This document shows, one piece after another, positions 1 through 64,000 of a stretch of 64,000 nt of DNA. This stretch comes from an uncultured virus (IMG/VR IMGVR_UViG_3300021247_000307). Taxonomy: Duplodnaviria; Heunggongvirae; Uroviricota; Caudoviricetes. Below the pieces are notes generated by a model, which saw only the letters and a program-made list of their open reading frames with translations, did not search any database and had not been told where the DNA came from. Both the position numbers and the translations under genes were made by a program. The stretch lies in IMG/VR virus record IMGVR_UViG_3300021247_000307. The stretch is one strand, 5' to 3'. Position 1 is the first letter of the stretch. The number at the start of each line of letters is the position of its first letter.

Positions 1-52
1 CTATTCATTTCTGAATAACCCTTTACAATACTCCCTCTTACTTATTATTTAC

Positions 53-289
53 TCAAAATAGCTTACTAAACTTAGATTCATTGCATGAATAATGTGTAAA
101 TACATTCTTAATATTAGTTTTTCTAATTATAAATACATCTCCAACATTGAACCAAGCTATACCATAAGGTTTATTCTTAGGATAGTTTTGAGTTTCTGTT
201 TGATATTTATATCCTAGACTAAATAATATTTCATGTAACTTATTAGAATCCTCTAATGTTTTTAATCTAGTTTTTCCCGATAGTATCAT
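53..289 (-). CDS. hypothetical protein
   Basis: 78-aa ORF co-oriented with the minus-strand arm. Confidence 0.5.
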   Translation of the reverse strand: MILSGKTRLKTLEDSNKLHEILFSLGYKYQTETQNYPKNKPYGIAWFNVGDVFIIRKTNIKNVFTHYSCNESKFSKLF

Positions 290-322
290 TAGTAATATTT
301 AATCAAATATACAATTTAGTTT

Positions 323-601
323 TTACTTATACAAGCTATGAGTATCAATATTAGTATAAATTCTAATCATATTGCGTAACTCATTACCTAATTTAGTAGC
401 CATATCAGCTCTAGCATCAATATCTATATCCTCATTTTCTTGTAGTTTCCACATTTTATCTAGTATAGCTGACATAAATATCTTAATAGCTGCTCTAAAT
501 CCTTCATCAGTATATTCTGGAGGTCTACCTACATTAGCTTCAAACTCTAAAAGAGCTAATTCTATTTCATGTAATACACCACTTAGTTTTTTACCTATCA
601 T
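323..601 (-). CDS. hypothetical protein
   Basis: 92-aa ORF tightly packed after the DUF932 gene. Confidence 0.65.
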   Translation of the reverse strand: MIGKKLSGVLHEIELALLEFEANVGRPPEYTDEGFRAAIKIFMSAILDKMWKLQENEDIDIDARADMATKLGNELRNMIRIYTNIDTHSLYK

Positions 602-606
602 AGTAT

Positions 607-1338
607 TTATATATATTGTTCAGCTAATTCCCATAGTTTAGTATTAATATTATTGTCATTAACAAAGTTATTAATAGGTCTGCTATGTCTTTTACTTGGT
701 AATTGAATACCACCTCTGATTAACTTTTCTTGTACTACATTAAATACTGTCCATAAATCATCAGAATTATCTTCAAGTCTTAATGGTTTAACTACATCAT
801 TTATATTAATACCTACAGCATTAGTAAATCTAATTTGTAGAGCATTGTAAGTAAAGTTATCAATCTCATCATTAGTTAGTATTTTATTCCTCATTCTATC
901 AATACTATTCATAATGATAGGAACTTTCTCATAAAATGAATTAACAATAGTATCAGTAGTTGAATCACCTAAATCTATATGTTTAATAGATAAAGATTGA
1001 GTAATGCTAGTAGGTACAACTAATCCATTAGAACATACTAATCTGTATATTCCAGTATCCATAGTCATTTTCTTAATACCATTATGTGAGTTAGTAAATA
1101 TTAATTGTGGTAGTAAATCTCCAACAGTAGCAATATCATTATTTCTTAATATTACTTGATGTGGAGCATACTCTGATTTACTAACTTGTCTGGCTGAATG
1201 AATAAACCAATCAGCATCAATAAACTTCTGTAAATAATACTCTGAATCAGCAAATGAATATCTATTAGATACTTTTGGTGATGGAGTTTTAGTAAAAATA
1301 GCTGGTACTCTTTCTCTTAGAGAATTTAATGAAATCAT
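607..1338 (-). CDS. DUF932/DUF945 family protein
   Basis: Motifs PAIF..SxRYSF, NSHNG, GIYRLVCSNGLV, DLWTVFNVVQEKLIRGG, NTKLWELA. Confidence 0.85.
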   Translation of the reverse strand: MISLNSLRERVPAIFTKTPSPKVSNRYSFADSEYYLQKFIDADWFIHSARQVSKSEYAPHQVILRNNDIATVGDLLPQLIFTNSHNGIKKMTMDTGIYRLVCSNGLVVPTSITQSLSIKHIDLGDSTTDTIVNSFYEKVPIIMNSIDRMRNKILTNDEIDNFTYNALQIRFTNAVGININDVVKPLRLEDNSDDLWTVFNVVQEKLIRGGIQLPSKRHSRPINNFVNDNNINTKLWELAEQYI

Positions 1339-1979
1339 AAGTTATAAGCTGTTAGTGAGGTTGTAAATAAGTTTGTTTCTTCTTTAACTTGTCGCAACAT
1401 TTCTTGTACTACATCTCTAGTTTCTTTCTGTGCATCACCTTTTAATCTTTGTTTACATAATCTAATTAGTGCATAAAGACTTCCAGTCCATATCATAGTA
1501 GTATTAAGATTAAGTGGTAGAATAGTTCTAGCTTGTTCTTTACTTACTCCTAATTCAATTAACTTTTGATAAGCTATTTTAGCATTCTCTACTACATCAT
1601 CTTGTACAATAGTAGCTATTGTGTTACTTGTTTCATCTAAATCTTCACCACTACCTTGTTTACTTGATGTACTCTGTTTTCTCCACGTATCAATAGCAGT
1701 ATAAGTATCACTAAAATCTACGTATCTTCCAGAAACTGAATTGTAATCTACTCCCACTACAGTCTTAATTATCTGCCTTTCTACATAAATAGGCATCTCT
1801 AATCTAAATTGCACTTTAGGATGTGCAAATGGAGACCAATGATTATTTTTAGCAAGAAATAGAATTAGTTTATCATTTTCTTCAATCGTATACATTGCAG
1901 CAATTTTCCGATACGAAACCCTTGCAACATTGCAAACCATGTTATCATCACCAAATACGTCTAATAATTCTACTTTCAT
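1335..1979 (-). CDS. thyX: FAD-dependent thymidylate synthase
   Basis: NVARVSY, HWSPFAH, YNSVSGRY, KEQARTILP, AQKETR; probable ATG at 1979 overlaps the upstream stop (TGATG). Confidence 0.9.
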   Translation of the reverse strand: MKVELLDVFGDDNMVCNVARVSYRKIAAMYTIEENDKLILFLAKNNHWSPFAHPKVQFRLEMPIYVERQIIKTVVGVDYNSVSGRYVDFSDTYTAIDTWRKQSTSSKQGSGEDLDETSNTIATIVQDDVVENAKIAYQKLIELGVSKEQARTILPLNLNTTMIWTGSLYALIRLCKQRLKGDAQKETRDVVQEMLRQVKEETNLFTTSLTAYNL

Positions 1980-2107
1980 CAATACCACTTTTTAATTGTG
2001 TCAACAATAAAGTAAATAGCAAATGCTAGTGTTATAATACCACCAGCTATTACAAAGATGTTTGCTACATCTTTAATTAGTTTTTCTTTTTCTCTTTCAG
2101 TCATCAT
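1979..2107 (-). CDS. small single-TM protein
   Basis: Read by hand: MMTEREKEKLIKDVANIFVIAGGIITLAFAIYFIVDTIKKWY; fills the gap and overlaps the thyX start. Confidence 0.6.
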   Translation of the reverse strand: MMTEREKEKLIKDVANIFVIAGGIITLAFAIYFIVDTIKKWY

Positions 2108-2119
2108 TTTGTTTTGTTT

Positions 2120-2479
2120 TTAAAGTTCTGCTGTAAAATAACAATCACCTTTACGTTTAATACAAGCTACAATCTTTCTACCTAGTACTAAATCAGCATA
2201 ATCAGATAATACATCATCGCTTAACATTTCTATCATAGCTTTGTGTTCAGGTTTATCTACTACATTAACATCATAAAAATCATCTAGTAATTCTAAGTTA
2301 CCTCCTAACTTTCTTTCAATGTTTTTAATCTCTTTTTCACATTCTTCTAAGTTATCTTCATCAAAATAATACTCAAGATGTTCTGGTGGATGTCCTATAT
2401 AACCAAATCTATTGGCTGCATTAGAACTTTGTAATCCAAACCAGAATTTACCATCGATGTCCCCATCATAATTTCTCAT
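2120..2479 (-). CDS. hypothetical phage protein
   Basis: 119-aa ORF with GDIDGKFWFGLQSS and CxFxAEL motifs. Confidence 0.7.
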   Translation of the reverse strand: MRNYDGDIDGKFWFGLQSSNAANRFGYIGHPPEHLEYYFDEDNLEECEKEIKNIERKLGGNLELLDDFYDVNVVDKPEHKAMIEMLSDDVLSDYADLVLGRKIVACIKRKGDCYFTAEL

Positions 2480-2495
2480 GTTTTTTTTTAGTTTT

Positions 2496-2959
2496 TTAGT
2501 TTTTTAAAATTTTTTTAATTGTTCTAATTACTGTATGATGTGATACATTATACAGTAATCCTATTTTTCTAAATGACATTCCTTGTTTTATTAATTCATG
2601 CCACTCTTGTGCAAATTTATTATTGCCTTGATCTTTTATACCTGTATATGGTTTATGTAAACCTGTATCATAAGCGTGTTTTGAATTTTCACTATATGTA
2701 CACCATTCTAAATTACTTACATGATTATTTTTTTTTTATTACCATCAATATGATTAACAGTATCTTTTTTTTGTGGATTGTTTAAATATGCAATCGCAAC
2801 AAGTCTATGTACAAAGTAATCTTTATTATTAATTCTAATTTTAACATAACCTTTATAACCTGTTTCATATTGTTTTAATTTAGTAAGTAAATTAAATTTT
2901 CTTTTACTATATACATTTCCTTCTTTATCTATGAAATAATCTTTTTGTATTTCTATCAT
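2496..2959 (-). pseudogene. HNH homing endonuclease, frameshifted at an A10 run
   Basis: VHRLVA..VNHIDGNK stops after the homopolymer at 2728-2737; another frame continues NNHVSNLEWCTYSENSKHAYDTGL to an HTH-like tail and TAA at 2496. Confidence 0.85.
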
Positions 2960-3003
2960 AATATTATATTTTATATAAATATACTACATAATACCTTCCC
3001 ATG

Positions 3004-3237
3004 TTATTTGTTTTTGTTTAGTTCCTCAATAAAAATGTCTGCTACAAAAATGGCTTGCTTTATCTGTTCTTCTTGAAAATCAACTCCATACTTAGTAATA
3101 AATCCTTGCATCGCCATTGCTGCAAAGTACTCGCGCTTGGTTAAGCCTTCTTGTGGTGCATCTATACCATATTCATCTGTATAAAAAGCTGCTTTTGCAA
3201 ATGCTGGTGAATCACCATGTGTTTTATTATTTTCCAT
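3004..3237 (-). CDS. small conserved phage protein
   Basis: PAF..GLTKREYFAAMAMQG motif. Confidence 0.75.
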   Translation of the reverse strand: MENNKTHGDSPAFAKAAFYTDEYGIDAPQEGLTKREYFAAMAMQGFITKYGVDFQEEQIKQAIFVADIFIEELNKNK

Positions 3238-3263
3238 TGTTATTTATTTAAGATTAAAAAATT

Positions 3264-3357
3264 AGCAAGGGTAGGATTCGATACCTACATGTGTACCGCT
3301 CAACGTTGGGTAGCTTGCGTACACGGTTAGCCCTAGTGCTCTATTACACTCCTTGCT
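3264..3357 (-). ncRNA. tRNA-like element A (no canonical anticodon arm)
   Basis: Acceptor AGCAAGG/CCTTGCT, D-like GTG-TAATAGAG-CAC, T-arm GTAGG-TATCGAAT-CCTAC, long central hairpin GTGTAC/GTACAC. Confidence 0.6.
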
Positions 3358-3440
3358 ATTTTGCTGTCTATTCCAAGCTGTCAATTCATCCTCTGACGCA
3401 ATTAAGTGTGAAAGAAATGCTTAATAATTAAGAACTTCAC

Positions 3441-3902
3441 TTAACCCCGAGGTCTGCAAATATCTTCATATTGTTCAATGATTAAATCACAATAATCTAT
3501 CATATCCAATACTTCTTTAGAGTAATTACTTTTTTCATATATCTTATAGAATACAACATGTCTAATTCCAGATGCTAATATAAGTTTTAAACAGTTATTA
3601 CATGGTTGTAATGATGTGTACATAGTACAATTATTTACTGCTATACCATATTTAGCTGCCATCATTAGTGCATTTTGTTCAGCATGAATTTCATGTAATA
3701 ATGACCATCTATGATGTTCATCTTTATCAAAAGTATCACCATCAAATATATCATTACAATTATGATAACCTGATATAGTACCATTATATCCAGTAGATAT
3801 TATTCTACCATCTTTTACAATAATAGCACCTACTTTCTTAGATACACATTTAGATTCTTGACCTAGTCTTATAACTGTATCAATAAAGAATTTATGTTTC
3901 AT
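3441..3902 (-). CDS. dCMP deaminase
   Basis: VGAIIVKD, GYNG, HAEQNA and PCNNC zinc motifs. Confidence 0.92.
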   Translation of the reverse strand: MKHKFFIDTVIRLGQESKCVSKKVGAIIVKDGRIISTGYNGTISGYHNCNDIFDGDTFDKDEHHRWSLLHEIHAEQNALMMAAKYGIAVNNCTMYTSLQPCNNCLKLILASGIRHVVFYKIYEKSNYSKEVLDMIDYCDLIIEQYEDICRPRG

Positions 3903-4084
3903 TTTATAGCTCTTAAGTGTTTTATAATATCAAGATAATTATTATCTTTTACAAGATTAACATGAACAATAGCCATTTTAATAGCTAACTCTTTAATAAC
4001 TACAACTTCAAATAATTCATCCATAACTATAAGATGTGTATAAAACTCTAAGAATATATTATTAGCTATATCTTCAGATGTCAT
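3899..4084 (-). CDS. hypothetical protein
   Basis: 61-aa ORF overlapping its neighbours. Confidence 0.5.
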   Translation of the reverse strand: MTSEDIANNIFLEFYTHLIVMDELFEVVVIKELAIKMAIVHVNLVKDNNYLDIIKHLRAIK

Positions 4085-4340
4085 ACTTATGGTTTATAGC
4101 GAAATAGTAAATAATTTCATCATCATTAATATCATCTGGTTCATCTTCTGACCATTCTAATGATTCTACAAAAGGTTTATCATCACGATAAGTTACTACA
4201 TGAATGACAAAAGGATATTCATTTTTTCCTTGTTTCCATGTACCTAGATAATCATGTCTAATACATTCAGCTTTTCTATCAATACGTAATCCTTCCATGT
4301 TTATTAGTTTAAAATATATAACGAATATCACACCAATCAA
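4074..4340 (-). CDS. hypothetical protein
   Basis: ORF in operon; true start probably MEGLR at about 4298. Confidence 0.5.
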   Translation of the reverse strand: MIGVIFVIYFKLINMEGLRIDRKAECIRHDYLGTWKQGKNEYPFVIHVVTYRDDKPFVESLEWSEDEPDDINDDEIIYYFAINHKYDI

Positions 4341-5172
4341 TCATACTACTATGTAGTTCTTTAAATTGATTAATCCATTTAGTTTTGTTCTTAACTTTAT
4401 ATCTAATGTTTAAGTCTCCAGATTGACTAATCTTATCTTCTTGTACTTCAGGATTCCATAACATATCTTCACCTGGAATATTGTTCTTTACATTATACTC
4501 ATGTTTCTGTTTATTATGTGTAAGAAATATAACTTCACAAGAGATATTAGACTTATAGTCATCTATAATAAGTCTGTTAACTTGATTAAATAATATCTTA
4601 TAATCATGTAGCCATGTATCAGTAACTATAACAGGACTAAAGTTAAGATGTACATCGTAACCAGCTTCAATAAACTTATTTACAGCTGTAATTCTATCTT
4701 TTATACTTGAAGTATTTGGTTCTAGTATAGAACTATACTTCTGTGGCATAAGACTAAATCTTATTCTAACTTTTCTTTCAGGATTAAATGATAAAAAATC
4801 TTCAGGAACAATTTTAGTTGCAAATGTTCCCATAGCTCTATGATGATTTTTAAAAAAATCAAAAATAGATTTCCATTTAAGCTGTTTTCTATGTAATCCA
4901 ATATCAGAATTACAACCAATATCATAAGTATAAAAGACTGGATGTGTTTGATTAGGTTTTTTTTCAGGAAGCCAAGTTACATGATTATTTATTGCTGTCA
5001 ATAAATCACCTACATTTTTAGCTATTGTAATAACTGCTACACCATGTCTTTTAACATAACAATAACTACAATTTAAAGCACATTCGTAAATAAAACTAGG
5101 ACTAATAAAATCACTACTTCTTCCTGATTCTTTAATATCTAAAGCTTTTCTAAATACTTCTTTAGTTTTCAT
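4309..5172 (-). CDS. spore photoproduct lyase-like radical SAM protein
   Basis: GRSSDFI, CxxxCxxC (CALNCSYCY), YDIGCNSD, FATK, RIRFSLMP, GYDVHLNFSPVI, EVIFLTH. Confidence 0.85.
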   Translation of the reverse strand: MKTKEVFRKALDIKESGRSSDFISPSFIYECALNCSYCYVKRHGVAVITIAKNVGDLLTAINNHVTWLPEKKPNQTHPVFYTYDIGCNSDIGLHRKQLKWKSIFDFFKNHHRAMGTFATKIVPEDFLSFNPERKVRIRFSLMPQKYSSILEPNTSSIKDRITAVNKFIEAGYDVHLNFSPVIVTDTWLHDYKILFNQVNRLIIDDYKSNISCEVIFLTHNKQKHEYNVKNNIPGEDMLWNPEVQEDKISQSGDLNIRYKVKNKTKWINQFKELHSSMIDWCDIRYIF

Positions 5173-5713
5173 AGTTTTTTAAGTATTTCCAAATAAAACC
5201 TCTTGCTGATTTACGTTCTCCTCTACAAACTCTTGTAATATTTTGTATAGGACACTTTACAAATTCAGAAGCTTCTTTTGCACTATTAAATATTCTAATA
5301 AATTCATTATTTAAAGATAATTGTACCGTAGGTTTCATATTAATTTCTTTTAACTTTATGATAATATTATTTAAACCTGTATCACGAGCGTGTTTTAAAT
5401 TTTCACTATATGTACACCATTCTAAATTTGAAATATGATTATCTGTTTTTATTCCATTAATATGATTAATACAATAGTTTTCTTGATAACCTTCAATAAA
5501 AGTTTTACCTACTAATCTATGTACTCTTTCTTTAAAATAAATATTATCTTTTCTTAAACTAATAGAAGGATAACCTGCTGAAAGAGGTGTTTTCATAATT
5601 CTCTCATACCATATTCTTCCATCAATTAAAATTCTTTTTAAAGATTTTATTCTACCATAATTAGAAACTTGATACAAACCTTCAAATCCTTTAATGTCTC
5701 GCCATTCTTCCAT
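5162..5713 (-). mobile_element. free-standing NUMOD4-HNH-NUMOD1 homing endonuclease
   Basis: EEWRDIKGFEGLYQVSNYGRIKS, VHRLV, NHINGIKTDNHISNLEWCT, FNSAKEA..ITRVCRG..ARGFIWKY. Confidence 0.9.
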
Positions 5714-5727
5714 AATGTTATTTTTAA

Positions 5728-5759
5728 CAAATATAAGGATTTATTAATAAACATCCAAA
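5728..5759 (-). promoter_or_regulatory. Bacteroidota housekeeping-sigma promoter for the HNH cassette
   Basis: TTTG-N20-TATATTTG ending 14 nt before the HNH ATG. Confidence 0.75.
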
Positions 5760-5763
5760 TATT

Positions 5764-5871
5764 TTTAAATAAACAACCGAAACCAAATGCTGGAGCCATG
5801 AAATCTGATGACCTACCGTTATCTCTAATCAACATAGATTTTCTTTGGGAATAGGTAATCAATGATTCCAT
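5764..5871 (-). pseudogene. orphaned original 5' end of the SPL-like gene
   Basis: RKSMLIRDNGRSSDFMAPAFGFGCLF aligns with RKALDIKESGRSSDFISPSFIYECAL of 4309..5172. Confidence 0.8.
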
Positions 5872-6292
5872 TTAGTTTAAAGAATATTATAGTGTAAAAT
5901 ATATCTCCTAGAAATTGATTTCTAAGAAATGGAAGTCCTGCAATATATGATGCTGATAAACTATTGTAGTATGAAGCACAAAATGCGTTAGTAATAAGAA
6001 AGAATATTATAGAGAAAGATATACTGTTTAACATTAACACTCCTGGAGTAGTATTAATTACAGTATATCTCGCTATAATAGTCAATATTATTATTGTTAG
6101 ATACACATACCAAGTGAATGTACCACTAATGAAATAATCACTAATTAACATTCCTAATATACTAATCATCAAAGACTTAATAAAGTCATGCTGAGTATTA
6201 TACAATATCAATCCGATTAATGGAGTGAAATTATATGGATGTGGAAGTAATCTTCCTAGTACTAAAATTAATATTGACAATGCTATTTTCAT
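5825..6292 (-). CDS. DUF6580-like multi-TM putative transporter
   Basis: RLLPHPYNFTPL, ISD, FFLITN, YIAGLPFLRNQFLGD; 5-6 hydrophobic helices. Confidence 0.75.
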   Translation of the reverse strand: MKIALSILILVLGRLLPHPYNFTPLIGLILYNTQHDFIKSLMISILGMLISDYFISGTFTWYVYLTIIILTIIARYTVINTTPGVLMLNSISFSIIFFLITNAFCASYYNSLSASYIAGLPFLRNQFLGDIFYTIIFFKLNGIIDYLFPKKIYVD

Positions 6293-6648
6293 TCTCTAAA
6301 TGTTTTTGGAAATGTTATAGGATATTTTTTAGCTACACAAACAACATCACCAAGATTATAACTTGCTCCATCATTTGAAATCCATTCTTTAGTATCAGGA
6401 ATCCAAGTGTAAGGAGAATCTAAAACTTCATGTACTACTAATACATTACTAACTGTTCTTTTAATCCCTACAAAGTATTCATCTAACTCTGTAGTTTCAG
6501 GATTAAATAACTTCCAATGTAAAGGTAAGAAATACTTTTCTTCATTTCCCATGTTTAGGTATGTTTTTATTGTTTTGTAATCAAATTCTTTATCAATCAT
6601 ACTACTGGTATCTAAATGGTTCTCCTGATAGTAAATATAGTAATACAT
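6289..6648 (-). CDS. hypothetical protein
   Basis: ORF; true start probably MIDKEF at about 6600. Confidence 0.55.
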   Translation of the reverse strand: MYYYIYYQENHLDTSSMIDKEFDYKTIKTYLNMGNEEKYFLPLHWKLFNPETTELDEYFVGIKRTVSNVLVVHEVLDSPYTWIPDTKEWISNDGASYNLGDVVCVAKKYPITFPKTFRE

Positions 6649-6817
6649 TCATTAAAGCATATATTGACATAAACAATGCTATAAAAACTAAAACTATATA
6701 AGTTAAAGGATTATAAGGATTATACCTATTTTTTGTAACTCCATTTATATTAGTTATACTTTGTTTTATACCTAATATTACTAATAATCTTCTTAATGTT
6801 TTCATACTTTTTCCCAA
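6602..6817 (-). CDS. small membrane protein
   Basis: NPYNPLTY followed by a TM helix. Confidence 0.6.
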   Translation of the reverse strand: MGKSMKTLRRLLVILGIKQSITNINGVTKNRYNPYNPLTYIVLVFIALFMSIYALMNVLLYLLSGEPFRYQ

Positions 6818-7107
6818 TATTTTACAGTAATAGTTTTTTCTTTTTGAGTTACTCTAGTTAAGATATCGATTTCAGTTTTATCAAAACCATAATTATCATC
6901 ATATACATACTGATTAGTTTCCCAAAATCCATATAATTGTTTATCAATATTTGGATAATACTTTTCATTAATTTCAACAATAGATTGTTTATAGAAAGTA
7001 GAACCTCGTCTGGGATTAACAAATGAATCATCATAAAAATCTTCTATTAATTCATCGAAATCTAATCCGTATTCTTCAGCAATCTTTTCATTAAGTTTGT
7101 TTATCAT
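6802..7107 (-). CDS. hypothetical protein
   Basis: 101-aa acidic ORF ending KEKTITVKYWEKV. Confidence 0.65.
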   Translation of the reverse strand: MINKLNEKIAEEYGLDFDELIEDFYDDSFVNPRRGSTFYKQSIVEINEKYYPNIDKQLYGFWETNQYVYDDNYGFDKTEIDILTRVTQKEKTITVKYWEKV

Positions 7108-7108
7108 A

Positions 7109-7381
7109 TCATTTAATGTTTTCGAGTGGATAAGCGTTTAAAATAGAGTCTGCGCTAATTAATATAGGATTGTCATAGTTATCATAGAAAGTTTTTTCTA
7201 GTACACAACATAGTTCTCCATCTTCTCCTTCTCCTAAATCTTTATACATTATAGAGTTATCATCTGCTGCTTTTAGTGCTGCCTGTACATGAAGTTTAGC
7301 AAACTCAATCATATTATTATAAATAGATTCAATACTAAAAGGTTTCCCTCTTAAAAATTCTTCTGCTGTTGGTATATTCAT
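7109..7381 (-). CDS. small conserved phage protein
   Basis: IPTAEEF..MIEFAKLHVQAALKAA..SILNAYPLENIK. Confidence 0.7.
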   Translation of the reverse strand: MNIPTAEEFLRGKPFSIESIYNNMIEFAKLHVQAALKAADDNSIMYKDLGEGEDGELCCVLEKTFYDNYDNPILISADSILNAYPLENIK

Positions 7382-7390
7382 TTTGTTTGT

Positions 7391-7645
7391 TTATTTACTA
7401 ATTTTTTCAACTTTATACTTGTTTATTTTTGCAACATGACGAATTAGTTGTTTATGAAATTTTGTTAAAATCTTATCATACATACTATCCGTTAATAAAT
7501 CACTAAATCTTAACACTTGAAGTGAATCAAATGTCTTTTCAAATTTACTGATTTTTTCATCACAAATAAATCCTTGTTTTTTAATTTGCTCACTTATTGG
7601 GTCAGCCAATAAACCATAGTGTATTCCTATGTGAAATGATTCCAT
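7391..7645 (-). CDS. hypothetical protein
   Basis: 84-aa ORF in tight array. Confidence 0.6.
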   Translation of the reverse strand: MESFHIGIHYGLLADPISEQIKKQGFICDEKISKFEKTFDSLQVLRFSDLLTDSMYDKILTKFHKQLIRHVAKINKYKVEKISK

Positions 7646-7663
7646 TTTGTTTTGTTTTAAGAG

Positions 7664-8020
7664 TTAATTTTCTTCATAAATAATTTCCATGCCATATTGC
7701 AAAGCAACTTCATGTTCAATTTTACAACCTCTTGCAGTTTCCCATCCTTTTGCAAAATAAACAGTACTGCATTTGCTCATATATTCAAGTGACTTTGCTA
7801 AAAAAAATAAAGGTATTTGAACAACTCCTCTTGAACTCATGGATTCTTGAGAATACCTATAATCTTTAAAGAAAGTATTTAAAACCTCTAAGTTTTCTTT
7901 TTTAGCATATTCAAGAAACTTGTTTTGAGCGTTAGTAATTTGTTCTTCTGTTAAGCCATTCATTGGCTGACTAATCATTATTTTTTTCATTGTTATTGTT
8001 TTAAGAGTTATTTTGTTCAA
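7664..8020 (-). CDS. DUF4406-like protein (nucleoside deoxyribosyltransferase-fold)
   Basis: MISQPMNG, VYFAKGWETARGCKIEHEVA; probable start MKKIM at 7990. Confidence 0.75.
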   Translation of the reverse strand: MNKITLKTITMKKIMISQPMNGLTEEQITNAQNKFLEYAKKENLEVLNTFFKDYRYSQESMSSRGVVQIPLFFLAKSLEYMSKCSTVYFAKGWETARGCKIEHEVALQYGMEIIYEEN

Positions 8021-8378
8021 TATTAATAGCTATCTGACGTAGAATTAGAATAGATAAATCATTTGGTGATATACCAGTAAATTCTATTGGGTCTTTTAAC
8101 CAACTACCTAGTTGTAATACAGCATCTTTGTATTCTTCAGAATTAACATCTGTAAGTCTTAATAGATATTCTGTTAAATTATCATCAAAAGATTGTAGTG
8201 CTGCATGAGTAGTTACATCTGCAATTCTCTTTAAATCACCAACTTTCCATATTAATGACGATATTCTTGTACTTGATGGTTTAGTTTGAACTAACCAAAT
8301 ACCATCTTGTAGTGTATCTGAATATCCAACAACTTTTTGATATCTACCATTCTTTTTCTTTCTATAAAGTTCCTCCAT
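8001..8378 (-). CDS. hypothetical protein
   Basis: LYRKxxNGRY..DGIWLV motif. Confidence 0.65.
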   Translation of the reverse strand: MEELYRKKKNGRYQKVVGYSDTLQDGIWLVQTKPSSTRISSLIWKVGDLKRIADVTTHAALQSFDDNLTEYLLRLTDVNSEEYKDAVLQLGSWLKDPIEFTGISPNDLSILILRQIAINIEQNNS

Positions 8379-8380
8379 GA

Positions 8381-8668
8381 TTATAATGAATTATCTAGTT
8401 TACTTTCAAGTTCATTAATTCTAGCTTTAAGCTCTTCATTACTTTCTGCATAAAGTTCAATAGTTTTTTCTAGTTTTTCATGAGCTTCTTCTAGTTCATG
8501 AATTTCTGTAATTAAATCTTCAATTACAGATTTAACTTCATCTTTAGCATCAGTAGCTTGTCTTTCTAAAACTCTGTTATACATTGTTTTCGTTTTTATA
8601 AGTTTCTTCGTAATATTTTTCTCCATCAAATATCCAATCTCCTTTTCTACGACCTGTATCAAAAGCAT
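8381..8668 (-). CDS. coiled-coil hypothetical protein
   Basis: Heptad-rich C-terminus; probable start MYNRV at about 8584. Confidence 0.55.
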   Translation of the reverse strand: MLLIQVVEKEIGYLMEKNITKKLIKTKTMYNRVLERQATDAKDEVKSVIEDLITEIHELEEAHEKLEKTIELYAESNEELKARINELESKLDNSL

Positions 8669-8777
8669 CTATTATTTGCTCCTGTTCCATTTCTTTGGCT
8701 TCTTCAAATATTTCACAATCATTGTCATACCCTTTTATTTGTTCTATTAACCATTCAACTGCCGTTTGTTTACTCAT
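8577..8777 (-). CDS. small conserved phage protein
   Basis: KQTAVEWL..EAKEMEQEQIIDAF..YYEETY. Confidence 0.7.
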   Translation of the reverse strand: MSKQTAVEWLIEQIKGYDNDCEIFEEAKEMEQEQIIDAFDTGRRKGDWIFDGEKYYEETYKNENNV

Positions 8778-9190
8778 TTTGTTTCTTTTTTAATTAATTT
8801 AATTAAACAAGCTATTTCAGCTTCTTCGTAAGTTTTAAACTCCCAATCTCCAGAAGGACAATTTTGAGGCATTGTATTATATTCTTCACCAGTTTCGCTA
8901 TTCCAGATAAAATAATTATAACCAAGTTCACGACTATGCTGATCTTTTGTTGCTTCTATTGATGCTTGCCAATTAAATTTTTCTCTAAACCATTTAAATA
9001 CCTGCTGTATTAATGGAGCTTTTAAATCTTTATCATACTTTTTATCCCATTTTACAAAATCTCCATCAAATGATGATGAAATTTTACTTCTAAGTAAATG
9101 ATAATCATTATAACCACAAATACATGGTTCATCGAATCCTAACTTTTTGAGTTGTAATGCAATCTCATAGCTTACAAATTCATTATTCAT
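8774..9190 (-). CDS. conserved phage protein
   Basis: EFVSYEIALQLKKLGFDEPC..APLIQQVFKWFREK..TYEEAE; related to the N-terminus of 23790..24242. Confidence 0.7.
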   Translation of the reverse strand: MNNEFVSYEIALQLKKLGFDEPCICGYNDYHLLRSKISSSFDGDFVKWDKKYDKDLKAPLIQQVFKWFREKFNWQASIEATKDQHSRELGYNYFIWNSETGEEYNTMPQNCPSGDWEFKTYEEAEIACLIKLIKKETK

Positions 9191-9193
9191 AGT

Positions 9194-9493
9194 TTATTTT
9201 TTTAAGTAAACTTCTAATAGTTGTTTTTTGCTATAAGTTTTAGAAGTATCTGAATGTAAATACCAATGGTCAAAGATGTTACTATAAGAATAAGTTCCTT
9301 CTATAAACTCTAAAAACCCTATAATGAAATCACTTTGTTTATCCATTTGCCATTTAGCACCATCAATAAATCCTTGTTTAAATATAGCATCTTCTAATTT
9401 TGTAGTTGGAATATCTCCTTTTTTGTTTGCATAAACTTCAGCAGCTTTTTCTAATTCATTTTCCATCCTTATCATATTTAACCCTGTCATCAA
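9194..9493 (-). CDS. hypothetical protein
   Basis: LEKAAE..GFIDGAKWQ motif. Confidence 0.6.
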   Translation of the reverse strand: MMTGLNMIRMENELEKAAEVYANKKGDIPTTKLEDAIFKQGFIDGAKWQMDKQSDFIIGFLEFIEGTYSYSNIFDHWYLHSDTSKTYSKKQLLEVYLKK

Positions 9494-9812
9494 ATTCAGG
9501 ATGTGTATAATGAAATTCAGTTAACATAGCTGCATTACACATTAAATGTGCTGCATGAAGTAATCCATCTTCAGGGTCTATATCTTCACCAAGACGAATG
9601 GCTTCGAGATGTCTCATTGCTGAAGCTATAACTTCTGTATAAGGCATACCTTTCTCCCAGTTTCTAGGTTCATATTTAGTAGCACCTACAGTCCATACTT
9701 TGGCATATTCTTCATTAGCTTTAGCTGGAATTAAATCATAACGCAATTTATTTGCATTATTACGCAACGCTCTTGCTGTTGTAGTCATATAATATTGTTT
9801 AATGTCATCCAT
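9456..9812 (-). CDS. dATP/dGTP diphosphohydrolase-like protein (DUF5664)
   Basis: KLRYDLIP, GATKYEPRNWEKG, RHL, GEDIDPEDGLLHAAHLMCNA. Confidence 0.85.
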   Translation of the reverse strand: MDDIKQYYMTTTARALRNNANKLRYDLIPAKANEEYAKVWTVGATKYEPRNWEKGMPYTEVIASAMRHLEAIRLGEDIDPEDGLLHAAHLMCNAAMLTEFHYTHPEFDDRVKYDKDGK

Positions 9813-10128
9813 GATTTAAAGTATTAAGATATAATTCAATAGCTTTATCTTTATAGATATAACTATTCCAAAATGTAGTTACATCTGTTATAACTCTACC
9901 ACTATGTAACTTATAAACTTTTTTAAGTTTTACATTCATAGTATCTGGAAGTATAACTAATTGGTCATCTTGATAATCAACAACTTCTTTAGCATCCATT
10001 AGTAAATCTAGTATTTTATTCATACTAACTTCTATATGAATATCTTCATCTTTATCGTCTCTGTAGTTAATCCACAATACACAGGGTTTACCTTTCATGT
10101 GGAATATTGTATAATCTATTAGTTTCAT
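9805..10128 (-). CDS. hypothetical protein
   Basis: 107-aa ORF with overlapping start and stop. Confidence 0.6.
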   Translation of the reverse strand: MKLIDYTIFHMKGKPCVLWINYRDDKDEDIHIEVSMNKILDLLMDAKEVVDYQDDQLVILPDTMNVKLKKVYKLHSGRVITDVTTFWNSYIYKDKAIELYLNTLNHG

Positions 10129-10529
10129 TGGAATATTACCATTTTACCCTCATGTAAATAAGGTTTTAGTGAAAAATGAATGTTGTCTTTTGTAAATATT
10201 CGCATAGCAATTTCTGTAATTGATTGCGAGTTTCTAATTATATCCTCATAATGTTCAATAGTAAATGGAATGAGTAATGTAGCATCAAAATCTTCATCTA
10301 TTGGATTTACCCAACCTATAGTTTCATGTGTAGCTAATATTTTAAAGTTCACTCCATTTTCTGTTTCAACAAAGGATGCTTCATCTATAAGAAATGGTAC
10401 ATAGGGAACTGCATCAGTAAAATAGTTCTCTTCTATTCTCACTTTTTCCATATTGCACCACAAGCTTGTGTCTGGATAGTTCTCCTCTTGAGTTAAGAAT
10501 ATTAGTTTGCATAGCTTTCTGAATATCAT
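10125..10529 (-). CDS. hypothetical protein
   Basis: 134-aa ORF. Confidence 0.6.
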   Translation of the reverse strand: MIFRKLCKLIFLTQEENYPDTSLWCNMEKVRIEENYFTDAVPYVPFLIDEASFVETENGVNFKILATHETIGWVNPIDEDFDATLLIPFTIEHYEDIIRNSQSITEIAMRIFTKDNIHFSLKPYLHEGKMVIFQ

Positions 10530-10779
10530 CGTCTGTAGCTTTTATATAGTGTTTACAATCTTTATTATCATAATGATAATAGGCTTGCCAATGTTTATCT
10601 ATATCAGAAATCATTCTGTAACAAGTATTAGCTAGTTTGCAGTCAAAGTTAACACATTTAATAGTATTAATTAATCCTTCACCATTACAATATCTACAAT
10701 CAATGATAATAGTATTCTTAATAGTATGTCCTATACCATCACATCTTATACATGTTTCTGCTGATTTCTCTATTGTCAT
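10414..10779 (-). CDS. zinc-finger protein (DnaJ-type CxxCxGxG pair)
   Basis: CIRCDGIG, CRYCNGEG and a KCxxxxCKLxxTCYR domain. Confidence 0.65.
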   Translation of the reverse strand: MTIEKSAETCIRCDGIGHTIKNTIIIDCRYCNGEGLINTIKCVNFDCKLANTCYRMISDIDKHWQAYYHYDNKDCKHYIKATDDDIQKAMQTNILNSRGELSRHKLVVQYGKSENRRELFY

Positions 10780-10981
10780 AGAATATCTTTATCTTATTGT
10801 TTTTTAATACTGTTCGTATATCTTTAACAAATTTAGTAACAAGTTCTTCAGGAATATCAATAACAATTTCATAGGCTGTAGCATATACTGAATATGGAAA
10901 TCGTTTATCATTAATGAAATAAAGATACGTATTATGTTTTTCTTTTTGTGTAGTAAATCTAAAAATTACTGGTTTATTCAT
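10739..10981 (-). CDS. hypothetical protein
   Basis: 80-aa ORF. Confidence 0.55.
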   Translation of the reverse strand: MNKPVIFRFTTQKEKHNTYLYFINDKRFPYSVYATAYEIVIDIPEELVTKFVKDIRTVLKNNKIKIFYDNREISRNMYKM

Positions 10982-11108
10982 AGTATTATTTTAATAGAGA
11001 GAGATGTACTAGACACCTCTCTCCATATTAACTATTGTAAACTAACCCACACATCATACATCTTCCATGTATTAACACGGAATCTCAATGTTCGTCTTTT
11101 CATAACGC

Positions 11109-11546
11109 TTAAGGATATTTAGTTTTGAAATTAGGTTTAACATAATGATTAGGTTTTTGTACTTTACCAGTTTCACGATGTTTTAGCACAAAGAATCCAT
11201 TAGAAGGACTATCAATTACACATTTCTTTTCAACAGCTTCTTTAGTTACTGCATCAAGACTTGTAAAACCTTTAGTCATGTTCGCATTAAACTTGATAGC
11301 TAGTGCTGCATCAGCATTAACTCCCATTGTTTGTAGTAATCGTACAGTAACCCATATTAAATCTACAGCTTCTTCAACAATATTAGGATTGTTATCTTCA
11401 GCAATAGCAATAGTAAGTTCTCTGTACTCCTCATCAATTAATTTAGCAGCATTAAGCTTTTCTTCCCATGACACATTAGCATCATAATTTTCTCTAACTG
11501 TTAGTCCAAATCTATCGGACCATTCTCTAACTAGTCTTTCCATCAT
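11109..11546 (-). CDS. MazG-like NTP pyrophosphohydrolase
   Basis: LIDEEYREL..EEAVDLIWV..ANMTK..GKVQKP. Confidence 0.8.
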   Translation of the reverse strand: MMERLVREWSDRFGLTVRENYDANVSWEEKLNAAKLIDEEYRELTIAIAEDNNPNIVEEAVDLIWVTVRLLQTMGVNADAALAIKFNANMTKGFTSLDAVTKEAVEKKCVIDSPSNGFFVLKHRETGKVQKPNHYVKPNFKTKYP

Positions 11547-12121
11547 AGCGATAAAATTTCATTTTTTAAGTTAATCATTGAATCTAATTCACCATCAATC
11601 TCACAATCATAGAAATTAGATAATTCTTCTTTCAGTGTTTGTGCTTTACTTAATACTTTAGCACCATAATGTTGATAATCATTATTAGGTGCATAGAGAA
11701 AGAAGTTAAATAATTCATCTGGTTGATACATTTCAGAGTATCTACTTTGCATAAACATATCATAAGCATGTTTATGATTTTCATGAATATCAAATTCCAG
11801 TACTACTAAATCATTGTTAATGAATGGATAATAACTCTTTAAGATATTACGTTCATATAACATTTTAGTAGCTTTCTCTAGCATTGCTACATCGCTAAAT
11901 CTTTTGTCGATTAGCATGAATATCTTGTATGGGCATACTTCATCTATACCTAAACAAAAATTCATATTTAATCCTTTCAACATAAAACCTAGCTTTGGGT
12001 CGTAAGCTTTTAGTGAATGTGCTAGATATAGTCTAGTTCTGTTAAACACCAACACAGGTTCTTTTGGATTGTTAAATAAATCAATCGATAGTGTTGGAAT
12101 TGTAAATGGTGTCATACGCAT
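11543..12121 (-). CDS. hypothetical protein (replication module)
   Basis: 192-aa ORF with a YSEMY motif. Confidence 0.65.
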   Translation of the reverse strand: MRMTPFTIPTLSIDLFNNPKEPVLVFNRTRLYLAHSLKAYDPKLGFMLKGLNMNFCLGIDEVCPYKIFMLIDKRFSDVAMLEKATKMLYERNILKSYYPFINNDLVVLEFDIHENHKHAYDMFMQSRYSEMYQPDELFNFFLYAPNNDYQHYGAKVLSKAQTLKEELSNFYDCEIDGELDSMINLKNEILSL

Positions 12122-13058
12122 TGGTAGTTAATCGTCCGTTAGTAATAAAGATACCCCTATCAACATCAACATCAGGATTAGATAAATGCCAATTATAGTT
12201 GTTAATAATCTGTTTGATACCAGGAACTCTCATATCTTCAATAAACTCATTAGCAGTACCTTTAGGAATACCATCATACGCAACTGTTAAGTCTTTAAGA
12301 GATAACGTATATAATAATGGTGGTTCATTAGTAACATGACTAACTACTAAGAATTGTAGAGGAAAATCCTGATGATAACTATACCATGCAGCTTGTATAT
12401 CGTATCTAAACTTTCTTAAACTAAAATTAAAATCTTTAACACTACCATTAGTGTACTTAATATCATACAATCCAGTTTCTGATACAGCATCATACAATCT
12501 TTTAGCTTCTATACCATTGTAACTAAAATAGTTAGGAACTTGGAAACCAGTCCATGACTTAACAATATGAGATGTAAATGGATGTGAAGAAACCATACTA
12601 ACTTGATGTAGTATTCTCTCATAATCATTTCTACTAATAATAGTTTTACCTTTAGCTTTCCACAAATCTTCATAAAATACTTCTAGTTTTAATAAGTTGT
12701 TCCATACTGTATCTTCCTTCCAACTACCACCATAACCTTCTTGACTTGCAGACAATAGTAATGGTTCTTTGAGTGTATCTAATGGTACATAGGATTCTAA
12801 TGTATCAAATACTAACTTAATAACAGATTTAGCTGAACCTCTAGTGTAGTTATCTTCATTACTAATGTAGAACATAGTATCAAAGTGTTCAGGATACGTT
12901 AGTAAACACTCGAAAGCATTACCATGATTCATAGCAAACTGGTCAACCCAATACTTTTTGTTTACATAAGTACCATAACCTTTAGATAATGCTGCTAATT
13001 TGCTATAGTGCAAAGCATCATGTTGCCTATAGTCTTTGATGAGATTTAACATATTCAT
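12081..13058 (-). CDS. PD-(D/E)XK exonuclease, RecE/ExoVIII (DUF3799)-like
   Basis: YSKL, GNAFECLL, KRLYD..YDIK, FRYDIQAAWY. Confidence 0.7.
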   Translation of the reverse strand: MNMLNLIKDYRQHDALHYSKLAALSKGYGTYVNKKYWVDQFAMNHGNAFECLLTYPEHFDTMFYISNEDNYTRGSAKSVIKLVFDTLESYVPLDTLKEPLLLSASQEGYGGSWKEDTVWNNLLKLEVFYEDLWKAKGKTIISRNDYERILHQVSMVSSHPFTSHIVKSWTGFQVPNYFSYNGIEAKRLYDAVSETGLYDIKYTNGSVKDFNFSLRKFRYDIQAAWYSYHQDFPLQFLVVSHVTNEPPLLYTLSLKDLTVAYDGIPKGTANEFIEDMRVPGIKQIINNYNWHLSNPDVDVDRGIFITNGRLTTNAYDTIYNSNTID

Positions 13059-13452
13059 TTAGAAATAATTTAAAATCTTCCATGCGCATAATTACTAATT
13101 CATCTAATACTTGTTCTTTTACAGTAACTTTCTTAGTCATTCTAGTAAATAATAATGGTATTTCTCCAGGTTTAATACGCATAGTTAGTAATGAAGAAAT
13201 ATCTATAGAGATAGTATTCTTCCCTTTAATCATTGTCTTTTTACATTGTACTTTAAGACGTTGAATATAGTTTGGAACAGTATCTCTATAGAATACATCA
13301 ATTCCTTCTCCATCTAACGGAGTGTTCTTTGTAGTAGAGATTTCATAAGTCTTATGATTTTTGTTATTAAATGCTTCTAGTTTGAATATTGAAGCTAAGA
13401 ATCTAATAACATCATAATTCCATTTATCTCCTTGTCTCTTATTTTTTATCAT
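13027..13452 (-). CDS. putative Holliday-junction resolvase / PD-(D/E)XK nuclease
   Basis: NKRQG, LDGEGIDV, VQCK. Confidence 0.6.
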   Translation of the reverse strand: MIKNKRQGDKWNYDVIRFLASIFKLEAFNNKNHKTYEISTTKNTPLDGEGIDVFYRDTVPNYIQRLKVQCKKTMIKGKNTISIDISSLLTMRIKPGEIPLLFTRMTKKVTVKEQVLDELVIMRMEDFKLFLNEYVKSHQRL

Positions 13453-13949
13453 TATGCTAATTTTAGTACACCATCGTTTATCAATGTTTGCACAATATAA
13501 TTAGCTATTTCTGAATTATCTAATTTTGATATACAAAATCTTTTACTTTCTACATATTCTTTAGATAATCTTGCGTATGTAAAATTACAATCTTCTACTG
13601 TAGCTTGTAATACAGCTTGAAATAATAACCATATATCATCAGGGCAATCAAATAAGAATATTTTACCATACTGTACTAAAATAACAATATCATTAGTATT
13701 CCTATTAATAACAACAATATCATAATTATAACTATACTTTTTAGCTTTAGTACTTACTAAATCATATTCAGGACTTAATGCTATATGTTTTCTACTTTCT
13801 AAAGTACCTAAAATAGATGTTTTTATAAAGTTATCTACAATACGACAATGATTAATACCTGCATAACATTTATCAACAATATCTCTTTTTCTTGAGTTAA
13901 ACATCGTACTAGATGTTGGCATCATATCTGGTATATAGTGGAATGTCAT
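13452..13949 (-). CDS. hypothetical protein directly downstream of the E1-like gene
   Basis: 165-aa ORF overlapping the ThiF gene. Confidence 0.6.
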   Translation of the reverse strand: MTFHYIPDMMPTSSTMFNSRKRDIVDKCYAGINHCRIVDNFIKTSILGTLESRKHIALSPEYDLVSTKAKKYSYNYDIVVINRNTNDIVILVQYGKIFLFDCPDDIWLLFQAVLQATVEDCNFTYARLSKEYVESKRFCISKLDNSEIANYIVQTLINDGVLKLA

Positions 13950-14562
13950 AGACTTGAATATTAGTTTTTATGTTAACAATATGTTTGTTGATTAACTCTA
14001 CTACTTTACCATGACACATATTAGCTACGTATCTAGTTTGTGTAAATGTACAGTTTACTGGTGCTGGTTCTTCATCAGATAAACCTTTAGTTCTATATTC
14101 TGTCTCTAGTTCAAAACGTTTATTGCTAGAAATAAAATATATCTCAAAGTATTCTGCTAACATCCTAATATCAATAAAGAAGTTAGTATTACTATGAACT
14201 TTATCAAACCACTCATCAAACATTTTAACTCTAACATCCATTTTATCAGGACAAGCAATTACATTATCACGTAACCAATGAGTATCCCAATAAAAACTAT
14301 TGTAATATACTTCATTAGGATAGAAATCTAACTCTTGTTGTAATGCAGCAGTTTTCTTCATTCCTATTTGTGTAGGATAGTAGCCTTGTGGTATGCAGTT
14401 GTGCATTTCTACTGTATCTCCATCATAGACTTCTAAATCATGTCCATTCAATGCAAGATTTACAGCAACACCTTTACCTACACCACCAAGACCTACTATA
14501 GTAATAGGTAGTTTATAGTCAGCCCATATAGCTGACTTATATCTTTTATCAAAGCTCGTCAT
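13909..14562 (-). CDS. ThiF/MoeB (E1-like) adenylyltransferase
   Basis: IVGLGGVG, YDGDTVEMHN..Q, GMKK, CPDKMDVR, IDIRM, candidate catalytic Cys in PVNCT. Confidence 0.88.
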   Translation of the reverse strand: MTSFDKRYKSAIWADYKLPITIVGLGGVGKGVAVNLALNGHDLEVYDGDTVEMHNCIPQGYYPTQIGMKKTAALQQELDFYPNEVYYNSFYWDTHWLRDNVIACPDKMDVRVKMFDEWFDKVHSNTNFFIDIRMLAEYFEIYFISSNKRFELETEYRTKGLSDEEPAPVNCTFTQTRYVANMCHGKVVELINKHIVNIKTNIQVYDIPLYTRYDANI

Positions 14563-15559
14563 AACCTAGTTTAAAAATGTCAATATATGATTTCATGTCT
14601 TTGTAGAACTGTGTATGTGAGAATCGTTTTAAGTCTGTTAATAACTGATTAGCATTAAATGGAGTAACAGCTTTAATAAAACTATCTATATCATATCCTT
14701 TCTTAGTATAGTTATTAAGAAGTTGAATCTTTTCAGCATAGTTAGATGTAGAGAACTCAAAGTATTCATCTAAATCTTCCAAGTAAGTAGCTACTTCTTG
14801 TTTAACATTCCAACTCTTATCAGCCCATGGTTTATGATTCCATATTCTAGTTTTATCATCCCATAGTGAAGTTTGAGAAGTAGCTTTCATCTTAAATGCT
14901 CTAGCTTTATTTACTACTTCTAATGCTTCAGTAATATCAGAATAATCTGTATTATTGAACTTAGTCTTAATAGAGTAGATGTTAATCTTCTTTTCAACTT
15001 CTACTTCTCTAGTAACTATTTCACCAAACCATTTGTAGTTAGTAACATTCTTTGGTTGTTCTTCTTCTACACTTAATAATGCTGTAAATTCTAGCTTATG
15101 ATTACAGATAACACTTAGATAAGTACCATTGTAGTTAGAGTTATTAGCTGTAAGTTCTGCTAAGTCTGTTCCTGATGGACTAGTACCCATATCAATATGA
15201 CTATGAATTAATCCTTGATAACAATCCATAATTCTATCAGCATTATTCATAACATAATTAGATAATACACTAGATAATTCAGGAAATTCATTATAGTCAA
15301 TATTAGCAACCATACTATTTTCTGGACCTTTACCCATGTAGCATATATCTACAGTTTCTAGTGTTTTGTTATCAATCTTCTTGTAGAATAATATACCAAT
15401 CCATTCTGCTTTCTTACCAGTAGCTTCATTAGCAGCTATTATTTTCTTAATAGTACTATCATTAACGATTAAAGTAATACCGTTCAAGGTTTGATAAGAA
15501 AGAGTTTGTGCTTGTGATGGCGGTTGCCATTTGTTTGAGTTGTTGTACGACGTTGTCAT
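14549..15559 (-). CDS. JAB/MPN+ metallopeptidase
   Basis: EWIGILF and HSHxxMxxxPSGTD JAMM motif, followed by YLSVI. Confidence 0.85.
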   Translation of the reverse strand: MTTSYNNSNKWQPPSQAQTLSYQTLNGITLIVNDSTIKKIIAANEATGKKAEWIGILFYKKIDNKTLETVDICYMGKGPENSMVANIDYNEFPELSSVLSNYVMNNADRIMDCYQGLIHSHIDMGTSPSGTDLAELTANNSNYNGTYLSVICNHKLEFTALLSVEEEQPKNVTNYKWFGEIVTREVEVEKKINIYSIKTKFNNTDYSDITEALEVVNKARAFKMKATSQTSLWDDKTRIWNHKPWADKSWNVKQEVATYLEDLDEYFEFSTSNYAEKIQLLNNYTKKGYDIDSFIKAVTPFNANQLLTDLKRFSHTQFYKDMKSYIDIFKLGYDEL

Positions 15560-16328
15560 TTATGTTTGATTTAGTAATAGATTTAAGGTGTTCACCATTA
15601 AAACCTTCTACAGTAATATAATAATCTCTGTCTTTAAAGTTTATAATATAGTCTTGATACTTATCAATAATTTTATTTAGGTTTTGTGCTAAATAAAGTT
15701 GTTTATCTCTTACGTTAGTTGTTAGACTATTTAGAATAGCTTCATCATCCCATTCAATAGTAACTAAATCACCAAATATAGTTTTCCGAATATTCTTATC
15801 TTTAATCATAGAAGTCTCTAGTTCACCTTGTAAATTATTTTTAAACTTAAGACTTGATAATGAATCTTGACCATTACTATAAAATAAACTAGAAATAGGT
15901 GTATAGCAATCTGTTGAGTTTTCATTATGTAACCAAAAATCAGTAACATTAATTACTGCAATTAAACTTTCTATATCAGTGAAATTGTAAAATATATTAA
16001 GTTTACCATAACAATAACCATTTGTTTTAAATGCTATTCTATCTTTAGCTAAATGTGAATGTGTAAATGTACTCATTGATTGATTTACATAATCTGATAC
16101 TGTATAGCGTAACTTAGTAAAAGAAAACATTTTCTCATTATAAGCATAATGAATAAAAACATCATAGATAGTATAAGTATCACCTGTAAGATTCTTAATA
16201 GTTACTTCAGGATAATAAATAAGTAATTCAGTCTCTTTAAATTCATATCTATCAGGATACATAGAATCTAAGTATTCTTCTAGTAATGCAAAATCTTTAT
16301 GAGATATTACTTCATCTTTAGTAATCAT
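15462..16328 (-). CDS. putative prokaryotic E2-like protein
   Basis: HSHL-x9-GYCYG resembles the E2 HPx...GxxC active site; lies between the Ubl-like and JAB genes. Confidence 0.55.
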   Translation of the reverse strand: MITKDEVISHKDFALLEEYLDSMYPDRYEFKETELLIYYPEVTIKNLTGDTYTIYDVFIHYAYNEKMFSFTKLRYTVSDYVNQSMSTFTHSHLAKDRIAFKTNGYCYGKLNIFYNFTDIESLIAVINVTDFWLHNENSTDCYTPISSLFYSNGQDSLSSLKFKNNLQGELETSMIKDKNIRKTIFGDLVTIEWDDEAILNSLTTNVRDKQLYLAQNLNKIIDKYQDYIINFKDRDYYITVEGFNGEHLKSITKSNINDNVVQQLKQMATAITSTNSFLSNLERYYFNR

Positions 16329-16340
16329 AATTAATAGTTT

Positions 16341-16368
16341 AAAAGGGAGTAGCTTTTACACTACTCCC
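16341..16368 (-). terminator. intrinsic terminator after the Ubl-like gene
   Basis: GGGAGTAG-loop-CTACTCCC-TTTT on the minus strand. Confidence 0.65.
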
Positions 16369-16381
16369 CATCATTAAATAA

Positions 16382-16951
16382 TTACTTCACCAAATGTGGA
16401 TAGTCTTTCTTCAATCTGTTTAAGAATCTCAACTTATTCACATCAGTCAATAACTGTAAACTGTATTCTATCTCGAACACTCTATCTTCCAACTGATTGA
16501 TAACTTCACTTAGTTTAGACACTTGGTCATCAGATACTAATGAAGTAGCAGTAGCAGGATTTAAGTATTCATAAGCTCTAGTAAGCATTACGATTAAATC
16601 ATTCTTTGGTACACTCATGTACTTGCTATGAATAATATCTAGTAATGTTTCATCATCATTCTCTACAGCTGCAACCCTGTATTCCTTAGCCATTTTCTTC
16701 AAATCATTGTAAGCCATTGTAGTAAAATCAATAGTAGCAGCACTAGATTTAGCTGGAGTTACAGTAACAACCTTCAAATTATCAGGTATATCATTGTTAG
16801 GGTCACTCAAATCAGTATTACCGTTAATAGCCATACCATCTTCAAAGAGATTATTCTCTTTAAGATATTCACGTAAGTCAGCAATTTTCTTACCATTAAA
16901 TTCGTGAATAGTTACATTGTTAGACAATGTGGAAGTGATTAAGATTTTCAT
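16382..16951 (-). CDS. putative ubiquitin-like (beta-grasp) protein with helical/coiled-coil C-terminal extension
   Basis: About 72-aa beta-beta-alpha-beta pattern (KILITS, VTIHEF, KIADLREYLKE, LKVVTVTPAKSSA); first gene of the E2-JAB-E1 cluster. Confidence 0.55.
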   Translation of the reverse strand: MKILITSTLSNNVTIHEFNGKKIADLREYLKENNLFEDGMAINGNTDLSDPNNDIPDNLKVVTVTPAKSSAATIDFTTMAYNDLKKMAKEYRVAAVENDDETLLDIIHSKYMSVPKNDLIVMLTRAYEYLNPATATSLVSDDQVSKLSEVINQLEDRVFEIEYSLQLLTDVNKLRFLNRLKKDYPHLVK

Positions 16952-16956
16952 CTGTG

Positions 16957-17151
16957 TTAAATTGTTTTAAAAGTAAATAAAAAAGGATTTGTTGTTGTAG
17001 ATAATATATAAATAATACTCTCGTCTGTGTAAATACGACCATTAGTTTGTTCAAACATAAGTTTACATACAGTTCCTAACGTATTATTCACTATCATTTT
17101 GTTATTATTTCTCATGCAACCATAAGAAAATGATTCTTTAAAAGTTACCAT
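16957..17151 (-). CDS. hypothetical protein
   Basis: 64-aa ORF. Confidence 0.4.
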   Translation of the reverse strand: MVTFKESFSYGCMRNNNKMIVNNTLGTVCKLMFEQTNGRIYTDESIIYILSTTTNPFLFTFKTI

Positions 17152-17798
17152 TGTATCTTCTCATTATTTTGATGTAGACAATGAGCATCAACAGCTTTCC
17201 ATATTGAAGTATTGATTTCTAAATCAGGATTATACTTCTTAGCAACTGGATGAATAGTACATAAACCATTGTGTACTAATGGATAGAAACTTTGAGCTTC
17301 ATTACCAAAGAATACAAATAGTGGTCTTACAGTATCATCTAAGTATTTTATTAATGCTGTAGTAAATGGTTTCCATAATTTAACATGTGCTACTGGAGAA
17401 CCATTCTTTGGAACTGTTAATGCTGTATTTAGTAGTAATATACCTTGTGCTTCCCAATGTAGTAAGTCTTTCTTTAGACTAAATGAGTAATCATCAAGGT
17501 ATTCTTGTAAACTCTGTTCTATGACTGAAAGAGTTGGTGTCATAATCATACTTGAAGTAGCTAATCCATTAGCATAATTATTCTGATATGGAGATAGAAA
17601 TACAAAAACCACTCTAACATCATAGATGGAGTGGTTTAATGCTCTAAATATATCCTTTGCATCAGGATAATACATTGTTCTATTTACACTATCTTTTATA
17701 GGTTTTAAATCTACTTTATCAAATAGTGGATAGTAAGAATTGTGAACTACTTTTGGGTATGAGTTGACGTATGAGGTGTCTTGTTTCTGTGTGACCAT
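17145..17798 (-). CDS. ung: uracil-DNA glycosylase family 1-like protein with variant motif
   Basis: VRVVF-FLSPY, ANGLA, WEAQGILLLNTALTV, HVKLWKPFT, FFGNEAQ, HP, IQW. Confidence 0.8.
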   Translation of the reverse strand: MVTQKQDTSYVNSYPKVVHNSYYPLFDKVDLKPIKDSVNRTMYYPDAKDIFRALNHSIYDVRVVFVFLSPYQNNYANGLATSSMIMTPTLSVIEQSLQEYLDDYSFSLKKDLLHWEAQGILLLNTALTVPKNGSPVAHVKLWKPFTTALIKYLDDTVRPLFVFFGNEAQSFYPLVHNGLCTIHPVAKKYNPDLEINTSIWKAVDAHCLHQNNEKIQW

Positions 17799-18684
17799 AC
17801 GTTTTATAGAAATCAGATATATCTTTTGGATATCCTTCAGGAATAGATATACCTATAAAGTGATTGTTAGAAGATAATCTTTTACAAGCATTAAGACCTG
17901 TAGTATCATTATCCATCAACACATAGACTTTATTGTATTTCATGAATGGTAATAAATCAGGATTGGAAGTCTCTGAATGTATGAATCTACCACTATAACC
18001 TAAGTTATCGAGTACCATATAATCTTTTGCTGATTTAGTAATGATAACAGTATCTGTAATCTTGTTTGTACCACCGATAGTGTTCTCGGTAAAGTTGCTT
18101 AGGAATTTAAACTGACTATTAGGTTTGTATATCTTAATCTTACTATTTACAACAATAGCTGTAGTTTCATCATAAACTTTTACTTTCTGTAAGAAATCTG
18201 GACATGAATGAGTATTAAATGAATAAGAACTTACAGCATAACAGTTTTCTAATTCTAGTTGTGATTTAGATATGCCATACTCCGACCAATAGTCTTTATG
18301 ACGTTGATTCCATGAACCTTTAGTAAATGATAGTTGAAACTTAAAGTCTTTATTTACCTTATTAGATAATGATAACTTTTGGTTTGTATAACTAAAATCT
18401 TGTTTGATTATTTCTAATGCTCTAGTATAATCGCAATGATATTTAATCATTACAGCAGTTACACATGTTATACCATGAAATCTATCATCAGCAAAATCAG
18501 CTAGTAATATAACATTATCATGTTCATATAACCAACAACCAGGTTTAGTATCATGTCTTAGTGTATTAACCATTTTAGTATTAAGTTTAACAGTTACACC
18601 TAATAGTGACTGCCATACTTTCATTTGGTCTATTTTGCTGTAAACATCATAACTTTCAGATGCTACAATACCATTGAGTTTCAT
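17719..18684 (-). CDS. DNA primase (TOPRIM)
   Basis: LRHDTKPGC, IITKSAKDYMVL, SET, MDNDTTG, KDISDF. Confidence 0.85.
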   Translation of the reverse strand: MKLNGIVASESYDVYSKIDQMKVWQSLLGVTVKLNTKMVNTLRHDTKPGCWLYEHDNVILLADFADDRFHGITCVTAVMIKYHCDYTRALEIIKQDFSYTNQKLSLSNKVNKDFKFQLSFTKGSWNQRHKDYWSEYGISKSQLELENCYAVSSYSFNTHSCPDFLQKVKVYDETTAIVVNSKIKIYKPNSQFKFLSNFTENTIGGTNKITDTVIITKSAKDYMVLDNLGYSGRFIHSETSNPDLLPFMKYNKVYVLMDNDTTGLNACKRLSSNNHFIGISIPEGYPKDISDFYKTYGHTETRHLIRQLIPKSSSQFLLSTI

Positions 18685-18697
18685 AATTGGAATTTAT

Positions 18698-18729
18698 AAA
18701 AGAAAGCGTCACACAATGTAACGCTTTCT
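18698..18729 (-). terminator. intrinsic terminator
   Basis: AGAAAGCGT/ACGCTTTCT stem followed by a T run on the minus strand. Confidence 0.6.
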
Positions 18730-18740
18730 AGTGAATAAGT

Positions 18741-19493
18741 TTACCAATCAGGTGCGTCAGTTGTTTCTGTTGATTGCAACGGAGTGTATTCTTGGTATTT
18801 AACGCTAAAGAAACTGTTAGTAATCTTGTTACCAGCTTTTTCAGCATTCTCTACTTGACGTTGGAATGCAGTAATAGCTTTCTGTGGAACAATAAGATTA
18901 CCATTGTTTACTTCCGAGCGATAGATATATCTGAATAGTGAACTCTGTGCTAGAGTACCATCAGCTTTTTCTCTAACTACTAGAGGTAATACAATATGAC
19001 AGTTATTAGCATTAACATGGTCAATCAATGATGTAAAATCAGATTTACCTTTTAATACTGAATCAAAGTCTAGCTTATTAGCTTTCATATCTTTCAAGAA
19101 AGTCTCTTGATTAGACTGATAAGACAATAGCTGACGTAAGAACTCATACCAATCAATCTCACCAATTCTAGCTTTAACTGGTTCATTCTCTTTAGTAAAG
19201 AATGACCAATCTCTACCATTGGAGTTCTTGATTTCAAACATACTGGATTCATCTTTGATATAGAATGAACGCCAATCTCCTTTAGTTGACATATAAAGAT
19301 GACTTCCAGTACTTGATACTACAACTTCATCTTTAACTGTTACACCAACTAGAAAATCACCATCTTGAAACTTGAATGGAATCCATAGAGATTCACCATT
19401 ATCAGACAGTTTTACAGAGGTAGGTTTGCATAGTGCTAAACCTGTAAATAGGGACTTCTCTTCCACTCCCATGTTACCTTCAAAATTCATCAT
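18741..19493 (-). CDS. putative single-stranded DNA-binding / replication protein
   Basis: Position between ATPase and primase; acidic tail ending DAPDW. Confidence 0.5.
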   Translation of the reverse strand: MMNFEGNMGVEEKSLFTGLALCKPTSVKLSDNGESLWIPFKFQDGDFLVGVTVKDEVVVSSTGSHLYMSTKGDWRSFYIKDESSMFEIKNSNGRDWSFFTKENEPVKARIGEIDWYEFLRQLLSYQSNQETFLKDMKANKLDFDSVLKGKSDFTSLIDHVNANNCHIVLPLVVREKADGTLAQSSLFRYIYRSEVNNGNLIVPQKAITAFQRQVENAEKAGNKITNSFFSVKYQEYTPLQSTETTDAPDW

Positions 19494-20010
19494 AAGCTTC
19501 TACATTATTAGCTGGTTCAAAAATAGGTTCTTCTATAACTACATTAGTTGGAATACTTGTTAGAGTTTCTAGTTCTGTCTCTATTGCTGGAGTATAATCT
19601 TGTTGTAATACTTCCATTCTAAAGATACCTTCTGCTTCATTCTCTACTACTAACTTATACTCATTATCTTTTAATGCTGCATGAATAGCTTTAGAAGATA
19701 CTTTACCATTCATTCCTAAACGATAAACCATCTTTCTAGTTTCAAATGCTTGAGCTAGTTCAGGATTTACTTCCTTAACTTTGTCAAATGCAGCAATAAG
19801 AAATGTACCATTGTTGTTAATAATAACTACTTGAGTAGGTATTTCAACACCAAGTAACTCTTGTGCTTTAGTGTTAAAATGAATAGATGCAGAACGTTGT
19901 CCTTCACCAATAGCTAATTTAGTAATAACTGGAGTATCAGCATACTTCTCTTTAGATACAGTTTTTACTCTAGTTTTTCCTTCTAATGTGAAATTAGAAA
20001 ATGTAATCAT
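19480..20010 (-). CDS. hypothetical protein with acidic tail
   Basis: 176-aa ORF in the replication module. Confidence 0.65.
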   Translation of the reverse strand: MITFSNFTLEGKTRVKTVSKEKYADTPVITKLAIGEGQRSASIHFNTKAQELLGVEIPTQVVIINNNGTFLIAAFDKVKEVNPELAQAFETRKMVYRLGMNGKVSSKAIHAALKDNEYKLVVENEAEGIFRMEVLQQDYTPAIETELETLTSIPTNVVIEEPIFEPANNVEAYDEF

Positions 20011-20012
20011 AC

Positions 20013-20774
20013 TTATTTAATTTTAATGTCTGAATAAATTTTATCCCAATGGAAACTTTTGTTATCAGAAATCATAACATTCTGATTTGATAGTCTAGCT
20101 AATCTACAACCAGCAATAACATCTTGTTTAGCTTCAAAACTAATATAGCATTCTTCTTTATCACGATAAACAAATCCAATACCATCTACAACAGATGACC
20201 ATATAGATTTAACTTTACCAGTAAGATTAATATCAGCTACATCAACTATGTCTTGCAACTTAGATTCTACTCTTTTATCTTTAACATGAGCTACAAGTAT
20301 TACTCTTTCTGCTATCTTCTGAAACTTTCTAAACCATTCCATCATTACTTCTCTCGAGTATTGATAACCAGCACCATTAGCTAAGTTATATACACTAGTA
20401 AATCCATCATCACCATATAGTATAGGATTACCTTTACCATCACGATTAAATGATTTACCTTGTACACTTTTCATGTACACATAAGTGCCTACAATCTCAG
20501 ACCATATATCTAGCTGTGTTACAGTATCGATAATAAGGTATTTAAGTTTAGCATCAGCCAATTCATCCAATAATTTATTGAACTCTTTGTAATCATCTAC
20601 TTGTTTTACTCTAGCTTTTAAGAAATGATAACCTTTTGGGTCAGTACTAATGACTAACGAATTAGGTTCTTTAATAGTCAAATCAGCGAGTATAGTAGAT
20701 TTACCAGTTTTTGGTAATCCATACAGTAACAAACTGGTTAGTTGTTCATCTGTTGGTTCTACAATGTCAAACAT
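20013..20774 (-). CDS. AAA_24 / Sak4-like ATPase
   Basis: Walker A YGLPKTGKST, Walker B LIIDTVT, GAGY, LVAH. Confidence 0.85.
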   Translation of the reverse strand: MFDIVEPTDEQLTSLLLYGLPKTGKSTILADLTIKEPNSLVISTDPKGYHFLKARVKQVDDYKEFNKLLDELADAKLKYLIIDTVTQLDIWSEIVGTYVYMKSVQGKSFNRDGKGNPILYGDDGFTSVYNLANGAGYQYSREVMMEWFRKFQKIAERVILVAHVKDKRVESKLQDIVDVADINLTGKVKSIWSSVVDGIGFVYRDKEECYISFEAKQDVIAGCRLARLSNQNVMISDNKSFHWDKIYSDIKIK

Positions 20775-21864
20775 TGGTTACTTGTTTTAAAAGTTTTTCA
20801 TTACTATCCATGTCATCTTTGTCCAAATGTGCAAAGTAATTACGACTACCATCGAATAGTACAGCCATTTCTAAATCATCAAGAACACCTTCTCGACTTT
20901 TAAGTAGTATGAGTGTACGTAAATTATTCTTCCATAACTTTAAGTCATATCCTAAATACATTGCTGCTGGAATATGGTCTCTCCATTTAAACGGATAGAA
21001 TAATCCTAAGATAATCGTAGCATCTTGTGAGGTTGTTTTAATCTTGTTTAATCCATCTATACTTGGTTTTAGTTTGTCAATAATTGTTTTACCTTTGATG
21101 TTAACTTCAAGTGCCTCTTTTGAAGGTACTTGTTGCTGCACAAAGAATGATACAACACCACATTTAAGACCTAATCGTTGTCTAGTGTACTGCGCACTAA
21201 AATGTTCTAGTGTTTCATACCACGATTTACCAGATTCATTCAAGTAATTACCAATATGGTCTGAGAAAGTAATAACCCATTGATTAGGGTCATTAGCTCT
21301 ATACTCATCCCACATTTCACCTTGATTTGCTGGAACTCCATTAAAGTAATATGTACCATTCTTCACTAAGAAATCTCTTACTAACTTATAGAATCCAGTA
21401 GGATGAGGTATTTGTACTACTTCAAAATATGGTTCTATAGTGTTTGTAAAATAATCAGCAGCTTCGATGATGTAGGGGTGATATTCTGTAGGAAACTGTT
21501 TATCCCAGTAACCCATTATTTCGTAGTATGATAGTCTGATGTTATGTTTCTCTCTCAAGTAATTGATAACAAACATAGCTTTAAACTTTTCTACAGGTTC
21601 TTCTAAGCTATTGTAGAAGATTTTAATCTTAATATTAGGAATAGTTTGTGATAACGATAACAGATAAGATGCAATAAAGAATCCTAATCTTGATTTACCA
21701 GCACCAGTACCACCTGTAATTAAGACTTGGTCTCCACGAATAAATCCTGGAAGAAATGATTTTAATCTAGGAAATATGGGATATAGTGGTAGAAAGTTTA
21801 CTCCACCATCACCAATAAACTTTTGATTTCGGATTATCTTATCCGCTAGTTGTTTAAATAACAT
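20767..21864 (-). CDS. DnaB-like (SF4) replicative helicase
   Basis: GGTGAGKS, NSLEE, SDH, VQQ, QDATIILGL, LKSREG, FDG. Confidence 0.82.
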   Translation of the reverse strand: MLFKQLADKIIRNQKFIGDGGVNFLPLYPIFPRLKSFLPGFIRGDQVLITGGTGAGKSRLGFFIASYLLSLSQTIPNIKIKIFYNSLEEPVEKFKAMFVINYLREKHNIRLSYYEIMGYWDKQFPTEYHPYIIEAADYFTNTIEPYFEVVQIPHPTGFYKLVRDFLVKNGTYYFNGVPANQGEMWDEYRANDPNQWVITFSDHIGNYLNESGKSWYETLEHFSAQYTRQRLGLKCGVVSFFVQQQVPSKEALEVNIKGKTIIDKLKPSIDGLNKIKTTSQDATIILGLFYPFKWRDHIPAAMYLGYDLKLWKNNLRTLILLKSREGVLDDLEMAVLFDGSRNYFAHLDKDDMDSNEKLLKQVTNV

Positions 21865-22405
21865 TATCGTATTCTTCTTTAGAGGTTGTACTATCTTCTA
21901 ACATAGTCAATAGCATAGATTTACCAGTATTATCATAGATAAAATTATCACAATCTTTTAAGAATCTATTCGTAGCCATACACATATCTACATATTTCTT
22001 ACAAGCTGTAATAATCTCTTTATCACTCCATGATACTATTGTACTATCATTAAATAACTCCAATGCACGTCTTACATCATTATTGTTAGAGGATTTACCA
22101 GCTATACCAATATGTTTTGCAGACCAAAATTCTCTGATACTAGCTATTAAGTCTTTATCAGGAACATTATCTTGTATAGTAGTTACATTAAGTTGCCATG
22201 TACCATCTGGAGATAAATATATTAATTTTTTATCAGACCAGAGTTTAAAGATACGTAATATTTCTAATTCATCTGTAACAATAATTTCTTTTTCTGAACT
22301 TATTCCACAGTATTTAAACAGATTAATATTATTCTCTATACAATAGAGTAACAACATCACCAGTTTATCATCAACATCTGCTATGTTAAATTGTTGGTTA
22401 ACCAT
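21854..22405 (-). CDS. hypothetical protein, possible helicase loader/initiator
   Basis: Adjacent to DnaB; ACKKYV..FLK..DNFI motif. Confidence 0.55.
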   Translation of the reverse strand: MVNQQFNIADVDDKLVMLLLYCIENNINLFKYCGISSEKEIIVTDELEILRIFKLWSDKKLIYLSPDGTWQLNVTTIQDNVPDKDLIASIREFWSAKHIGIAGKSSNNNDVRRALELFNDSTIVSWSDKEIITACKKYVDMCMATNRFLKDCDNFIYDNTGKSMLLTMLEDSTTSKEEYDNVI

Positions 22406-23793
22406 TACTTAAAATTTGATGATGATATATATCCTTTAATTCTTAAATCTATTTCATCTATCTGATTAAGATTTTTGTCATAGATTTTATTCATCTTATC
22501 AAACCAGTTTTCTTCGTAAGTATTCATAGTTCTAAAGATAAATACTTTACCTACTTTTCCTTCTTCATATCTAACTATCCTACCAATGTATTGCATTAGA
22601 TGATGATAGCTAGTATAATAAGAAAACATTAGTAAATGGTGAAGATTTGGGATAGTAACCCCTCGTTTAAGTTTCTTAGATGTTCCTAAGATTTGCGGGG
22701 GATCAACTAGGATATCTTCGACACTTCGTTTAACAACTTCGAGATTACCACCCAAATAATCACCTGTTTTCAGTAGTTTTCTACCACTACATAATATTTC
22801 TTTAACTTTATTAGTATCTGTAATAAGTTGTTTTTCACCACCATTAGGAGTTACATAATACTTAATAGTATCTTCAGCTATTTCATCTACAAGACTACGA
22901 ATAGGGTCTAGTTGTACACTACATACCATTCCTCGAGTTGTAGATTCTCTAACTGTATTTAATAACTGTCTAGCTATTACTTTCTTACTACGCAAGTCAT
23001 ACAATAATGATACTAACTGTTTACTCATTGCTTTCTTGAGTATAACAGGATGTCTAGGATTCTTAATCATAGTTGCACGTACATTATAGTATTCTTGTTC
23101 TGTAACTAATCGTGGAGTTTTTTTAAACAGAGGTAGATACTTATTCGTATTATCTAGTCTATGGTCTATTACCCATGTTTCGTATGGTGATAATATATTA
23201 TCAGCTATTCCTTGGTCAATATCATATTCTACAATAATAGGACAGTATATCTCTAGTAATTGTCCCTTGTTAATAAAGTCTGTAATTATTTTATCTCTAG
23301 TAAATTTATCTGCTTGTTTAATCTTATTCATTAAACCTTCAGGAATCCTATTACGATATACAGATAGTACTTCAGGAACTGTAGCTGATAGACCTAACTT
23401 GTAGCAATCTATCTTTAATACTTCTTGATACTTATCACTAATACATTCTTCTACTTCATCATAGATAATGAATTTAGGAGTTCCTTTAGGTTTTGATTGA
23501 TAGCAATGAAACTGAAAATCAACCAACGATAAGATATCGCTTCCTGTAATCTCTTTGAACTTAGGTAGTTCATCAGTCCAGTAAGTATGTTTACGAGCTG
23601 TAGTTTCTGCTAATATCCATACTGTATCTCCTTTGTTGATTTTACCATCCTCTAGTAACAACAAGATAGCTTTTAATGATAGAAAAGATTTACCAAATCC
23701 TGTAGCTACAAGCATTGTACCACAGTAGTTATGTTCTTTCCATATCATTAAAAACTCTTGTTGTAGAGAATTTAGTTTCTCTAATCTATTCAT
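22405..23793 (-). CDS. superfamily 2 helicase
   Basis: ATGFGKS, DEVE, LGLSAT, RGVTIP, QYIGRIVR. Confidence 0.88.
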   Translation of the reverse strand: MNRLEKLNSLQQEFLMIWKEHNYCGTMLVATGFGKSFLSLKAILLLLEDGKINKGDTVWILAETTARKHTYWTDELPKFKEITGSDILSLVDFQFHCYQSKPKGTPKFIIYDEVEECISDKYQEVLKIDCYKLGLSATVPEVLSVYRNRIPEGLMNKIKQADKFTRDKIITDFINKGQLLEIYCPIIVEYDIDQGIADNILSPYETWVIDHRLDNTNKYLPLFKKTPRLVTEQEYYNVRATMIKNPRHPVILKKAMSKQLVSLLYDLRSKKVIARQLLNTVRESTTRGMVCSVQLDPIRSLVDEIAEDTIKYYVTPNGGEKQLITDTNKVKEILCSGRKLLKTGDYLGGNLEVVKRSVEDILVDPPQILGTSKKLKRGVTIPNLHHLLMFSYYTSYHHLMQYIGRIVRYEEGKVGKVFIFRTMNTYEENWFDKMNKIYDKNLNQIDEIDLRIKGYISSSNFK

Positions 23794-24242
23794 CTGATTA
23801 CTTCAAATGAAGGTGAGATATAACTAACATCTTCATCATCAAAACCAACACCATCAATATCTACCATTTGACCATAAGCAAAACAGATTGATACTGGATA
23901 ATTTTCACCTTCTCTAATGATTAGATAATTACCATCTTCGTAAGTTTTACCAACTTGATACACTTCAAATGTTAGTGTAACTGTAACAGTAACTTTCTTT
24001 CTTAGTAATCTAAGTTTCTCAATACCATCATCTATACTACTACTAAGTGTACCTATTTCAGCATATAACCAATCATACGCTTGAGCAATTAATGGCGCAC
24101 TTGTAGAAATATTCTTGTAAGCTAAATTGGTGTTAAAGTCACCATTCTCTCTATACCATGCTAAACATTCATCTTTAAATCCTAACTCTTTAAGACTTAC
24201 AGCTTGTGAGTGAGATACAAAATAATCTTTTAGTTCTTTCAT
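23790..24242 (-). CDS. hypothetical protein
   Basis: FVSHSQAVSLKELGF..APLIAQAYDWL. Confidence 0.65.
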   Translation of the reverse strand: MKELKDYFVSHSQAVSLKELGFKDECLAWYRENGDFNTNLAYKNISTSAPLIAQAYDWLYAEIGTLSSSIDDGIEKLRLLRKKVTVTVTLTFEVYQVGKTYEDGNYLIIREGENYPVSICFAYGQMVDIDGVGFDDEDVSYISPSFEVIR

Positions 24243-24420
24243 TGTTTTTAGTTTTTACCAAATTTACTAATCTTTAACAACTGAGGGTCAATAGTAATAC
24301 CTAATTCCTTCAGTCGCAATACGGCATCATCTACTGTGTCTGTAGTAATAATAATGCGAGTTGTTGTTTGAGCATCTTTCATCTCATACCTAGTTTTCTC
24401 TGTCATTCGTTTTTGTTTGT

Positions 24421-26262
24421 TTAAAATAATGTTAATTCACTACTTACTGATACAGATTGTATTAATTTCTTACACTCATAGATGTAATAACTATAATCAA
24501 TATTATAGTCATCGCTATCATAATAATGATTGAAGATAGTAACTAATCTGTACTTGAATTTATTGCCACTTCTTAATGGTGCATTTACATGAGCTACTTT
24601 ACCATCACTATAATGTTTCATCATTACACTACCATTAGTAGATATAAAGAATCTTACAGTTTTAGATAGTTTTCTATCATGAATATACCTAGACTTAACA
24701 CCTTTCAATTCATACCATGAATTAAATTTAGCTCTTACTCCAATACAGAAATCAAATATATCTGTATGTTTAGTAATAGTTTCTTCTACTGGTATTCCAT
24801 GAATTAAGTATTGACTTACAGCCATAGGTACAATAGATGCTGATGAGTTTTTATGTAATGGTATATTCTTGTATTCAAATGTACCTTTATACTTAACATC
24901 ATCTTTAGTAGTTACTGATATGTAATTGTTAACATCTCTAATAAAGAAAGATTTGTATTCTACATACTCTAACTCTAACTTAGTTAATGCTTCCCACTCT
25001 TTACATATTCTGTAATATTCATCTATTGCACTACGATGCAATTTAACAGTAACACCATCTGTATTAGCTTGAATGATTGTACTAATAGCACTTAATCTTT
25101 CAACTAACATTGCTAACATTAACTGTCCATTAATAGTAACTGTAAATGTAACTTTAGGGTCATACATCCATGAATACTGGTCCATCGTCTTTCCATATGT
25201 AGAATTGGAGGCAAGCTTATATCCATCAACAATAACTTTGTTTTGTTCTTTCTTAGGTTTCTTTTTCTCTAATACTCTAACATTCACAATGTTATCTCGC
25301 AAGATATTAATGAAAGATTCATCAAGATGTTCAGGATATAAAATGTATTCTATCATTATTCTAGGATACATTGATATTACATCACAATCTAAGATAATAT
25401 AATCATCATCAGCTTTGATTGTAGTACTTAATAATGAACCATGTATGCCACCAGCAGCAAATGTATATTTAATACCTTTGAAATTAACACTAAATAATGG
25501 AGTATCACCACCTGGAATTATATAACCTTCTTTGAAGATGTTTAATGCTTCATTAAATTCATTGCATTGGAATGCAATATTAGGAAATATAATTTCTTTA
25601 ATGTCAATTTTATGTCTTGGAGTTCTTAACTTACTAATACTTCTCTTATTACTATCTGTAAACTTACAAAATAACTCTAACAATAACTCTGAACCTATAC
25701 TTGAATCAGATGAGTTCATAAAATCTATACCATAACTAACTGTTAACTCTTTTCGTAACTCTATTTGAGGTTTGCATAGCTGGTACAATTTCTTTGTTGC
25801 TATACAGTCATTTAGATTATAGCTTAATATTGCATTTACATCTGTTGTTACAGGCATATCTTCAATATTAATCATTCTCATTCCAAACTCACACCACTTT
25901 AGACTTGTTCTTCTATTCTTGTTGTTGTAATGATTTACAAGATACAAATCTAAATGTTTAATAAATAGAGTATAATAGTGATTTCTCTCATTCTTAATAT
26001 GGAAATCAGCTCTATGCCATATCTCTCTTGGAGTTTTGCATATACCGAGATATATATCTTGAATGATTTGTCCATCAAATGCTATACAATTATATCCTAT
26101 CAATCCTTGAACTCTAGTGTTTAGGAATGAAAGCATATTCTTAATATAATCATCTTGATTTGAGTGAAAAACTACTGTTTCATCAGTATCTCTATCTAAA
26201 AATGTTGCAGTAAATAAATCTGGAAGAGTTTCTAAATCATAAACATAAACTTTTCTACTCAT
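24421..26262 (-). CDS. polB: family B DNA polymerase with 3'-5' exonuclease
   Basis: ExoI YDLET, ExoII GYN..FD, ExoIII YNLND; polymerase DVISMYP, KLASNSTYG, NTDG. Confidence 0.93.
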   Translation of the reverse strand: MSRKVYVYDLETLPDLFTATFLDRDTDETVVFHSNQDDYIKNMLSFLNTRVQGLIGYNCIAFDGQIIQDIYLGICKTPREIWHRADFHIKNERNHYYTLFIKHLDLYLVNHYNNKNRRTSLKWCEFGMRMINIEDMPVTTDVNAILSYNLNDCIATKKLYQLCKPQIELRKELTVSYGIDFMNSSDSSIGSELLLELFCKFTDSNKRSISKLRTPRHKIDIKEIIFPNIAFQCNEFNEALNIFKEGYIIPGGDTPLFSVNFKGIKYTFAAGGIHGSLLSTTIKADDDYIILDCDVISMYPRIMIEYILYPEHLDESFINILRDNIVNVRVLEKKKPKKEQNKVIVDGYKLASNSTYGKTMDQYSWMYDPKVTFTVTINGQLMLAMLVERLSAISTIIQANTDGVTVKLHRSAIDEYYRICKEWEALTKLELEYVEYKSFFIRDVNNYISVTTKDDVKYKGTFEYKNIPLHKNSSASIVPMAVSQYLIHGIPVEETITKHTDIFDFCIGVRAKFNSWYELKGVKSRYIHDRKLSKTVRFFISTNGSVMMKHYSDGKVAHVNAPLRSGNKFKYRLVTIFNHYYDSDDYNIDYSYYIYECKKLIQSVSVSSELTLF

Positions 26263-26410
26263 CTTTCTTTGGTTTCTGTAATTTACTCTTGAATTTAGGT
26301 TTAGCTTGTATTTCTAAACCAACTCCCTCACATTGTGGACATACTATCACCTTCGTATGTGTAGCTACACTTCCAGTACCATCACAAGCGGTACAAATAA
26401 TCTTTCTCAT
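26255..26410 (-). CDS. small DnaJ-type zinc-finger protein
   Basis: Read by hand: MRKIICTACDGTG..VCPQCEGVG..; overlaps the polB start. Confidence 0.65.
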   Translation of the reverse strand: MRKIICTACDGTGSVATHTKVIVCPQCEGVGLEIQAKPKFKSKLQKPKKDE

Positions 26411-26449
26411 GTTCGTTTTTTTTTTGATGCAATATAGTAATTAATAATG

Positions 26450-26476
26450 AAAGGAGCAACATATTTCAGTTGCTCC
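26450..26476 (-). terminator. terminator-like hairpin
   Basis: GGAGCAAC/GTTGCTCC stem plus TTT. Confidence 0.5.
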
Positions 26477-26503
26477 CTCGTACACCACTAAAAACGCACT
26501 ACA

Positions 26504-26785
26504 TTATTTCTTCCCTCTAATGTGCAATATAATTATTGTCACATCTTCCTGCTGTTTATATTCCTTCTTGTAAGATGATACAGTATTTTTGTCAATTACT
26601 ATACATTTATCTCTTGATTTTCTAGTAACTCTAGCTCGTCTAAGATGATTATAATAATGACTTCTTACTGCTGCAGGAGTTCTATTTAGTATCAAAGCAC
26701 TTTTATCAAGTGCTTCCCATACATTAGGATACTCTTTTACTGTTTGAAGAATTACAGCTTCCTGTTCTAAAGTCCATGCTTTCAT
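26504..26785 (-). CDS. Myb/HTH-like DNA-binding protein
   Basis: WTLEQE..LNRTPAAVRSHYY. Confidence 0.65.
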   Translation of the reverse strand: MKAWTLEQEAVILQTVKEYPNVWEALDKSALILNRTPAAVRSHYYNHLRRARVTRKSRDKCIVIDKNTVSSYKKEYKQQEDVTIIILHIRGKK

Positions 26786-26880
26786 AATAAGTGATTTTGG
26801 TTATTCTTTGTTTTGGTATATAAAAAAGAAAGAGTAAACTTTTACATTTACCCTTTCCCAAACCAAAACCTTATGAATTG

Positions 26881-26923
26881 TAGAGAGTCAAGAATCGAAC
26901 TTGAATTACAACCATTCTCTCTA
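26881..26923 (-). ncRNA. tRNA minihelix-like element B
   Basis: 7-bp acceptor TAGAGAG/CTCTCTA, T-arm TCAAG-TTCGATT-CTTGA, 12-nt linker, no D or anticodon arm. Confidence 0.6.
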
Positions 26924-26930
26924 ATAAATA

Positions 26931-27224
26931 CTACTCGTTACCCATTGCAAGTTGAGAATACTTCTTAACATCATTTACTGTAAGATAATATTCTTTCTCT
27001 TCAGTAGATATGATAAGTGTGTCATTAATAATAGGACTAACAGCAACATGTAGTTGCATTAATCCCATAACTTCTCCATTTCTGTCACTCATTACACTAT
27101 ATTTAGTGTATAAAATGTCATCCATTTTTTGTTCTGCTTCACGATGACTGTTAACTAAGTAGTTTTGTACATTAAACGTTAAACTTGTTAACACAACTAA
27201 TCCAATAATAACTTTTACTAACAT
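26931..27224 (-). CDS. membrane-anchored hypothetical protein
   Basis: N-terminal hydrophobic helix. Confidence 0.6.
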   Translation of the reverse strand: MLVKVIIGLVVLTSLTFNVQNYLVNSHREAEQKMDDILYTKYSVMSDRNGEVMGLMQLHVAVSPIINDTLIISTEEKEYYLTVNDVKKYSQLAMGNE

Positions 27225-27391
27225 TGTTTTTGGTTTTAAAAGTAAATAATAACTAAGAAAGAAATATTATACACATAATAGATTGTGTAATAGAGCAAAT
27301 AATACCATATAGTAATATTTGTCCATAAGTCCAATTTGCTTTTTCATTTAATTTCATGAAATTTTGGTTTTAAAATTAATTAAATAATAGT

Positions 27392-27512
27392 AGTCAAGAT
27401 AGGATTCGAACCTATGACACACTCGCTTGATACCCTACACACCTCATACTTTCGTATGGAACGGACTCGAACCGTCGTCACCAGTTGCTCTAACCCACTG
27501 AGCTACTTGACT
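27392..27512 (-). ncRNA. tRNA-like element C with expanded core and a second T-loop
   Basis: AGTCAAG/CTTGACT acceptor, GCTC-AGTGGGTTA-GAGC D-arm, ATAGG-TTCGAAT-CCTAT T-arm; core holds GACGG-TTCGAGT-CCGTT and a GAAA hairpin. Confidence 0.7.
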
Positions 27513-27591
27513 ATTTAGTGGTACAATACAGACTTTAGAAATATAACCACCATCTATTTCACTCTAGTTTAACGTCTGCCTTTTGTAGGGC

Positions 27592-27723
27592 AACAAGGGC
27601 AGGATTCGAACCTGCATGATGATAAGTAACTTCATCTATCTGGTGCTTTATTCTCCGCTTAACTACCTCGCGGGTTAGATTCACTTACACCATATATGCG
27701 TTTACCAATTCCGCCACCTTGCC
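27592..27723 (-). ncRNA. tRNA-like element D (Leu-type D-arm, about 80-nt core)
   Basis: GGCAAGG-TGGCGGAATTGGTAAACGC...GCAGG-TTCGAAT-CCTGC-CCTTGTT. Confidence 0.7.
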
Positions 27724-27732
27724 AAGTTAATA

Positions 27733-27990
27733 TTAATTAACAGGATATAAAATCAAAGTTCTTGGTTTTGACTTTATTTCCTGCCATTCTTTATCTGACA
27801 TATCAGCTTCATCTGAAGTCCATCCAATTGAATAAACACCCCCTGACCATGTATTATAAGGAATGTAAACAGCATCTGAGTCAACACCTTTAAGTGGACT
27901 ATACTTGTTTCCCTCACTATCTTTTTGTAAAACCACTTCCATTTCATCAGGAAGATTTGCGATTGATTCTTTTAATTGTTTAATATTCAT
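27733..27990 (-). CDS. hypothetical protein between two tRNA-like shells
   Basis: LPDEMEVVLQKDSEGN.YSPL..LILYPVN. Confidence 0.7.
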   Translation of the reverse strand: MNIKQLKESIANLPDEMEVVLQKDSEGNKYSPLKGVDSDAVYIPYNTWSGGVYSIGWTSDEADMSDKEWQEIKSKPRTLILYPVN

Positions 27991-28005
27991 AACTTTATTT
28001 TTAGC

Positions 28006-28096
28006 AACAAGGGCAGGATTCGAACCTGCAACTTTTCGGAGACCTTTTTATAATCAATTACGATGTCCTTGCGTTTACCAATTCCGCCACCTTGCT
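28006..28096 (-). ncRNA. tRNA-like element E (same ends as D, different core)
   Basis: AGCAAGG-TGGCGGAATTGGTAAACGC...GCAGG-TTCGAAT-CCTGC-CCTTGTT; no 7-nt anticodon loop. Confidence 0.7.
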
Positions 28097-28100
28097 AAAT

Positions 28101-28337
28101 TTAATTACACTCACATTTAATTCTAAGAATTTCAATATCTGTTGTAATAGAATTATATTGTAAGTCAACTCCATACTTTTTAACAGTTTCTCTAATTAGA
28201 GAATCAGTATTAGTAAATGAACCTTTTACTTCAAAAGAAGCTGTTCCAGCTCTTTCTAAGTATTCTCTTTTACCTCCATTAGAAAGAGGAATACATGTAT
28301 ATACATACAATGTAATAATTATTAATTTTCCTAGCAT
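28101..28337 (-). CDS. hypothetical protein
   Basis: 78-aa ORF with a hydrophobic N-terminus. Confidence 0.55.
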   Translation of the reverse strand: MLGKLIIITLYVYTCIPLSNGGKREYLERAGTASFEVKGSFTNTDSLIRETVKKYGVDLQYNSITTDIEILRIKCECN

Positions 28338-28348
28338 TGTTTAGTGGT

Positions 28349-28723
28349 TTAAAGTTTGTCAGTATTATCTTTTGATACATTTGATACTTCCATTAATGTT
28401 CTTAAACTATTAATACCTATTTTTGTAATATTGTTAGATAACAATGGGTCATATAATTCAAAACCATCTTCAATAGATATTTCTTCTTGACTTTGCATTA
28501 TACTCATGTAAACACAATCTAATGATACACCAGAATATTCAAGTTTCATACCTTTTTTTAGCCATTCAGTTTTAATCCAGTTATCACCATGATACCATTG
28601 TTCCCAACCATGTTTTCTTGCTAATTCTTCTTTCTCTTGTTTACTTGGAGATAATAATCCGTGTAGTGGTTTCATTGTTTGAGTTTTCATTTGTAATAAA
28701 CTTTTTGTAAATAGAACAACCAT
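28349..28723 (-). CDS. hypothetical protein
   Basis: HGWEQWYHGDNWI motif; start probably at about 28690. Confidence 0.6.
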   Translation of the reverse strand: MVVLFTKSLLQMKTQTMKPLHGLLSPSKQEKEELARKHGWEQWYHGDNWIKTEWLKKGMKLEYSGVSLDCVYMSIMQSQEEISIEDGFELYDPLLSNNITKIGINSLRTLMEVSNVSKDNTDKL

Positions 28724-28862
28724 TTTTCTCTATTAATTTAGCAACTTCTTCATTCTCATTAAGCGCACATGTTTTTGAATAACATTTACCATCTGATGAT
28801 ATTTCAAAGTTAAATTTACAATTAATAGGTAAAATAGCTTCTTTAAGATTATTGATATCCAT
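28641..28862 (-). CDS. hypothetical protein
   Basis: 73-aa ORF. Confidence 0.5.
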   Translation of the reverse strand: MDINNLKEAILPINCKFNFEISSDGKCYSKTCALNENEEVAKLIEKNGCSIYKKFITNENSNNETTTRIIISK

Positions 28863-28933
28863 TGTTTAAAGTTTAAACATTAGGGTAAGCACTTAACTTA
28901 CCCTAACCATAATTAATTGTAATCATAATAAAT

Positions 28934-29392
28934 CTATAGTTCTGCATTATCAGCGAAAGATACAAAATTACCATTAGGTAGTATAATAATATGGTCTAAT
29001 AATTTTATATCCATTATTTCACCACATTGTTTTAAACTTTTAGTAATTATTCTATCTTGTTCTGATAGTTGTTTATTCCCTGAAGGATGATTGTGTGCAA
29101 TAATCATTCCTGATGCAACTATTTTAAGTCCACATGCAAGTATTTTCTTATTGCACACAACAGTCCCTGTAACTCCACCAATAGTAACAGTATATAAGCC
29201 AATAACTTGATTTCTACGATTAAGATATAACACTTTAAGTTGTTCTTCAAGTGCTATAGTATCTTTATCCCATGATTTAAAGAATATATCAGCTGCTGTT
29301 TTACTGTTATTGATTATTGGATAATCTGTAGTATCGTATTGTTGCTTATAGCATAAAGATACTACATTAACTTTAAACATTTCTGATTTCAT
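28934..29392 (-). CDS. radC: RadC-like JAB domain protein
   Basis: EQLKVLYLNRRN, GGVTGTVV, AHNHPSG..SEQD, LLDHIII. Confidence 0.9.
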   Translation of the reverse strand: MKSEMFKVNVVSLCYKQQYDTTDYPIINNSKTAADIFFKSWDKDTIALEEQLKVLYLNRRNQVIGLYTVTIGGVTGTVVCNKKILACGLKIVASGMIIAHNHPSGNKQLSEQDRIITKSLKQCGEIMDIKLLDHIIILPNGNFVSFADNAEL

Positions 29393-30198
29393 TCAGGTAA
29401 ATGTTTCTTTAAGTTCCAATATTCAGACATTAGTGAAGCTCTAAATTCGTAGTCTGTATCTGTATGATATCCACTTTTGTAGATACATTTACAGATTTTC
29501 TTGTAGAGTTGTGGAGGTTTAACATCATACACTTTGCATTTCTTGTATCTATCAGAGTTTAACACTCCAGACCACAATTTAATACCATCTTTAGTACTCT
29601 TATTACTAAAGAATTTAGCTTTGATGTATTTGTTTCTACCTCTAACAACTTCTCGAGTACGATAAGTTACAGTACCATGACCTTTGAGTGCTTTAACACC
29701 TCCAGCATTAGCATGTAATCTCCATAAGTCAGTTTCTATTCCTGCTGTAGTAGCTTCTATAATGAAAAAGCTATAAATCATACTAACAGGAAAATCAGTA
29801 AGTACATGGACATTCATTAGCATATCATCATAGTTGTATAACAACCATATTCTACGCATCTTAAACAAATCAATATTGTCTAAGTGTCTAAATCCCATGT
29901 TCGTTAGTTTCTGCCTTAACTCTTTTAAGTTAAGTCTTCTAATACTATGACCGTAATTCCTATCACCATAAGCATCTTCATTAATAACTGCTTCTGTAAC
30001 TTTCTTTTCTACAAAAACTGTATCAATTTTAGTTTGAAATATAGTGAAAAATTTAGTCTCTGGTACTACTGATTGCTCATAGTAACCATTAGTATTAGAA
30101 TACTTAACTCCAAGAATGAAAGCAGTAACTGTTAATATACCAACTATAAGAGGTAAACTCTTATTCTGTGGTACATAATCAATTACTTTAATTTTCAT
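29389..30198 (-). CDS. membrane-anchored glucosaminidase (GH73/lysozyme-like)
   Basis: N-terminal TM; FIIEA, NAGGVK, TREV, GYHTDTDY. Confidence 0.65.
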   Translation of the reverse strand: MKIKVIDYVPQNKSLPLIVGILTVTAFILGVKYSNTNGYYEQSVVPETKFFTIFQTKIDTVFVEKKVTEAVINEDAYGDRNYGHSIRRLNLKELRQKLTNMGFRHLDNIDLFKMRRIWLLYNYDDMLMNVHVLTDFPVSMIYSFFIIEATTAGIETDLWRLHANAGGVKALKGHGTVTYRTREVVRGRNKYIKAKFFSNKSTKDGIKLWSGVLNSDRYKKCKVYDVKPPQLYKKICKCIYKSGYHTDTDYEFRASLMSEYWNLKKHLPE

Positions 30199-30440
30199 AA
30201 TCTTCCATGTAATAGTGAATCATCATATTCATTGTCATCATACTGACTTGAGTTAAACTCATTAGCCATATCTCCAAGTAGTTTAAAAGATTGTCTTTTA
30301 GATTTGAGTATCTGTTTAATAACAGTATGTCTATTCTTTAAAAGAATCTTTAATACATTTTTTGCGTGTTCTTCAGTCATATCATCAACTGATATTAACT
30401 TTCCATCACGCATTTTCCAGTAAATCTTTTCTTTTGTCAT
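30195..30440 (-). CDS. small conserved phage protein
   Basis: WKMRDGKLISVDDMTEEHAKNVL. Confidence 0.7.
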   Translation of the reverse strand: MTKEKIYWKMRDGKLISVDDMTEEHAKNVLKILLKNRHTVIKQILKSKRQSFKLLGDMANEFNSSQYDDNEYDDSLLHGRL

Positions 30441-30471
30441 ATATATAGGTTTGGTTAATAATCATAGAAAA

Positions 30472-30630
30472 AGACATCTAAAAATTTACAATACATTAAT
30501 TTTTACTTAACTGCTTAACCCAATGCTTACGCACTAGTTATATGATATTTTTACTAAACTGTAGCACTTAATTGTGATTTCGTCTATCATACTAACTTCG
30601 TCTTAATGTATTATAAAGAAACTAATGTCT
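30472..30630 (-). ncRNA. candidate structured RNA
   Basis: 15-bp closing stem with a G-U wobble on the minus strand plus an outer AGACAT/ATGTCT pair; intergenic. Confidence 0.45.
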
Positions 30631-30663
30631 CCAACAACTTTTATCGTTATTGAGTTTTTTGAT

Positions 30664-31029
30664 TTATATCCATCCTTTATGTCTAAAAGTGGATATCTTT
30701 TTAACACTACCATCTGGTTGTGGTATATCCTCACTAACTCTTTCTGAATCAGCGAATATCATACGACCAGTACTAATTACTCCAGCTGCCATTACAAGAA
30801 ATAACGGACTACCTCCTAATTGAATGATTTTAGCATGAAATCTTTCAGCCACTTCTGATATTTCATCAGCTAAAATTTTACATTCACTTCTAACTGAAGG
30901 AGTGTTACTCAATCTAGTCATTAGTTCTGGAGCTATATCTTTAAGAAAGATAAGATTACCCATCTCATTAAGAGATGTTAACTGCTCACTTGTAGGTGTG
31001 TGAGGTGAACACCATAGTAAATTTCTCAT
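30664..31029 (-). CDS. hypothetical protein
   Basis: SPHTPTSEQ..GGSP..FADSERVSED..FRHKGW. Confidence 0.7.
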   Translation of the reverse strand: MRNLLWCSPHTPTSEQLTSLNEMGNLIFLKDIAPELMTRLSNTPSVRSECKILADEISEVAERFHAKIIQLGGSPLFLVMAAGVISTGRMIFADSERVSEDIPQPDGSVKKISTFRHKGWI

Positions 31030-31050
31030 ATTGATTGATTTTGGTTTTTA

Positions 31051-31584
31051 TTAAGTATTATTTTGAGGATAATGTATTTCTCTATGACAATTAGCACATA
31101 CTAAAATACATTTATCTAATTCTTTTCTTATTTTGTCAATATTAGTAGTTTTTGTACTACCAAAATGAAAATCTTTATGTTCAGGTTCTAAATGATGAAA
31201 TTCTAATGCAGATGTATTTTTATTATATCCACATTTGAAACAACATCCTCCAAATTCTTGAATTAATTGCAGTTTATGTTTTTTAATAATAGAATATCTA
31301 TTATCATTTGAACATTTTCTACAATAAGATTGAATATTACTATTAGGTCTTTTATCAAAATCTTGTAATTCTTTAATTTCTAAACATTTAGGACATTGTT
31401 TATGTGTATCAGTTATATAACAAGTTTTATCTTTTATAGACTGATAATTAGATGATAAAGACCATTTTTTCATATACCATCTAATACCTGTTCCAGTATA
31501 ACCTAATTGTTTACCAATTTGATTAGTGCTTAAACCTTGCTCAAGAAGGTTCTCTAATAATTCTTTTGTAATAGTTGTTTTCAT
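31051..31584 (-). mobile_element. HTH plus zinc-ribbon HNH endonuclease
   Basis: N-terminal HTH; CPKC, CRKC, CFKCGY, ALEFHH, CANCHREIH. Confidence 0.85.
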
Positions 31585-31670
31585 ACTATAAATATACTAA
31601 GAATTTATTAGAAAACCAAATCTTGAGAAGTAAAACTCAACAACTTGGAATGTTATTAAGTTTTTTACTT

Positions 31671-31789
31671 ATACTCTTTATACAGTTGTAATAACTCATG
31701 GTTGGGTTCTATTTACCAGAGCCAAGGACATTTATAGTCTCCAATAGATACCTATCTATTGTTAGTATATTACAACTGTAAAAGAATAT
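31671..31789 (-). ncRNA. candidate multibranch RNA / inverted repeat
   Basis: 13-bp perfect inverted repeat TACAGTTGTAATA/TATTACAACTGTA enclosing small hairpins. Confidence 0.45.
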
Positions 31790-31790
31790 T

Positions 31791-32117
31791 CTATTTACCT
31801 ATTTGTTTCATAATAGATAAAATTTGTGGTTCTATCTTAACTATTGAAAAGTAGGATTGTCCATCGTATTCACTCCATTCTAGTCTTTCATCTTCGTGTA
31901 AGTCTATTTCAAACAATGTATAGCTTTTAGAATACTCTTCAAACAAGTCTTCTCTATACATATTATCAGTGTATTTTGTTGTCATCGTTTTCGCATCATA
32001 AAGTTCATAGTATAATTCATTCTCTACTATACCTCGTTTTAATTCATCAAGAGTATTAAACTCTCTCATGAAATCTGCACCATAAGAGTGCTTATGTGCT
32101 GCAAATAATCTCTTCAT
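31791..32117 (-). CDS. hypothetical protein
   Basis: 108-aa ORF preceded by TATCTTTG at 32139-32146. Confidence 0.65.
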   Translation of the reverse strand: MKRLFAAHKHSYGADFMREFNTLDELKRGIVENELYYELYDAKTMTTKYTDNMYREDLFEEYSKSYTLFEIDLHEDERLEWSEYDGQSYFSIVKIEPQILSIMKQIGK

Positions 32118-32144
32118 ATATATTAGTTTTGGTTGTTACAAAGA

Positions 32145-32216
32145 TACAATATAACAAGGCGGTTTTTAGCTGTCCAATTAAGTAGTTACAGCTTGTACTA
32201 CTCTTGTTATATTGTA
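32145..32216 (-). ncRNA. candidate pseudoknotted RNA
   Basis: 14-bp stem enclosing AGTAGT/ACTACT whose loop AGCTGT can pair with downstream ACAGCT. Confidence 0.5.
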
Positions 32217-32377
32217 AATATTCCCTCTGTATTCAGTTGTAATACAAGATTGTTTAGCTCTTGCTTTATGTCTATTAACATAAATGTCATGTAAATCTCC
32301 ATGTAGGAATTTACTATTAACCATATTACATACTACAACTGCCAGTCCTTGGGAAACTGGAATGATACATTACATTT
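32216..32377 (-). ncRNA. twister ribozyme (type P1 with long P5)
   Basis: AAATG-TAA-TGTA, CCAG-(TTTCCCAAGGA)-CTGG, P5 CAGTTGTA/TACAACTG, TACA-GAGGG-AATATTT. Confidence 0.7.
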
Positions 32378-32821
32378 GGTATATATTTTTCATCGTAAGA
32401 TTATATTTTATACCCATCCTGCTTATTTCAGGATATAATAGACTATTTAGTTACGGCTCGTCTATTGGGAGACCGTTTACTATCCATAGTTTAAAGTCAT
32501 CAGATATACTTCGGACTGTATTTTATAATAACACTAAATAGTATTATTAAATAGTAACAAATGCTATCAATAGTGAAATGAGTTGAAAATGAGTGTTAGA
32601 TGAGTAATCACCCACATTCACACACTCAACTCATTCACTATCAATGATTTAAGTGAATATTGATAGACATTGTTACGCCAGTAATCTGTAATTCTTTTAA
32701 AAATAGTTAACAGACATTGAGTGTCGCTCAATATTTAGTAGACATTGTGTGTTACTCATTATTCCAATAGGAAGTTAGTGCTATCTATGGTGGGATAACA
32801 CTAACTAATTGGAATTTGTTC

Positions 32822-33235
32822 TTAGAATGGTGCGTCAGCATCACCCTTTGGTGCAAGTGCTGGAGTTTCAGCTGCTTGAATGCCTAATTTGGCGTTACGC
32901 ATAGCTGCTAATTTAGCAAGAATCCTTGGGCTGCCTGTGCTTGGAAGTACTAATTGAATAGCACGACCATCATCGGCAACATAAACGGTATTCTTACCAC
33001 TTTCAATGCACTTATCCCAAACGGTTTTAGAAATGCGGTATTTCTCTATGACACCATCTAAGTCAGTACCATGGATTACGCCATATTCTGCACCTTCGGT
33101 ACCATAAATGGCACGAGATTCGTCACTAATGATGTTACGCTTCCAAGTAATGACTTCTTTTAAGTCAATAATAATTGGTTCGTCAAGCATAACAGTAAGA
33201 TTTGACGTAGTGGTTTTGCTTTTAAGTAAAGACAT
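32822..33235 (-). CDS. putative early protein, possibly SSB-like
   Basis: 137-aa ORF, visibly more GC/CpG-rich, acidic tail DADAPF, follows the repeated motif at 33282. Confidence 0.7.
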   Translation of the reverse strand: MSLLKSKTTTSNLTVMLDEPIIIDLKEVITWKRNIISDESRAIYGTEGAEYGVIHGTDLDGVIEKYRISKTVWDKCIESGKNTVYVADDGRAIQLVLPSTGSPRILAKLAAMRNAKLGIQAAETPALAPKGDADAPF

Positions 33236-33281
33236 AGCTATAAGTTTTTAAACGTAAAATGAAACAATACAATACCAATCC

Positions 33282-33303
33282 GAGAAACAGCCTTTATAAT
33301 GTT
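33282..33303 (-). promoter_or_regulatory. repeated phage-specific promoter-like motif, copy 1
   Basis: AACATTATAAAGGCTGTTTCTC, identical to 34117-34138. Confidence 0.6.
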
Positions 33304-33346
33304 ATATAGAAAAAATAAGAGTAGTATTTCTACTACTCTATTACTA

Positions 33347-33619
33347 TTACTCCGATATATCATAGAAATTAACTTTATCAAAGTTATCTATTAGATATTT
33401 AATTACCTCAATGGGTAAACCTGAAGCATAACTCTTACCATCTTTAGCAATATAACCATTGATTAGTCTAAATTCGCATATTCTTAGAAAGTATTTAGTA
33501 CTTCCATCACTTTGAGTATAACTATATTGAATAGTTTTATTTGATAAAACTTCTACATTAGTTATTCTAATAAACATAGCATTAGCACAAGCGTTTTGCA
33601 ATAACATTAATGGTGTCAT
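33347..33619 (-). CDS. hypothetical early protein
   Basis: 90-aa ORF downstream of motif copy 2. Confidence 0.6.
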   Translation of the reverse strand: MTPLMLLQNACANAMFIRITNVEVLSNKTIQYSYTQSDGSTKYFLRICEFRLINGYIAKDGKSYASGLPIEVIKYLIDNFDKVNFYDISE

Positions 33620-33657
33620 AGTATAAGATTTAATGGTAACATTATTATTACCAGTTA

Positions 33658-33676
33658 GAGATACAGTCTTTATAAT
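33658..33676 (-). promoter_or_regulatory. repeated promoter-like motif, copy 2 (variant)
   Basis: ATTATAAAGACTGTATCTC. Confidence 0.5.
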
Positions 33677-33709
33677 ATAATATAAGAATAAAAGTAGTAA
33701 CTAATGTTA

Positions 33710-33922
33710 CTACTCTCCATAATTTACATCTATAATATAGCAATCATTATTATAAACTGGAATTGCTTTGAAATGATAAGGATTACTATTCATTAACTCA
33801 ATGTAATAGTTATGTATTTCTATTACTCTATTATCAAGTAATTGATTATAACATATATTACACCACCATAGTGTAATAGATAGAATAATAGTTATACATA
33901 CTAATAATTTAAATGTACTCAT
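33710..33922 (-). CDS. small membrane protein
   Basis: N-terminal TM helix. Confidence 0.5.
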   Translation of the reverse strand: MSTFKLLVCITIILSITLWWCNICYNQLLDNRVIEIHNYYIELMNSNPYHFKAIPVYNNDCYIIDVNYGE

Positions 33923-34116
33923 AAGATATAATTTAGTGGTTAATGATAAAAGAATAGAGATACATATATAATACGTATCTCTAAGTAAGGTGTGGAAGCA
34001 TGCTATCAGCTCTTATTATTAAAGCCATTTCCAAGTGGCTACGTTTTAATTAAGATAACTACAGTATTGACGTTTTGCTGTAGATAAATAGAATTAATAT
34101 ATATCAATCCCAAAAT

Positions 34117-34138
34117 GAGAAACAGCCTTTATAATGTT
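34117..34138 (-). promoter_or_regulatory. repeated promoter-like motif, copy 3
   Basis: AACATTATAAAGGCTGTTTCTC at the head of the minus-strand arm. Confidence 0.6.
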
Positions 34139-34278
34139 GACGGGGTAGAAGAATCGTAACAATGTGACGGGGGGTTGGTGGTAGAAGGTTCAAAACAAAC
34201 TATTTTTATCACTCTAATTTTTTTTAAAAAACACGAGGGGGTACATATATATATATGTATATTTGCAAGAAAAAAGTT

Positions 34279-34440
34279 ATGATGTATGCTATATTAATAG
34301 ATGGTGTAGAACAACCATTAAAATTTCATGCAGAAAATATCAATGAATTATTTGAGTTTCTTTTAGACTATGACATTGATTTTGATACAGTTAAGTTAAT
34401 TACTAACATAGGCAACTTAAATAATTTTTCATTAAACTAA
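34279..34440 (+). CDS. small hypothetical protein
   Basis: MMYAILIDG..; preceded by TATATTTG at 34258-34265. Confidence 0.5.
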   Translation: MMYAILIDGVEQPLKFHAENINELFEFLLDYDIDFDTVKLITNIGNLNNFSLN

Positions 34441-34448
34441 CACAATCA

Positions 34449-34479
34449 CTTGCTTTGTTGATTTTTTAGTTTATATTTG
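34449..34479 (+). promoter_or_regulatory. Bacteroidota-type promoter
   Basis: CTTG-N19-TATATTTG. Confidence 0.6.
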
Positions 34480-34485
34480 CAATAT

Positions 34486-34858
34486 CTAACCTCTTTAAGG
34501 ATACCAAGAATCCTTTGTTGTAGTGTCACAAAGCATTAACACGACTAAAGAGCAGATTGGAGTAGATAGCCAATACATAAGCGAAGGACTTCATTAGGTT
34601 TAAAAAGTTATTAATAGTTTTAAGGGTATCCTCCTGCCATCTTGGTGAGAATTTTCATGGTAAGGGAAAACGGAGGAATTGAGATTTAATCTCTTTGGTA
34701 AAACGAAAGTCAGACCGCCAGTGAAAAACTTAAATAACTTTTAAAAATCAAAACTAACCTCAAAACAACAAAAAGTTGTAATGGGCTTTGTATGCCTTTC
34801 AGGCACTCACATATAAATATGTGAGCTTGATTGTTATATAGATGTTTGAGGTTTTAAA
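34486..34858 (+). ncRNA. candidate about 370-nt structured RNA or long 5' leader
   Basis: No long ORF, GC above background, long-range pairs AAAAGTTATT/AATAACTTTT and AACCTCAAA/TTTGAGGTT. Confidence 0.4.
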
Positions 34859-34867
34859 CTAATTACT

Positions 34868-35152
34868 ATGAGTATATGTATTGTAATTGGCATTGCCCTT
34901 GTTATACCTACTAAAGACTTAATTATGGATATAAGTAATATAAAGAAAATAAATTTATATGAGATACCTTATGGAGATAAAGTAATATTATTAAGTCATG
35001 AAGAATTTGAGAAATATGGAGTAGGTGGTAAAGATGATTTAATTGCTAATGCTAAAAGACCTAAGAGATATTATGAGGTTACTATAGATGGAATTGTTTA
35101 TACAGTACCTGAAGATAAGTTTGATAAATTTATTAAATCTAAAATACAATGA
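34868..35152 (+). CDS. hypothetical protein, paralogous to the C-terminus of the next gene
   Basis: YEIPYGDKVILLSHEEF vs YEVPDANGKVTLLTPEQF; probable start at 34925. Confidence 0.6.
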   Translation: MSICIVIGIALVIPTKDLIMDISNIKKINLYEIPYGDKVILLSHEEFEKYGVGGKDDLIANAKRPKRYYEVTIDGIVYTVPEDKFDKFIKSKIQ

Positions 35153-35778
35153 AAAAATTAATACCTAATACTGATAAAGTACTTTTAAGTGTAAAACCAC
35201 CTGTAAGAGATACAATGTTTGTATCTGATTTAAAACACCCTCGATTAAAATCTTATCAAGATAGTGTATATGTAAGAAGTAAATCTTCACAAAAGTTTCA
35301 ATCAGGAACTAAAACAAGACCATTAACATCACAAGAAAAGAAATTTTGGAAAGATGATGAAACTGGATTAGTACCAAATCTTGTTGAATATAGAAATATA
35401 GATGGAAAAGAATCAGGAAGATATTTTGGACATTATAAAAAACCAGTACAACCAGTAGCATATAGAGCTGCAACAAATCCTGTTGCTGATACTAGAAAAA
35501 TACAAATGCAAACTACTAAATTAGATACTATACCAAAAACTCCACCAACACCATTAACAAAGAAACAATACTACGAAGTACCTGATGCTAATGGTAAAGT
35601 AACTTTACTTACTCCAGAACAGTTTAGTAAAATGTCATCAGGAAATAAAAATGATTTAATGTCTAAGTCATCTATAATGAATAAACCTAAATACTTTTAT
35701 GAAATGAATAGTAGTGGTAAAAGACAATTAATTCCTGAAAGTAAGATTAGAGAATATATGCAAACTAAAAATAAATAA
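35149..35778 (+). CDS. hypothetical protein (possible virion cargo)
   Basis: Basic 209-aa ORF starting MKKLIPNTDK. Confidence 0.65.
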   Translation: MKKLIPNTDKVLLSVKPPVRDTMFVSDLKHPRLKSYQDSVYVRSKSSQKFQSGTKTRPLTSQEKKFWKDDETGLVPNLVEYRNIDGKESGRYFGHYKKPVQPVAYRAATNPVADTRKIQMQTTKLDTIPKTPPTPLTKKQYYEVPDANGKVTLLTPEQFSKMSSGNKNDLMSKSSIMNKPKYFYEMNSSGKRQLIPESKIREYMQTKNK

Positions 35779-35780
35779 CT

Positions 35781-35975
35781 ATGGAAAAGAACTCACTCTG
35801 GAAGAATATAAGAAATAAAGCAGCAGAGAATAAAAGAACTGGAGCTACACCTAAGAAACCTACAGCAGAAATGTTGAAGCAAGAAAGAAAAATTAAAGCT
35901 AATAGTAAAATGATGGGTGGAATGCTTCCTGATATGAATAAAATGAAATATGGTGGTAAGATGAAAAACTGTTAA
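35781..35975 (+). CDS. small basic protein with xxGG motifs
   Basis: SLWKNIR..KPTAEMLKQE; MMGG and KYGG. Confidence 0.65.
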   Translation: MEKNSLWKNIRNKAAENKRTGATPKKPTAEMLKQERKIKANSKMMGGMLPDMNKMKYGGKMKNC

Positions 35976-35977
35976 TT

Positions 35978-37327
35978 ATGAAAAATAACTTAATACCTAA
36001 TATTCAAAAGATAGGAAACTATTCATTTGATTCTAATAAAACAACTCCTGTATCTTCATTGTATCAACAACAATCTAAGAGTAAGGATAAAATATTATTA
36101 ACAGATGATTACAAACAAGTTATAAGAAACTCAGATGGTAGTTATAGGTATTATGACCCTAATGATAAAACTTCTAAAATAGAAAGTAATACTAAAAAAG
36201 AACCTACTTTATATAATTCAGTAGTAAATAAATTAAATGAATTAAATTTAAATCCTAAAAACTGGAGAGTAAGAGATTTATCTAATTTTAAAACAAGAGG
36301 AGAAGCTTTTAATGCTGCAAGAAATGATGGAGAAAAAGAATTTATGTATAAAGGTGCAAGATATAATACTAATTATGCAGGAACGTCTGAACAACAATTA
36401 AAAGAAACTGGTCTTACTAATGAACAGTTGCAAAATAGAAGTCCTTTAAATAAAAATCTTACTAAAAACTTATTTCCTTTTGGTTATAATAATATTACAA
36501 GTAGACTTATAAATGCTGGTATAAAGAATAATAAAGAAACATTAAGAAATATTTATGATAACAAAGGTGTAATTACTAAAGAAACTAATAAATATGATTA
36601 TAATTTTAATATTCATAATAATTTTACAGAATGGATGAAAGATCCAAAAACATTTAAACAAATTAATAATAGATTAGATGCTTTAAATCTATATTCAGGG
36701 ATTCCTCAAAAAAATAATACTTTTAAAATATCAGATTATAGACCATCTACTGCTAAAAATAAAAATGCAAATTATTATTCTTTTAATAATAACAATGATG
36801 TAATTGCAGATAGAATAGTATCCTATGCAAATAGTACTTTAGATAAATGGGCGGGTACAGATATACCAGTAGGAACTGAATATCTTTTACTTGATGGTTT
36901 AGATGATAAAGCTGTAATGGGTACATATAAAGTATCAGCTGGAAAAGATAAAAAAGGTAATTATTTATCTTATTACGATATATGGGATTTAAGTCCTGCA
37001 AATTTTGGTAAACCTTTTGAGATATATGATAGAGTATATACAAAAGATTATGGAAAAGATAAAGGTCATATAATATCTCAACTTCAAAGAATGTATTATT
37101 CTGATGATGAACTTTCTAAATTAAATCCTGATAAAAAGAATTTTGATACATTAGCTTTACAAAGAGAATTAACTAATAGAGGATATTCTTTACCAAAATC
37201 TGCAAAATCAGATGGAACTTTAGATGGTATACTTGGAGAAGAAACTAAACAAGCTTTATTAGACTATCAAAGTAAAAATAAAAAAATGTATGGAGGAAAA
37301 CTATTACCTTCAATAAATAAACTCTAA
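35978..37327 (+). CDS. protein with C-terminal peptidoglycan-binding domain (possible virion cargo)
   Basis: AFNAARxxGxKEFMYKGxRYNT motif; LQREL..GY..DGILGEET..AL..YQ; terminal MYGG. Confidence 0.7.
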   Translation: MKNNLIPNIQKIGNYSFDSNKTTPVSSLYQQQSKSKDKILLTDDYKQVIRNSDGSYRYYDPNDKTSKIESNTKKEPTLYNSVVNKLNELNLNPKNWRVRDLSNFKTRGEAFNAARNDGEKEFMYKGARYNTNYAGTSEQQLKETGLTNEQLQNRSPLNKNLTKNLFPFGYNNITSRLINAGIKNNKETLRNIYDNKGVITKETNKYDYNFNIHNNFTEWMKDPKTFKQINNRLDALNLYSGIPQKNNTFKISDYRPSTAKNKNANYYSFNNNNDVIADRIVSYANSTLDKWAGTDIPVGTEYLLLDGLDDKAVMGTYKVSAGKDKKGNYLSYYDIWDLSPANFGKPFEIYDRVYTKDYGKDKGHIISQLQRMYYSDDELSKLNPDKKNFDTLALQRELTNRGYSLPKSAKSDGTLDGILGEETKQALLDYQSKNKKMYGGKLLPSINKL

Positions 37328-37329
37328 CT

Positions 37330-37386
37330 ATGAAAATATTACCTAATACTCAAAGAATGTTGTTACCTTTACTAAATAAATTCTAA
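37330..37386 (+). CDS. micro-ORF MKILPNTQRMLLPLLNKF
   Basis: Fills the gap between genes exactly and repeats the hhPxxxK motif of its neighbours. Confidence 0.4.
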   Translation: MKILPNTQRMLLPLLNKF

Positions 37387-37388
37387 TT

Positions 37389-38015
37389 ATGGAAATAATG
37401 AAATACGGACTAGGAATAGTTGTAGGATTAATATTAGGAACAATTTACTTTACTGTATTCGATAACAAAGGATTAGATATAGAATTTGTTACTGATACTA
37501 AAGTAAAGAAAGAATACATTACTGTATTTAAAGATACTTGTGCTGTAGTACAAAATAAAGTATCTGTTACAAATAGTTACAGACCTGGAAAGTTAGTAGA
37601 TACTCAAGTACAAGTAGATAGTGTAATAGAATATAATGATACTACAATAGTAGTAGATGATAGATTAAGAACTTATTTATTAAGTAGCAGACAAGGAAGT
37701 GTATCTATATTTGATACACTAAATGTAAGAGGTTATTACATAGGAACTAAAAGAGGTATTAAATTAGATACCTTAGAGATACAGAGTATGTTTACTAATA
37801 CTGTTGTAGTAAATCCTGAAAGAACAATAGAATATGTAAAGATAGCTACTCCAGAGAGTAGTTTGTTATTTACAGGAACTATTTATACTAATAGAGATTA
37901 TGCTTTAGGATTAATGTATAAAACTAAACATAATCATGTATTAGGTATGCAGTATAATATGATAAGCAAAACAATATCGTTAACAGCTGGAATACAAATA
38001 ATAAAATGGAAGTAA
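37389..38015 (+). CDS. membrane-anchored protein, possible lysis/spanin-like component
   Basis: N-terminal TM, DT/DS-rich stalk, beta-strand C-terminus. Confidence 0.55.
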   Translation: MEIMKYGLGIVVGLILGTIYFTVFDNKGLDIEFVTDTKVKKEYITVFKDTCAVVQNKVSVTNSYRPGKLVDTQVQVDSVIEYNDTTIVVDDRLRTYLLSSRQGSVSIFDTLNVRGYYIGTKRGIKLDTLEIQSMFTNTVVVNPERTIEYVKIATPESSLLFTGTIYTNRDYALGLMYKTKHNHVLGMQYNMISKTISLTAGIQIIKWK

Positions 38016-38401
38016 ATTTGCTAACTGGAAAAGTTGGAAAAGAAGCATTATCAACACAAGGAGTAACTAAAATGAATTTTTGGGAAACTTATTTTAAGTT
38101 ACTTAGTCTTAGAAAGAATTTCAAGTTTGGAGATAGAGCATTAGAAACTATATCTTATATAATGGCTCAAGACCCTACTAGAAATTATTTTGCTAAACCT
38201 TACTCTGTAGATATTATGCAAGACTTAAGAATGAAAGCACCAAGACTTACACAAGTCAAGAAAGAATTGATGTCATTAAACTTAGTAGATAGTTATGGGT
38301 TTTTAAGTGATAAGTTAATAAAGTTTCATACCTTTGTAACTAATCAAGAAGATGTACAATTTGTATTCTCATTCCATATAAATAACTATGCTTCCAAGTA
38401 G
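38006..38401 (+). CDS. putative winged-helix protein
   Basis: 131-aa ORF with a helix-turn-helix-like segment. Confidence 0.5.
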   Translation: MEVNLLTGKVGKEALSTQGVTKMNFWETYFKLLSLRKNFKFGDRALETISYIMAQDPTRNYFAKPYSVDIMQDLRMKAPRLTQVKKELMSLNLVDSYGFLSDKLIKFHTFVTNQEDVQFVFSFHINNYASK

Positions 38402-38681
38402 TAAAAGTGATATATATTCAATGGTAGCTAATGATTGTGGTAAAAGTAAAGCTGTAGTAAAGTTTGTTATTCAAGACTTTGAACTAAAACTAAAACATAT
38501 ACTACGAAATCCACTAGAGAATACTAAATATGTACTACTAGAATGGCTTGGTAAGTTTAACTTAAAAGATAGGAAACTATTAGCTAAACGTAAAAAGCTA
38601 GAGATACACAGACCAGAAAGTAAAGAACTAGAATATATTAATAACATTATAAAAAAGTATTATGACAAAGAAGAGGCATGA
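38388..38681 (+). CDS. HU/IHF-like DNA-binding protein
   Basis: IYSMVANDCGKSKAVVKFVI..VLLEWLGKF. Confidence 0.6.
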   Translation: MLPSSKSDIYSMVANDCGKSKAVVKFVIQDFELKLKHILRNPLENTKYVLLEWLGKFNLKDRKLLAKRKKLEIHRPESKELEYINNIIKKYYDKEEA

Positions 38682-39303
38682 TAGACCTGCAATGAGTGTA
38701 AATGTTGCAGAATTTGCAGCTGCTAATTTTCCAGACCCTAATAGAAAGATTCTATTTACTGGAGTAGGTGGTGAATCATCAGAAATTGGTAAAGAGAATT
38801 TTGATTTAGCAAGAGTTACTGACCATTGGGAAAAAACAGAGCAACTCATTAAGGATTACAATAATAATATTACTACACTAGATGAAGATTATAAGAGTAT
38901 TACTCCAGTACATATTGCTGTAGTAAGAGCTTATCATATCGAAGCAACTAGAACTAAGTCAGGATTAATTATTGCTCCAAAGATTCCAATGAAGGAAATG
39001 ACACAGAATGGTATTGGTATTAGACAAACAATAGATTCACCGTGGGCATTTTCAAGAAAGTGTGTAGTAGTAGCAGTTCCTGAACACGTTACACATATTA
39101 AAGCTGGAGATATAGTAGAAATAAATAGAAGATGTGTATTAGCTGAAAAACCTTCAGTAGATACTCCAGCTCATTTAGCTCATGGATTTACTCTATCTGA
39201 TTGGTATGATTTTGAAGCACCAACAGATATTAGTAATAAACATTTTGGCTATTTAGCTGTAGACCCAATCAACGATGTTACTTTAATCATTAAAAAATCA
39301 TAG
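38662..39303 (+). CDS. GroES-like co-chaperonin-fold protein
   Basis: TRTKSGLII..VVVAVP..IKAGDIV. Confidence 0.55.
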   Translation: MTKKRHDRPAMSVNVAEFAAANFPDPNRKILFTGVGGESSEIGKENFDLARVTDHWEKTEQLIKDYNNNITTLDEDYKSITPVHIAVVRAYHIEATRTKSGLIIAPKIPMKEMTQNGIGIRQTIDSPWAFSRKCVVVAVPEHVTHIKAGDIVEINRRCVLAEKPSVDTPAHLAHGFTLSDWYDFEAPTDISNKHFGYLAVDPINDVTLIIKKS

Positions 39304-39305
39304 TT

Positions 39306-39602
39306 ATGCCTAAATTTGTTGCTAAAGCTGGATGTCACACCGTTAATGTGGGTGAGTTTATGACTGAACTTGGAGAGAAGTACATTACTACAGATGGTAA
39401 AATTGTACTTAATTACAGTACTGCTGTAAAACTTATTCAATTTGTTTACGACAAATCGAATGAAAGTTTTGTAGAATGTGAAGGTAAAGAATTACAAATT
39501 GGTTTACCTACAGGAATGTTTGGAATGATTCTTAAAATGGTATTAAAAACTATCGGTCTTGAAATTAAGTTTAGTGAGAAAGTATCTGATAAGGCATCCT
39601 AA
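39306..39602 (+). CDS. hypothetical protein
   Basis: 98-aa ORF. Confidence 0.6.
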   Translation: MPKFVAKAGCHTVNVGEFMTELGEKYITTDGKIVLNYSTAVKLIQFVYDKSNESFVECEGKELQIGLPTGMFGMILKMVLKTIGLEIKFSEKVSDKAS

Positions 39603-39792
39603 AGATTTATTCAAGGGTTTGGTTTTCATTGTGAAAGCCAAACTCTCTCTTTGGTTGATGACTGAAATGCACCCATTAGAAAAAGCTAGAAGGTGTAAAC
39701 CATGCTTTGAAAAGGGTTACTGTTTAGTATGTGGTTGTGATTTTGATGAAATGGTATTAACTAATAAAAAATGTCCTAATGGAAAATTTTAG
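39559..39792 (+). CDS. small Cys-rich zinc-binding protein
   Basis: CKPC..CLVCGC..CPNGKF. Confidence 0.65.
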   Translation: MKLSLVRKYLIRHPKDLFKGLVFIVKAKLSLWLMTEMHPLEKARRCKPCFEKGYCLVCGCDFDEMVLTNKKCPNGKF

Positions 39793-40150
39793 TAAAATAG
39801 TAGCAACAATAGTACAGAGTTTAATATACGCTAAGTATAAACATTGGACTATTAGAAGAATAGGAACTCATGAAGCATTAGCTGATTATTATGATGAAAT
39901 AGAACCTCTAGTAGATACTCTAGTAGAAATATATATGATGGATACGTTTAATATTGTACAACCTAAGTCTTTAGATATTCCTCCATCAGATGATGTAATT
40001 ACTTATTTTAGAGGTTTAAATAATATGATTAAATCAGCTATTGGTACAGAGAAAGATGAAGCTATTAAGAATGTAATGAGTGAAATATCTGCGAGTGTAA
40101 AACGTTGTTTATTCAGACTAAAACTAGACGAAATATATGTTGGAGATTAA
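39779..40150 (+). CDS. ferritin/Dps-like protein (DUF5856-like)
   Basis: HW..HEALADYYD..DTLVE pattern. Confidence 0.7.
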   Translation: MENFSKIVATIVQSLIYAKYKHWTIRRIGTHEALADYYDEIEPLVDTLVEIYMMDTFNIVQPKSLDIPPSDDVITYFRGLNNMIKSAIGTEKDEAIKNVMSEISASVKRCLFRLKLDEIYVGD

Positions 40151-40385
40151 TTTAGGTGAACACAAAGAGAATAGTGTAGCCACAACAACTATAACAGTTG
40201 ATGAACCAGTAGAACATACAGAAGTATCTTGTGGATGTTTATCAACTAGTTTTAAAGATAATACTGTAACACTAAATATGAGTGTTGGTAAAGTAAAGAA
40301 TCCTGATGATAATTTCTTTGATAGATTCGTATTATTAAAGATTAATACTAAGGAGTATATTGTTAAAGCAAGAGTAACAAGATGA
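40137..40385 (+). CDS. DUF1573-like Ig-fold protein
   Basis: INLGE..VSCGC. Confidence 0.55.
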   Translation: MLEINLGEHKENSVATTTITVDEPVEHTEVSCGCLSTSFKDNTVTLNMSVGKVKNPDDNFFDRFVLLKINTKEYIVKARVTR

Positions 40386-40969
40386 TTAAGATAAACTATA
40401 GAATACTAGACCAAGCTACTAACTTCTGGGAAATAAATCCACAGTTTAAGATATACTATCCATTTCATTTGTTGTATGATAAAGATAAATCTAAAGATAA
40501 AGATTTCTCATCACGACAAATGTGGACTGTATTCTTTATGTGTGACCCTGATGAACATGATAATATATTCTATAGAATGGCATTTGAAGAACGAAAGAAA
40601 ATGTTATCAGAAACTTTTGTTAAAGACATAGACTGGGATAATCCAGACTTTGTTAAATGTTTAGAAGCTTATCCATTAGAATGTATGACTGCTGTACAAA
40701 GAGCTTATGCAGAAGAAAAGAATCAATTAAGAAAAAGAGCTAAACTAATAGCTGATACTGAATTAACTTTAGATACTACAGAGTTTCTTGGAGATAAGAC
40801 TATAGTAATAAAAGGTACTGCAACACAGATAAATATGTTACAGAAAGATTCTCTATCTATATATCAAAAGTATCAAAAGATAGAAGAAGAATTTATTAAA
40901 GATAAACAATCAGCAAGAGCTAAAGGTGGTTCTAAACTAACTAAATCTGAAAAAGGAGACTTATGGTAG
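40382..40969 (+). CDS. conserved crAss-like protein upstream of TerL (possible small terminase)
   Basis: NFWEINP, DKSKDK..SSRQMW, C-terminal KGG..SEKG. Confidence 0.55.
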   Translation: MIKINYRILDQATNFWEINPQFKIYYPFHLLYDKDKSKDKDFSSRQMWTVFFMCDPDEHDNIFYRMAFEERKKMLSETFVKDIDWDNPDFVKCLEAYPLECMTAVQRAYAEEKNQLRKRAKLIADTELTLDTTEFLGDKTIVIKGTATQINMLQKDSLSIYQKYQKIEEEFIKDKQSARAKGGSKLTKSEKGDLW

Positions 40970-41502
40970 AAATACAAGTTAAACTGGTAAATAATAATAG
41001 ACCAGGAAGAAAGTTAAAAGAGTTGAAAGGTATTATAGTACATTGGACTGCTAATGTAAAACCTACAGCTGGAGCAGAATCACATTTAAAATACTTTGGA
41101 CATACTACAGTACAAGCTAGTTGTCATTATGTAGTAGATGATAAGAATATTATACAAATGATTCCTGATAATGAAGTAGCATGGCATGTAGGTGATAAAC
41201 CTAGACGTGCTAATCTACCTATTAGAAGGCAATTAGTTCCAGCTGGAGATAGTGCTAATAACTATTTTATTGGTATAGAAATGTGTGTTAATACTAATAG
41301 TAATTATGCAGATACACTAAAGAATACTAAATATCTTATTAATGTATTATTAGCAAGACATAAGTTAACTATAGATAATGTTTATAGACACTATGATATA
41401 ACAGCTAAAGATTGTCCAATCATGTATCAACCTGATTATGTTGAAATGCAATATTTTGATTGGTCATGGATAACATTTAAAGAATATGTCAGAAGTAGCT
41501 AA
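40963..41502 (+). CDS. N-acetylmuramoyl-L-alanine amidase (Amidase_2), endolysin
   Basis: IIVHWT, ASCHYVVD, EVAWHVG, IGIEMC, RHYD..KDCP. Confidence 0.92.
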   Translation: MVEIQVKLVNNNRPGRKLKELKGIIVHWTANVKPTAGAESHLKYFGHTTVQASCHYVVDDKNIIQMIPDNEVAWHVGDKPRRANLPIRRQLVPAGDSANNYFIGIEMCVNTNSNYADTLKNTKYLINVLLARHKLTIDNVYRHYDITAKDCPIMYQPDYVEMQYFDWSWITFKEYVRSS

Positions 41503-43804
41503 AATAACTACTTGCAATAGTGAGTGGGATTTCCAATGGATTAGAATAGAGGACTTAGAAGGAATACTCAATCAATTTAAACCTGAAAGATATCATCCTG
41601 ATGACCCTCGTTATAATCTATTTTGGCAAACTATTAGGTCTAAATGTATAGAAGGCATTTGGTATCCACAGTTTGGTCAATATAGATATGTACCTGGAAG
41701 ATTAGGATTCTATGGTAATTACTGTACTATTGTAGAAACTGATAAGAAAACAAAAGCTAGATTAAAACTTAAACCTAGTATTAGAGATATAGAATGGCAT
41801 ATTGCTTATTATTATCTTGAAGCACAAGGATTTTCAGGATTTGAAGATGATGATGAATATACTTGTAATTTTAAAGTATTAAATCCTGATGCTTATCATA
41901 TAGTATTAGAAGAAAAGATTACACTATTTAATAAGAAAGGATTATTAAAAGAATTTATACATCCTAGAGATTATCTATTTCAACTACATGATAAACCATT
42001 AGGCAGACCATTATATTATAATGATGCTAAGAACTTTGTTATACTTGGTTCTCGAGGTGGTGGTAAATCATATACTGCTGCACTAATGTGTATTCTATTT
42101 GAATTAATATTCGATGGAGAGAAGTATTATAAACCTGGAGATACTAGAAGGGAATTAAAAGCTGAAATAGATTTAGGTTCAGGAAGAAAAGATAAGTCTA
42201 GTGAACTAGCTGAAAAGATAGAAGCATCATTAGATGAGTTAGCATTAAATCATGAGTTTGGAGTATGGGGTAAACCTGGAGATGAAGAATATGAACCGTG
42301 TCCATTTTGGAAAAGAATGACTGGTCATATTAGTGCTAATAACAAAGATAATCCGTGGCGTAATACTACTCCAGTAAAGATTAAAAATGAATGGAAAGAA
42401 ATAGGGACTGGTTCTACACTATATCATAATGTTTATTCTACTAATAAAAGAGATGGTGGACAATCAGGAGCTGGTGGTAGAAGAAATCTTATAGTATATG
42501 AGGAGATAGGATTAATGGAGTTATTCATAGAAGCATGGTTATCAAATACAGCAGTAGTTAAAACAGATGGTGAACAATTTGGTGTACAATGGGGAATTGG
42601 AACTTCAGGTAATATAGAAACATTACATGATGCTATGAAGATATTTACGCATCCTGAAGATTATAATTGTTTAAAGTTTAGATATGGAGAACAAGACCAA
42701 TGTTTATTTCTACCAGCATACATTACAGATAAGAGATTTAAAGATATAAATGGTAATACAGATATACCTAAAGCTATAGCATTCTATCAACAAGAAGAAA
42801 AAAAAGCATCTAAATCTACAGACCCTAAAGTATTAATAAGACAAAGAATGAACTATCCATTGAAAATCACAGATATGTGGTTATCAGAAGGTGGTTCATT
42901 AATGCCTATAAAAGAAGCTGAAGAAAGAGAAAGAGCATTAATACATGATAATACTTATCAAACATTAGGTTCAGCTATAGAATTATATTGGGATAGTGCT
43001 GCACAATATGGAGTTAATTATCAGATTAAAACAAATGGTAAACCAATCTATGACTTTCCAATTAAAGCTGGAGATGAATTAGGTGGTGAATTTATGATGT
43101 ATATAAGTCCTGATAAACTAAAGATAAATGGTGTTATTCCTAATGATGCTATTATTATACTACATGACCCATATATATCAGATGAGATGGATAAAGGTGG
43201 TTCATTAGGTGCTGCTTATTATATTGTTAATCCTAAGTATGAAGTATATGGACTTCCAGGAAATGATATGGCTGCTACATACATAGGTAAAAACTTAGAT
43301 GGTATAGATAGATATAATGAGATACTAGAAATGGGAATGGCACTATATGGTAATCCAGTTAGAAACTTATGGTATGAAGCTAATAGAGGAGATAGACTTA
43401 GAGCTTATTTCTTAAAGAAAAAGAAAGCTGATTTACTATGTCTTAGACCACAATTTGAACAAGGTCAATTTATCTATTCAAGAACTGTAAGTCAAACTGG
43501 ATATATAGTAGGAAATAGTCTTGCTAAAATATCATTAATAGATGCTTTAAGAGATTGGCTTTTAGAAAAAAAAGAAATTAATGGGATAGAGTATTCTAAC
43601 TTAGAAAGAATACCATGTATATTTACCGTTAGGCAAATAAAGAGTTATACACTAAAGGGAAACTTTGATGGTGTTTCAGCGTTGTTAGGAATAACATTAG
43701 CTATCGGTGAACAGAATCATAGAATGATGAATAAATCGAAAACTGTAGCATTGCAGACAATACGTAATCATATAAATAATAGATGGAAGCGGTATTCAAC
43801 TTAA
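41486..43804 (+). CDS. terL: terminase large subunit
   Basis: Walker A SRGGGKSY, Walker B YEEIG, GTSG, nuclease HDPY..SLG, YEAN, GNFD. Confidence 0.9.
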   Translation: MSEVAKITTCNSEWDFQWIRIEDLEGILNQFKPERYHPDDPRYNLFWQTIRSKCIEGIWYPQFGQYRYVPGRLGFYGNYCTIVETDKKTKARLKLKPSIRDIEWHIAYYYLEAQGFSGFEDDDEYTCNFKVLNPDAYHIVLEEKITLFNKKGLLKEFIHPRDYLFQLHDKPLGRPLYYNDAKNFVILGSRGGGKSYTAALMCILFELIFDGEKYYKPGDTRRELKAEIDLGSGRKDKSSELAEKIEASLDELALNHEFGVWGKPGDEEYEPCPFWKRMTGHISANNKDNPWRNTTPVKIKNEWKEIGTGSTLYHNVYSTNKRDGGQSGAGGRRNLIVYEEIGLMELFIEAWLSNTAVVKTDGEQFGVQWGIGTSGNIETLHDAMKIFTHPEDYNCLKFRYGEQDQCLFLPAYITDKRFKDINGNTDIPKAIAFYQQEEKKASKSTDPKVLIRQRMNYPLKITDMWLSEGGSLMPIKEAEERERALIHDNTYQTLGSAIELYWDSAAQYGVNYQIKTNGKPIYDFPIKAGDELGGEFMMYISPDKLKINGVIPNDAIIILHDPYISDEMDKGGSLGAAYYIVNPKYEVYGLPGNDMAATYIGKNLDGIDRYNEILEMGMALYGNPVRNLWYEANRGDRLRAYFLKKKKADLLCLRPQFEQGQFIYSRTVSQTGYIVGNSLAKISLIDALRDWLLEKKEINGIEYSNLERIPCIFTVRQIKSYTLKGNFDGVSALLGITLAIGEQNHRMMNKSKTVALQTIRNHINNRWKRYST

Positions 43805-46317
43805 GAGAAAAAAATAAATCAGAAGATTGGTATAAAAGCGTAATGAATACTATCGTACCTTTTAATAATACCAATATGGAATCTTATGAGAAGTATAGAC
43901 TAATCTATGCTATTCTTAATAATGATGGTAGTGTATTGTTCAGACAATTATATGAGTTATGTAATCCTGAAGGAGATATGTTTAAGTTGCCATTTGAACA
44001 AGATAGAGAGATAGTTATCTATAATAGATTATATCCTAAGTTCATGTATCTTGTTGGACAAATGCTTAAACGAGGTGATAACTTTGATGTATTATTATTA
44101 TCTGATAGAGATAATGCTGCAAAAGATGCTGAACTCAAGAAAGTATTAGAAGCAGCAATCAATCAAGAGTTAATGATATTTCAAGCACAACTAGAAGCTG
44201 GAGGTGCTAATGCAGAACAGATTGAAGAATCTATGCGTACTATGCCTAAACCTGAAGATATAGATATAAAGAATTTTAAGAGTGAAATGGAAATATTCTA
44301 TAATGATGTTGTAGAATACTTTAAAGTAAAGTTTGATATTAAATCATTAAAATCATTATCATTTAAACATGTACTCGCAGTAGATAGATGTTTTATGGTA
44401 GTTATAGAAAAGAATGGACAACCGCATCCAATGGTATTAAATACACTCCATTGTGGTTTTCATAAGAATAGTAATGAAGAAAGAATAGAGAAAGGAGATT
44501 ATTGGTGGTATAGAACACCAATTACTGTTACAGAAGCTATTGATGAATTAGAAGGTAAAGTAGAAGATGATGTACTCGAAAGACTACGAGGATATACTTC
44601 ATCTAATTATTTAACTCCTAATGCTGCATGGGATATAACAAGTGGACAAGCTAAATCTCAATATAATTATCTTAGTGTAGAAGAAGGAATGGAATCTAGG
44701 TTTCATGACAATAGATACATAGGACAATCAACAGGAACATCTGGAGATAGAAGATATAGAGCTAATCAGTTAATATGGAAAACTTACTTAGAGTTTAAGG
44801 CTTATAGAGAAGTTATATTTCTTACTATGTTTAATGAATACAATGAAGTAGTTACTGAAGTAGTAGATAGTAAATATCCTATTCCTGAAGATGCAGCTAC
44901 TACATTTATTATCAATAGATATAATCAGAAAGCTAAAAGACATGAATGGATAGATGAATTTGGTAATGTAGTATATGCTGAAAAGATGTATATACCTAGA
45001 AGATATGAAATAACCAGATATGGTTATGATATATTTACTGATATGAGAGAAGTTCCTAATCAACCATTATCTATTGATAATCCTTATGATTTTGAGTTAT
45101 CTTGTAAAGGTAGAATATTCTCAGGATTAAATGCTGAATCTATATCATTAGTAGAAAGAGCATTACCATCACTATTACAATATACATTTGTTAAAGACTT
45201 ACAAAATAGAGAGTTAGCTAAATACGAAGGATATATAAAAAATATTGATGCTAGTCAGATTCCTGATTATCTAGCTATGGATGAAAATGGTAATCCGTTA
45301 TATGAAGGTGCTGATAAACTAAAAGTATGGAGATATCTAAGACGTACACTAGGAGATAGTTATTATGACCCAACAGCTACTACATCAGGATTACCAAACA
45401 ATCAGAGAACTACAGCAGTAACAGCTGAACAAGCTGGTTCTATTGGTGAGATAGTTAATATGCAACAGTTGTTAGATTTGATAGATAGAGAAATGGGAAT
45501 GCAAATGTTAGTACCACCACAAGCTGAAGGTATTTATTCTCCAAGTTCTAATGTATCTGATAATCAACAAGCTATAGCACAGTCATATACTATGGCTGAA
45601 GAATATTTTAGATTACATCAATTAGTAATAAAAGAAACAGTAAATGAATATGTTACACAGTTTACTAATTATTATAGAAGATTCTTTGAAAACAATCCTG
45701 AAAAGACTGAAACATTCCTAAACTATGTTACTAGCGATGGAATGAAAAAGACTATAAGAATTAAACCAGAGTTATTAAATCATGAAGATTTAGGAATCTT
45801 TATTCATGATGGTGATTATAATGAAAGGTATCGTCAAATGATGACACAAATGATACAACCATTAGCACAAAATGCTGGAGAAGGAGCTGAAAGAATATCA
45901 GAATTAGTTATGGCAATGACTAGAGGTGATAGTCCTGAAAAAGTACATAAGATGATTGCTGCAGCAGCTAGAGAACAAGAACAAAGAATGCAGCAGCAAC
46001 AACAAATACAACAACAAATGCAAGAGCAACAATTACAAGCTCAAGCACAAATGAAACAACAAGACCATAATAATAAGCTAGAACAAATCACTTTAACTAA
46101 ACAAATGGATGCTGAAATAAAAGCTATGGATGTCTATAAGTTTACTGATGATTTGAACCAAGATAAAGATGGAGTTCCAGACCATATTGAAGCTTATAAA
46201 GCTATGAGAGGATTAAGTCAAAAAGATAGAGAGTTAGATATTAAAGAGAAAGATATTGCTACTAAAGAAAGAATTGCAAGAATTTCTAAAAAAGAGAATA
46301 CTAAGTCATCTAAATAA
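43783..46317 (+). CDS. portal protein
   Basis: 844 aa directly after TerL; IYNRLYPK..LVG, SLV..LQY, Q-rich C-terminal barrel, DxDxDGVPD. Confidence 0.85.
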   Translation: MEAVFNLREKNKSEDWYKSVMNTIVPFNNTNMESYEKYRLIYAILNNDGSVLFRQLYELCNPEGDMFKLPFEQDREIVIYNRLYPKFMYLVGQMLKRGDNFDVLLLSDRDNAAKDAELKKVLEAAINQELMIFQAQLEAGGANAEQIEESMRTMPKPEDIDIKNFKSEMEIFYNDVVEYFKVKFDIKSLKSLSFKHVLAVDRCFMVVIEKNGQPHPMVLNTLHCGFHKNSNEERIEKGDYWWYRTPITVTEAIDELEGKVEDDVLERLRGYTSSNYLTPNAAWDITSGQAKSQYNYLSVEEGMESRFHDNRYIGQSTGTSGDRRYRANQLIWKTYLEFKAYREVIFLTMFNEYNEVVTEVVDSKYPIPEDAATTFIINRYNQKAKRHEWIDEFGNVVYAEKMYIPRRYEITRYGYDIFTDMREVPNQPLSIDNPYDFELSCKGRIFSGLNAESISLVERALPSLLQYTFVKDLQNRELAKYEGYIKNIDASQIPDYLAMDENGNPLYEGADKLKVWRYLRRTLGDSYYDPTATTSGLPNNQRTTAVTAEQAGSIGEIVNMQQLLDLIDREMGMQMLVPPQAEGIYSPSSNVSDNQQAIAQSYTMAEEYFRLHQLVIKETVNEYVTQFTNYYRRFFENNPEKTETFLNYVTSDGMKKTIRIKPELLNHEDLGIFIHDGDYNERYRQMMTQMIQPLAQNAGEGAERISELVMAMTRGDSPEKVHKMIAAAAREQEQRMQQQQQIQQQMQEQQLQAQAQMKQQDHNNKLEQITLTKQMDAEIKAMDVYKFTDDLNQDKDGVPDHIEAYKAMRGLSQKDRELDIKEKDIATKERIARISKKENTKSSK

Positions 46318-46343
46318 AATTAATTGATAAACATAAAATATAT

Positions 46344-47348
46344 TTGCTTATGGAAATAGGAGATGATTTTCTACCAGAGTTAGATTTCGACTTTGAAGAA
46401 CAAGAGGATGAAGTTATTGATGATAAAGTAGTCAATGATGAGATTCCTGAAGAAGAAGATGAGGATGCTAGTCCTGATGATGATTCTGAAGATGAATTAT
46501 CAGATAATGTTGATACGGATGACAATGCTGTTGCAGCTTTTAATTATTACAAGGATAATAATTTTATTACTATCGACCATGAGTTTGATGGTACGTTTGA
46601 TTCATTGAAAGAAGCTTTGGACAAACAAGCACAAGTATCATTAGTAAGTGCTATACAAAACTTTCCACCTTTTTTACAACCTATTATTGAATATGCTACT
46701 CTTAAGGATGATGTAACTCCTGAAGAAGTAGCTAACTTTTTGATGCAATATCAACCACCTTCATTTACTGAACAAGATTTACAGAGTGATAATGATTTAG
46801 CTGAGAATTATCTTACTAACTCATTAAAAGCTGAAGGTCTTGATGATGAAGAAATTGAAGATAGAATTGATTACTTAAAAGATAGAAATCAATTAGCTAA
46901 AGAATCAATAAGACAGTTTAGAAAAGATGAGCAAGTTAGACAACAAGAAATGAATAGTCAACTTGAATACATTAGACAACAAGAACAAGTTGAACAACAA
47001 CAACAAGAAGTATTTGTACAAAACTTTGGACAAGTATTAAATAGTACAAACTGGAGAGATGACCATAAGCAAGTAATTGCTCATGAATTTACAAGTGGTA
47101 ACTTTAAGACTAGAATGGAACATGTATTTGAGAATCCTAAAGCATTAGTAAAATTAGTAGATTTTCTAGCTAATTATGATGGTGAAGATATAAACTTAGA
47201 TAGATACAAAAAATCAGCATTTAGTCCTTCAGTAAAAGGAGTTAAAGATACTGTAGAAAAATATTGGTCTAGTTCATCACTAGCTAATAACAAATCATCA
47301 AGAGGTGGAAATCCTAAAGTAGATTTATCAGAATTAGAACTTATATAA
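46344..47348 (+). CDS. acidic scaffold-like protein
   Basis: D/E-rich N-terminus and coiled coil; lies between portal and MCP. Confidence 0.65.
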   Translation: MLMEIGDDFLPELDFDFEEQEDEVIDDKVVNDEIPEEEDEDASPDDDSEDELSDNVDTDDNAVAAFNYYKDNNFITIDHEFDGTFDSLKEALDKQAQVSLVSAIQNFPPFLQPIIEYATLKDDVTPEEVANFLMQYQPPSFTEQDLQSDNDLAENYLTNSLKAEGLDDEEIEDRIDYLKDRNQLAKESIRQFRKDEQVRQQEMNSQLEYIRQQEQVEQQQQEVFVQNFGQVLNSTNWRDDHKQVIAHEFTSGNFKTRMEHVFENPKALVKLVDFLANYDGEDINLDRYKKSAFSPSVKGVKDTVEKYWSSSSLANNKSSRGGNPKVDLSELELI

Positions 47349-47360
47349 AATAATAATAAA

Positions 47361-48968
47361 ATGGAAAGAAAAACCGCTCTTAAAGTAACAGAATACAAAG
47401 GATTCGGTGGTAACTTCTTCGATAGTGTATCTCATAGTGCATTGTTTAGAGATGACCAACCTTATGACTTTGGTGTTATGACTGCACGTTTGTTTTCTAG
47501 TTCAACCAATTTAGGTTTAACTAACAAGCGTTGGAATTATTTAACTATGGCTCAAGGTAATTATTGTGTAATTCCTGGAGGTCGTAATGAGTATGCTTGG
47601 TCTGTCATTGGTGATGCTGATGTAGATTTTCGTGTTACTGAATTGTTAGTATCTGAAAATGCTAATCCTGGAAAAGGTAATACTACATTTGCTATTGCAC
47701 TAGACCGTAATTGGTTGAAAGCTCCAGTAGTACTTAAAACTGCATCTGATAATGCTCCATTGTTAGAGATTATATCTGGACCAGAACCACTTGGAACTCA
47801 CTCATTTAGATATGAAGTTAAGATTCAGGATGGTAATCCTAATAGCTGGATTCCTGTAGAATGGTTAAAACCTGGACAAGTAATTACTCGTGTATCTACT
47901 CGTGTAACTAATGAAGAAAATACTAAATATGGTACTGACCAATACTCAAGTCAAATGAAACTTCGTGGTGTTGTAGGTCAATATGCTAACGAAGTATCTT
48001 TTACAGATAGGTTTATTCGTATGGAATTATCAGCTAGTAAGTCTGGTAAATCTAATACTGGAACTTATGATGACCATGATGGTAAGAAATACAGAGATGC
48101 TTTCTCTCGTGGACATATCTATCAAGCTAGTTTGAAGAATAAAAATACTAATGAGATTATTCAAAAAGGTATGTTTATTACTAAAGCTGAAGAAAGATTG
48201 TTAGAGCGTACTGAGATGGATAGAGAAATGATGTGTGAATTTGGTAGATTACAAATTGATACTGACCAAGATTCTAAGAGAGTAAAGAAAACTGCACCAG
48301 GCTGGAGACAGTTAGTTCGTGATGGACAATATATGCCACATGGAGGTAACTTTACACTAAATAACTTATATGATTTCTTACATCAAGTACTATATCGTAG
48401 GAGAGGATTTATGAATCGTAAACCTATGTTAGTTGGTGGTACTGGAGCTATTAGTTACTTGTCAACACTTATTGCACAACAAGCATCTGTATTCCAGACA
48501 CTAGAGCCAGGTTTTGCTTTAAGAGATAATGCTGAACCTACTGGAGTACATAAGTATGAGAAAGAATGGGGATTTCAGTTTACTCGTATCAAGTTACCAA
48601 TGGGTATTGATGTAACTATTATGTATGACCCATCTAAAGATGATGATACATTATACAAAGAGAAAGCACCAGGTTCTTACTTACCACTAGAATCATTTCA
48701 AATTGATATCCTAGAGTTTGGACAAACTGAAAATGCTGCTGAAAACTCTAATGGTAATAATATTTGTATGGTAATGGAAGATAATATTGACTACTATTTC
48801 TCTGTAGCTAACGCTATTGACTTTAAGAATGGTATTGTTAAAGATGGTTCTAATGCTTACAAGTTTGGTAAAACATTAAGTATTTATAGAGAAATGAGTG
48901 GTTCATTAAATATTTGGGATACTAGTGCGGTAGGTCGTATTGAGTGGGTTCCAGGTTATGTATCGTAA
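47361..48968 (+). CDS. major capsid protein
   Basis: 535 aa, strong codon bias (CGT, GGT), crAss-like synteny; NEYAWSVIG, TAPGWRQL, GGTG, WGFQF. Confidence 0.82.
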   Translation: MERKTALKVTEYKGFGGNFFDSVSHSALFRDDQPYDFGVMTARLFSSSTNLGLTNKRWNYLTMAQGNYCVIPGGRNEYAWSVIGDADVDFRVTELLVSENANPGKGNTTFAIALDRNWLKAPVVLKTASDNAPLLEIISGPEPLGTHSFRYEVKIQDGNPNSWIPVEWLKPGQVITRVSTRVTNEENTKYGTDQYSSQMKLRGVVGQYANEVSFTDRFIRMELSASKSGKSNTGTYDDHDGKKYRDAFSRGHIYQASLKNKNTNEIIQKGMFITKAEERLLERTEMDREMMCEFGRLQIDTDQDSKRVKKTAPGWRQLVRDGQYMPHGGNFTLNNLYDFLHQVLYRRRGFMNRKPMLVGGTGAISYLSTLIAQQASVFQTLEPGFALRDNAEPTGVHKYEKEWGFQFTRIKLPMGIDVTIMYDPSKDDDTLYKEKAPGSYLPLESFQIDILEFGQTENAAENSNGNNICMVMEDNIDYYFSVANAIDFKNGIVKDGSNAYKFGKTLSIYREMSGSLNIWDTSAVGRIEWVPGYVS

Positions 48969-48994
48969 ACAAATAAAAACAATTATTAAAGCCT

Positions 48995-50089
48995 ATGATT
49001 AAAGGACAAAAAATCTACGTGGTTCATGTACCACGTACATCAGCGCAAGGGAGACATACTTACGAGTATAAGCGTGATGATGGAACTACTATTTCGATGG
49101 GAAGAACTAGGTCTAAAGGAATATCTATACCTTTTAGTTTTGTTAGAAATGGAAACCAGTTGTTAACAGGATTAGATGAATTGATTGACAATCCATACTA
49201 TGAGTTATCAAAAGACCAAATCAATTTTGGTAGCAACTGGTTCTCTAATTTCGATACTGTAACTAAACAGAAACAGATAACTCTACAGATGTTATATGAA
49301 ATCATGGATGATATGTCTGCTGGAACTTATACTTCTACAACAAATACTCCAATGATGAGTCAAATCATGAATGATGTAAAGATTGCTGATAGACTTAACA
49401 ATCAATCAGAATTAGAACAATTCAAGATATGGCTACAAGAAGGAACTAATGTGTTTTCTTCTGATACATCAAGAGGTAGATTAGCTATTCAACTTCTTAA
49501 AAATCATCCAAAGATAGCTTTAGATAAGAATCAAGTAAATGAGAACATTCACGAGTTTTATATTGCTGAAGAAGAAGAAGCTATTAAGGAAGCTAATAAG
49601 AAGATTGATATTGTTATGGATGGACTTACAAAGTTAGGATTATTGTTTGCTAACTATGATATGTTTACTAGATACCAAATGTCTGTAGTTATGGATTTAG
49701 TTACTGGAGAAGCATCTGATTCTCTAGTAGAAATGTCTTTAAAGAATCACATTTGGGAACAACGTAAAGTATCTAAAGGAACTCAAGATGAACGAATCAT
49801 GCAGTTCTTAGAACAATACGATTTACTATTGAAAGATAAGGATAAAGTTTACATTCGTTACATGATTCAACAAGCTATCAATACTGGAATCTTCTATATT
49901 ACAGGAGGAAAACACTTTTGGAGAAGTCAAAAAGGAATTGAAAATCTGTATAACTTAGGAGCATCTAAAACAAAGATTGAGAATATGTTGTATCAAGAAA
50001 TGGAAGCGTATGACCCTGATTTAACTGATGATAATGTATATCACAAACTATTAAGTGAATTAAAACAAAAAGGAATTAAATGCCGATAA
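48995..50089 (+). CDS. conserved virion-module protein
   Basis: Follows MCP as in crAss-like genomes; LLTGLDE motif. Confidence 0.6.
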   Translation: MIKGQKIYVVHVPRTSAQGRHTYEYKRDDGTTISMGRTRSKGISIPFSFVRNGNQLLTGLDELIDNPYYELSKDQINFGSNWFSNFDTVTKQKQITLQMLYEIMDDMSAGTYTSTTNTPMMSQIMNDVKIADRLNNQSELEQFKIWLQEGTNVFSSDTSRGRLAIQLLKNHPKIALDKNQVNENIHEFYIAEEEEAIKEANKKIDIVMDGLTKLGLLFANYDMFTRYQMSVVMDLVTGEASDSLVEMSLKNHIWEQRKVSKGTQDERIMQFLEQYDLLLKDKDKVYIRYMIQQAINTGIFYITGGKHFWRSQKGIENLYNLGASKTKIENMLYQEMEAYDPDLTDDNVYHKLLSELKQKGIKCR

Positions 50090-50808
50090 ATATAGATTTT
50101 CTCCATTTCAAATTGGAACAAGGTTATAATAAGTTATCTAATAATCACCAGAAGTATCTTACTGATGTTGAAAAGGATGAAGTATTAAATACTGCTATAT
50201 TTGAGTATTTGGAGATATTTATACATGGTAGAAATCCTAAGAATTTTAATATAGGTTTTGAGGTTACTCAACAAAGAATTGATATGTTGCACACGTTAGT
50301 TGTATCATATCCAGAATTTCCTAAACAAGAGTTAACACTACTAGATGATAAGATATTCTATTATGAATTTCCTAAAGACTATAGGTCTTATCGTAGTGCT
50401 AGAGTTTTTGAAGTTAGATGTGATATAGCTTACGATGTGAACATAGAACAACACGGAGATTTAGCAACTACAAGACGTTCATTTCATAGAAGAACATCCA
50501 AAAGATTTCAATACATTATAGGAACAATTAGGAATAACAGACTGTATTTATATCCTGAAGATGAGTTAACTCCTAGTAAGTTAGAATTAACTTATATAAG
50601 AAAACCAGCTAAAGTATGTAAAGGAACATATCCAAGTCTTGAAAATAGAAATGCAGCTAATCCTCCATTACAATTAAAACAAGACTGTGACCTTCCTGAA
50701 GAATATGTAGATATAATAGTTAGTATTGCTGTACAAGAATTAGCAAGAAGATTTAGTGATGGCAATACTAAAAACATTCAAACCGATAAACTCATAAATT
50801 TAACATAA
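50080..50808 (+). CDS. head-tail ring / tail tubular protein
   Basis: EKDEVLN, GFEVTQQRIDML, PKDY, LTYIRKPAKV, CDLPE..IVSIAV. Confidence 0.7.
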   Translation: MPINIDFLHFKLEQGYNKLSNNHQKYLTDVEKDEVLNTAIFEYLEIFIHGRNPKNFNIGFEVTQQRIDMLHTLVVSYPEFPKQELTLLDDKIFYYEFPKDYRSYRSARVFEVRCDIAYDVNIEQHGDLATTRRSFHRRTSKRFQYIIGTIRNNRLYLYPEDELTPSKLELTYIRKPAKVCKGTYPSLENRNAANPPLQLKQDCDLPEEYVDIIVSIAVQELARRFSDGNTKNIQTDKLINLT

Positions 50809-50809
50809 T

Positions 50810-52534
50810 ATGAAAAGAACTCACAAGCCGTATCAAGAATATTTTCTTGTTGCGAAGGGTAATCAAGGACTTCCTACTGACAATGCTGATTTTATTACAG
50901 GTAATACTGTAAATCTTGGTGATGGTCAAATTGGTATTCTTGATGTAAAAACCAACAAATTAGTTAAAGGTAGTGATGTTACTGTAGCTAATTATCCTGC
51001 TATTAAATTAGTTGCTGGTACTCCAACATCTGCTGATTTTAGTAAGAACTATGGATGGCATATTGGAGAAGTTAAACCATTTTTAGAAACTCCAATCATT
51101 GACAGAAGTCATACAGTACAATCTGTAACTGCAAGTTTAACTCCAGTACAATCTAATTCAGCTGTTTACATCGATGGTGTATCAGTACCTGTAGCTTCTG
51201 TTGCAGCAACAAGTTCAGTAGCAGCATCAGTAAAAACTTATGGTGTTAATATTTTATTCCGTTCTGTTCGTAAGGATAGGGATTATGGTAATAACATTGA
51301 TAAGTTAATTACTAGCTATGATACTCCTACTACATTAGTTGGTTCTAACGATGCTGAAAAGAAATCTTATGTACTAGCTAAATTGATTAGTAGAATCAAT
51401 GCTCAATCTAAATTGAATACACTTCAACCACAATGGGCTAATATTGCTGCTAAGAAACATGTTATTGCATTAGGTATTAACTTAGATGGAACTGGAACTG
51501 GAACTGCTATTGCAGGAATTAAGACTGGTGATTCTATTAACGTAATGAGTACTACTAATGGTACTTTAGCTATTACAGTTACTGCTGGTATGGTACAAGC
51601 ATTACATAATTTCATTCAAAAGAAATTAGTTGTTACTGGTGCTGCTTATCCGTTAGCCGAAGTTATTACTGTTAATGTAGATACTGTAAATGGTGGAGAT
51701 ATTGATGGTATTTTACTTGTAGCATTAGACCATGATACAGCTGTAGCTTATGATGATATCTATGGAGTAAAACCTACTATTGATGTTACTGTTGGTGGAT
51801 TTACTGATTATACTGTAACTACTGTATCTTCAGCTATTGAACCAGGTGGTAGTGGTAGATTATTTAAGATTGCATTTGATGAAAGAGCTTATGCACAATA
51901 TGGTAATCACCAACTAACAGGATTTGCTGATGAGTTAATTAAAACTCCATCTTACATCGATGAAACTAAGAGTTACTCTGCATACATCATTGATTTGTAT
52001 AACAAAGATGAGAAGTATGATGATTCAATTCACCACCAAACTCGTATTTGGATTTTGTTAGAAACTACATTGAATACATCAACTGCAACTGCTGATGCTG
52101 GAATTATTCCTACTATTACTGAAACAACTTTAGTAAGTGATTTGAATACTGCATTAGGTCCATGGTTAAATGGTTTAACTCCTGGTTATAATGCTAACAA
52201 TACAGGTATTGGAGCTGGTGTTGCTGGTACATTAACTATTACTTCAGTTCCATTTGTTAGTACAATCAATACTACTAATAGTGCTACTGTTGCTCAAATG
52301 GGTAGTGGTGTAGCTGTTGCTGGTTTAAATCTTACTGGAATTGCTACTGCTGATGTAAGTATTATTAATACAAGTGGTGGTGTAGTTGCATCTACTGTAT
52401 CATCTGGAAGTGCTACTGGATTTACTTTAACAAGTACAATTACTGCTGGTGATTATTTCTTGAAAGTAACTGAAGTTACTGAAACAGATGCACAACCTTA
52501 TGTAACATTTAAGAAATTTACTGTAACTGTGTAA
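50810..52534 (+). CDS. abundant structural protein (auxiliary capsid-like, Ig-like C-terminus)
   Basis: Strong codon bias, EPGGSG motif, T/V/A-rich tail, followed by a terminator. Confidence 0.6.
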   Translation: MKRTHKPYQEYFLVAKGNQGLPTDNADFITGNTVNLGDGQIGILDVKTNKLVKGSDVTVANYPAIKLVAGTPTSADFSKNYGWHIGEVKPFLETPIIDRSHTVQSVTASLTPVQSNSAVYIDGVSVPVASVAATSSVAASVKTYGVNILFRSVRKDRDYGNNIDKLITSYDTPTTLVGSNDAEKKSYVLAKLISRINAQSKLNTLQPQWANIAAKKHVIALGINLDGTGTGTAIAGIKTGDSINVMSTTNGTLAITVTAGMVQALHNFIQKKLVVTGAAYPLAEVITVNVDTVNGGDIDGILLVALDHDTAVAYDDIYGVKPTIDVTVGGFTDYTVTTVSSAIEPGGSGRLFKIAFDERAYAQYGNHQLTGFADELIKTPSYIDETKSYSAYIIDLYNKDEKYDDSIHHQTRIWILLETTLNTSTATADAGIIPTITETTLVSDLNTALGPWLNGLTPGYNANNTGIGAGVAGTLTITSVPFVSTINTTNSATVAQMGSGVAVAGLNLTGIATADVSIINTSGGVVASTVSSGSATGFTLTSTITAGDYFLKVTEVTETDAQPYVTFKKFTVTV

Positions 52535-52551
52535 TTAACGAATAAATATAT

Positions 52552-52584
52552 AGCTGGTAGTATTAAGTTACTACCAGCTTTTTT
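52552..52584 (+). terminator. intrinsic terminator
   Basis: AGCTGGTAGTA/TACTACCAGCT followed by a T run. Confidence 0.8.
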
Positions 52585-52597
52585 AAAATAATAAAGA

Positions 52598-55500
52598 ATG
52601 AAAAGAATATTATTATTATCATTACTATTATTACCAATAATAGCTTTAGCACAATATCCTACTTTTAGCAATAAACAAAAACTAGGAGTACAAACTACTG
52701 GTGATGGTTTAATATTTAGAGGAGGTATTCATCCTAATTACTATACTCCAAGTAATATTAATAATGCTTATTTTTATTTAGATACAACAACAAGTAAATT
52801 ATATTTATACAATGACATTACTTGGCAACAAATATATCCTACAGCATCTGATACAATATCATTAGGTGCTTATTTACTCAAGAGTGACACTCTATCAATG
52901 TTACTCCCCTATTTAAGAAAATCAGATACTATTAGTTTATCTAATAGAATTAATAATAAATTAAATGCTACTGATACAGTATCACTTTCAAACAGAATAA
53001 ATCTAAAATTAAATAAGACAGATACTATAAACTTATCAAATAGAATAGACTTAAAACTTAATAAATCAGATACAATAAGTCTTTCAAATAGAATAGATAT
53101 TAAATTAAACCCGAGTGATACTGTATCATTATCTAATAGAATTAATACTAAATTAAATAGTAATGATACTATAAATCTTTCTAATAGAATAAATAAAAAG
53201 TTAGATACATTATATATAAACTATCAAACTAATGTAGATTTACTAACTAATAAAGATACAATAAATATAACTCCATTAGAAGCTGGTGCAGGAATTAATA
53301 TTACAAACAATGTTATAAGTTTAGATACTACATTATTAGATAGTGTAGTTAGAGTACAAAATGTATATGTAAAGAATGGTACAGGTACTGTATTAAATAA
53401 AGGAGAAGCAGTATATGTTACTGGAGCTGATGGTACTAATATTGTAGTAGGTAGAGCTTCTAATGTTGCAGAATCAAGTTCTAGTAAAACATTAGGACTT
53501 ACAATGACATCAATTCCTGTAAATGGTTTTGGTTATGTAATTAAAGAAGGATTATTAGCAGGATTAAATACTAATTCAGCAAATGATGGAGACCCAATAT
53601 GGTTAAGTAATATACCTGGAGGATTAATATTTGGTTTAACTAATAAACCTTATGCTCCTAATCATTTAGTTTATTTAGGAATAGTAACTAGAAAACAACA
53701 GAATAATGGTGAAGTATATGTTACTGTACAAAATGGATTTGAAATAAAAGAGTTACATGATGTACAAATAATTGACCCAGTTAATAAAGCATCATTATAT
53801 TATAATTCATCTCAAAGTTTATGGAGAGATACTACAGCTGCATTACTTGTAAGTGATACAGCTAGTATGTTATCTAAGTATGTAAATACTTATTCTAATC
53901 AAACTGGAATTAATGGTGATAAAACATTTAATAATGTTGTTACTATTGATTCAGCTACTGTTACAGGAAAATTATTAGTTAGTACTAATATCAGTGATGC
54001 AGTAAAAATAAGTAGTAATACTAATTCTACTAATCTTGAATTAATGAATAGTAGTGGTACTGTATCAATTAAGTCTAGTAATAAGAATATGATATTACAA
54101 ACAGATACTACTGCTTTAGTATATCTTAATGGTAATAATAAGAAAGTTGGTATTCTTACAATGAATCCACAACAAGAATTACAAGTTGCTGGAAATGTTA
54201 GAATTGATAGTTTAAATAATAATATTGTTCCTACAAGAATAGTTGGTAGTGATAATAATGGTGATTTAACTAATGTAAATCTTGGAGAAGGTTTATCATT
54301 TATTAATGATACACTTAAAGTTGATTTAACTATTATTGATACAGCTATTGCTGCTAGTTCTATTACTCTAGCTGGACATGTTACTGGAACTGGTTCAACT
54401 AATTCAACTGTAAATACAACTATAAGTAATGGAGTTGTTACAAATGATATGTTAGCTGGTGGTATATCTGATACTAAATTAAATACAATAACTACAGCTG
54501 GTAAAGTAGATAATTCAGCAACTACAGCTACATCATCACCTATTAATAATACTATTGTATTAAGAAATGGTACTGGAGATTTTACTGCAAGAAATATAAC
54601 AGCTACTAATTTTTATGGATTAGCTAGTATAGCAACTTTAGCAAATACTATTCAATCAACTAATACAACAGGAATTATTAAATTAACTACATCGAGTAAT
54701 TCAGTATTACCAATAATAACAGTACCTGATGTTAATGCTACAATGGCAACTACTAATTTAAGTCAAACATTTAGTGGAACTCAAACATTTAGTAATACAA
54801 TTAGTGGTAGTATTAATGGTAATGCTGCTACAGTTACAAGTGTATTACCATCTAACTTTGCAAGTCAAACAGCTAATACAGTATTAGCTGCACCAAATGG
54901 TTCTAATGGTACTCCTACATTTAGGTCATTAGTATCATCTGATATTCCTAGTTTAAATTATTTACCTTTAAGTGGTGGAGTATTAAGTGGAGGATTAACT
55001 GGTACTACTGGAACATTTACAGGACTAAATATAAATAATACAACTACTGAGGGTATATTTACTTTGCAAGGATATGACAATAATACAGCTACAAGAATAC
55101 AATTTAAAACTGGTAATATTGTACGTCAAGAAATAATAAAACCAACAAGCGCGTCTAATTTACAATTTAGAAGCTATCCAACAGGTACTGCCTATGGAGG
55201 TTATGAATTTTATGTATCAAATGGTTCAACGGAATCTTTAGCAGCAACTATTGGTATAGATAAATCATTATCATTAACAGGTGCACTTGGCGTAACAGGC
55301 GCAACGACATTATCAAGTACACTTGGTGTAACAGGTGTTACTACTTTGTCTAATAGTTTATATGGTACAAATCAAGGTTTAAGCACTAATCTAACTATAA
55401 GCGATATAATTCCTGGAAATTCAGCACCATTATTTACAACTATTACAACTGGTCCTTCATCAAGTGAAACAGTAAGATTTGGATTAAATCAAAGTTTAAG

Positions 55501-56986
55501 CGGTGGTGCAAATATGTTTATGGGTGGAACGCAAGGTTTAGGAGGAAATCCAACAAATCCAAGTATATTTTTTACTGATTCACGGAAAGCATACGCAAGT
55601 ATTGGTGGAATACATACAAGTGGTGGAACTAATAATCAATCTGGTCATATAGTATTTAATACTACTCCTTCTGTTAACAGTGTTCCATTAACTGAAAGAA
55701 TGAGAATAGCTCAAGATGGTGCTATAACAATGGGTGGTACACTTGGTGTAAGTAGTAATATTACTGCAAATAGTTTTATTAAATCTGGTGGATTATCAAC
55801 TCAATTTCTTAAAGCAAATGGTAGTGTAGATGCTAATACATATTTAACTACATCATTAGCTGCTTCAACTTATTTGCCATTGACAGGGGGAACATTGACA
55901 GGAGGGTTAAACGGAACAACTGGAACATTTAACACAAGGCTTGGCGTTGGTTCATTTGCTGGCTCTCCTTTACTTTTTGCAAGTGGCACAGGAAACCAAG
56001 AAGTCCATTTTGCTCATTCTCAAAATATAGCAGGTGCAACTGTAACGCTTAGATTAACGAATACTGATGCAACTCATTACACTCAAGGTGCATATTTTCA
56101 AGGTATAGTTAATCGTGGCATTAATGAAATGTCTGGTGCTTTAGGCACAAATGGTTCAGAGTATATAAGATTAAGAGGTGTTGATGATGGAGGCGTTGTT
56201 GGCGTTGGTATTTTTAATACAAATCCTTCTTATAATTTAGATGTCACAGGTACATTTAGAGCAACAAGTACAACAGTTTTATCTAGTCTTGGAGGTAGTG
56301 GTAACAGAATGGTTGTAACAGATAATAATGGAGTATTATCAACTCAAGCAATACCTACATCAACTGGTACTGTAACTAATGTAAGTGCTAATTCTACAAC
56401 ACCAAATGGATTATCAGTTGCAACAGGAACAACTACTCCAGTTATAAGTATAGCATTAGCAGACAATGGAATAACAGGAGTAGTAAGTAATAATACTCAA
56501 TCATTTAGTGGTTCTAAAACATTTATTAATAGTGTTGATGTTAATGGTTTTACATCAGCAAATGGTGGATTAATTGTTAACGCTAATGCTTCTACTAGTA
56601 CTTTAACTCGATTAATAGGGATAAGTGATGCTAATGGAATAGGAAAAATAACTACAGGTTCAGGTTTATCATTGACAAATGGTGTATTGTCTGTAAATAA
56701 TAAAATTACAGACATAAATACTTCTCAATATACTATTTTGGCAAATGATTTTTACATAGATAATTTTAATAATTCATCAACAACAATTATATTACCTTTA
56801 GCAGGATTAAATACATTTAGAGAATTAAAATTTAAAAACTCATCCAGTGGTGCATTAATAGCAAATGGTAATATTATTCCTTTAAGTGGAAGTGGAACAA
56901 CAACTACAATATTACCAGCAACTAACGCTAAATGGTGTACACTTGTAAGTGATGGTTCTTTTTGGAGAATTATGCAATCAAATTAA
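52598..56986 (+). CDS. fibre/adhesin-like protein with signal peptide
   Basis: MKR-hydrophobic-ALA|Q signal; DTxSLSNRI repeats; YLPLxGG, ERMRI, VGIxxxNP fibre motifs. Confidence 0.7.
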   Translation: MKRILLLSLLLLPIIALAQYPTFSNKQKLGVQTTGDGLIFRGGIHPNYYTPSNINNAYFYLDTTTSKLYLYNDITWQQIYPTASDTISLGAYLLKSDTLSMLLPYLRKSDTISLSNRINNKLNATDTVSLSNRINLKLNKTDTINLSNRIDLKLNKSDTISLSNRIDIKLNPSDTVSLSNRINTKLNSNDTINLSNRINKKLDTLYINYQTNVDLLTNKDTINITPLEAGAGINITNNVISLDTTLLDSVVRVQNVYVKNGTGTVLNKGEAVYVTGADGTNIVVGRASNVAESSSSKTLGLTMTSIPVNGFGYVIKEGLLAGLNTNSANDGDPIWLSNIPGGLIFGLTNKPYAPNHLVYLGIVTRKQQNNGEVYVTVQNGFEIKELHDVQIIDPVNKASLYYNSSQSLWRDTTAALLVSDTASMLSKYVNTYSNQTGINGDKTFNNVVTIDSATVTGKLLVSTNISDAVKISSNTNSTNLELMNSSGTVSIKSSNKNMILQTDTTALVYLNGNNKKVGILTMNPQQELQVAGNVRIDSLNNNIVPTRIVGSDNNGDLTNVNLGEGLSFINDTLKVDLTIIDTAIAASSITLAGHVTGTGSTNSTVNTTISNGVVTNDMLAGGISDTKLNTITTAGKVDNSATTATSSPINNTIVLRNGTGDFTARNITATNFYGLASIATLANTIQSTNTTGIIKLTTSSNSVLPIITVPDVNATMATTNLSQTFSGTQTFSNTISGSINGNAATVTSVLPSNFASQTANTVLAAPNGSNGTPTFRSLVSSDIPSLNYLPLSGGVLSGGLTGTTGTFTGLNINNTTTEGIFTLQGYDNNTATRIQFKTGNIVRQEIIKPTSASNLQFRSYPTGTAYGGYEFYVSNGSTESLAATIGIDKSLSLTGALGVTGATTLSSTLGVTGVTTLSNSLYGTNQGLSTNLTISDIIPGNSAPLFTTITTGPSSSETVRFGLNQSLSGGANMFMGGTQGLGGNPTNPSIFFTDSRKAYASIGGIHTSGGTNNQSGHIVFNTTPSVNSVPLTERMRIAQDGAITMGGTLGVSSNITANSFIKSGGLSTQFLKANGSVDANTYLTTSLAASTYLPLTGGTLTGGLNGTTGTFNTRLGVGSFAGSPLLFASGTGNQEVHFAHSQNIAGATVTLRLTNTDATHYTQGAYFQGIVNRGINEMSGALGTNGSEYIRLRGVDDGGVVGVGIFNTNPSYNLDVTGTFRATSTTVLSSLGGSGNRMVVTDNNGVLSTQAIPTSTGTVTNVSANSTTPNGLSVATGTTTPVISIALADNGITGVVSNNTQSFSGSKTFINSVDVNGFTSANGGLIVNANASTSTLTRLIGISDANGIGKITTGSGLSLTNGVLSVNNKITDINTSQYTILANDFYIDNFNNSSTTIILPLAGLNTFRELKFKNSSSGALIANGNIIPLSGSGTTTTILPATNAKWCTLVSDGSFWRIMQSN
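52925..53191 (+). repeat. six 48-nt (16-aa) coding tandem repeats
   Basis: DT(I/V)(S/N)LSNRI x6 at a 16-aa period. Confidence 0.9.
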
Positions 56987-57044
56987 AAAAGGAATAAACT
57001 ATTATTCAACTAATTGTATTATATTTGTAACTAAAAATAAAGTT

Positions 57045-57122
57045 ATGTTATTATTACTAAAAGGATTAATTGTAGCAGCGTTTATAATGTTATCATTTAT
57101 ATTCAATACTCAAAGATATTAA
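57045..57122 (+). CDS. 25-aa hydrophobic peptide
   Basis: MLLLLKGLIVAAFIMLSFIFNTQRY after TATATTTG at 57020-57027. Confidence 0.4.
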   Translation: MLLLLKGLIVAAFIMLSFIFNTQRY

Positions 57123-57212
57123 AGAATAGGTTTGTTGCAGCAGGAATCGCTACCTTAGGCTAAACCATCGGGAGAAGTAGGTGAAACTTCTCCCAAATTT
57201 AAAACTAAAAAT

Positions 57213-58304
57213 ATGAAACCATTATCATCAGTTTTTAATTATATGAGTAGTGTTGTTAGATATGCAGAATCTGATGATGACCAATTATTGTCATGGGCGT
57301 TACAAGCATGGAATTTACTTAACTATCCAACACTACAGAAAGTTAAAGACTTTGATATAGTAGAAGTTAATAATTATAAAGCACAATTACCAGCAACTAA
57401 AGATAAAATAATAGGAATAGAAGTAGCTAATGATTTAAATCAAGTTATGTATGACTATTCAAGAAGTACATACTTTACAGGAAATAACTTAGTAGAGTTT
57501 ACAAAGGATACAACACTAATGCCTTATGTTCAAGAATATCAGAATCCTGAAAGAACTGTTTCATGGACTAGACCTAACAGTACTCTACAAGCTGGTAGTA
57601 CAACTTTTGTATATTTTAATGGACAACTATCGCCTGATAGTCCAGAGTATTATACTATTAATAGTACTAATAATACTCTTACTATTGCTAATGATTATTA
57701 CAACGCTATATCTCCTACATTACTTACTATCGTTTCTTTCCAATCTACTGTAGTTCCTAAAGATAGTGTAACTACAAGTACAGGATTAATGTATGATAAT
57801 CCACTAGGAATACAAACTACTTATACTAATAGTACATTTGTTCCTAATCAAAAAGTTAATATACTTACTAATCAAACAATAGATTATCTATGTAGAGAGT
57901 GTGATGCTTCTGTACAAATAACTGGAAACATAGGAACATTTAATTTTGATACAGGTACTATTCTAGTACATTACTATACTCCATTAAAAGATGCTAGTGG
58001 TGAATATCTTATTCCTTCAGAACCTGAAGTTATATGGCATTACTTAGCTAAATATGTAGAAGAAAAACATTGGTATGAAAGAGGATTAATGGGTGAAGCT
58101 AATGGTTATCAATTATACCAAGCAATAAAACAAGAACGTAGTAATCTACACAACGATGTAAAGCGGAAGCTGACTATGATGACGATGAACATTAAAGACC
58201 AAATTAGTATGGTGTATGGACCAACTAGATTCTTAAAGATGGCTACAATGATTCATCGTAAATTCTCAAGAAGATACGAAGGCGGAAAACTAACATCAAC
58301 ATGA
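57213..58304 (+). CDS. tail ring-like protein with inserted beta domain
   Basis: EVNNYKAQLP, FNFDTG..HYY..DASGEYLIP. Confidence 0.6.
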   Translation: MKPLSSVFNYMSSVVRYAESDDDQLLSWALQAWNLLNYPTLQKVKDFDIVEVNNYKAQLPATKDKIIGIEVANDLNQVMYDYSRSTYFTGNNLVEFTKDTTLMPYVQEYQNPERTVSWTRPNSTLQAGSTTFVYFNGQLSPDSPEYYTINSTNNTLTIANDYYNAISPTLLTIVSFQSTVVPKDSVTTSTGLMYDNPLGIQTTYTNSTFVPNQKVNILTNQTIDYLCRECDASVQITGNIGTFNFDTGTILVHYYTPLKDASGEYLIPSEPEVIWHYLAKYVEEKHWYERGLMGEANGYQLYQAIKQERSNLHNDVKRKLTMMTMNIKDQISMVYGPTRFLKMATMIHRKFSRRYEGGKLTST

Positions 58305-58747
58305 AAGAACATACATCAAAAGAAATTGTACGTTACAACGTAGAGAAATTTGTAACAGAGGACTACTGGATAGGAGTAATATTTACTATGTTTAGTTGGA
58401 TAAGTAGCTTTATAATGTCAGTAGCTACATTTTTATCTTTTACATTAGTCATAGTTCTAGTAGATTTATATACTGGAAGAATGGCTGCAAAACATAGAGG
58501 TGAAGCTATTGAATCATCAGGCTATCGTCAAAGTGTAAAAAAGTATGTATTATATATGATAGGCATACTTATATCAGAATTATTTATAAGAGTATTCTCG
58601 TTGCCTATACCGTTAACGTATATGGTAGCTGGAGTTGTTGCATTAACTGAAATAAAGAGTATCTTTGAGAACATAGAAACTGTAACTGGTGTAGATTTAT
58701 GGGGATATGTTGGTGAGAAATTAACAAGATTAATACTAAGAAAATGA
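58301..58747 (+). CDS. holin (Phage_holin_4_1-like)
   Basis: 3 TM; DLYTG..AA..GE.IESS, KKYVLY, EIKSIFEN. Confidence 0.8.
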   Translation: MKEHTSKEIVRYNVEKFVTEDYWIGVIFTMFSWISSFIMSVATFLSFTLVIVLVDLYTGRMAAKHRGEAIESSGYRQSVKKYVLYMIGILISELFIRVFSLPIPLTYMVAGVVALTEIKSIFENIETVTGVDLWGYVGEKLTRLILRK

Positions 58748-59145
58748 AATTAGAATTAGTAAGTAACAATACAGCATTAAGAATTACTTCTACGTTATTT
58801 AATCCTGTATCAGGAGTTTATACTATTAGTGTTAATGATGCTGCTCCTGTAACTATATCTGTTACTAATACTTTATATTATGACTATACTATTAATCTAG
58901 CAGAAGGAGTTCATTCTGTAGTATTAAAAAGAGTATTGAATAGTGTTACAACATTAGATAAAGGATGTTTGTTTAAGAATGAAGAAACAGGTTGCAAAGT
59001 TGCTAAACAACTTGCATCAAACTATAATCAACAGTTAGCTACTACATATTTTGTATTAGTTACAGCTGCTGATAAATGTGTAGATTGTGAAGATTTAAAA
59101 GTTTTATATAACTCAATGGATTATGGAGATTGCGAGTTTTGTTAA
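58744..59145 (+). CDS. hypothetical virion-module protein
   Basis: Cys-rich C-terminus. Confidence 0.6.
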   Translation: MKLELVSNNTALRITSTLFNPVSGVYTISVNDAAPVTISVTNTLYYDYTINLAEGVHSVVLKRVLNSVTTLDKGCLFKNEETGCKVAKQLASNYNQQLATTYFVLVTAADKCVDCEDLKVLYNSMDYGDCEFC

Positions 59146-59404
59146 AAGTTTGGCAGATAGATATCGTTATGGTATTGATTGTATAATTGATAATAATGAT
59201 TTACTAGCATTAGCTTTATCTAAGATGCCTAATGAGTGTATAGAACCAATGGAATCTTGTAATGAAGGAGATGAATTAGGTATAGAATTAACTTGTGGAC
59301 AATTTACAAGTGTTATAACTAAAAATCCTAATAATAATATTGTTAAACTTAAATCAGCATTGTTAACAACAGTAAATACAATAGCTGCAATAACTAAAAT
59401 ATAA
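59123..59404 (+). CDS. hypothetical protein
   Basis: RYGIDC motif. Confidence 0.55.
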   Translation: MEIASFVKSLADRYRYGIDCIIDNNDLLALALSKMPNECIEPMESCNEGDELGIELTCGQFTSVITKNPNNNIVKLKSALLTTVNTIAAITKI

Positions 59405-59409
59405 ACACA

Positions 59410-59814
59410 ATGGCAAACTTATCAAACTATACAGAAAGTTTAATAGCTACATGGTTAGCTGGTGGTGCAGCACCTAGTCAATTAACTACAGTATTTTTAG
59501 ATGTGTATTCAGTACTTCCTGCTGAAGATGGTACTGGAGGTACTTCAGTATATCAAACATTAACTGGAAGTGCTGGAAGAAAATCATTAACTACAGCTAC
59601 AAGTTTTACAGCTACAAATGATGTTGTAAGAAATAATTTAATTGAGTTAACTACTAATGCTGGAGCTTGTACTATAGTAGGTTTTGCAATATGGACTGCT
59701 AATACAAGTGGTAGTATGATTTACTATGGTACAGTATCATCAAGTCCTGTAACTATAGGTGCTGGAGATACTGTTAGGTTTGATGCTAATTCTATAACAC
59801 TTACAGTAGCATAA
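59410..59814 (+). CDS. putative tail-associated protein
   Basis: LSNYTE..GTGG..IVGFAIW..GAGDTVRF. Confidence 0.6.
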   Translation: MANLSNYTESLIATWLAGGAAPSQLTTVFLDVYSVLPAEDGTGGTSVYQTLTGSAGRKSLTTATSFTATNDVVRNNLIELTTNAGACTIVGFAIWTANTSGSMIYYGTVSSSPVTIGAGDTVRFDANSITLTVA

Positions 59815-62585
59815 TGATTACAATAAATAGGACATATACTATTACACTATTAGATTCTAATGTAATTAATTACAATATTACATCTAATAAATTTTGCATT
59901 ACAATAGATAATGCAAGTGGAAGTTTCAATGGAACTACTAAGAAAATATATGTTACCTATTATATTACTGATTTAGATTGTTTTACTGGAAATACAATTA
60001 CTGTAATTATTACTAATGATAAAGGATGTTCTAATACATTTACAGATACTTTAGTAAATGAATGTAATAGTTTAGATGTAAATATAGAACAACCTGATGC
60101 TAATAATTTATCTTTTAATGCCATAGTAACTGGAGGTAAACCACCATATTTATATAATTGGATATACGGTTTAGAATCTCAATTTTCTAGTAATGAACCT
60201 AATACAGGATTTCATCCACAGAATCAGTTATCATTAACATGGAATCATAATCCTGCTAATATATTACCTCCAGGATATAAAAATCCTCAAGCAGTAAGAG
60301 TAAAAGTTAAAGATGTTAATGGATGTATAAGTGATGCAGTAAATTATTACACATTAACTTGTGAACCATTTGTAGCAAGTCAATCAGTAATAGCACAATG
60401 TTTTCCATTAAATGATGGAGATATAAGAAAGTTTATAATAACATTAACTAATTCAGGATGTGGTAATTTAGTTAATAATCCATTAGTTATAACTTATGCT
60501 GATGCAACACAAAGAAGTCTTGGTAATAATTCTTATGAAATAACTATTCCTGAATTTAGTACTACAACTGCTGTATTACCAATAACAGTAACTAATGATA
60601 AGAATGTACCAAGTAATACATTTAATGTTACAGTAACTAAATTAGGTACTTGTAAAATAAAACCTGATTGTGCTGCTGGATTTATATTAAACAATTATAC
60701 TAATAATAATAAAACAGTAACTTTTGATAATTCAGCATTTGCTTTAACAGAAGGAGTTGATTTTTCAACAGATTATATTGATTATAATACATTTACTTTT
60801 GTTGCTAGTTCTGGACAAGTATTAACTGATACTGTTACATTAACTGTTACAGGTAAAGGTGTTGCTACATTTAATCCTATAACTCAAATAATTACTTATA
60901 CAAAAACTACAGCAACAGTAGGGAACATTCCTATTAAATGGAAAGTTAAAAATGAATGTGATATATTCTCACAAGAATTTACATTGAATATAAATTCTGT
61001 AGAATCAATAACACCAGTTGTAAGTGATATAACTAAAACTATATTTCTTGGTGATACATCAACTACAACAATTACAGGAAATACTACTATATCTAAATTT
61101 GAAGTAGTATCTAATCCTACTATTGGTGTAACATCTACTAATAATACAAATATTGTAACTTATATTCCTACAAGTTATTCTACTACTCCTCAAGTATTAA
61201 TATTAAGACCAGTAAATCAATATGGTAAAGTAGGTAATAGTTTTACAATAACTTATACAATATTAAGTCCTGGAATATCTAATCCATTAGATGTATGTAC
61301 AATAACTAATCCTTATAATTTATTTAGTTTATTAATAGCAAATAGTTATACAACTGGAGGAACATGGACTACAACAAGTGGATTAAGTATAACAAGTAAT
61401 CAAGTTACCATAATAAATCCTGGAGTATATACTTTTACATATACTATTACTAATCCTACAAATTCTTCAACTAAGTCTATAACTACTTCAATTAATTATA
61501 TTAGTTTAAGTATTAGTAATGTAGATGTTACATATCTTACAAGTAATACTCGTAAAGTTAAAATAACAACAGCAGGATTTACAGAAGAACAGTTATCATT
61601 AATAGGATATGTAAATGTAAATGTTATATCTCCAGTTGGAACATTGACTATAACAAATAATGTTCTTGATTCAAGAACTAATAATATATTATTTACTACT
61701 ATTGATTTAACAAATGAAGATAGTACAGTTAAAACTGATTATACTTCTGTACAAGCTGTTATACCATCTGAATTAAATGTTTGTAGTAATCCTATTACTG
61801 GAACTTATAATAAAACACCAAAATTATTATCTTCTACATTAACAGCATCTGTAACTACTACAGCTACTATAACTAATATAGTAGAAGTTGTTGTATCATT
61901 AACATCAACGTTAACAGCTTCTGTTACAATGAATAATCCTCAAATATATATATCAGTAAATAGATTTACATTTGATGCTGATTATTTAATGGTACAGTAT
62001 GAATTTACAGATGGTCAAGATTTAGATACAAGAACTAGAATAGTAACTCCAGATATAGGACAAGATACTACAGTAGAATATATAGGATATGGAGCTAATT
62101 ATTGTAGTAGTGCTAATTATTCTACAAATGGAATTTATCCATTAGCTTCAGGAAATAATTATATACTTAAACATGCTTGTGATAATACAGGTCAAGGATT
62201 TGAAGCTGTACTAATAAACTTAAATAATTTTACAGCAGCATATCCAGCTGAAAATAATATAACTATTGATTGTAGAGGATGGTGGTATAATACAGTAGGA
62301 ACAAACCCTGTAAAACTTAATGTAACATTATGGAAAGCTGGTACTATAGTTCCACCTACATTTAACAATCCAGCATTAGATACACATTTTACATTTACTA
62401 ATCCTACAGCTACAGGAACATTACAAATAAAATCATCAGGTTCTACAGTTCAAGGACCAAATGTAGGAAGTACTACAGCACCTAATAATAATGAAGCATA
62501 TAGAATAGGTGTTATAAAATATAATTTATCAACTAATGTTGGAACAATAGATAATGCAGATGTTACAACACCAACAATAAACTAA
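59814..62585 (+). CDS. large Ig-like/SprB-repeat virion protein
   Basis: GGKPPYLYNW, VKDVNGC, GGTWT..GVYTFTY; C-terminal DGQDLDTRT domain. Confidence 0.65.
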   Translation: MITINRTYTITLLDSNVINYNITSNKFCITIDNASGSFNGTTKKIYVTYYITDLDCFTGNTITVIITNDKGCSNTFTDTLVNECNSLDVNIEQPDANNLSFNAIVTGGKPPYLYNWIYGLESQFSSNEPNTGFHPQNQLSLTWNHNPANILPPGYKNPQAVRVKVKDVNGCISDAVNYYTLTCEPFVASQSVIAQCFPLNDGDIRKFIITLTNSGCGNLVNNPLVITYADATQRSLGNNSYEITIPEFSTTTAVLPITVTNDKNVPSNTFNVTVTKLGTCKIKPDCAAGFILNNYTNNNKTVTFDNSAFALTEGVDFSTDYIDYNTFTFVASSGQVLTDTVTLTVTGKGVATFNPITQIITYTKTTATVGNIPIKWKVKNECDIFSQEFTLNINSVESITPVVSDITKTIFLGDTSTTTITGNTTISKFEVVSNPTIGVTSTNNTNIVTYIPTSYSTTPQVLILRPVNQYGKVGNSFTITYTILSPGISNPLDVCTITNPYNLFSLLIANSYTTGGTWTTTSGLSITSNQVTIINPGVYTFTYTITNPTNSSTKSITTSINYISLSISNVDVTYLTSNTRKVKITTAGFTEEQLSLIGYVNVNVISPVGTLTITNNVLDSRTNNILFTTIDLTNEDSTVKTDYTSVQAVIPSELNVCSNPITGTYNKTPKLLSSTLTASVTTTATITNIVEVVVSLTSTLTASVTMNNPQIYISVNRFTFDADYLMVQYEFTDGQDLDTRTRIVTPDIGQDTTVEYIGYGANYCSSANYSTNGIYPLASGNNYILKHACDNTGQGFEAVLINLNNFTAAYPAENNITIDCRGWWYNTVGTNPVKLNVTLWKAGTIVPPTFNNPALDTHFTFTNPTATGTLQIKSSGSTVQGPNVGSTTAPNNNEAYRIGVIKYNLSTNVGTIDNADVTTPTIN

Positions 62586-62590
62586 AATAA

Positions 62591-64000
62591 ATGATAGAAA
62601 AACTAAATGACTTAACACACGATTGCATATTAACATTCGATTCTACGATTAGGTCTTATGATTTTCTATTAATTGCAGATGTACATTTTGATAGTGTAAG
62701 TTGTGATAGAGAGTTATTAAAAAAACATCTTGATGAAGTAGTAGAACGAAATGCTAAAGTATTAATCTTTGGAGATTTCTTTGATATAATGGGTGGTAAG
62801 TTTGATAAGAGAAGTAGTAAAGGAGATTTAAGACCTGAATATAATACATCTAATTACATAGATAATGTTGTAGATGATGCTATAGATTTCTTATCTCCCT
62901 ACAAAGAATATATAATTTTTATTAGTCCTGGAAATCATGAACTAAGTATTCTTAGATATCATGAAACAGATGTTATAAAAAGATTAGCTAAAGCGTTAGA
63001 TGCTGAAGTTGGTACTTACGGTGGATGGTTAAGAATGAGATATTCTTTTAAAGATGCAGGAAATAGAGGTTCATATAAAATAGCTTATAATCATGGCTAT
63101 GGTGGTGGTGGACCAGTTACTAAAGATGTTATACAGACTAATAGAAAAGCTGTATATCTTCCTGATGCTGATATAGTTATTAGTGGACATTGTTTTGATA
63201 CTGAAACAGAAATATTAACTACTAATGGTTGGATTACTTATAATAATATTACATTAGATACAGAAGTTGCTACAATGAATTTAGATAACAAACTAATGGA
63301 ATATCAAAAAGTTAATTCAATTCATACTTATGATGATTATACAGAACTTCAACATGTAAAATGTAAAGGAATTGATATAATGACTACAGATAAACATGGA
63401 ATGATTTATAAATCTTATAGACATGGTACTATACATAAGTGTGAAATGTCTGAATTTATAACTAAAAAAGAAGTAGAGATATTTAATTCTTGTGAAGGTT
63501 ATAATCAAACAACAGGTTTATTTGAAGATAAGTATTTATATTTAGCAGCATGGATTGTATCAGATGGTTCTATTACACAGAAAGCTATAAAATTTCATTT
63601 TAATAAAGAACGTAAAATTAATAGAGTAGAAGAATTATTAAATAAAGCTGATATAACTTATACTAAATCAATAAGTAAAAAAGGTAACACTAAATTGTAT
63701 ATTTCTGTAGAACAATCTACAAAGATATTAGAACATTTAGAATTAAAAGATAAGAACTTTTCTAAGTCATATTATTTACTAGATGCAAGACAATGTGATA
63801 TAGTATTAAATGAATATAGATATGCTGATGGGCATTCTACAGAAACACACGATTCTTATGTATTGTATGCTAAGAATGATATTAATTTGAATATACTACA
63901 ATCTATGTGTATTAAGACTAATAGAAAATCTACATTATATGATGAGTTAGAAAAAGGTAGATTGTTTAGATTAAATGTTAGTACTAAAAGTACTACTTTC
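62591..64000 (+). CDS. calcineurin-like metallophosphoesterase with intein (runs off the window)
   Basis: Read by hand: ADVH, GDFFD, GNHE, HG, SGH, then an intein starting at Cys201. Confidence 0.88.
   Translation, partial: MIEKLNDLTHDCILTFDSTIRSYDFLLIADVHFDSVSCDRELLKKHLDEVVERNAKVLIFGDFFDIMGGKFDKRSSKGDLRPEYNTSNYIDNVVDDAIDFLSPYKEYIIFISPGNHELSILRYHETDVIKRLAKALDAEVGTYGGWLRMRYSFKDAGNRGSYKIAYNHGYGGGGPVTKDVIQTNRKAVYLPDADIVISGHCFDTETEILTTNGWITYNNITLDTEVATMNLDNKLMEYQKVNSIHTYDDYTELQHVKCKGIDIMTTDKHGMIYKSYRHGTIHKCEMSEFITKKEVEIFNSCEGYNQTTGLFEDKYLYLAAWIVSDGSITQKAIKFHFNKERKINRVEELLNKADITYTKSISKKGNTKLYISVEQSTKILEHLELKDKNFSKSYYLLDARQCDIVLNEYRYADGHSTETHDSYVLYAKNDINLNILQSMCIKTNRKSTLYDELEKGRLFRLNVSTKSTTF
63191..64000 (+). 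mobile_element. intein with LAGLIDADG endonuclease (partial)
   Basis: Block A CFDTETEILTTNGW, block B TTDKH, blocks C/E LAAWIVSDGS and LNEYRYADG. Confidence 0.88.

Follow-up and report, generated by a model that had tools for sequence, protein, structure and literature searches.

A candidate phage-borne ubiquitin-like conjugation cassette in the replication module of a freshwater crAss-like phage

Gene organization and genomic setting

The window analyzed here is a 64,000-nucleotide stretch of an uncultured virus (IMG/VR record IMGVR_UViG_3300021247_000307), a freshwater crAss-like phage. Five co-oriented genes occupy positions 16951-13452 on its minus strand:

16382..16951, minus strand: gene 1, 189 aa, putative Ubl precursor
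15462..16328, minus strand: gene 2, 288 aa, E2-like protein (moderate confidence)
14549..15559, minus strand: gene 3, 336 aa, predicted JAMM/MPN+ metallopeptidase
13909..14562, minus strand: gene 4, 217 aa, predicted minimal single-domain E1/ThiF-type adenylating enzyme
13452..13949, minus strand: gene 5, 165 aa, position-conserved, sequence-variable partner

A 53-nt gap separates genes 1 and 2, whereas gene 2 overlaps gene 3 by 98 nt, gene 3 overlaps gene 4 by 14 nt and gene 4 overlaps gene 5 by 41 nt. The co-oriented set described in the initial annotation was thus confirmed, but not its statement that the last three of four genes overlap, since four genes are chained by overlaps. The cassette lies inside the replication module, as had been proposed, and is flanked by primase and UDG-like genes and, at its other end, by a PD-(D/E)XK exonuclease gene. 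Contigs from RNA libraries span the cassette, with DNA carry-over as a possible source. Genes of nucleotide metabolism are abundant in the window (ThyX, dCMP deaminase, MazG-like, MazZ-like domain).

Properties of the five gene products

The motifs listed in the initial annotation (HSH..GYCYG, E..HSH..S..D and a candidate cysteine of the E1) were all present in the genes to which it had assigned them. The following features were delimited within genes 1, 2 and 4:

16736..16951, minus strand: residues 1-72 of gene 1, predicted beta-grasp-like domain ending in T-P-A-K-S-S-A71-A72
16577..16717, minus strand: residues ~79-125 of gene 1, tentative SAP/HeH-like helix-extended-helix stretch (weak Pfam SAP match and pattern reading)
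16005..16061, minus strand: H90-S-H92...C106-x-G108 of gene 2, candidate E2 active-site loop from strand 4 to helix 2
14050..14052, minus strand: Cys171 codon of gene 4, candidate E1 thioester cysteine, invariant in 74/74 relatives

The 217-aa product of gene 4 matched Pfam ThiF with 37.1 bits (cut-off 28.1 bits) and contains the motif G24-L-G-G27. Among its non-identical relatives, GxGGxG was conserved in 73-74 of 74, the arginine finger R7 in 73 of 74, and D47, D49, N55, Q59, K70, D106, R111 and C171 in all 74. The earlier suggestion of a ThiF/E1 enzyme with a candidate catalytic cysteine is borne out by these data, and we firmly predict an adenylating enzyme of E1 type. Its ATP/Mg site is intact and its Cys171 invariant; we take this cysteine to be the equivalent of the MoeB/ThiF crossover-loop cysteine. 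The E1 family profile matched UBA5 (E 3e-13), MccB (E 2.5e-12) and PaaA (E 2e-11) and also ThiF, MoeB, Cap2 and BubCD. The best NCBIfam rows, NF006395 (E 4.9e-13) and TIGR02354 (E 3.7e-9), represent short ThiF-type ThiS adenylyltransferases, but the scores were far below the cut-offs (49 versus 159 bits and 37 versus 152 bits, respectively). The E1 has no rhodanese domain.

Gene 3 encodes a JAMM/MPN+ domain at residues ~30-165, followed by a fast-evolving C-terminal half. Its motif residues E52, H119-S-H121, S129 and D132 show the canonical spacing HxHx7Sx2D, and E52, H119, H121, S129 and D132 were retained by all 72 non-identical relatives. The motif reported in the initial annotation is complete in these relatives, even though the match to Pfam Prok-JAB (E 5.8e-4, 20.2 bits) remained below the 25-bit cut-off. 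PADLOC JAB matched with an E-value of 0.005, and the JAB domain shares 32% identity with gp77 of crAss001. The motif residues make up the whole active site signature, and gene 3 is firmly assigned on this basis as a predicted JAMM metallopeptidase. Past the JAMM motif it showed no similarity to Cap3 or BilC.

For the 288-aa product of gene 2, no match to E2 sequence families was obtained in Pfam, NCBIfam and PADLOC. Its AlphaFold model (m854ffc0ad2a0, mean pLDDT 86.1) comprises a UBC-like domain (residues ~5-150) and a C-terminal domain (~160-288) with no assigned fold. Of the 50 matches listed in a search against 48,161 chains, 27 were titled E2, UEV or RWD; CBASS CdnG-E2 and Citrobacter BubB (Z 4.6, 20% identity over 102 residues) were also on the list. 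The best Z was at most 4.6 and none reached 5, values to be read against the best Z of 7-8 that models commonly reach even when Foldseek gives no clear match. With Foldseek the best E-value was 0.14, a later look again pointed to the E2/UEV/RWD fold class, and the BFVD relatives were all uncharacterised phage proteins. The UBC fold anticipated for 15462..16328 is thus supported by mainly E2/UEV/RWD matches and a well-scored model, but the Z values are weak. The protein carries the motifs T-H90-S-H92 and G-Y-C106-Y-G108. H92, C106 and G108 were invariant across 62 sequences, and H90, H92, C106 and G108 each occurred in 79 of 80 locus-derived relatives. In the secondary structure of the model, the H90-C106 loop sits between E69-75 and H119-134. 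Sequence and model together show that His92 and Cys106 lie in the predicted loop where E2 enzymes hold their HPN...Cys site, and we assign gene 2, with moderate confidence, as encoding an E2-like protein.

In the product of gene 1, an N-terminal domain is joined through a variable linker to a SAP/HeH-like stretch, after which comes a C-terminal helical region. There are 12 close relatives, and a profile search located homologues in 84 of 88 sources, lying upstream of the E2-like gene. No significant family was found in Pfam, PHROG, NCBIfam and PADLOC, and neither a family nor a solved structure matching the 189-aa protein was found in support of a beta-grasp. A crude, alignment-averaged Chou-Fasman prediction gave the order strand-strand-helix-strand-strand. 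Among 29 family members, Pfam PC4 matched three at sub-threshold level (E 0.0012-0.004, over only 20 residues and confined to the clade of the window), SAP matched four (best E 0.022, below significance) and DIX matched one; the SAP/HeH-like stretch is a tentative assignment. The protein has no C-terminal glycine. Instead, a conserved pair of small residues is located internally at positions 71-72, where the alignment columns contain Ser in 70 of 75 and Gly in 71 of 75 relatives. FpV4 carries K-S-G-G at these columns, and in the clade of the window the predicted tag end is Ala-Ala, not Gly. Directly past this position the alignment turns variable. A free, stand-alone Ubl ending in GG was considered for gene 1 and rejected, as the protein is a precursor-like fusion with the Ser-Gly (here Ala-Ala) pair internal. 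We infer that gene 1 may encode a Ubl precursor composed of a ~72-residue N-terminal domain and a SAP-like/helical extension, with a presumed cleavage site after residue 72 and A72 as the proposed mature C-terminus of the tag. Cap2 is described as accepting a C-terminal Gly or Ala (Jenson 2023, PMC10097602), and the Bub preprint describes cleavage of a Ubl fusion by the JAB past a conserved Gly (10.1101/2024.11.21.623953).

The 165-aa gene that had been noted after the E1 gene is present at 13949-13452 and matched no family in Pfam, PHROG, PADLOC and NCBIfam, nor DUF6527 (BubE). An ORF of at least 90 aa on the same strand, starting -80 to +400 nt from the E1 stop, was found in all 86 sources with an E1. 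These ORFs form groups, none of which was linked to the form of the window by hhalign.

Conservation and relation to known systems

Relatives were collected from 88 sources, i.e., 87 loci and the window; 80 of the loci were IMG/VR loci retained from 294 E1 relatives. The locus set contains duplicates (L003 and L008 are the same contig, L006 and L048 the same phage). The order Ubl-E2-JAB-E1 on one strand, in genes that overlap, was conserved in 81 of the 88 sources, a count that is conditional on the selection of loci through E1 or E2 homology. Because order and strand are shared to this extent and the motif residues are kept in 72/72 to 79/80 relatives, the motif set goes beyond chance. In the one pair compared, the window and L003, the flanking genes share 69-96% identity, the E2-like proteins 40% (C-terminal half 30%), the JABs 48% (C-terminal half 34%) and the gene 5 products 26%. 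The C-terminal halves of the E2-like protein and the JAB, as well as gene 5, evolve fast.

Sources with the cassette include crAss001 (gp79-gp76), DAC15, cr128_1 and the Flavobacterium phage FpV4. The genes gp79-gp75 of crAss001 and gp53-gp49 of FpV4 are true homologues in identical order and genomic place, annotated only as hypothetical, 'metalloprotease domain' or 'thiamine biosynthesis protein ThiF'. This agrees with the earlier remark that ThiF and MPN genes are annotated in crAss-like genomes (gp76 as ThiF and gp77 as metalloprotease in crAss001). In these two phages the E2-like protein is larger (420-444 aa versus 288 aa) and the tag ends in Ser-Gly or Gly-Gly rather than Ala-Ala; the E1 of crAss001 has an additional N-terminal extension of ~165 aa. 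Cultivable phages such as crAss001, in which a test is possible, thus carry the cassette without its having been recognised.

In gene content the cassette matches the Bil, Bub and CBASS systems, as the initial annotation had stated, but it has the defining architecture of none of them, nor that of PRTRC. Type I Bub (6E.1; Citrobacter BubAB-BubCD-BubE; Ye, Gong, Chambers and Corbett, bioRxiv 10.1101/2024.11.21.623953) likewise combines Ubl, E2, JAMM and E1 with one extra protein. BubB belongs to the top structural match group of the E2-like model, and BubCD was matched by the E1 profile (E 1.2e-5). Removal of a C-terminal Ubl extension by the JAMM enzyme past a conserved small residue is reported for Bub and proposed for the cassette; the extension is an E2 in Bub and a SAP-like/helical region here. 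Bub has Ubl-E2 and JAB-E1 fusions instead of four separate genes, and the preprint describes oxyesters and an E1 without catalytic cysteine, whereas Cys171 (E1) and Cys106 (E2) are invariant in the cassette. BubE is a DUF6527 protein, a family that gave no match to gene 5, and Bub is bacterial and defence-linked, whereas the cassette is phage-borne. Bil (BilA Ubl, BilB E2, BilC JAB, BilD E1) also has four separate genes of these four classes in one operon. However, no sequence-family link was found, Bil protects the host against phages by tagging a tail protein of the phage, and BilD is described as a multi-domain protein with inactive and active adenylation domains and a Cys domain (10.1101/2024.11.21.623953), in contrast to the single-domain 217-aa E1.

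Type II CBASS Cap2/Cap3 shares the E1, E2 and JAB chemistry; the E1 profile matched Cap2 (E 4e-7) and the PADLOC E1-E2 models matched the E1 (E 2.4e-6). Cap2 is, however, an E2-E1 fusion and CBASS conjugates a CD-NTase without a beta-grasp, while the cassette has separate E2-like and E1 genes, and no CD-NTase or effector was seen among the Pfam-scanned ORFs of the window. PRTRC (NCBIfam TIGR03734-03742; operon type 6d, Iyer et al. 2006) resembles the cassette as a Ubl/E2/E1-type set located among phage replication genes. TIGR03736 matched the E1 weakly, with E 1.6e-6 (27.7 bits, cut-off 144.75). In the 15 proteins scanned, PRTRC A gave only insignificant matches to the JABs of crAss001 and FpV4 (E 0.05-0.08), and PRTRC B, C, E, F and ParB gave none. 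The cassette differs by the classical JAMM motif of its JAB and the classical upstream His of its E2-like protein. In our reading, the cassette is a new form of the prokaryotic Ubl-E2-JAB-E1 operons that is carried by phages.

Proposed pathway and alternative readings

We consider it somewhat more probable than not that the five genes form a phage-borne ubiquitin-like conjugation cascade. Gene 1 would be translated as a precursor, and the JAMM peptidase would cut past Ala71-Ala72 (Ser-Gly in most relatives), freeing a ~72-residue beta-grasp-like tag from the SAP-like/helical extension, comparable to BubC acting on BubAB. The E1 would adenylate the new C-terminus and take the tag onto Cys171, from where it would be handed to Cys106 of the E2-like protein, which would join it to a target. 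Target choice might involve the fast-evolving C-terminal domain of the E2-like protein and perhaps gene 5, and tagging might be reversed by the JAMM peptidase. Candidate targets are phage replication proteins and, on the host side, proteins of defence or DNA metabolism; the setting among replication genes, together with the DNA-binding-type motif of gene 1, hints at DNA-associated targets.

Gene 1 might instead encode a DNA-binding replication protein (PC4-like/SAP) rather than a Ubl, the other three proteins acting elsewhere, e.g., in C-terminus adenylation of a peptide or protein as by MccB or PaaA, or with the UBC-like protein as a non-catalytic scaffold. PC4 and SAP are indeed the sole family hints for gene 1, MccB and PaaA are matched by the E1 profile almost as well as UBA5, and the weakly matched E2 fold has non-catalytic members in the UEV and RWD domains. 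We nevertheless think this unlikely in view of the short, clade-restricted PC4 match, the Ser-Gly tail in most relatives and a predicted strand and helix order that is that of Ubl; invariant His92 and Cys106 speak against a dead scaffold, and gene 1 always lies directly upstream of the E2-like gene. A sulfur-carrier pathway, in which the E1 adenylates a small protein that becomes a thiocarboxylate and serves as sulfur donor in the modification of a nucleotide, a cofactor or DNA/tRNA while the JAMM peptidase merely matures the carrier, has models in ThiS/ThiF, MoaD/MoeB, CysO/Mec and TtuB/TtuC. The ThiS-adenylyltransferase character of the top NCBIfam rows and the nucleotide-metabolism genes would fit it, and sets of JAB, E1 and Ubl without conjugation are described in Iyer 2006 (PMC1779556). 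Those rows, however, score far below cut-off, the E1 has no rhodanese domain, and the pathway offers no role for an always-present UBC-like protein with invariant His and Cys. The lack of sulfur-transfer partners claimed earlier also held: a Pfam scan of 72 of the window's 89 ORFs of at least 70 aa and of the 64-aa ORF 16957-17151 detected no cysteine desulfurase, rhodanese, ThiG/H, MoaE or PP-loop thiolase; the other 17 ORFs lie in the structural arm, and nine of them were compared with PHROGs only. We regard a sulfur carrier as very unlikely.

It is also quite improbable, in our estimate, that the cassette has no targets of its own and serves to subvert host Bil, Bub or type II CBASS, for example with the JAMM peptidase taking apart conjugates of host Ubl or CD-NTase, or with a decoy tag being charged. 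Host systems of the same enzyme class are reported to act against phages (Jenson 2023; the Bub preprint; Hor 2023), and an arms race would fit the fast evolution of the two C-terminal halves and gene 5. Yet deconjugation needs less than a full set of E1, E2 and tag, the JAMM protein does not resemble Cap3 or BilC past its motif, and in 81/88 sources the cassette keeps a fixed place in the replication module and does not lie among variable accessory genes.

Organization and conservation of the gene cassette

The cassette consists of five minus-strand genes between positions 16951 and 13452, and both the gene set and the sequence motifs reported in the initial annotation were confirmed.

Genes of the cassette
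16951-16382, minus strand: gene 1, putative Ubl precursor, 189 aa
16328-15462, minus strand: gene 2, E2-like protein, 288 aa
15559-14549, minus strand: gene 3, predicted JAMM peptidase, 336 aa
14562-13909, minus strand: gene 4, predicted E1, 217 aa
13949-13452, minus strand: gene 5, 165 aa

Genes 1 and 2 are separated by a 53-nt gap, and the following genes overlap by 98 nt (genes 2/3), 14 nt (genes 3/4), and 41 nt (genes 4/5). The cassette is flanked by replication and recombination genes, with a DNA polymerase, helicases, a Sak4-like ATPase, a primase, and a UDG-like protein on the upstream side and a PD-(D/E)XK (exonuclease VIII-type) nuclease and a MazG-like pyrophosphatase on the downstream side. 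A 64-aa ORF (16957-17151, minus strand) separates gene 1 from the UDG-like gene and had no family match in Pfam and PHROG searches. Its 60-aa counterpart in the IMG/VR relative L003 (4203-4385) occupies the same position and has the same first six residues, the rest having diverged.

A scan of IMG/VR with the E1 profile revealed 294 relatives, of which 80 loci were kept; the cassette is thus no rarity. The initial annotation had named synteny in relatives as a test of its reading, and the order Ubl-E2-JAB-E1 on one strand was found in 81 of 88 sources (87 loci plus the window), the loci having been chosen through E1 or E2 homology and including the duplicates L003/L008 and L006/L048. Five of the exceptions (L001, L002, L040, L060, L079) are cut by the contig end, and the other two (L058, L076) have a 1.2-2.2-kb gap, JAB not being found by single-sequence search. 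Syntenic cassettes are present in L003, in crAss001 (gp79, gp78, gp77 'metalloprotease', gp76 'ThiF', then gp75), in DAC15 and cr128_1, and in Flavobacterium phage FpV4 (gp53 to gp49), in all five cases between primase/UDG genes and an exonuclease. Cultivable carriers are crAss001, DAC15, and FpV4, whose hosts are Bacteroides intestinalis, B. thetaiotaomicron, and Flavobacterium psychrophilum, respectively. Public records label the parts of the cassette 'thiamine biosynthesis protein', 'metalloprotease', or 'hypothetical'. Since the cassette is present under such uninformative labels in cultivable phage-host pairs, the question of its function is directly testable: it is widespread, unannotated, and accessible to experiment in cultivable crAss-like phages. 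Searches of a phage collection with the cassette DNA and with the E2-like protein (DNA, tblastn) gave nothing, and relatives were found with E1 alone.

A full Ubl-E2-JAB-E1 cassette was also seen at 5093-9213 of L088, a 639,747-base contig from a Bacilli MAG, where it is flanked by genes for a UDG-like protein (phrog_12143) and an Ig-domain/endolysin-like protein. It may belong to a prophage or to a phage contig that was joined or binned in error; it would extend the host range beyond Bacteroidota.

The plus-strand arm from about 35 kb carries terminase, portal, and major head genes, whose nearest named relatives are found in crAss-like Bacteroides phages and in Cellulophaga phage phi14:2 (the terminases being 29% identical). 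The GC content of the window is about 0.25-0.33. At about 32000-35000 minus-strand coding gives way to plus-strand coding, and the sign of both the GC and the AT skew is reversed. Here the replication arm meets the structural arm, and the switch possibly marks an origin or terminus. Near-identical DNA occurs in 20 runs from 12 studies of freshwater or aquatic metagenomes, with 50% or more of the sampled words present in 14 runs. The phage recurs in such metagenomes from many studies, with about 95-99% likeness over 11000-20000, and because of this distribution we regard it as related to the crAss-like phages but of freshwater, not gut, origin. Contigs of three metatranscriptome runs (two studies) lie on the cassette; since they cover the whole 9-kb stretch, which reaches beyond it, they may stem from DNA carry-over.

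Predicted E1, JAMM peptidase, and E2-like proteins

The protein encoded by gene 4 matched the Pfam family ThiF (PF00899) with 37.1 bits (cut-off 28.1; E 2.5e-9), and gp76 of crAss001 matched it with 58.3 bits. A profile built from 29 family members found UBA5 as best match (E 3e-13) and also matched MccB, PaaA, UBA6, ThiF, the NEDD8 E1, MoeB, TcdA, Cap2, Uba4, and Citrobacter BubCD. Residues D47, D49, N55, Q59, K70, D106, R111, and C171 are kept in all 74 non-identical relatives and R7, G24, G26, and G27 in 73 of them. By analogy with MoeB and ThiF, all of these except C171 are assigned to adenylation, the glycines as part of the nucleotide-binding GxGGxG. The ThiF/E1 enzyme proposed in the initial annotation was borne out by the Pfam match, and its candidate catalytic residue is Cys171 (invariant in 74/74), which may lie in the crossover loop. 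With its 217 aa and one ThiF domain, the product of gene 4 is firmly predicted to be a minimal single-domain E1. None of the NCBIfam models was matched above its cut-off, short ThiF types being best with 49 bits (cut-off 159). Most of the relatives' E1s (e.g., crAss001 gp76, locus 5545-6696 in L004) are extended N-terminally by about 60-200 residues, and the E1s of the window and of FpV4 have no extension. The extensions align poorly, except for a short conserved I-P-x-N-S just before the E1 domain.

For gene 3, the match to Pfam Prok-JAB (PF14464) lay just below the 25-bit cut-off (20.2 bits, E 5.8e-4), and the PADLOC JAB model was matched with E 0.005; a PDB sequence search returned nothing relevant. 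The motif E52, H119-S-H121, S129, and D132 shows the canonical spacing HxHx7SxxD and is kept in 72 of 72 relatives. As judged from this complete motif, the earlier assignment of gene 3 to the JAMM peptidases is firm. Residues 166-336 form a second region that matched nothing.

The assignment of gene 2 was less straightforward. It had no Pfam match at E 0.1 or better, no match to an E2 family in NCBIfam or PADLOC, and none in a PDB sequence search with the E2 profile; in PHROGs, a single row appeared (E 0.0014), a family of unknown function. Fifty-three close relatives were found, the longest of their contigs being about 100 kb. When 1.84 billion representatives were searched with a profile, 48 proteins reached E 0.001. 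Most of them have 300-540 aa and align over residues about 12-124, and the 36 distant relatives had no Pfam match at E 0.01 or better. A second profile-guided search added at least seven new sequences. In the resulting 62-sequence alignment, His92, Cys106, and Gly108 alone are invariant, and among the locus-derived relatives H92 and C106 are kept in 79 of 80.

An AlphaFold model based on 18 sequences (pLDDT 50) was discarded. With the 62-sequence alignment including the distant relatives, a mean pLDDT of 86.1 and a pTM of 0.74 were obtained. The N-terminal part of this model comprises a helix (13-23), four strands (28-30, 34-45, 51-62, 69-75), and a helix (119-134), and a long predicted loop between the last strand and the second helix holds H90-S-H92 and Cys106. 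Foldseek found nothing significant, the best matches being TSG101 UEV domains (E 0.14). An independent structure search against 48,161 chains gave a best Z of 4.6 (Ube2K, Ubc13, BubB, UbcH5b), with no chain reaching 5, and the search tool warns that Z values at this level alone are no proof of a shared fold. Citrobacter BubB (9eav_D, residues 242-361) aligned over 102 residues with Z 4.6, rmsd 3.8, and 20% identity, and CBASS CdnG-E2 was among the matches listed with Z 3.8. By title, 27 of the best 50 matches are E2, UEV, or RWD proteins, BubB being extra, and re-scoring of the Foldseek list gave UEV, E2, UFC1, and Atg3, all with Z 4.6 or less. The predominance of the E2/UEV/RWD class would fit the UBC fold suggested initially, and the individual similarities are low. 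We consider gene 2 a likely, not certain, E2, because one fold class dominates the matches to the model, its topology is the right one, and the invariant His...Cys lies in the loop that in E2 enzymes holds HPN...Cys.

The closest structures in BFVD were uncharacterised crAss-like phage proteins (E 7e-9 to 2e-7), the top five carrying no functional name, and the ESM Atlas held no usable match for the gene 2 protein. A genome scan of 185,579 species with one motif for the E2-like family retrieved three loci, all with a full cassette among phage genes (e.g., primase, exonuclease VIII, and endolysin). As far as this one motif reaches, the family is phage-borne.

The putative Ubl precursor and gene 5

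The interpretation given in the initial annotation fared unevenly: E1 and JAB are firm and E2 is likely, and a Ubl we only infer. Gene 1 as putative Ubl precursor is the weakest link in our reading of the cassette. Family, ESM Atlas, and PDB searches (the latter with two gene 1 profiles) gave no Ubl signal, and in the ESM Atlas gene 1 met its own cluster only. Three features favour a Ubl. In 84 of 88 sources, the gene immediately 5' of the one for the E2-like protein is a homologue found by profile search. Over the N-terminal 70-95 residues, these homologues agree in an arrangement of two strands, then a helix, then more strands, as judged by a crude alignment-averaged propensity and by reading of the alignment; the propensity profile reads strand-strand-helix-strand-strand. 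The domain closes with a strongly conserved K-x-x-[KR]-S-G, followed by variable sequence. At the proposed C-terminus of the mature tag, the column of A71 is Ser in 70 of 75 relatives and that of A72 is Gly in 71 of 75; FpV4 has Ser-Gly-Gly and the clade of the window Ala-Ala. In gene 1 of the window this pair of small residues is internal, and its exposure would need cleavage. Downstream of it are a linker, a helix-extended-helix stretch weakly matching Pfam SAP in 4 of 29 family members (best E 0.022), and a helical region.

There are precedents for both features. In Bub, the Ubl was shown experimentally to require cleavage by a JAMM peptidase behind a conserved small residue (10.1101/2024.11.21.623953), and Cap2 was shown to accept a C-terminal Gly or Ala (Jenson 2023, PMC10097602). 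These findings make the precursor layout of gene 1 plausible. Alternatively, gene 1 might encode a DNA-binding protein. The main hint is a sub-threshold Pfam match to PC4 (E 0.0012-0.004) that spans 20 residues in 3 of 29 family members. When N-terminal fragments were searched against Pfam, no Ubl family appeared and PC4 was the sole match (E 0.0012); it is limited to one clade and was judged a local chance similarity. Regarding gene 1 as tag precursor, a complex prediction of E1 with its residues 1-72, run without controls, scored 0.25 against a mark of 0.32 and was given no weight either way with respect to binding.

An ORF on the same strand follows E1 in 86 of 86 sources. Its sequence groups show no detectable kinship to the form in the window, and gene 5 had no family match in Pfam, PHROGs, PADLOC, or NCBIfam and no DUF6527. 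Comparison with gene 5 of the crAss001-type and FpV4-type phages gave hhalign probabilities of 0.5% and 0.1%, respectively; BLASTP gave one weak segment (E 0.021). The genes of the cassette differ in divergence between the window and L003.

Identity between the window and the IMG/VR relative L003 (one pair)
Flanking genes: 69-96%
Gene 1: 72%
E2-like: 40%; C-terminal half 30%
JAB: 48%; C-terminal half 34%
E1: 72%
Gene 5: 26%

This pattern would be expected if the C-terminal domains of E2 and JAB and gene 5 set specificity.

Relation to known systems and possible function

In gene content, the cassette corresponds to the prokaryotic Ubl-E2-JAB-E1 operons that Iyer, Burroughs, and Aravind were the first to catalogue (PMC1779556). 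The likeness to Bil, Bub, and CBASS stated in the initial annotation holds at this level, whereas the defining architecture of none of the three was found. Type I Bub has a Ubl-E2 fusion, a JAB-E1 fusion, and a DUF6527 protease, whereas the genes of the cassette are separate and gene 5 has no DUF6527. The Bil architecture, as described in 10.1101/2024.11.21.623953, differs from the cassette with its 217-aa, single-ThiF-domain E1. Type II CBASS combines a CD-NTase, an E2-E1 fusion (Cap2), and Cap3, whereas E1 and E2 are encoded separately here, and no CD-NTase family was found by Pfam among the ORFs scanned, which comprised 72 of the 89 with at least 70 aa in the window and one of 64 aa. The PRTRC cassette (TIGR03734-03742) also differs: PRTRC ThiF (TIGR03736) was matched by gene 4 with 27.7 bits against a cut-off of 144.75, PRTRC B and C gave no match, and PRTRC A reached just E 0.05-0.08, from the JABs of crAss001 and FpV4. 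In the searchable literature, which subscription papers lie outside, we found no description of the cassette in phages. A 2018 survey of the crAss-like family reportedly treated the ThiF and MPN genes. A phage protein family matching UBA5 structurally is mentioned in passing in a 2026 preprint (10.64898/2026.03.05.709809).

Based on these results, the following pathway can be proposed. The JAMM peptidase would mature the gene 1 precursor, and E1 would adenylate the tag and then take it onto Cys171, from where it would move to Cys106 of the E2-like protein and be conjugated onto a target; the peptidase might also be able to reverse tagging. What the cassette displays is catalytic equipment alone, and every transfer step is one that we infer. 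We tentatively suggest, at somewhat less than even chances, that Crassvirales-type phages of Bacteroidota own a complete Ubl conjugation system that covalently tags host or phage DNA-associated proteins during replication. Such a system might combine a peptidase that both matures the tag from its precursor and erases it with a minimal E1 and with an E2 whose built-in targeting domain evolves rapidly, an assignment about which we have slightly more doubt than confidence. Carriers would possibly, if not quite probably, include abundant gut phages such as crAss001 as well as the freshwater relative in the window. Bacterial Ubl conjugation has so far been linked to anti-phage defence of the host (Bil, Bub, type II CBASS), and a conserved cascade owned by phages would show a virus using the same chemistry. 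If true, phages would for the first time be seen to encode an E1-E2-Ubl pathway that plays a part in infection, mirroring the Bil, Bub, and CBASS defences, and the cassette would define two unannotated families, the phage E2-like and Ubl-precursor proteins.

Several other genes of the window, all on the minus strand, deserve mention. The 118-aa product of 9456-9812 matched PF18909 (E 3.9e-32), the N-terminal domain of dATP/dGTP diphosphohydrolase, which we take to be part of MazZ enzymes of phages with 2-aminoadenine (Z) genomes; no PurZ-like adenylosuccinate synthetase family was matched among the window ORFs scanned. The 613-aa protein encoded at 24421-26262 matched the PHROG DNA polymerase family phrog_1252 (E 1.4e-140) but reached E 0.001 with none of the Pfam families. 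A nucleotide-pool set (607-1988, 3441-3902, 11109-11546) comprises DUF932, ThyX (Thy1, E 2.3e-39), a dCMP/cytidine deaminase (E 1.1e-23), and a MazG/PRA-PH-like pyrophosphatase. Outside the cassette, 28934-29392 encodes a second JAB-fold protein with a RadC-like JAB domain (PF04002, E 1.2e-31). A spore-photoproduct-lyase-like protein (PF20903, E 1.3e-23) is encoded at 4309-5172, adjoined by a NUMOD4/HNH homing-type endonuclease gene (5162-5713).
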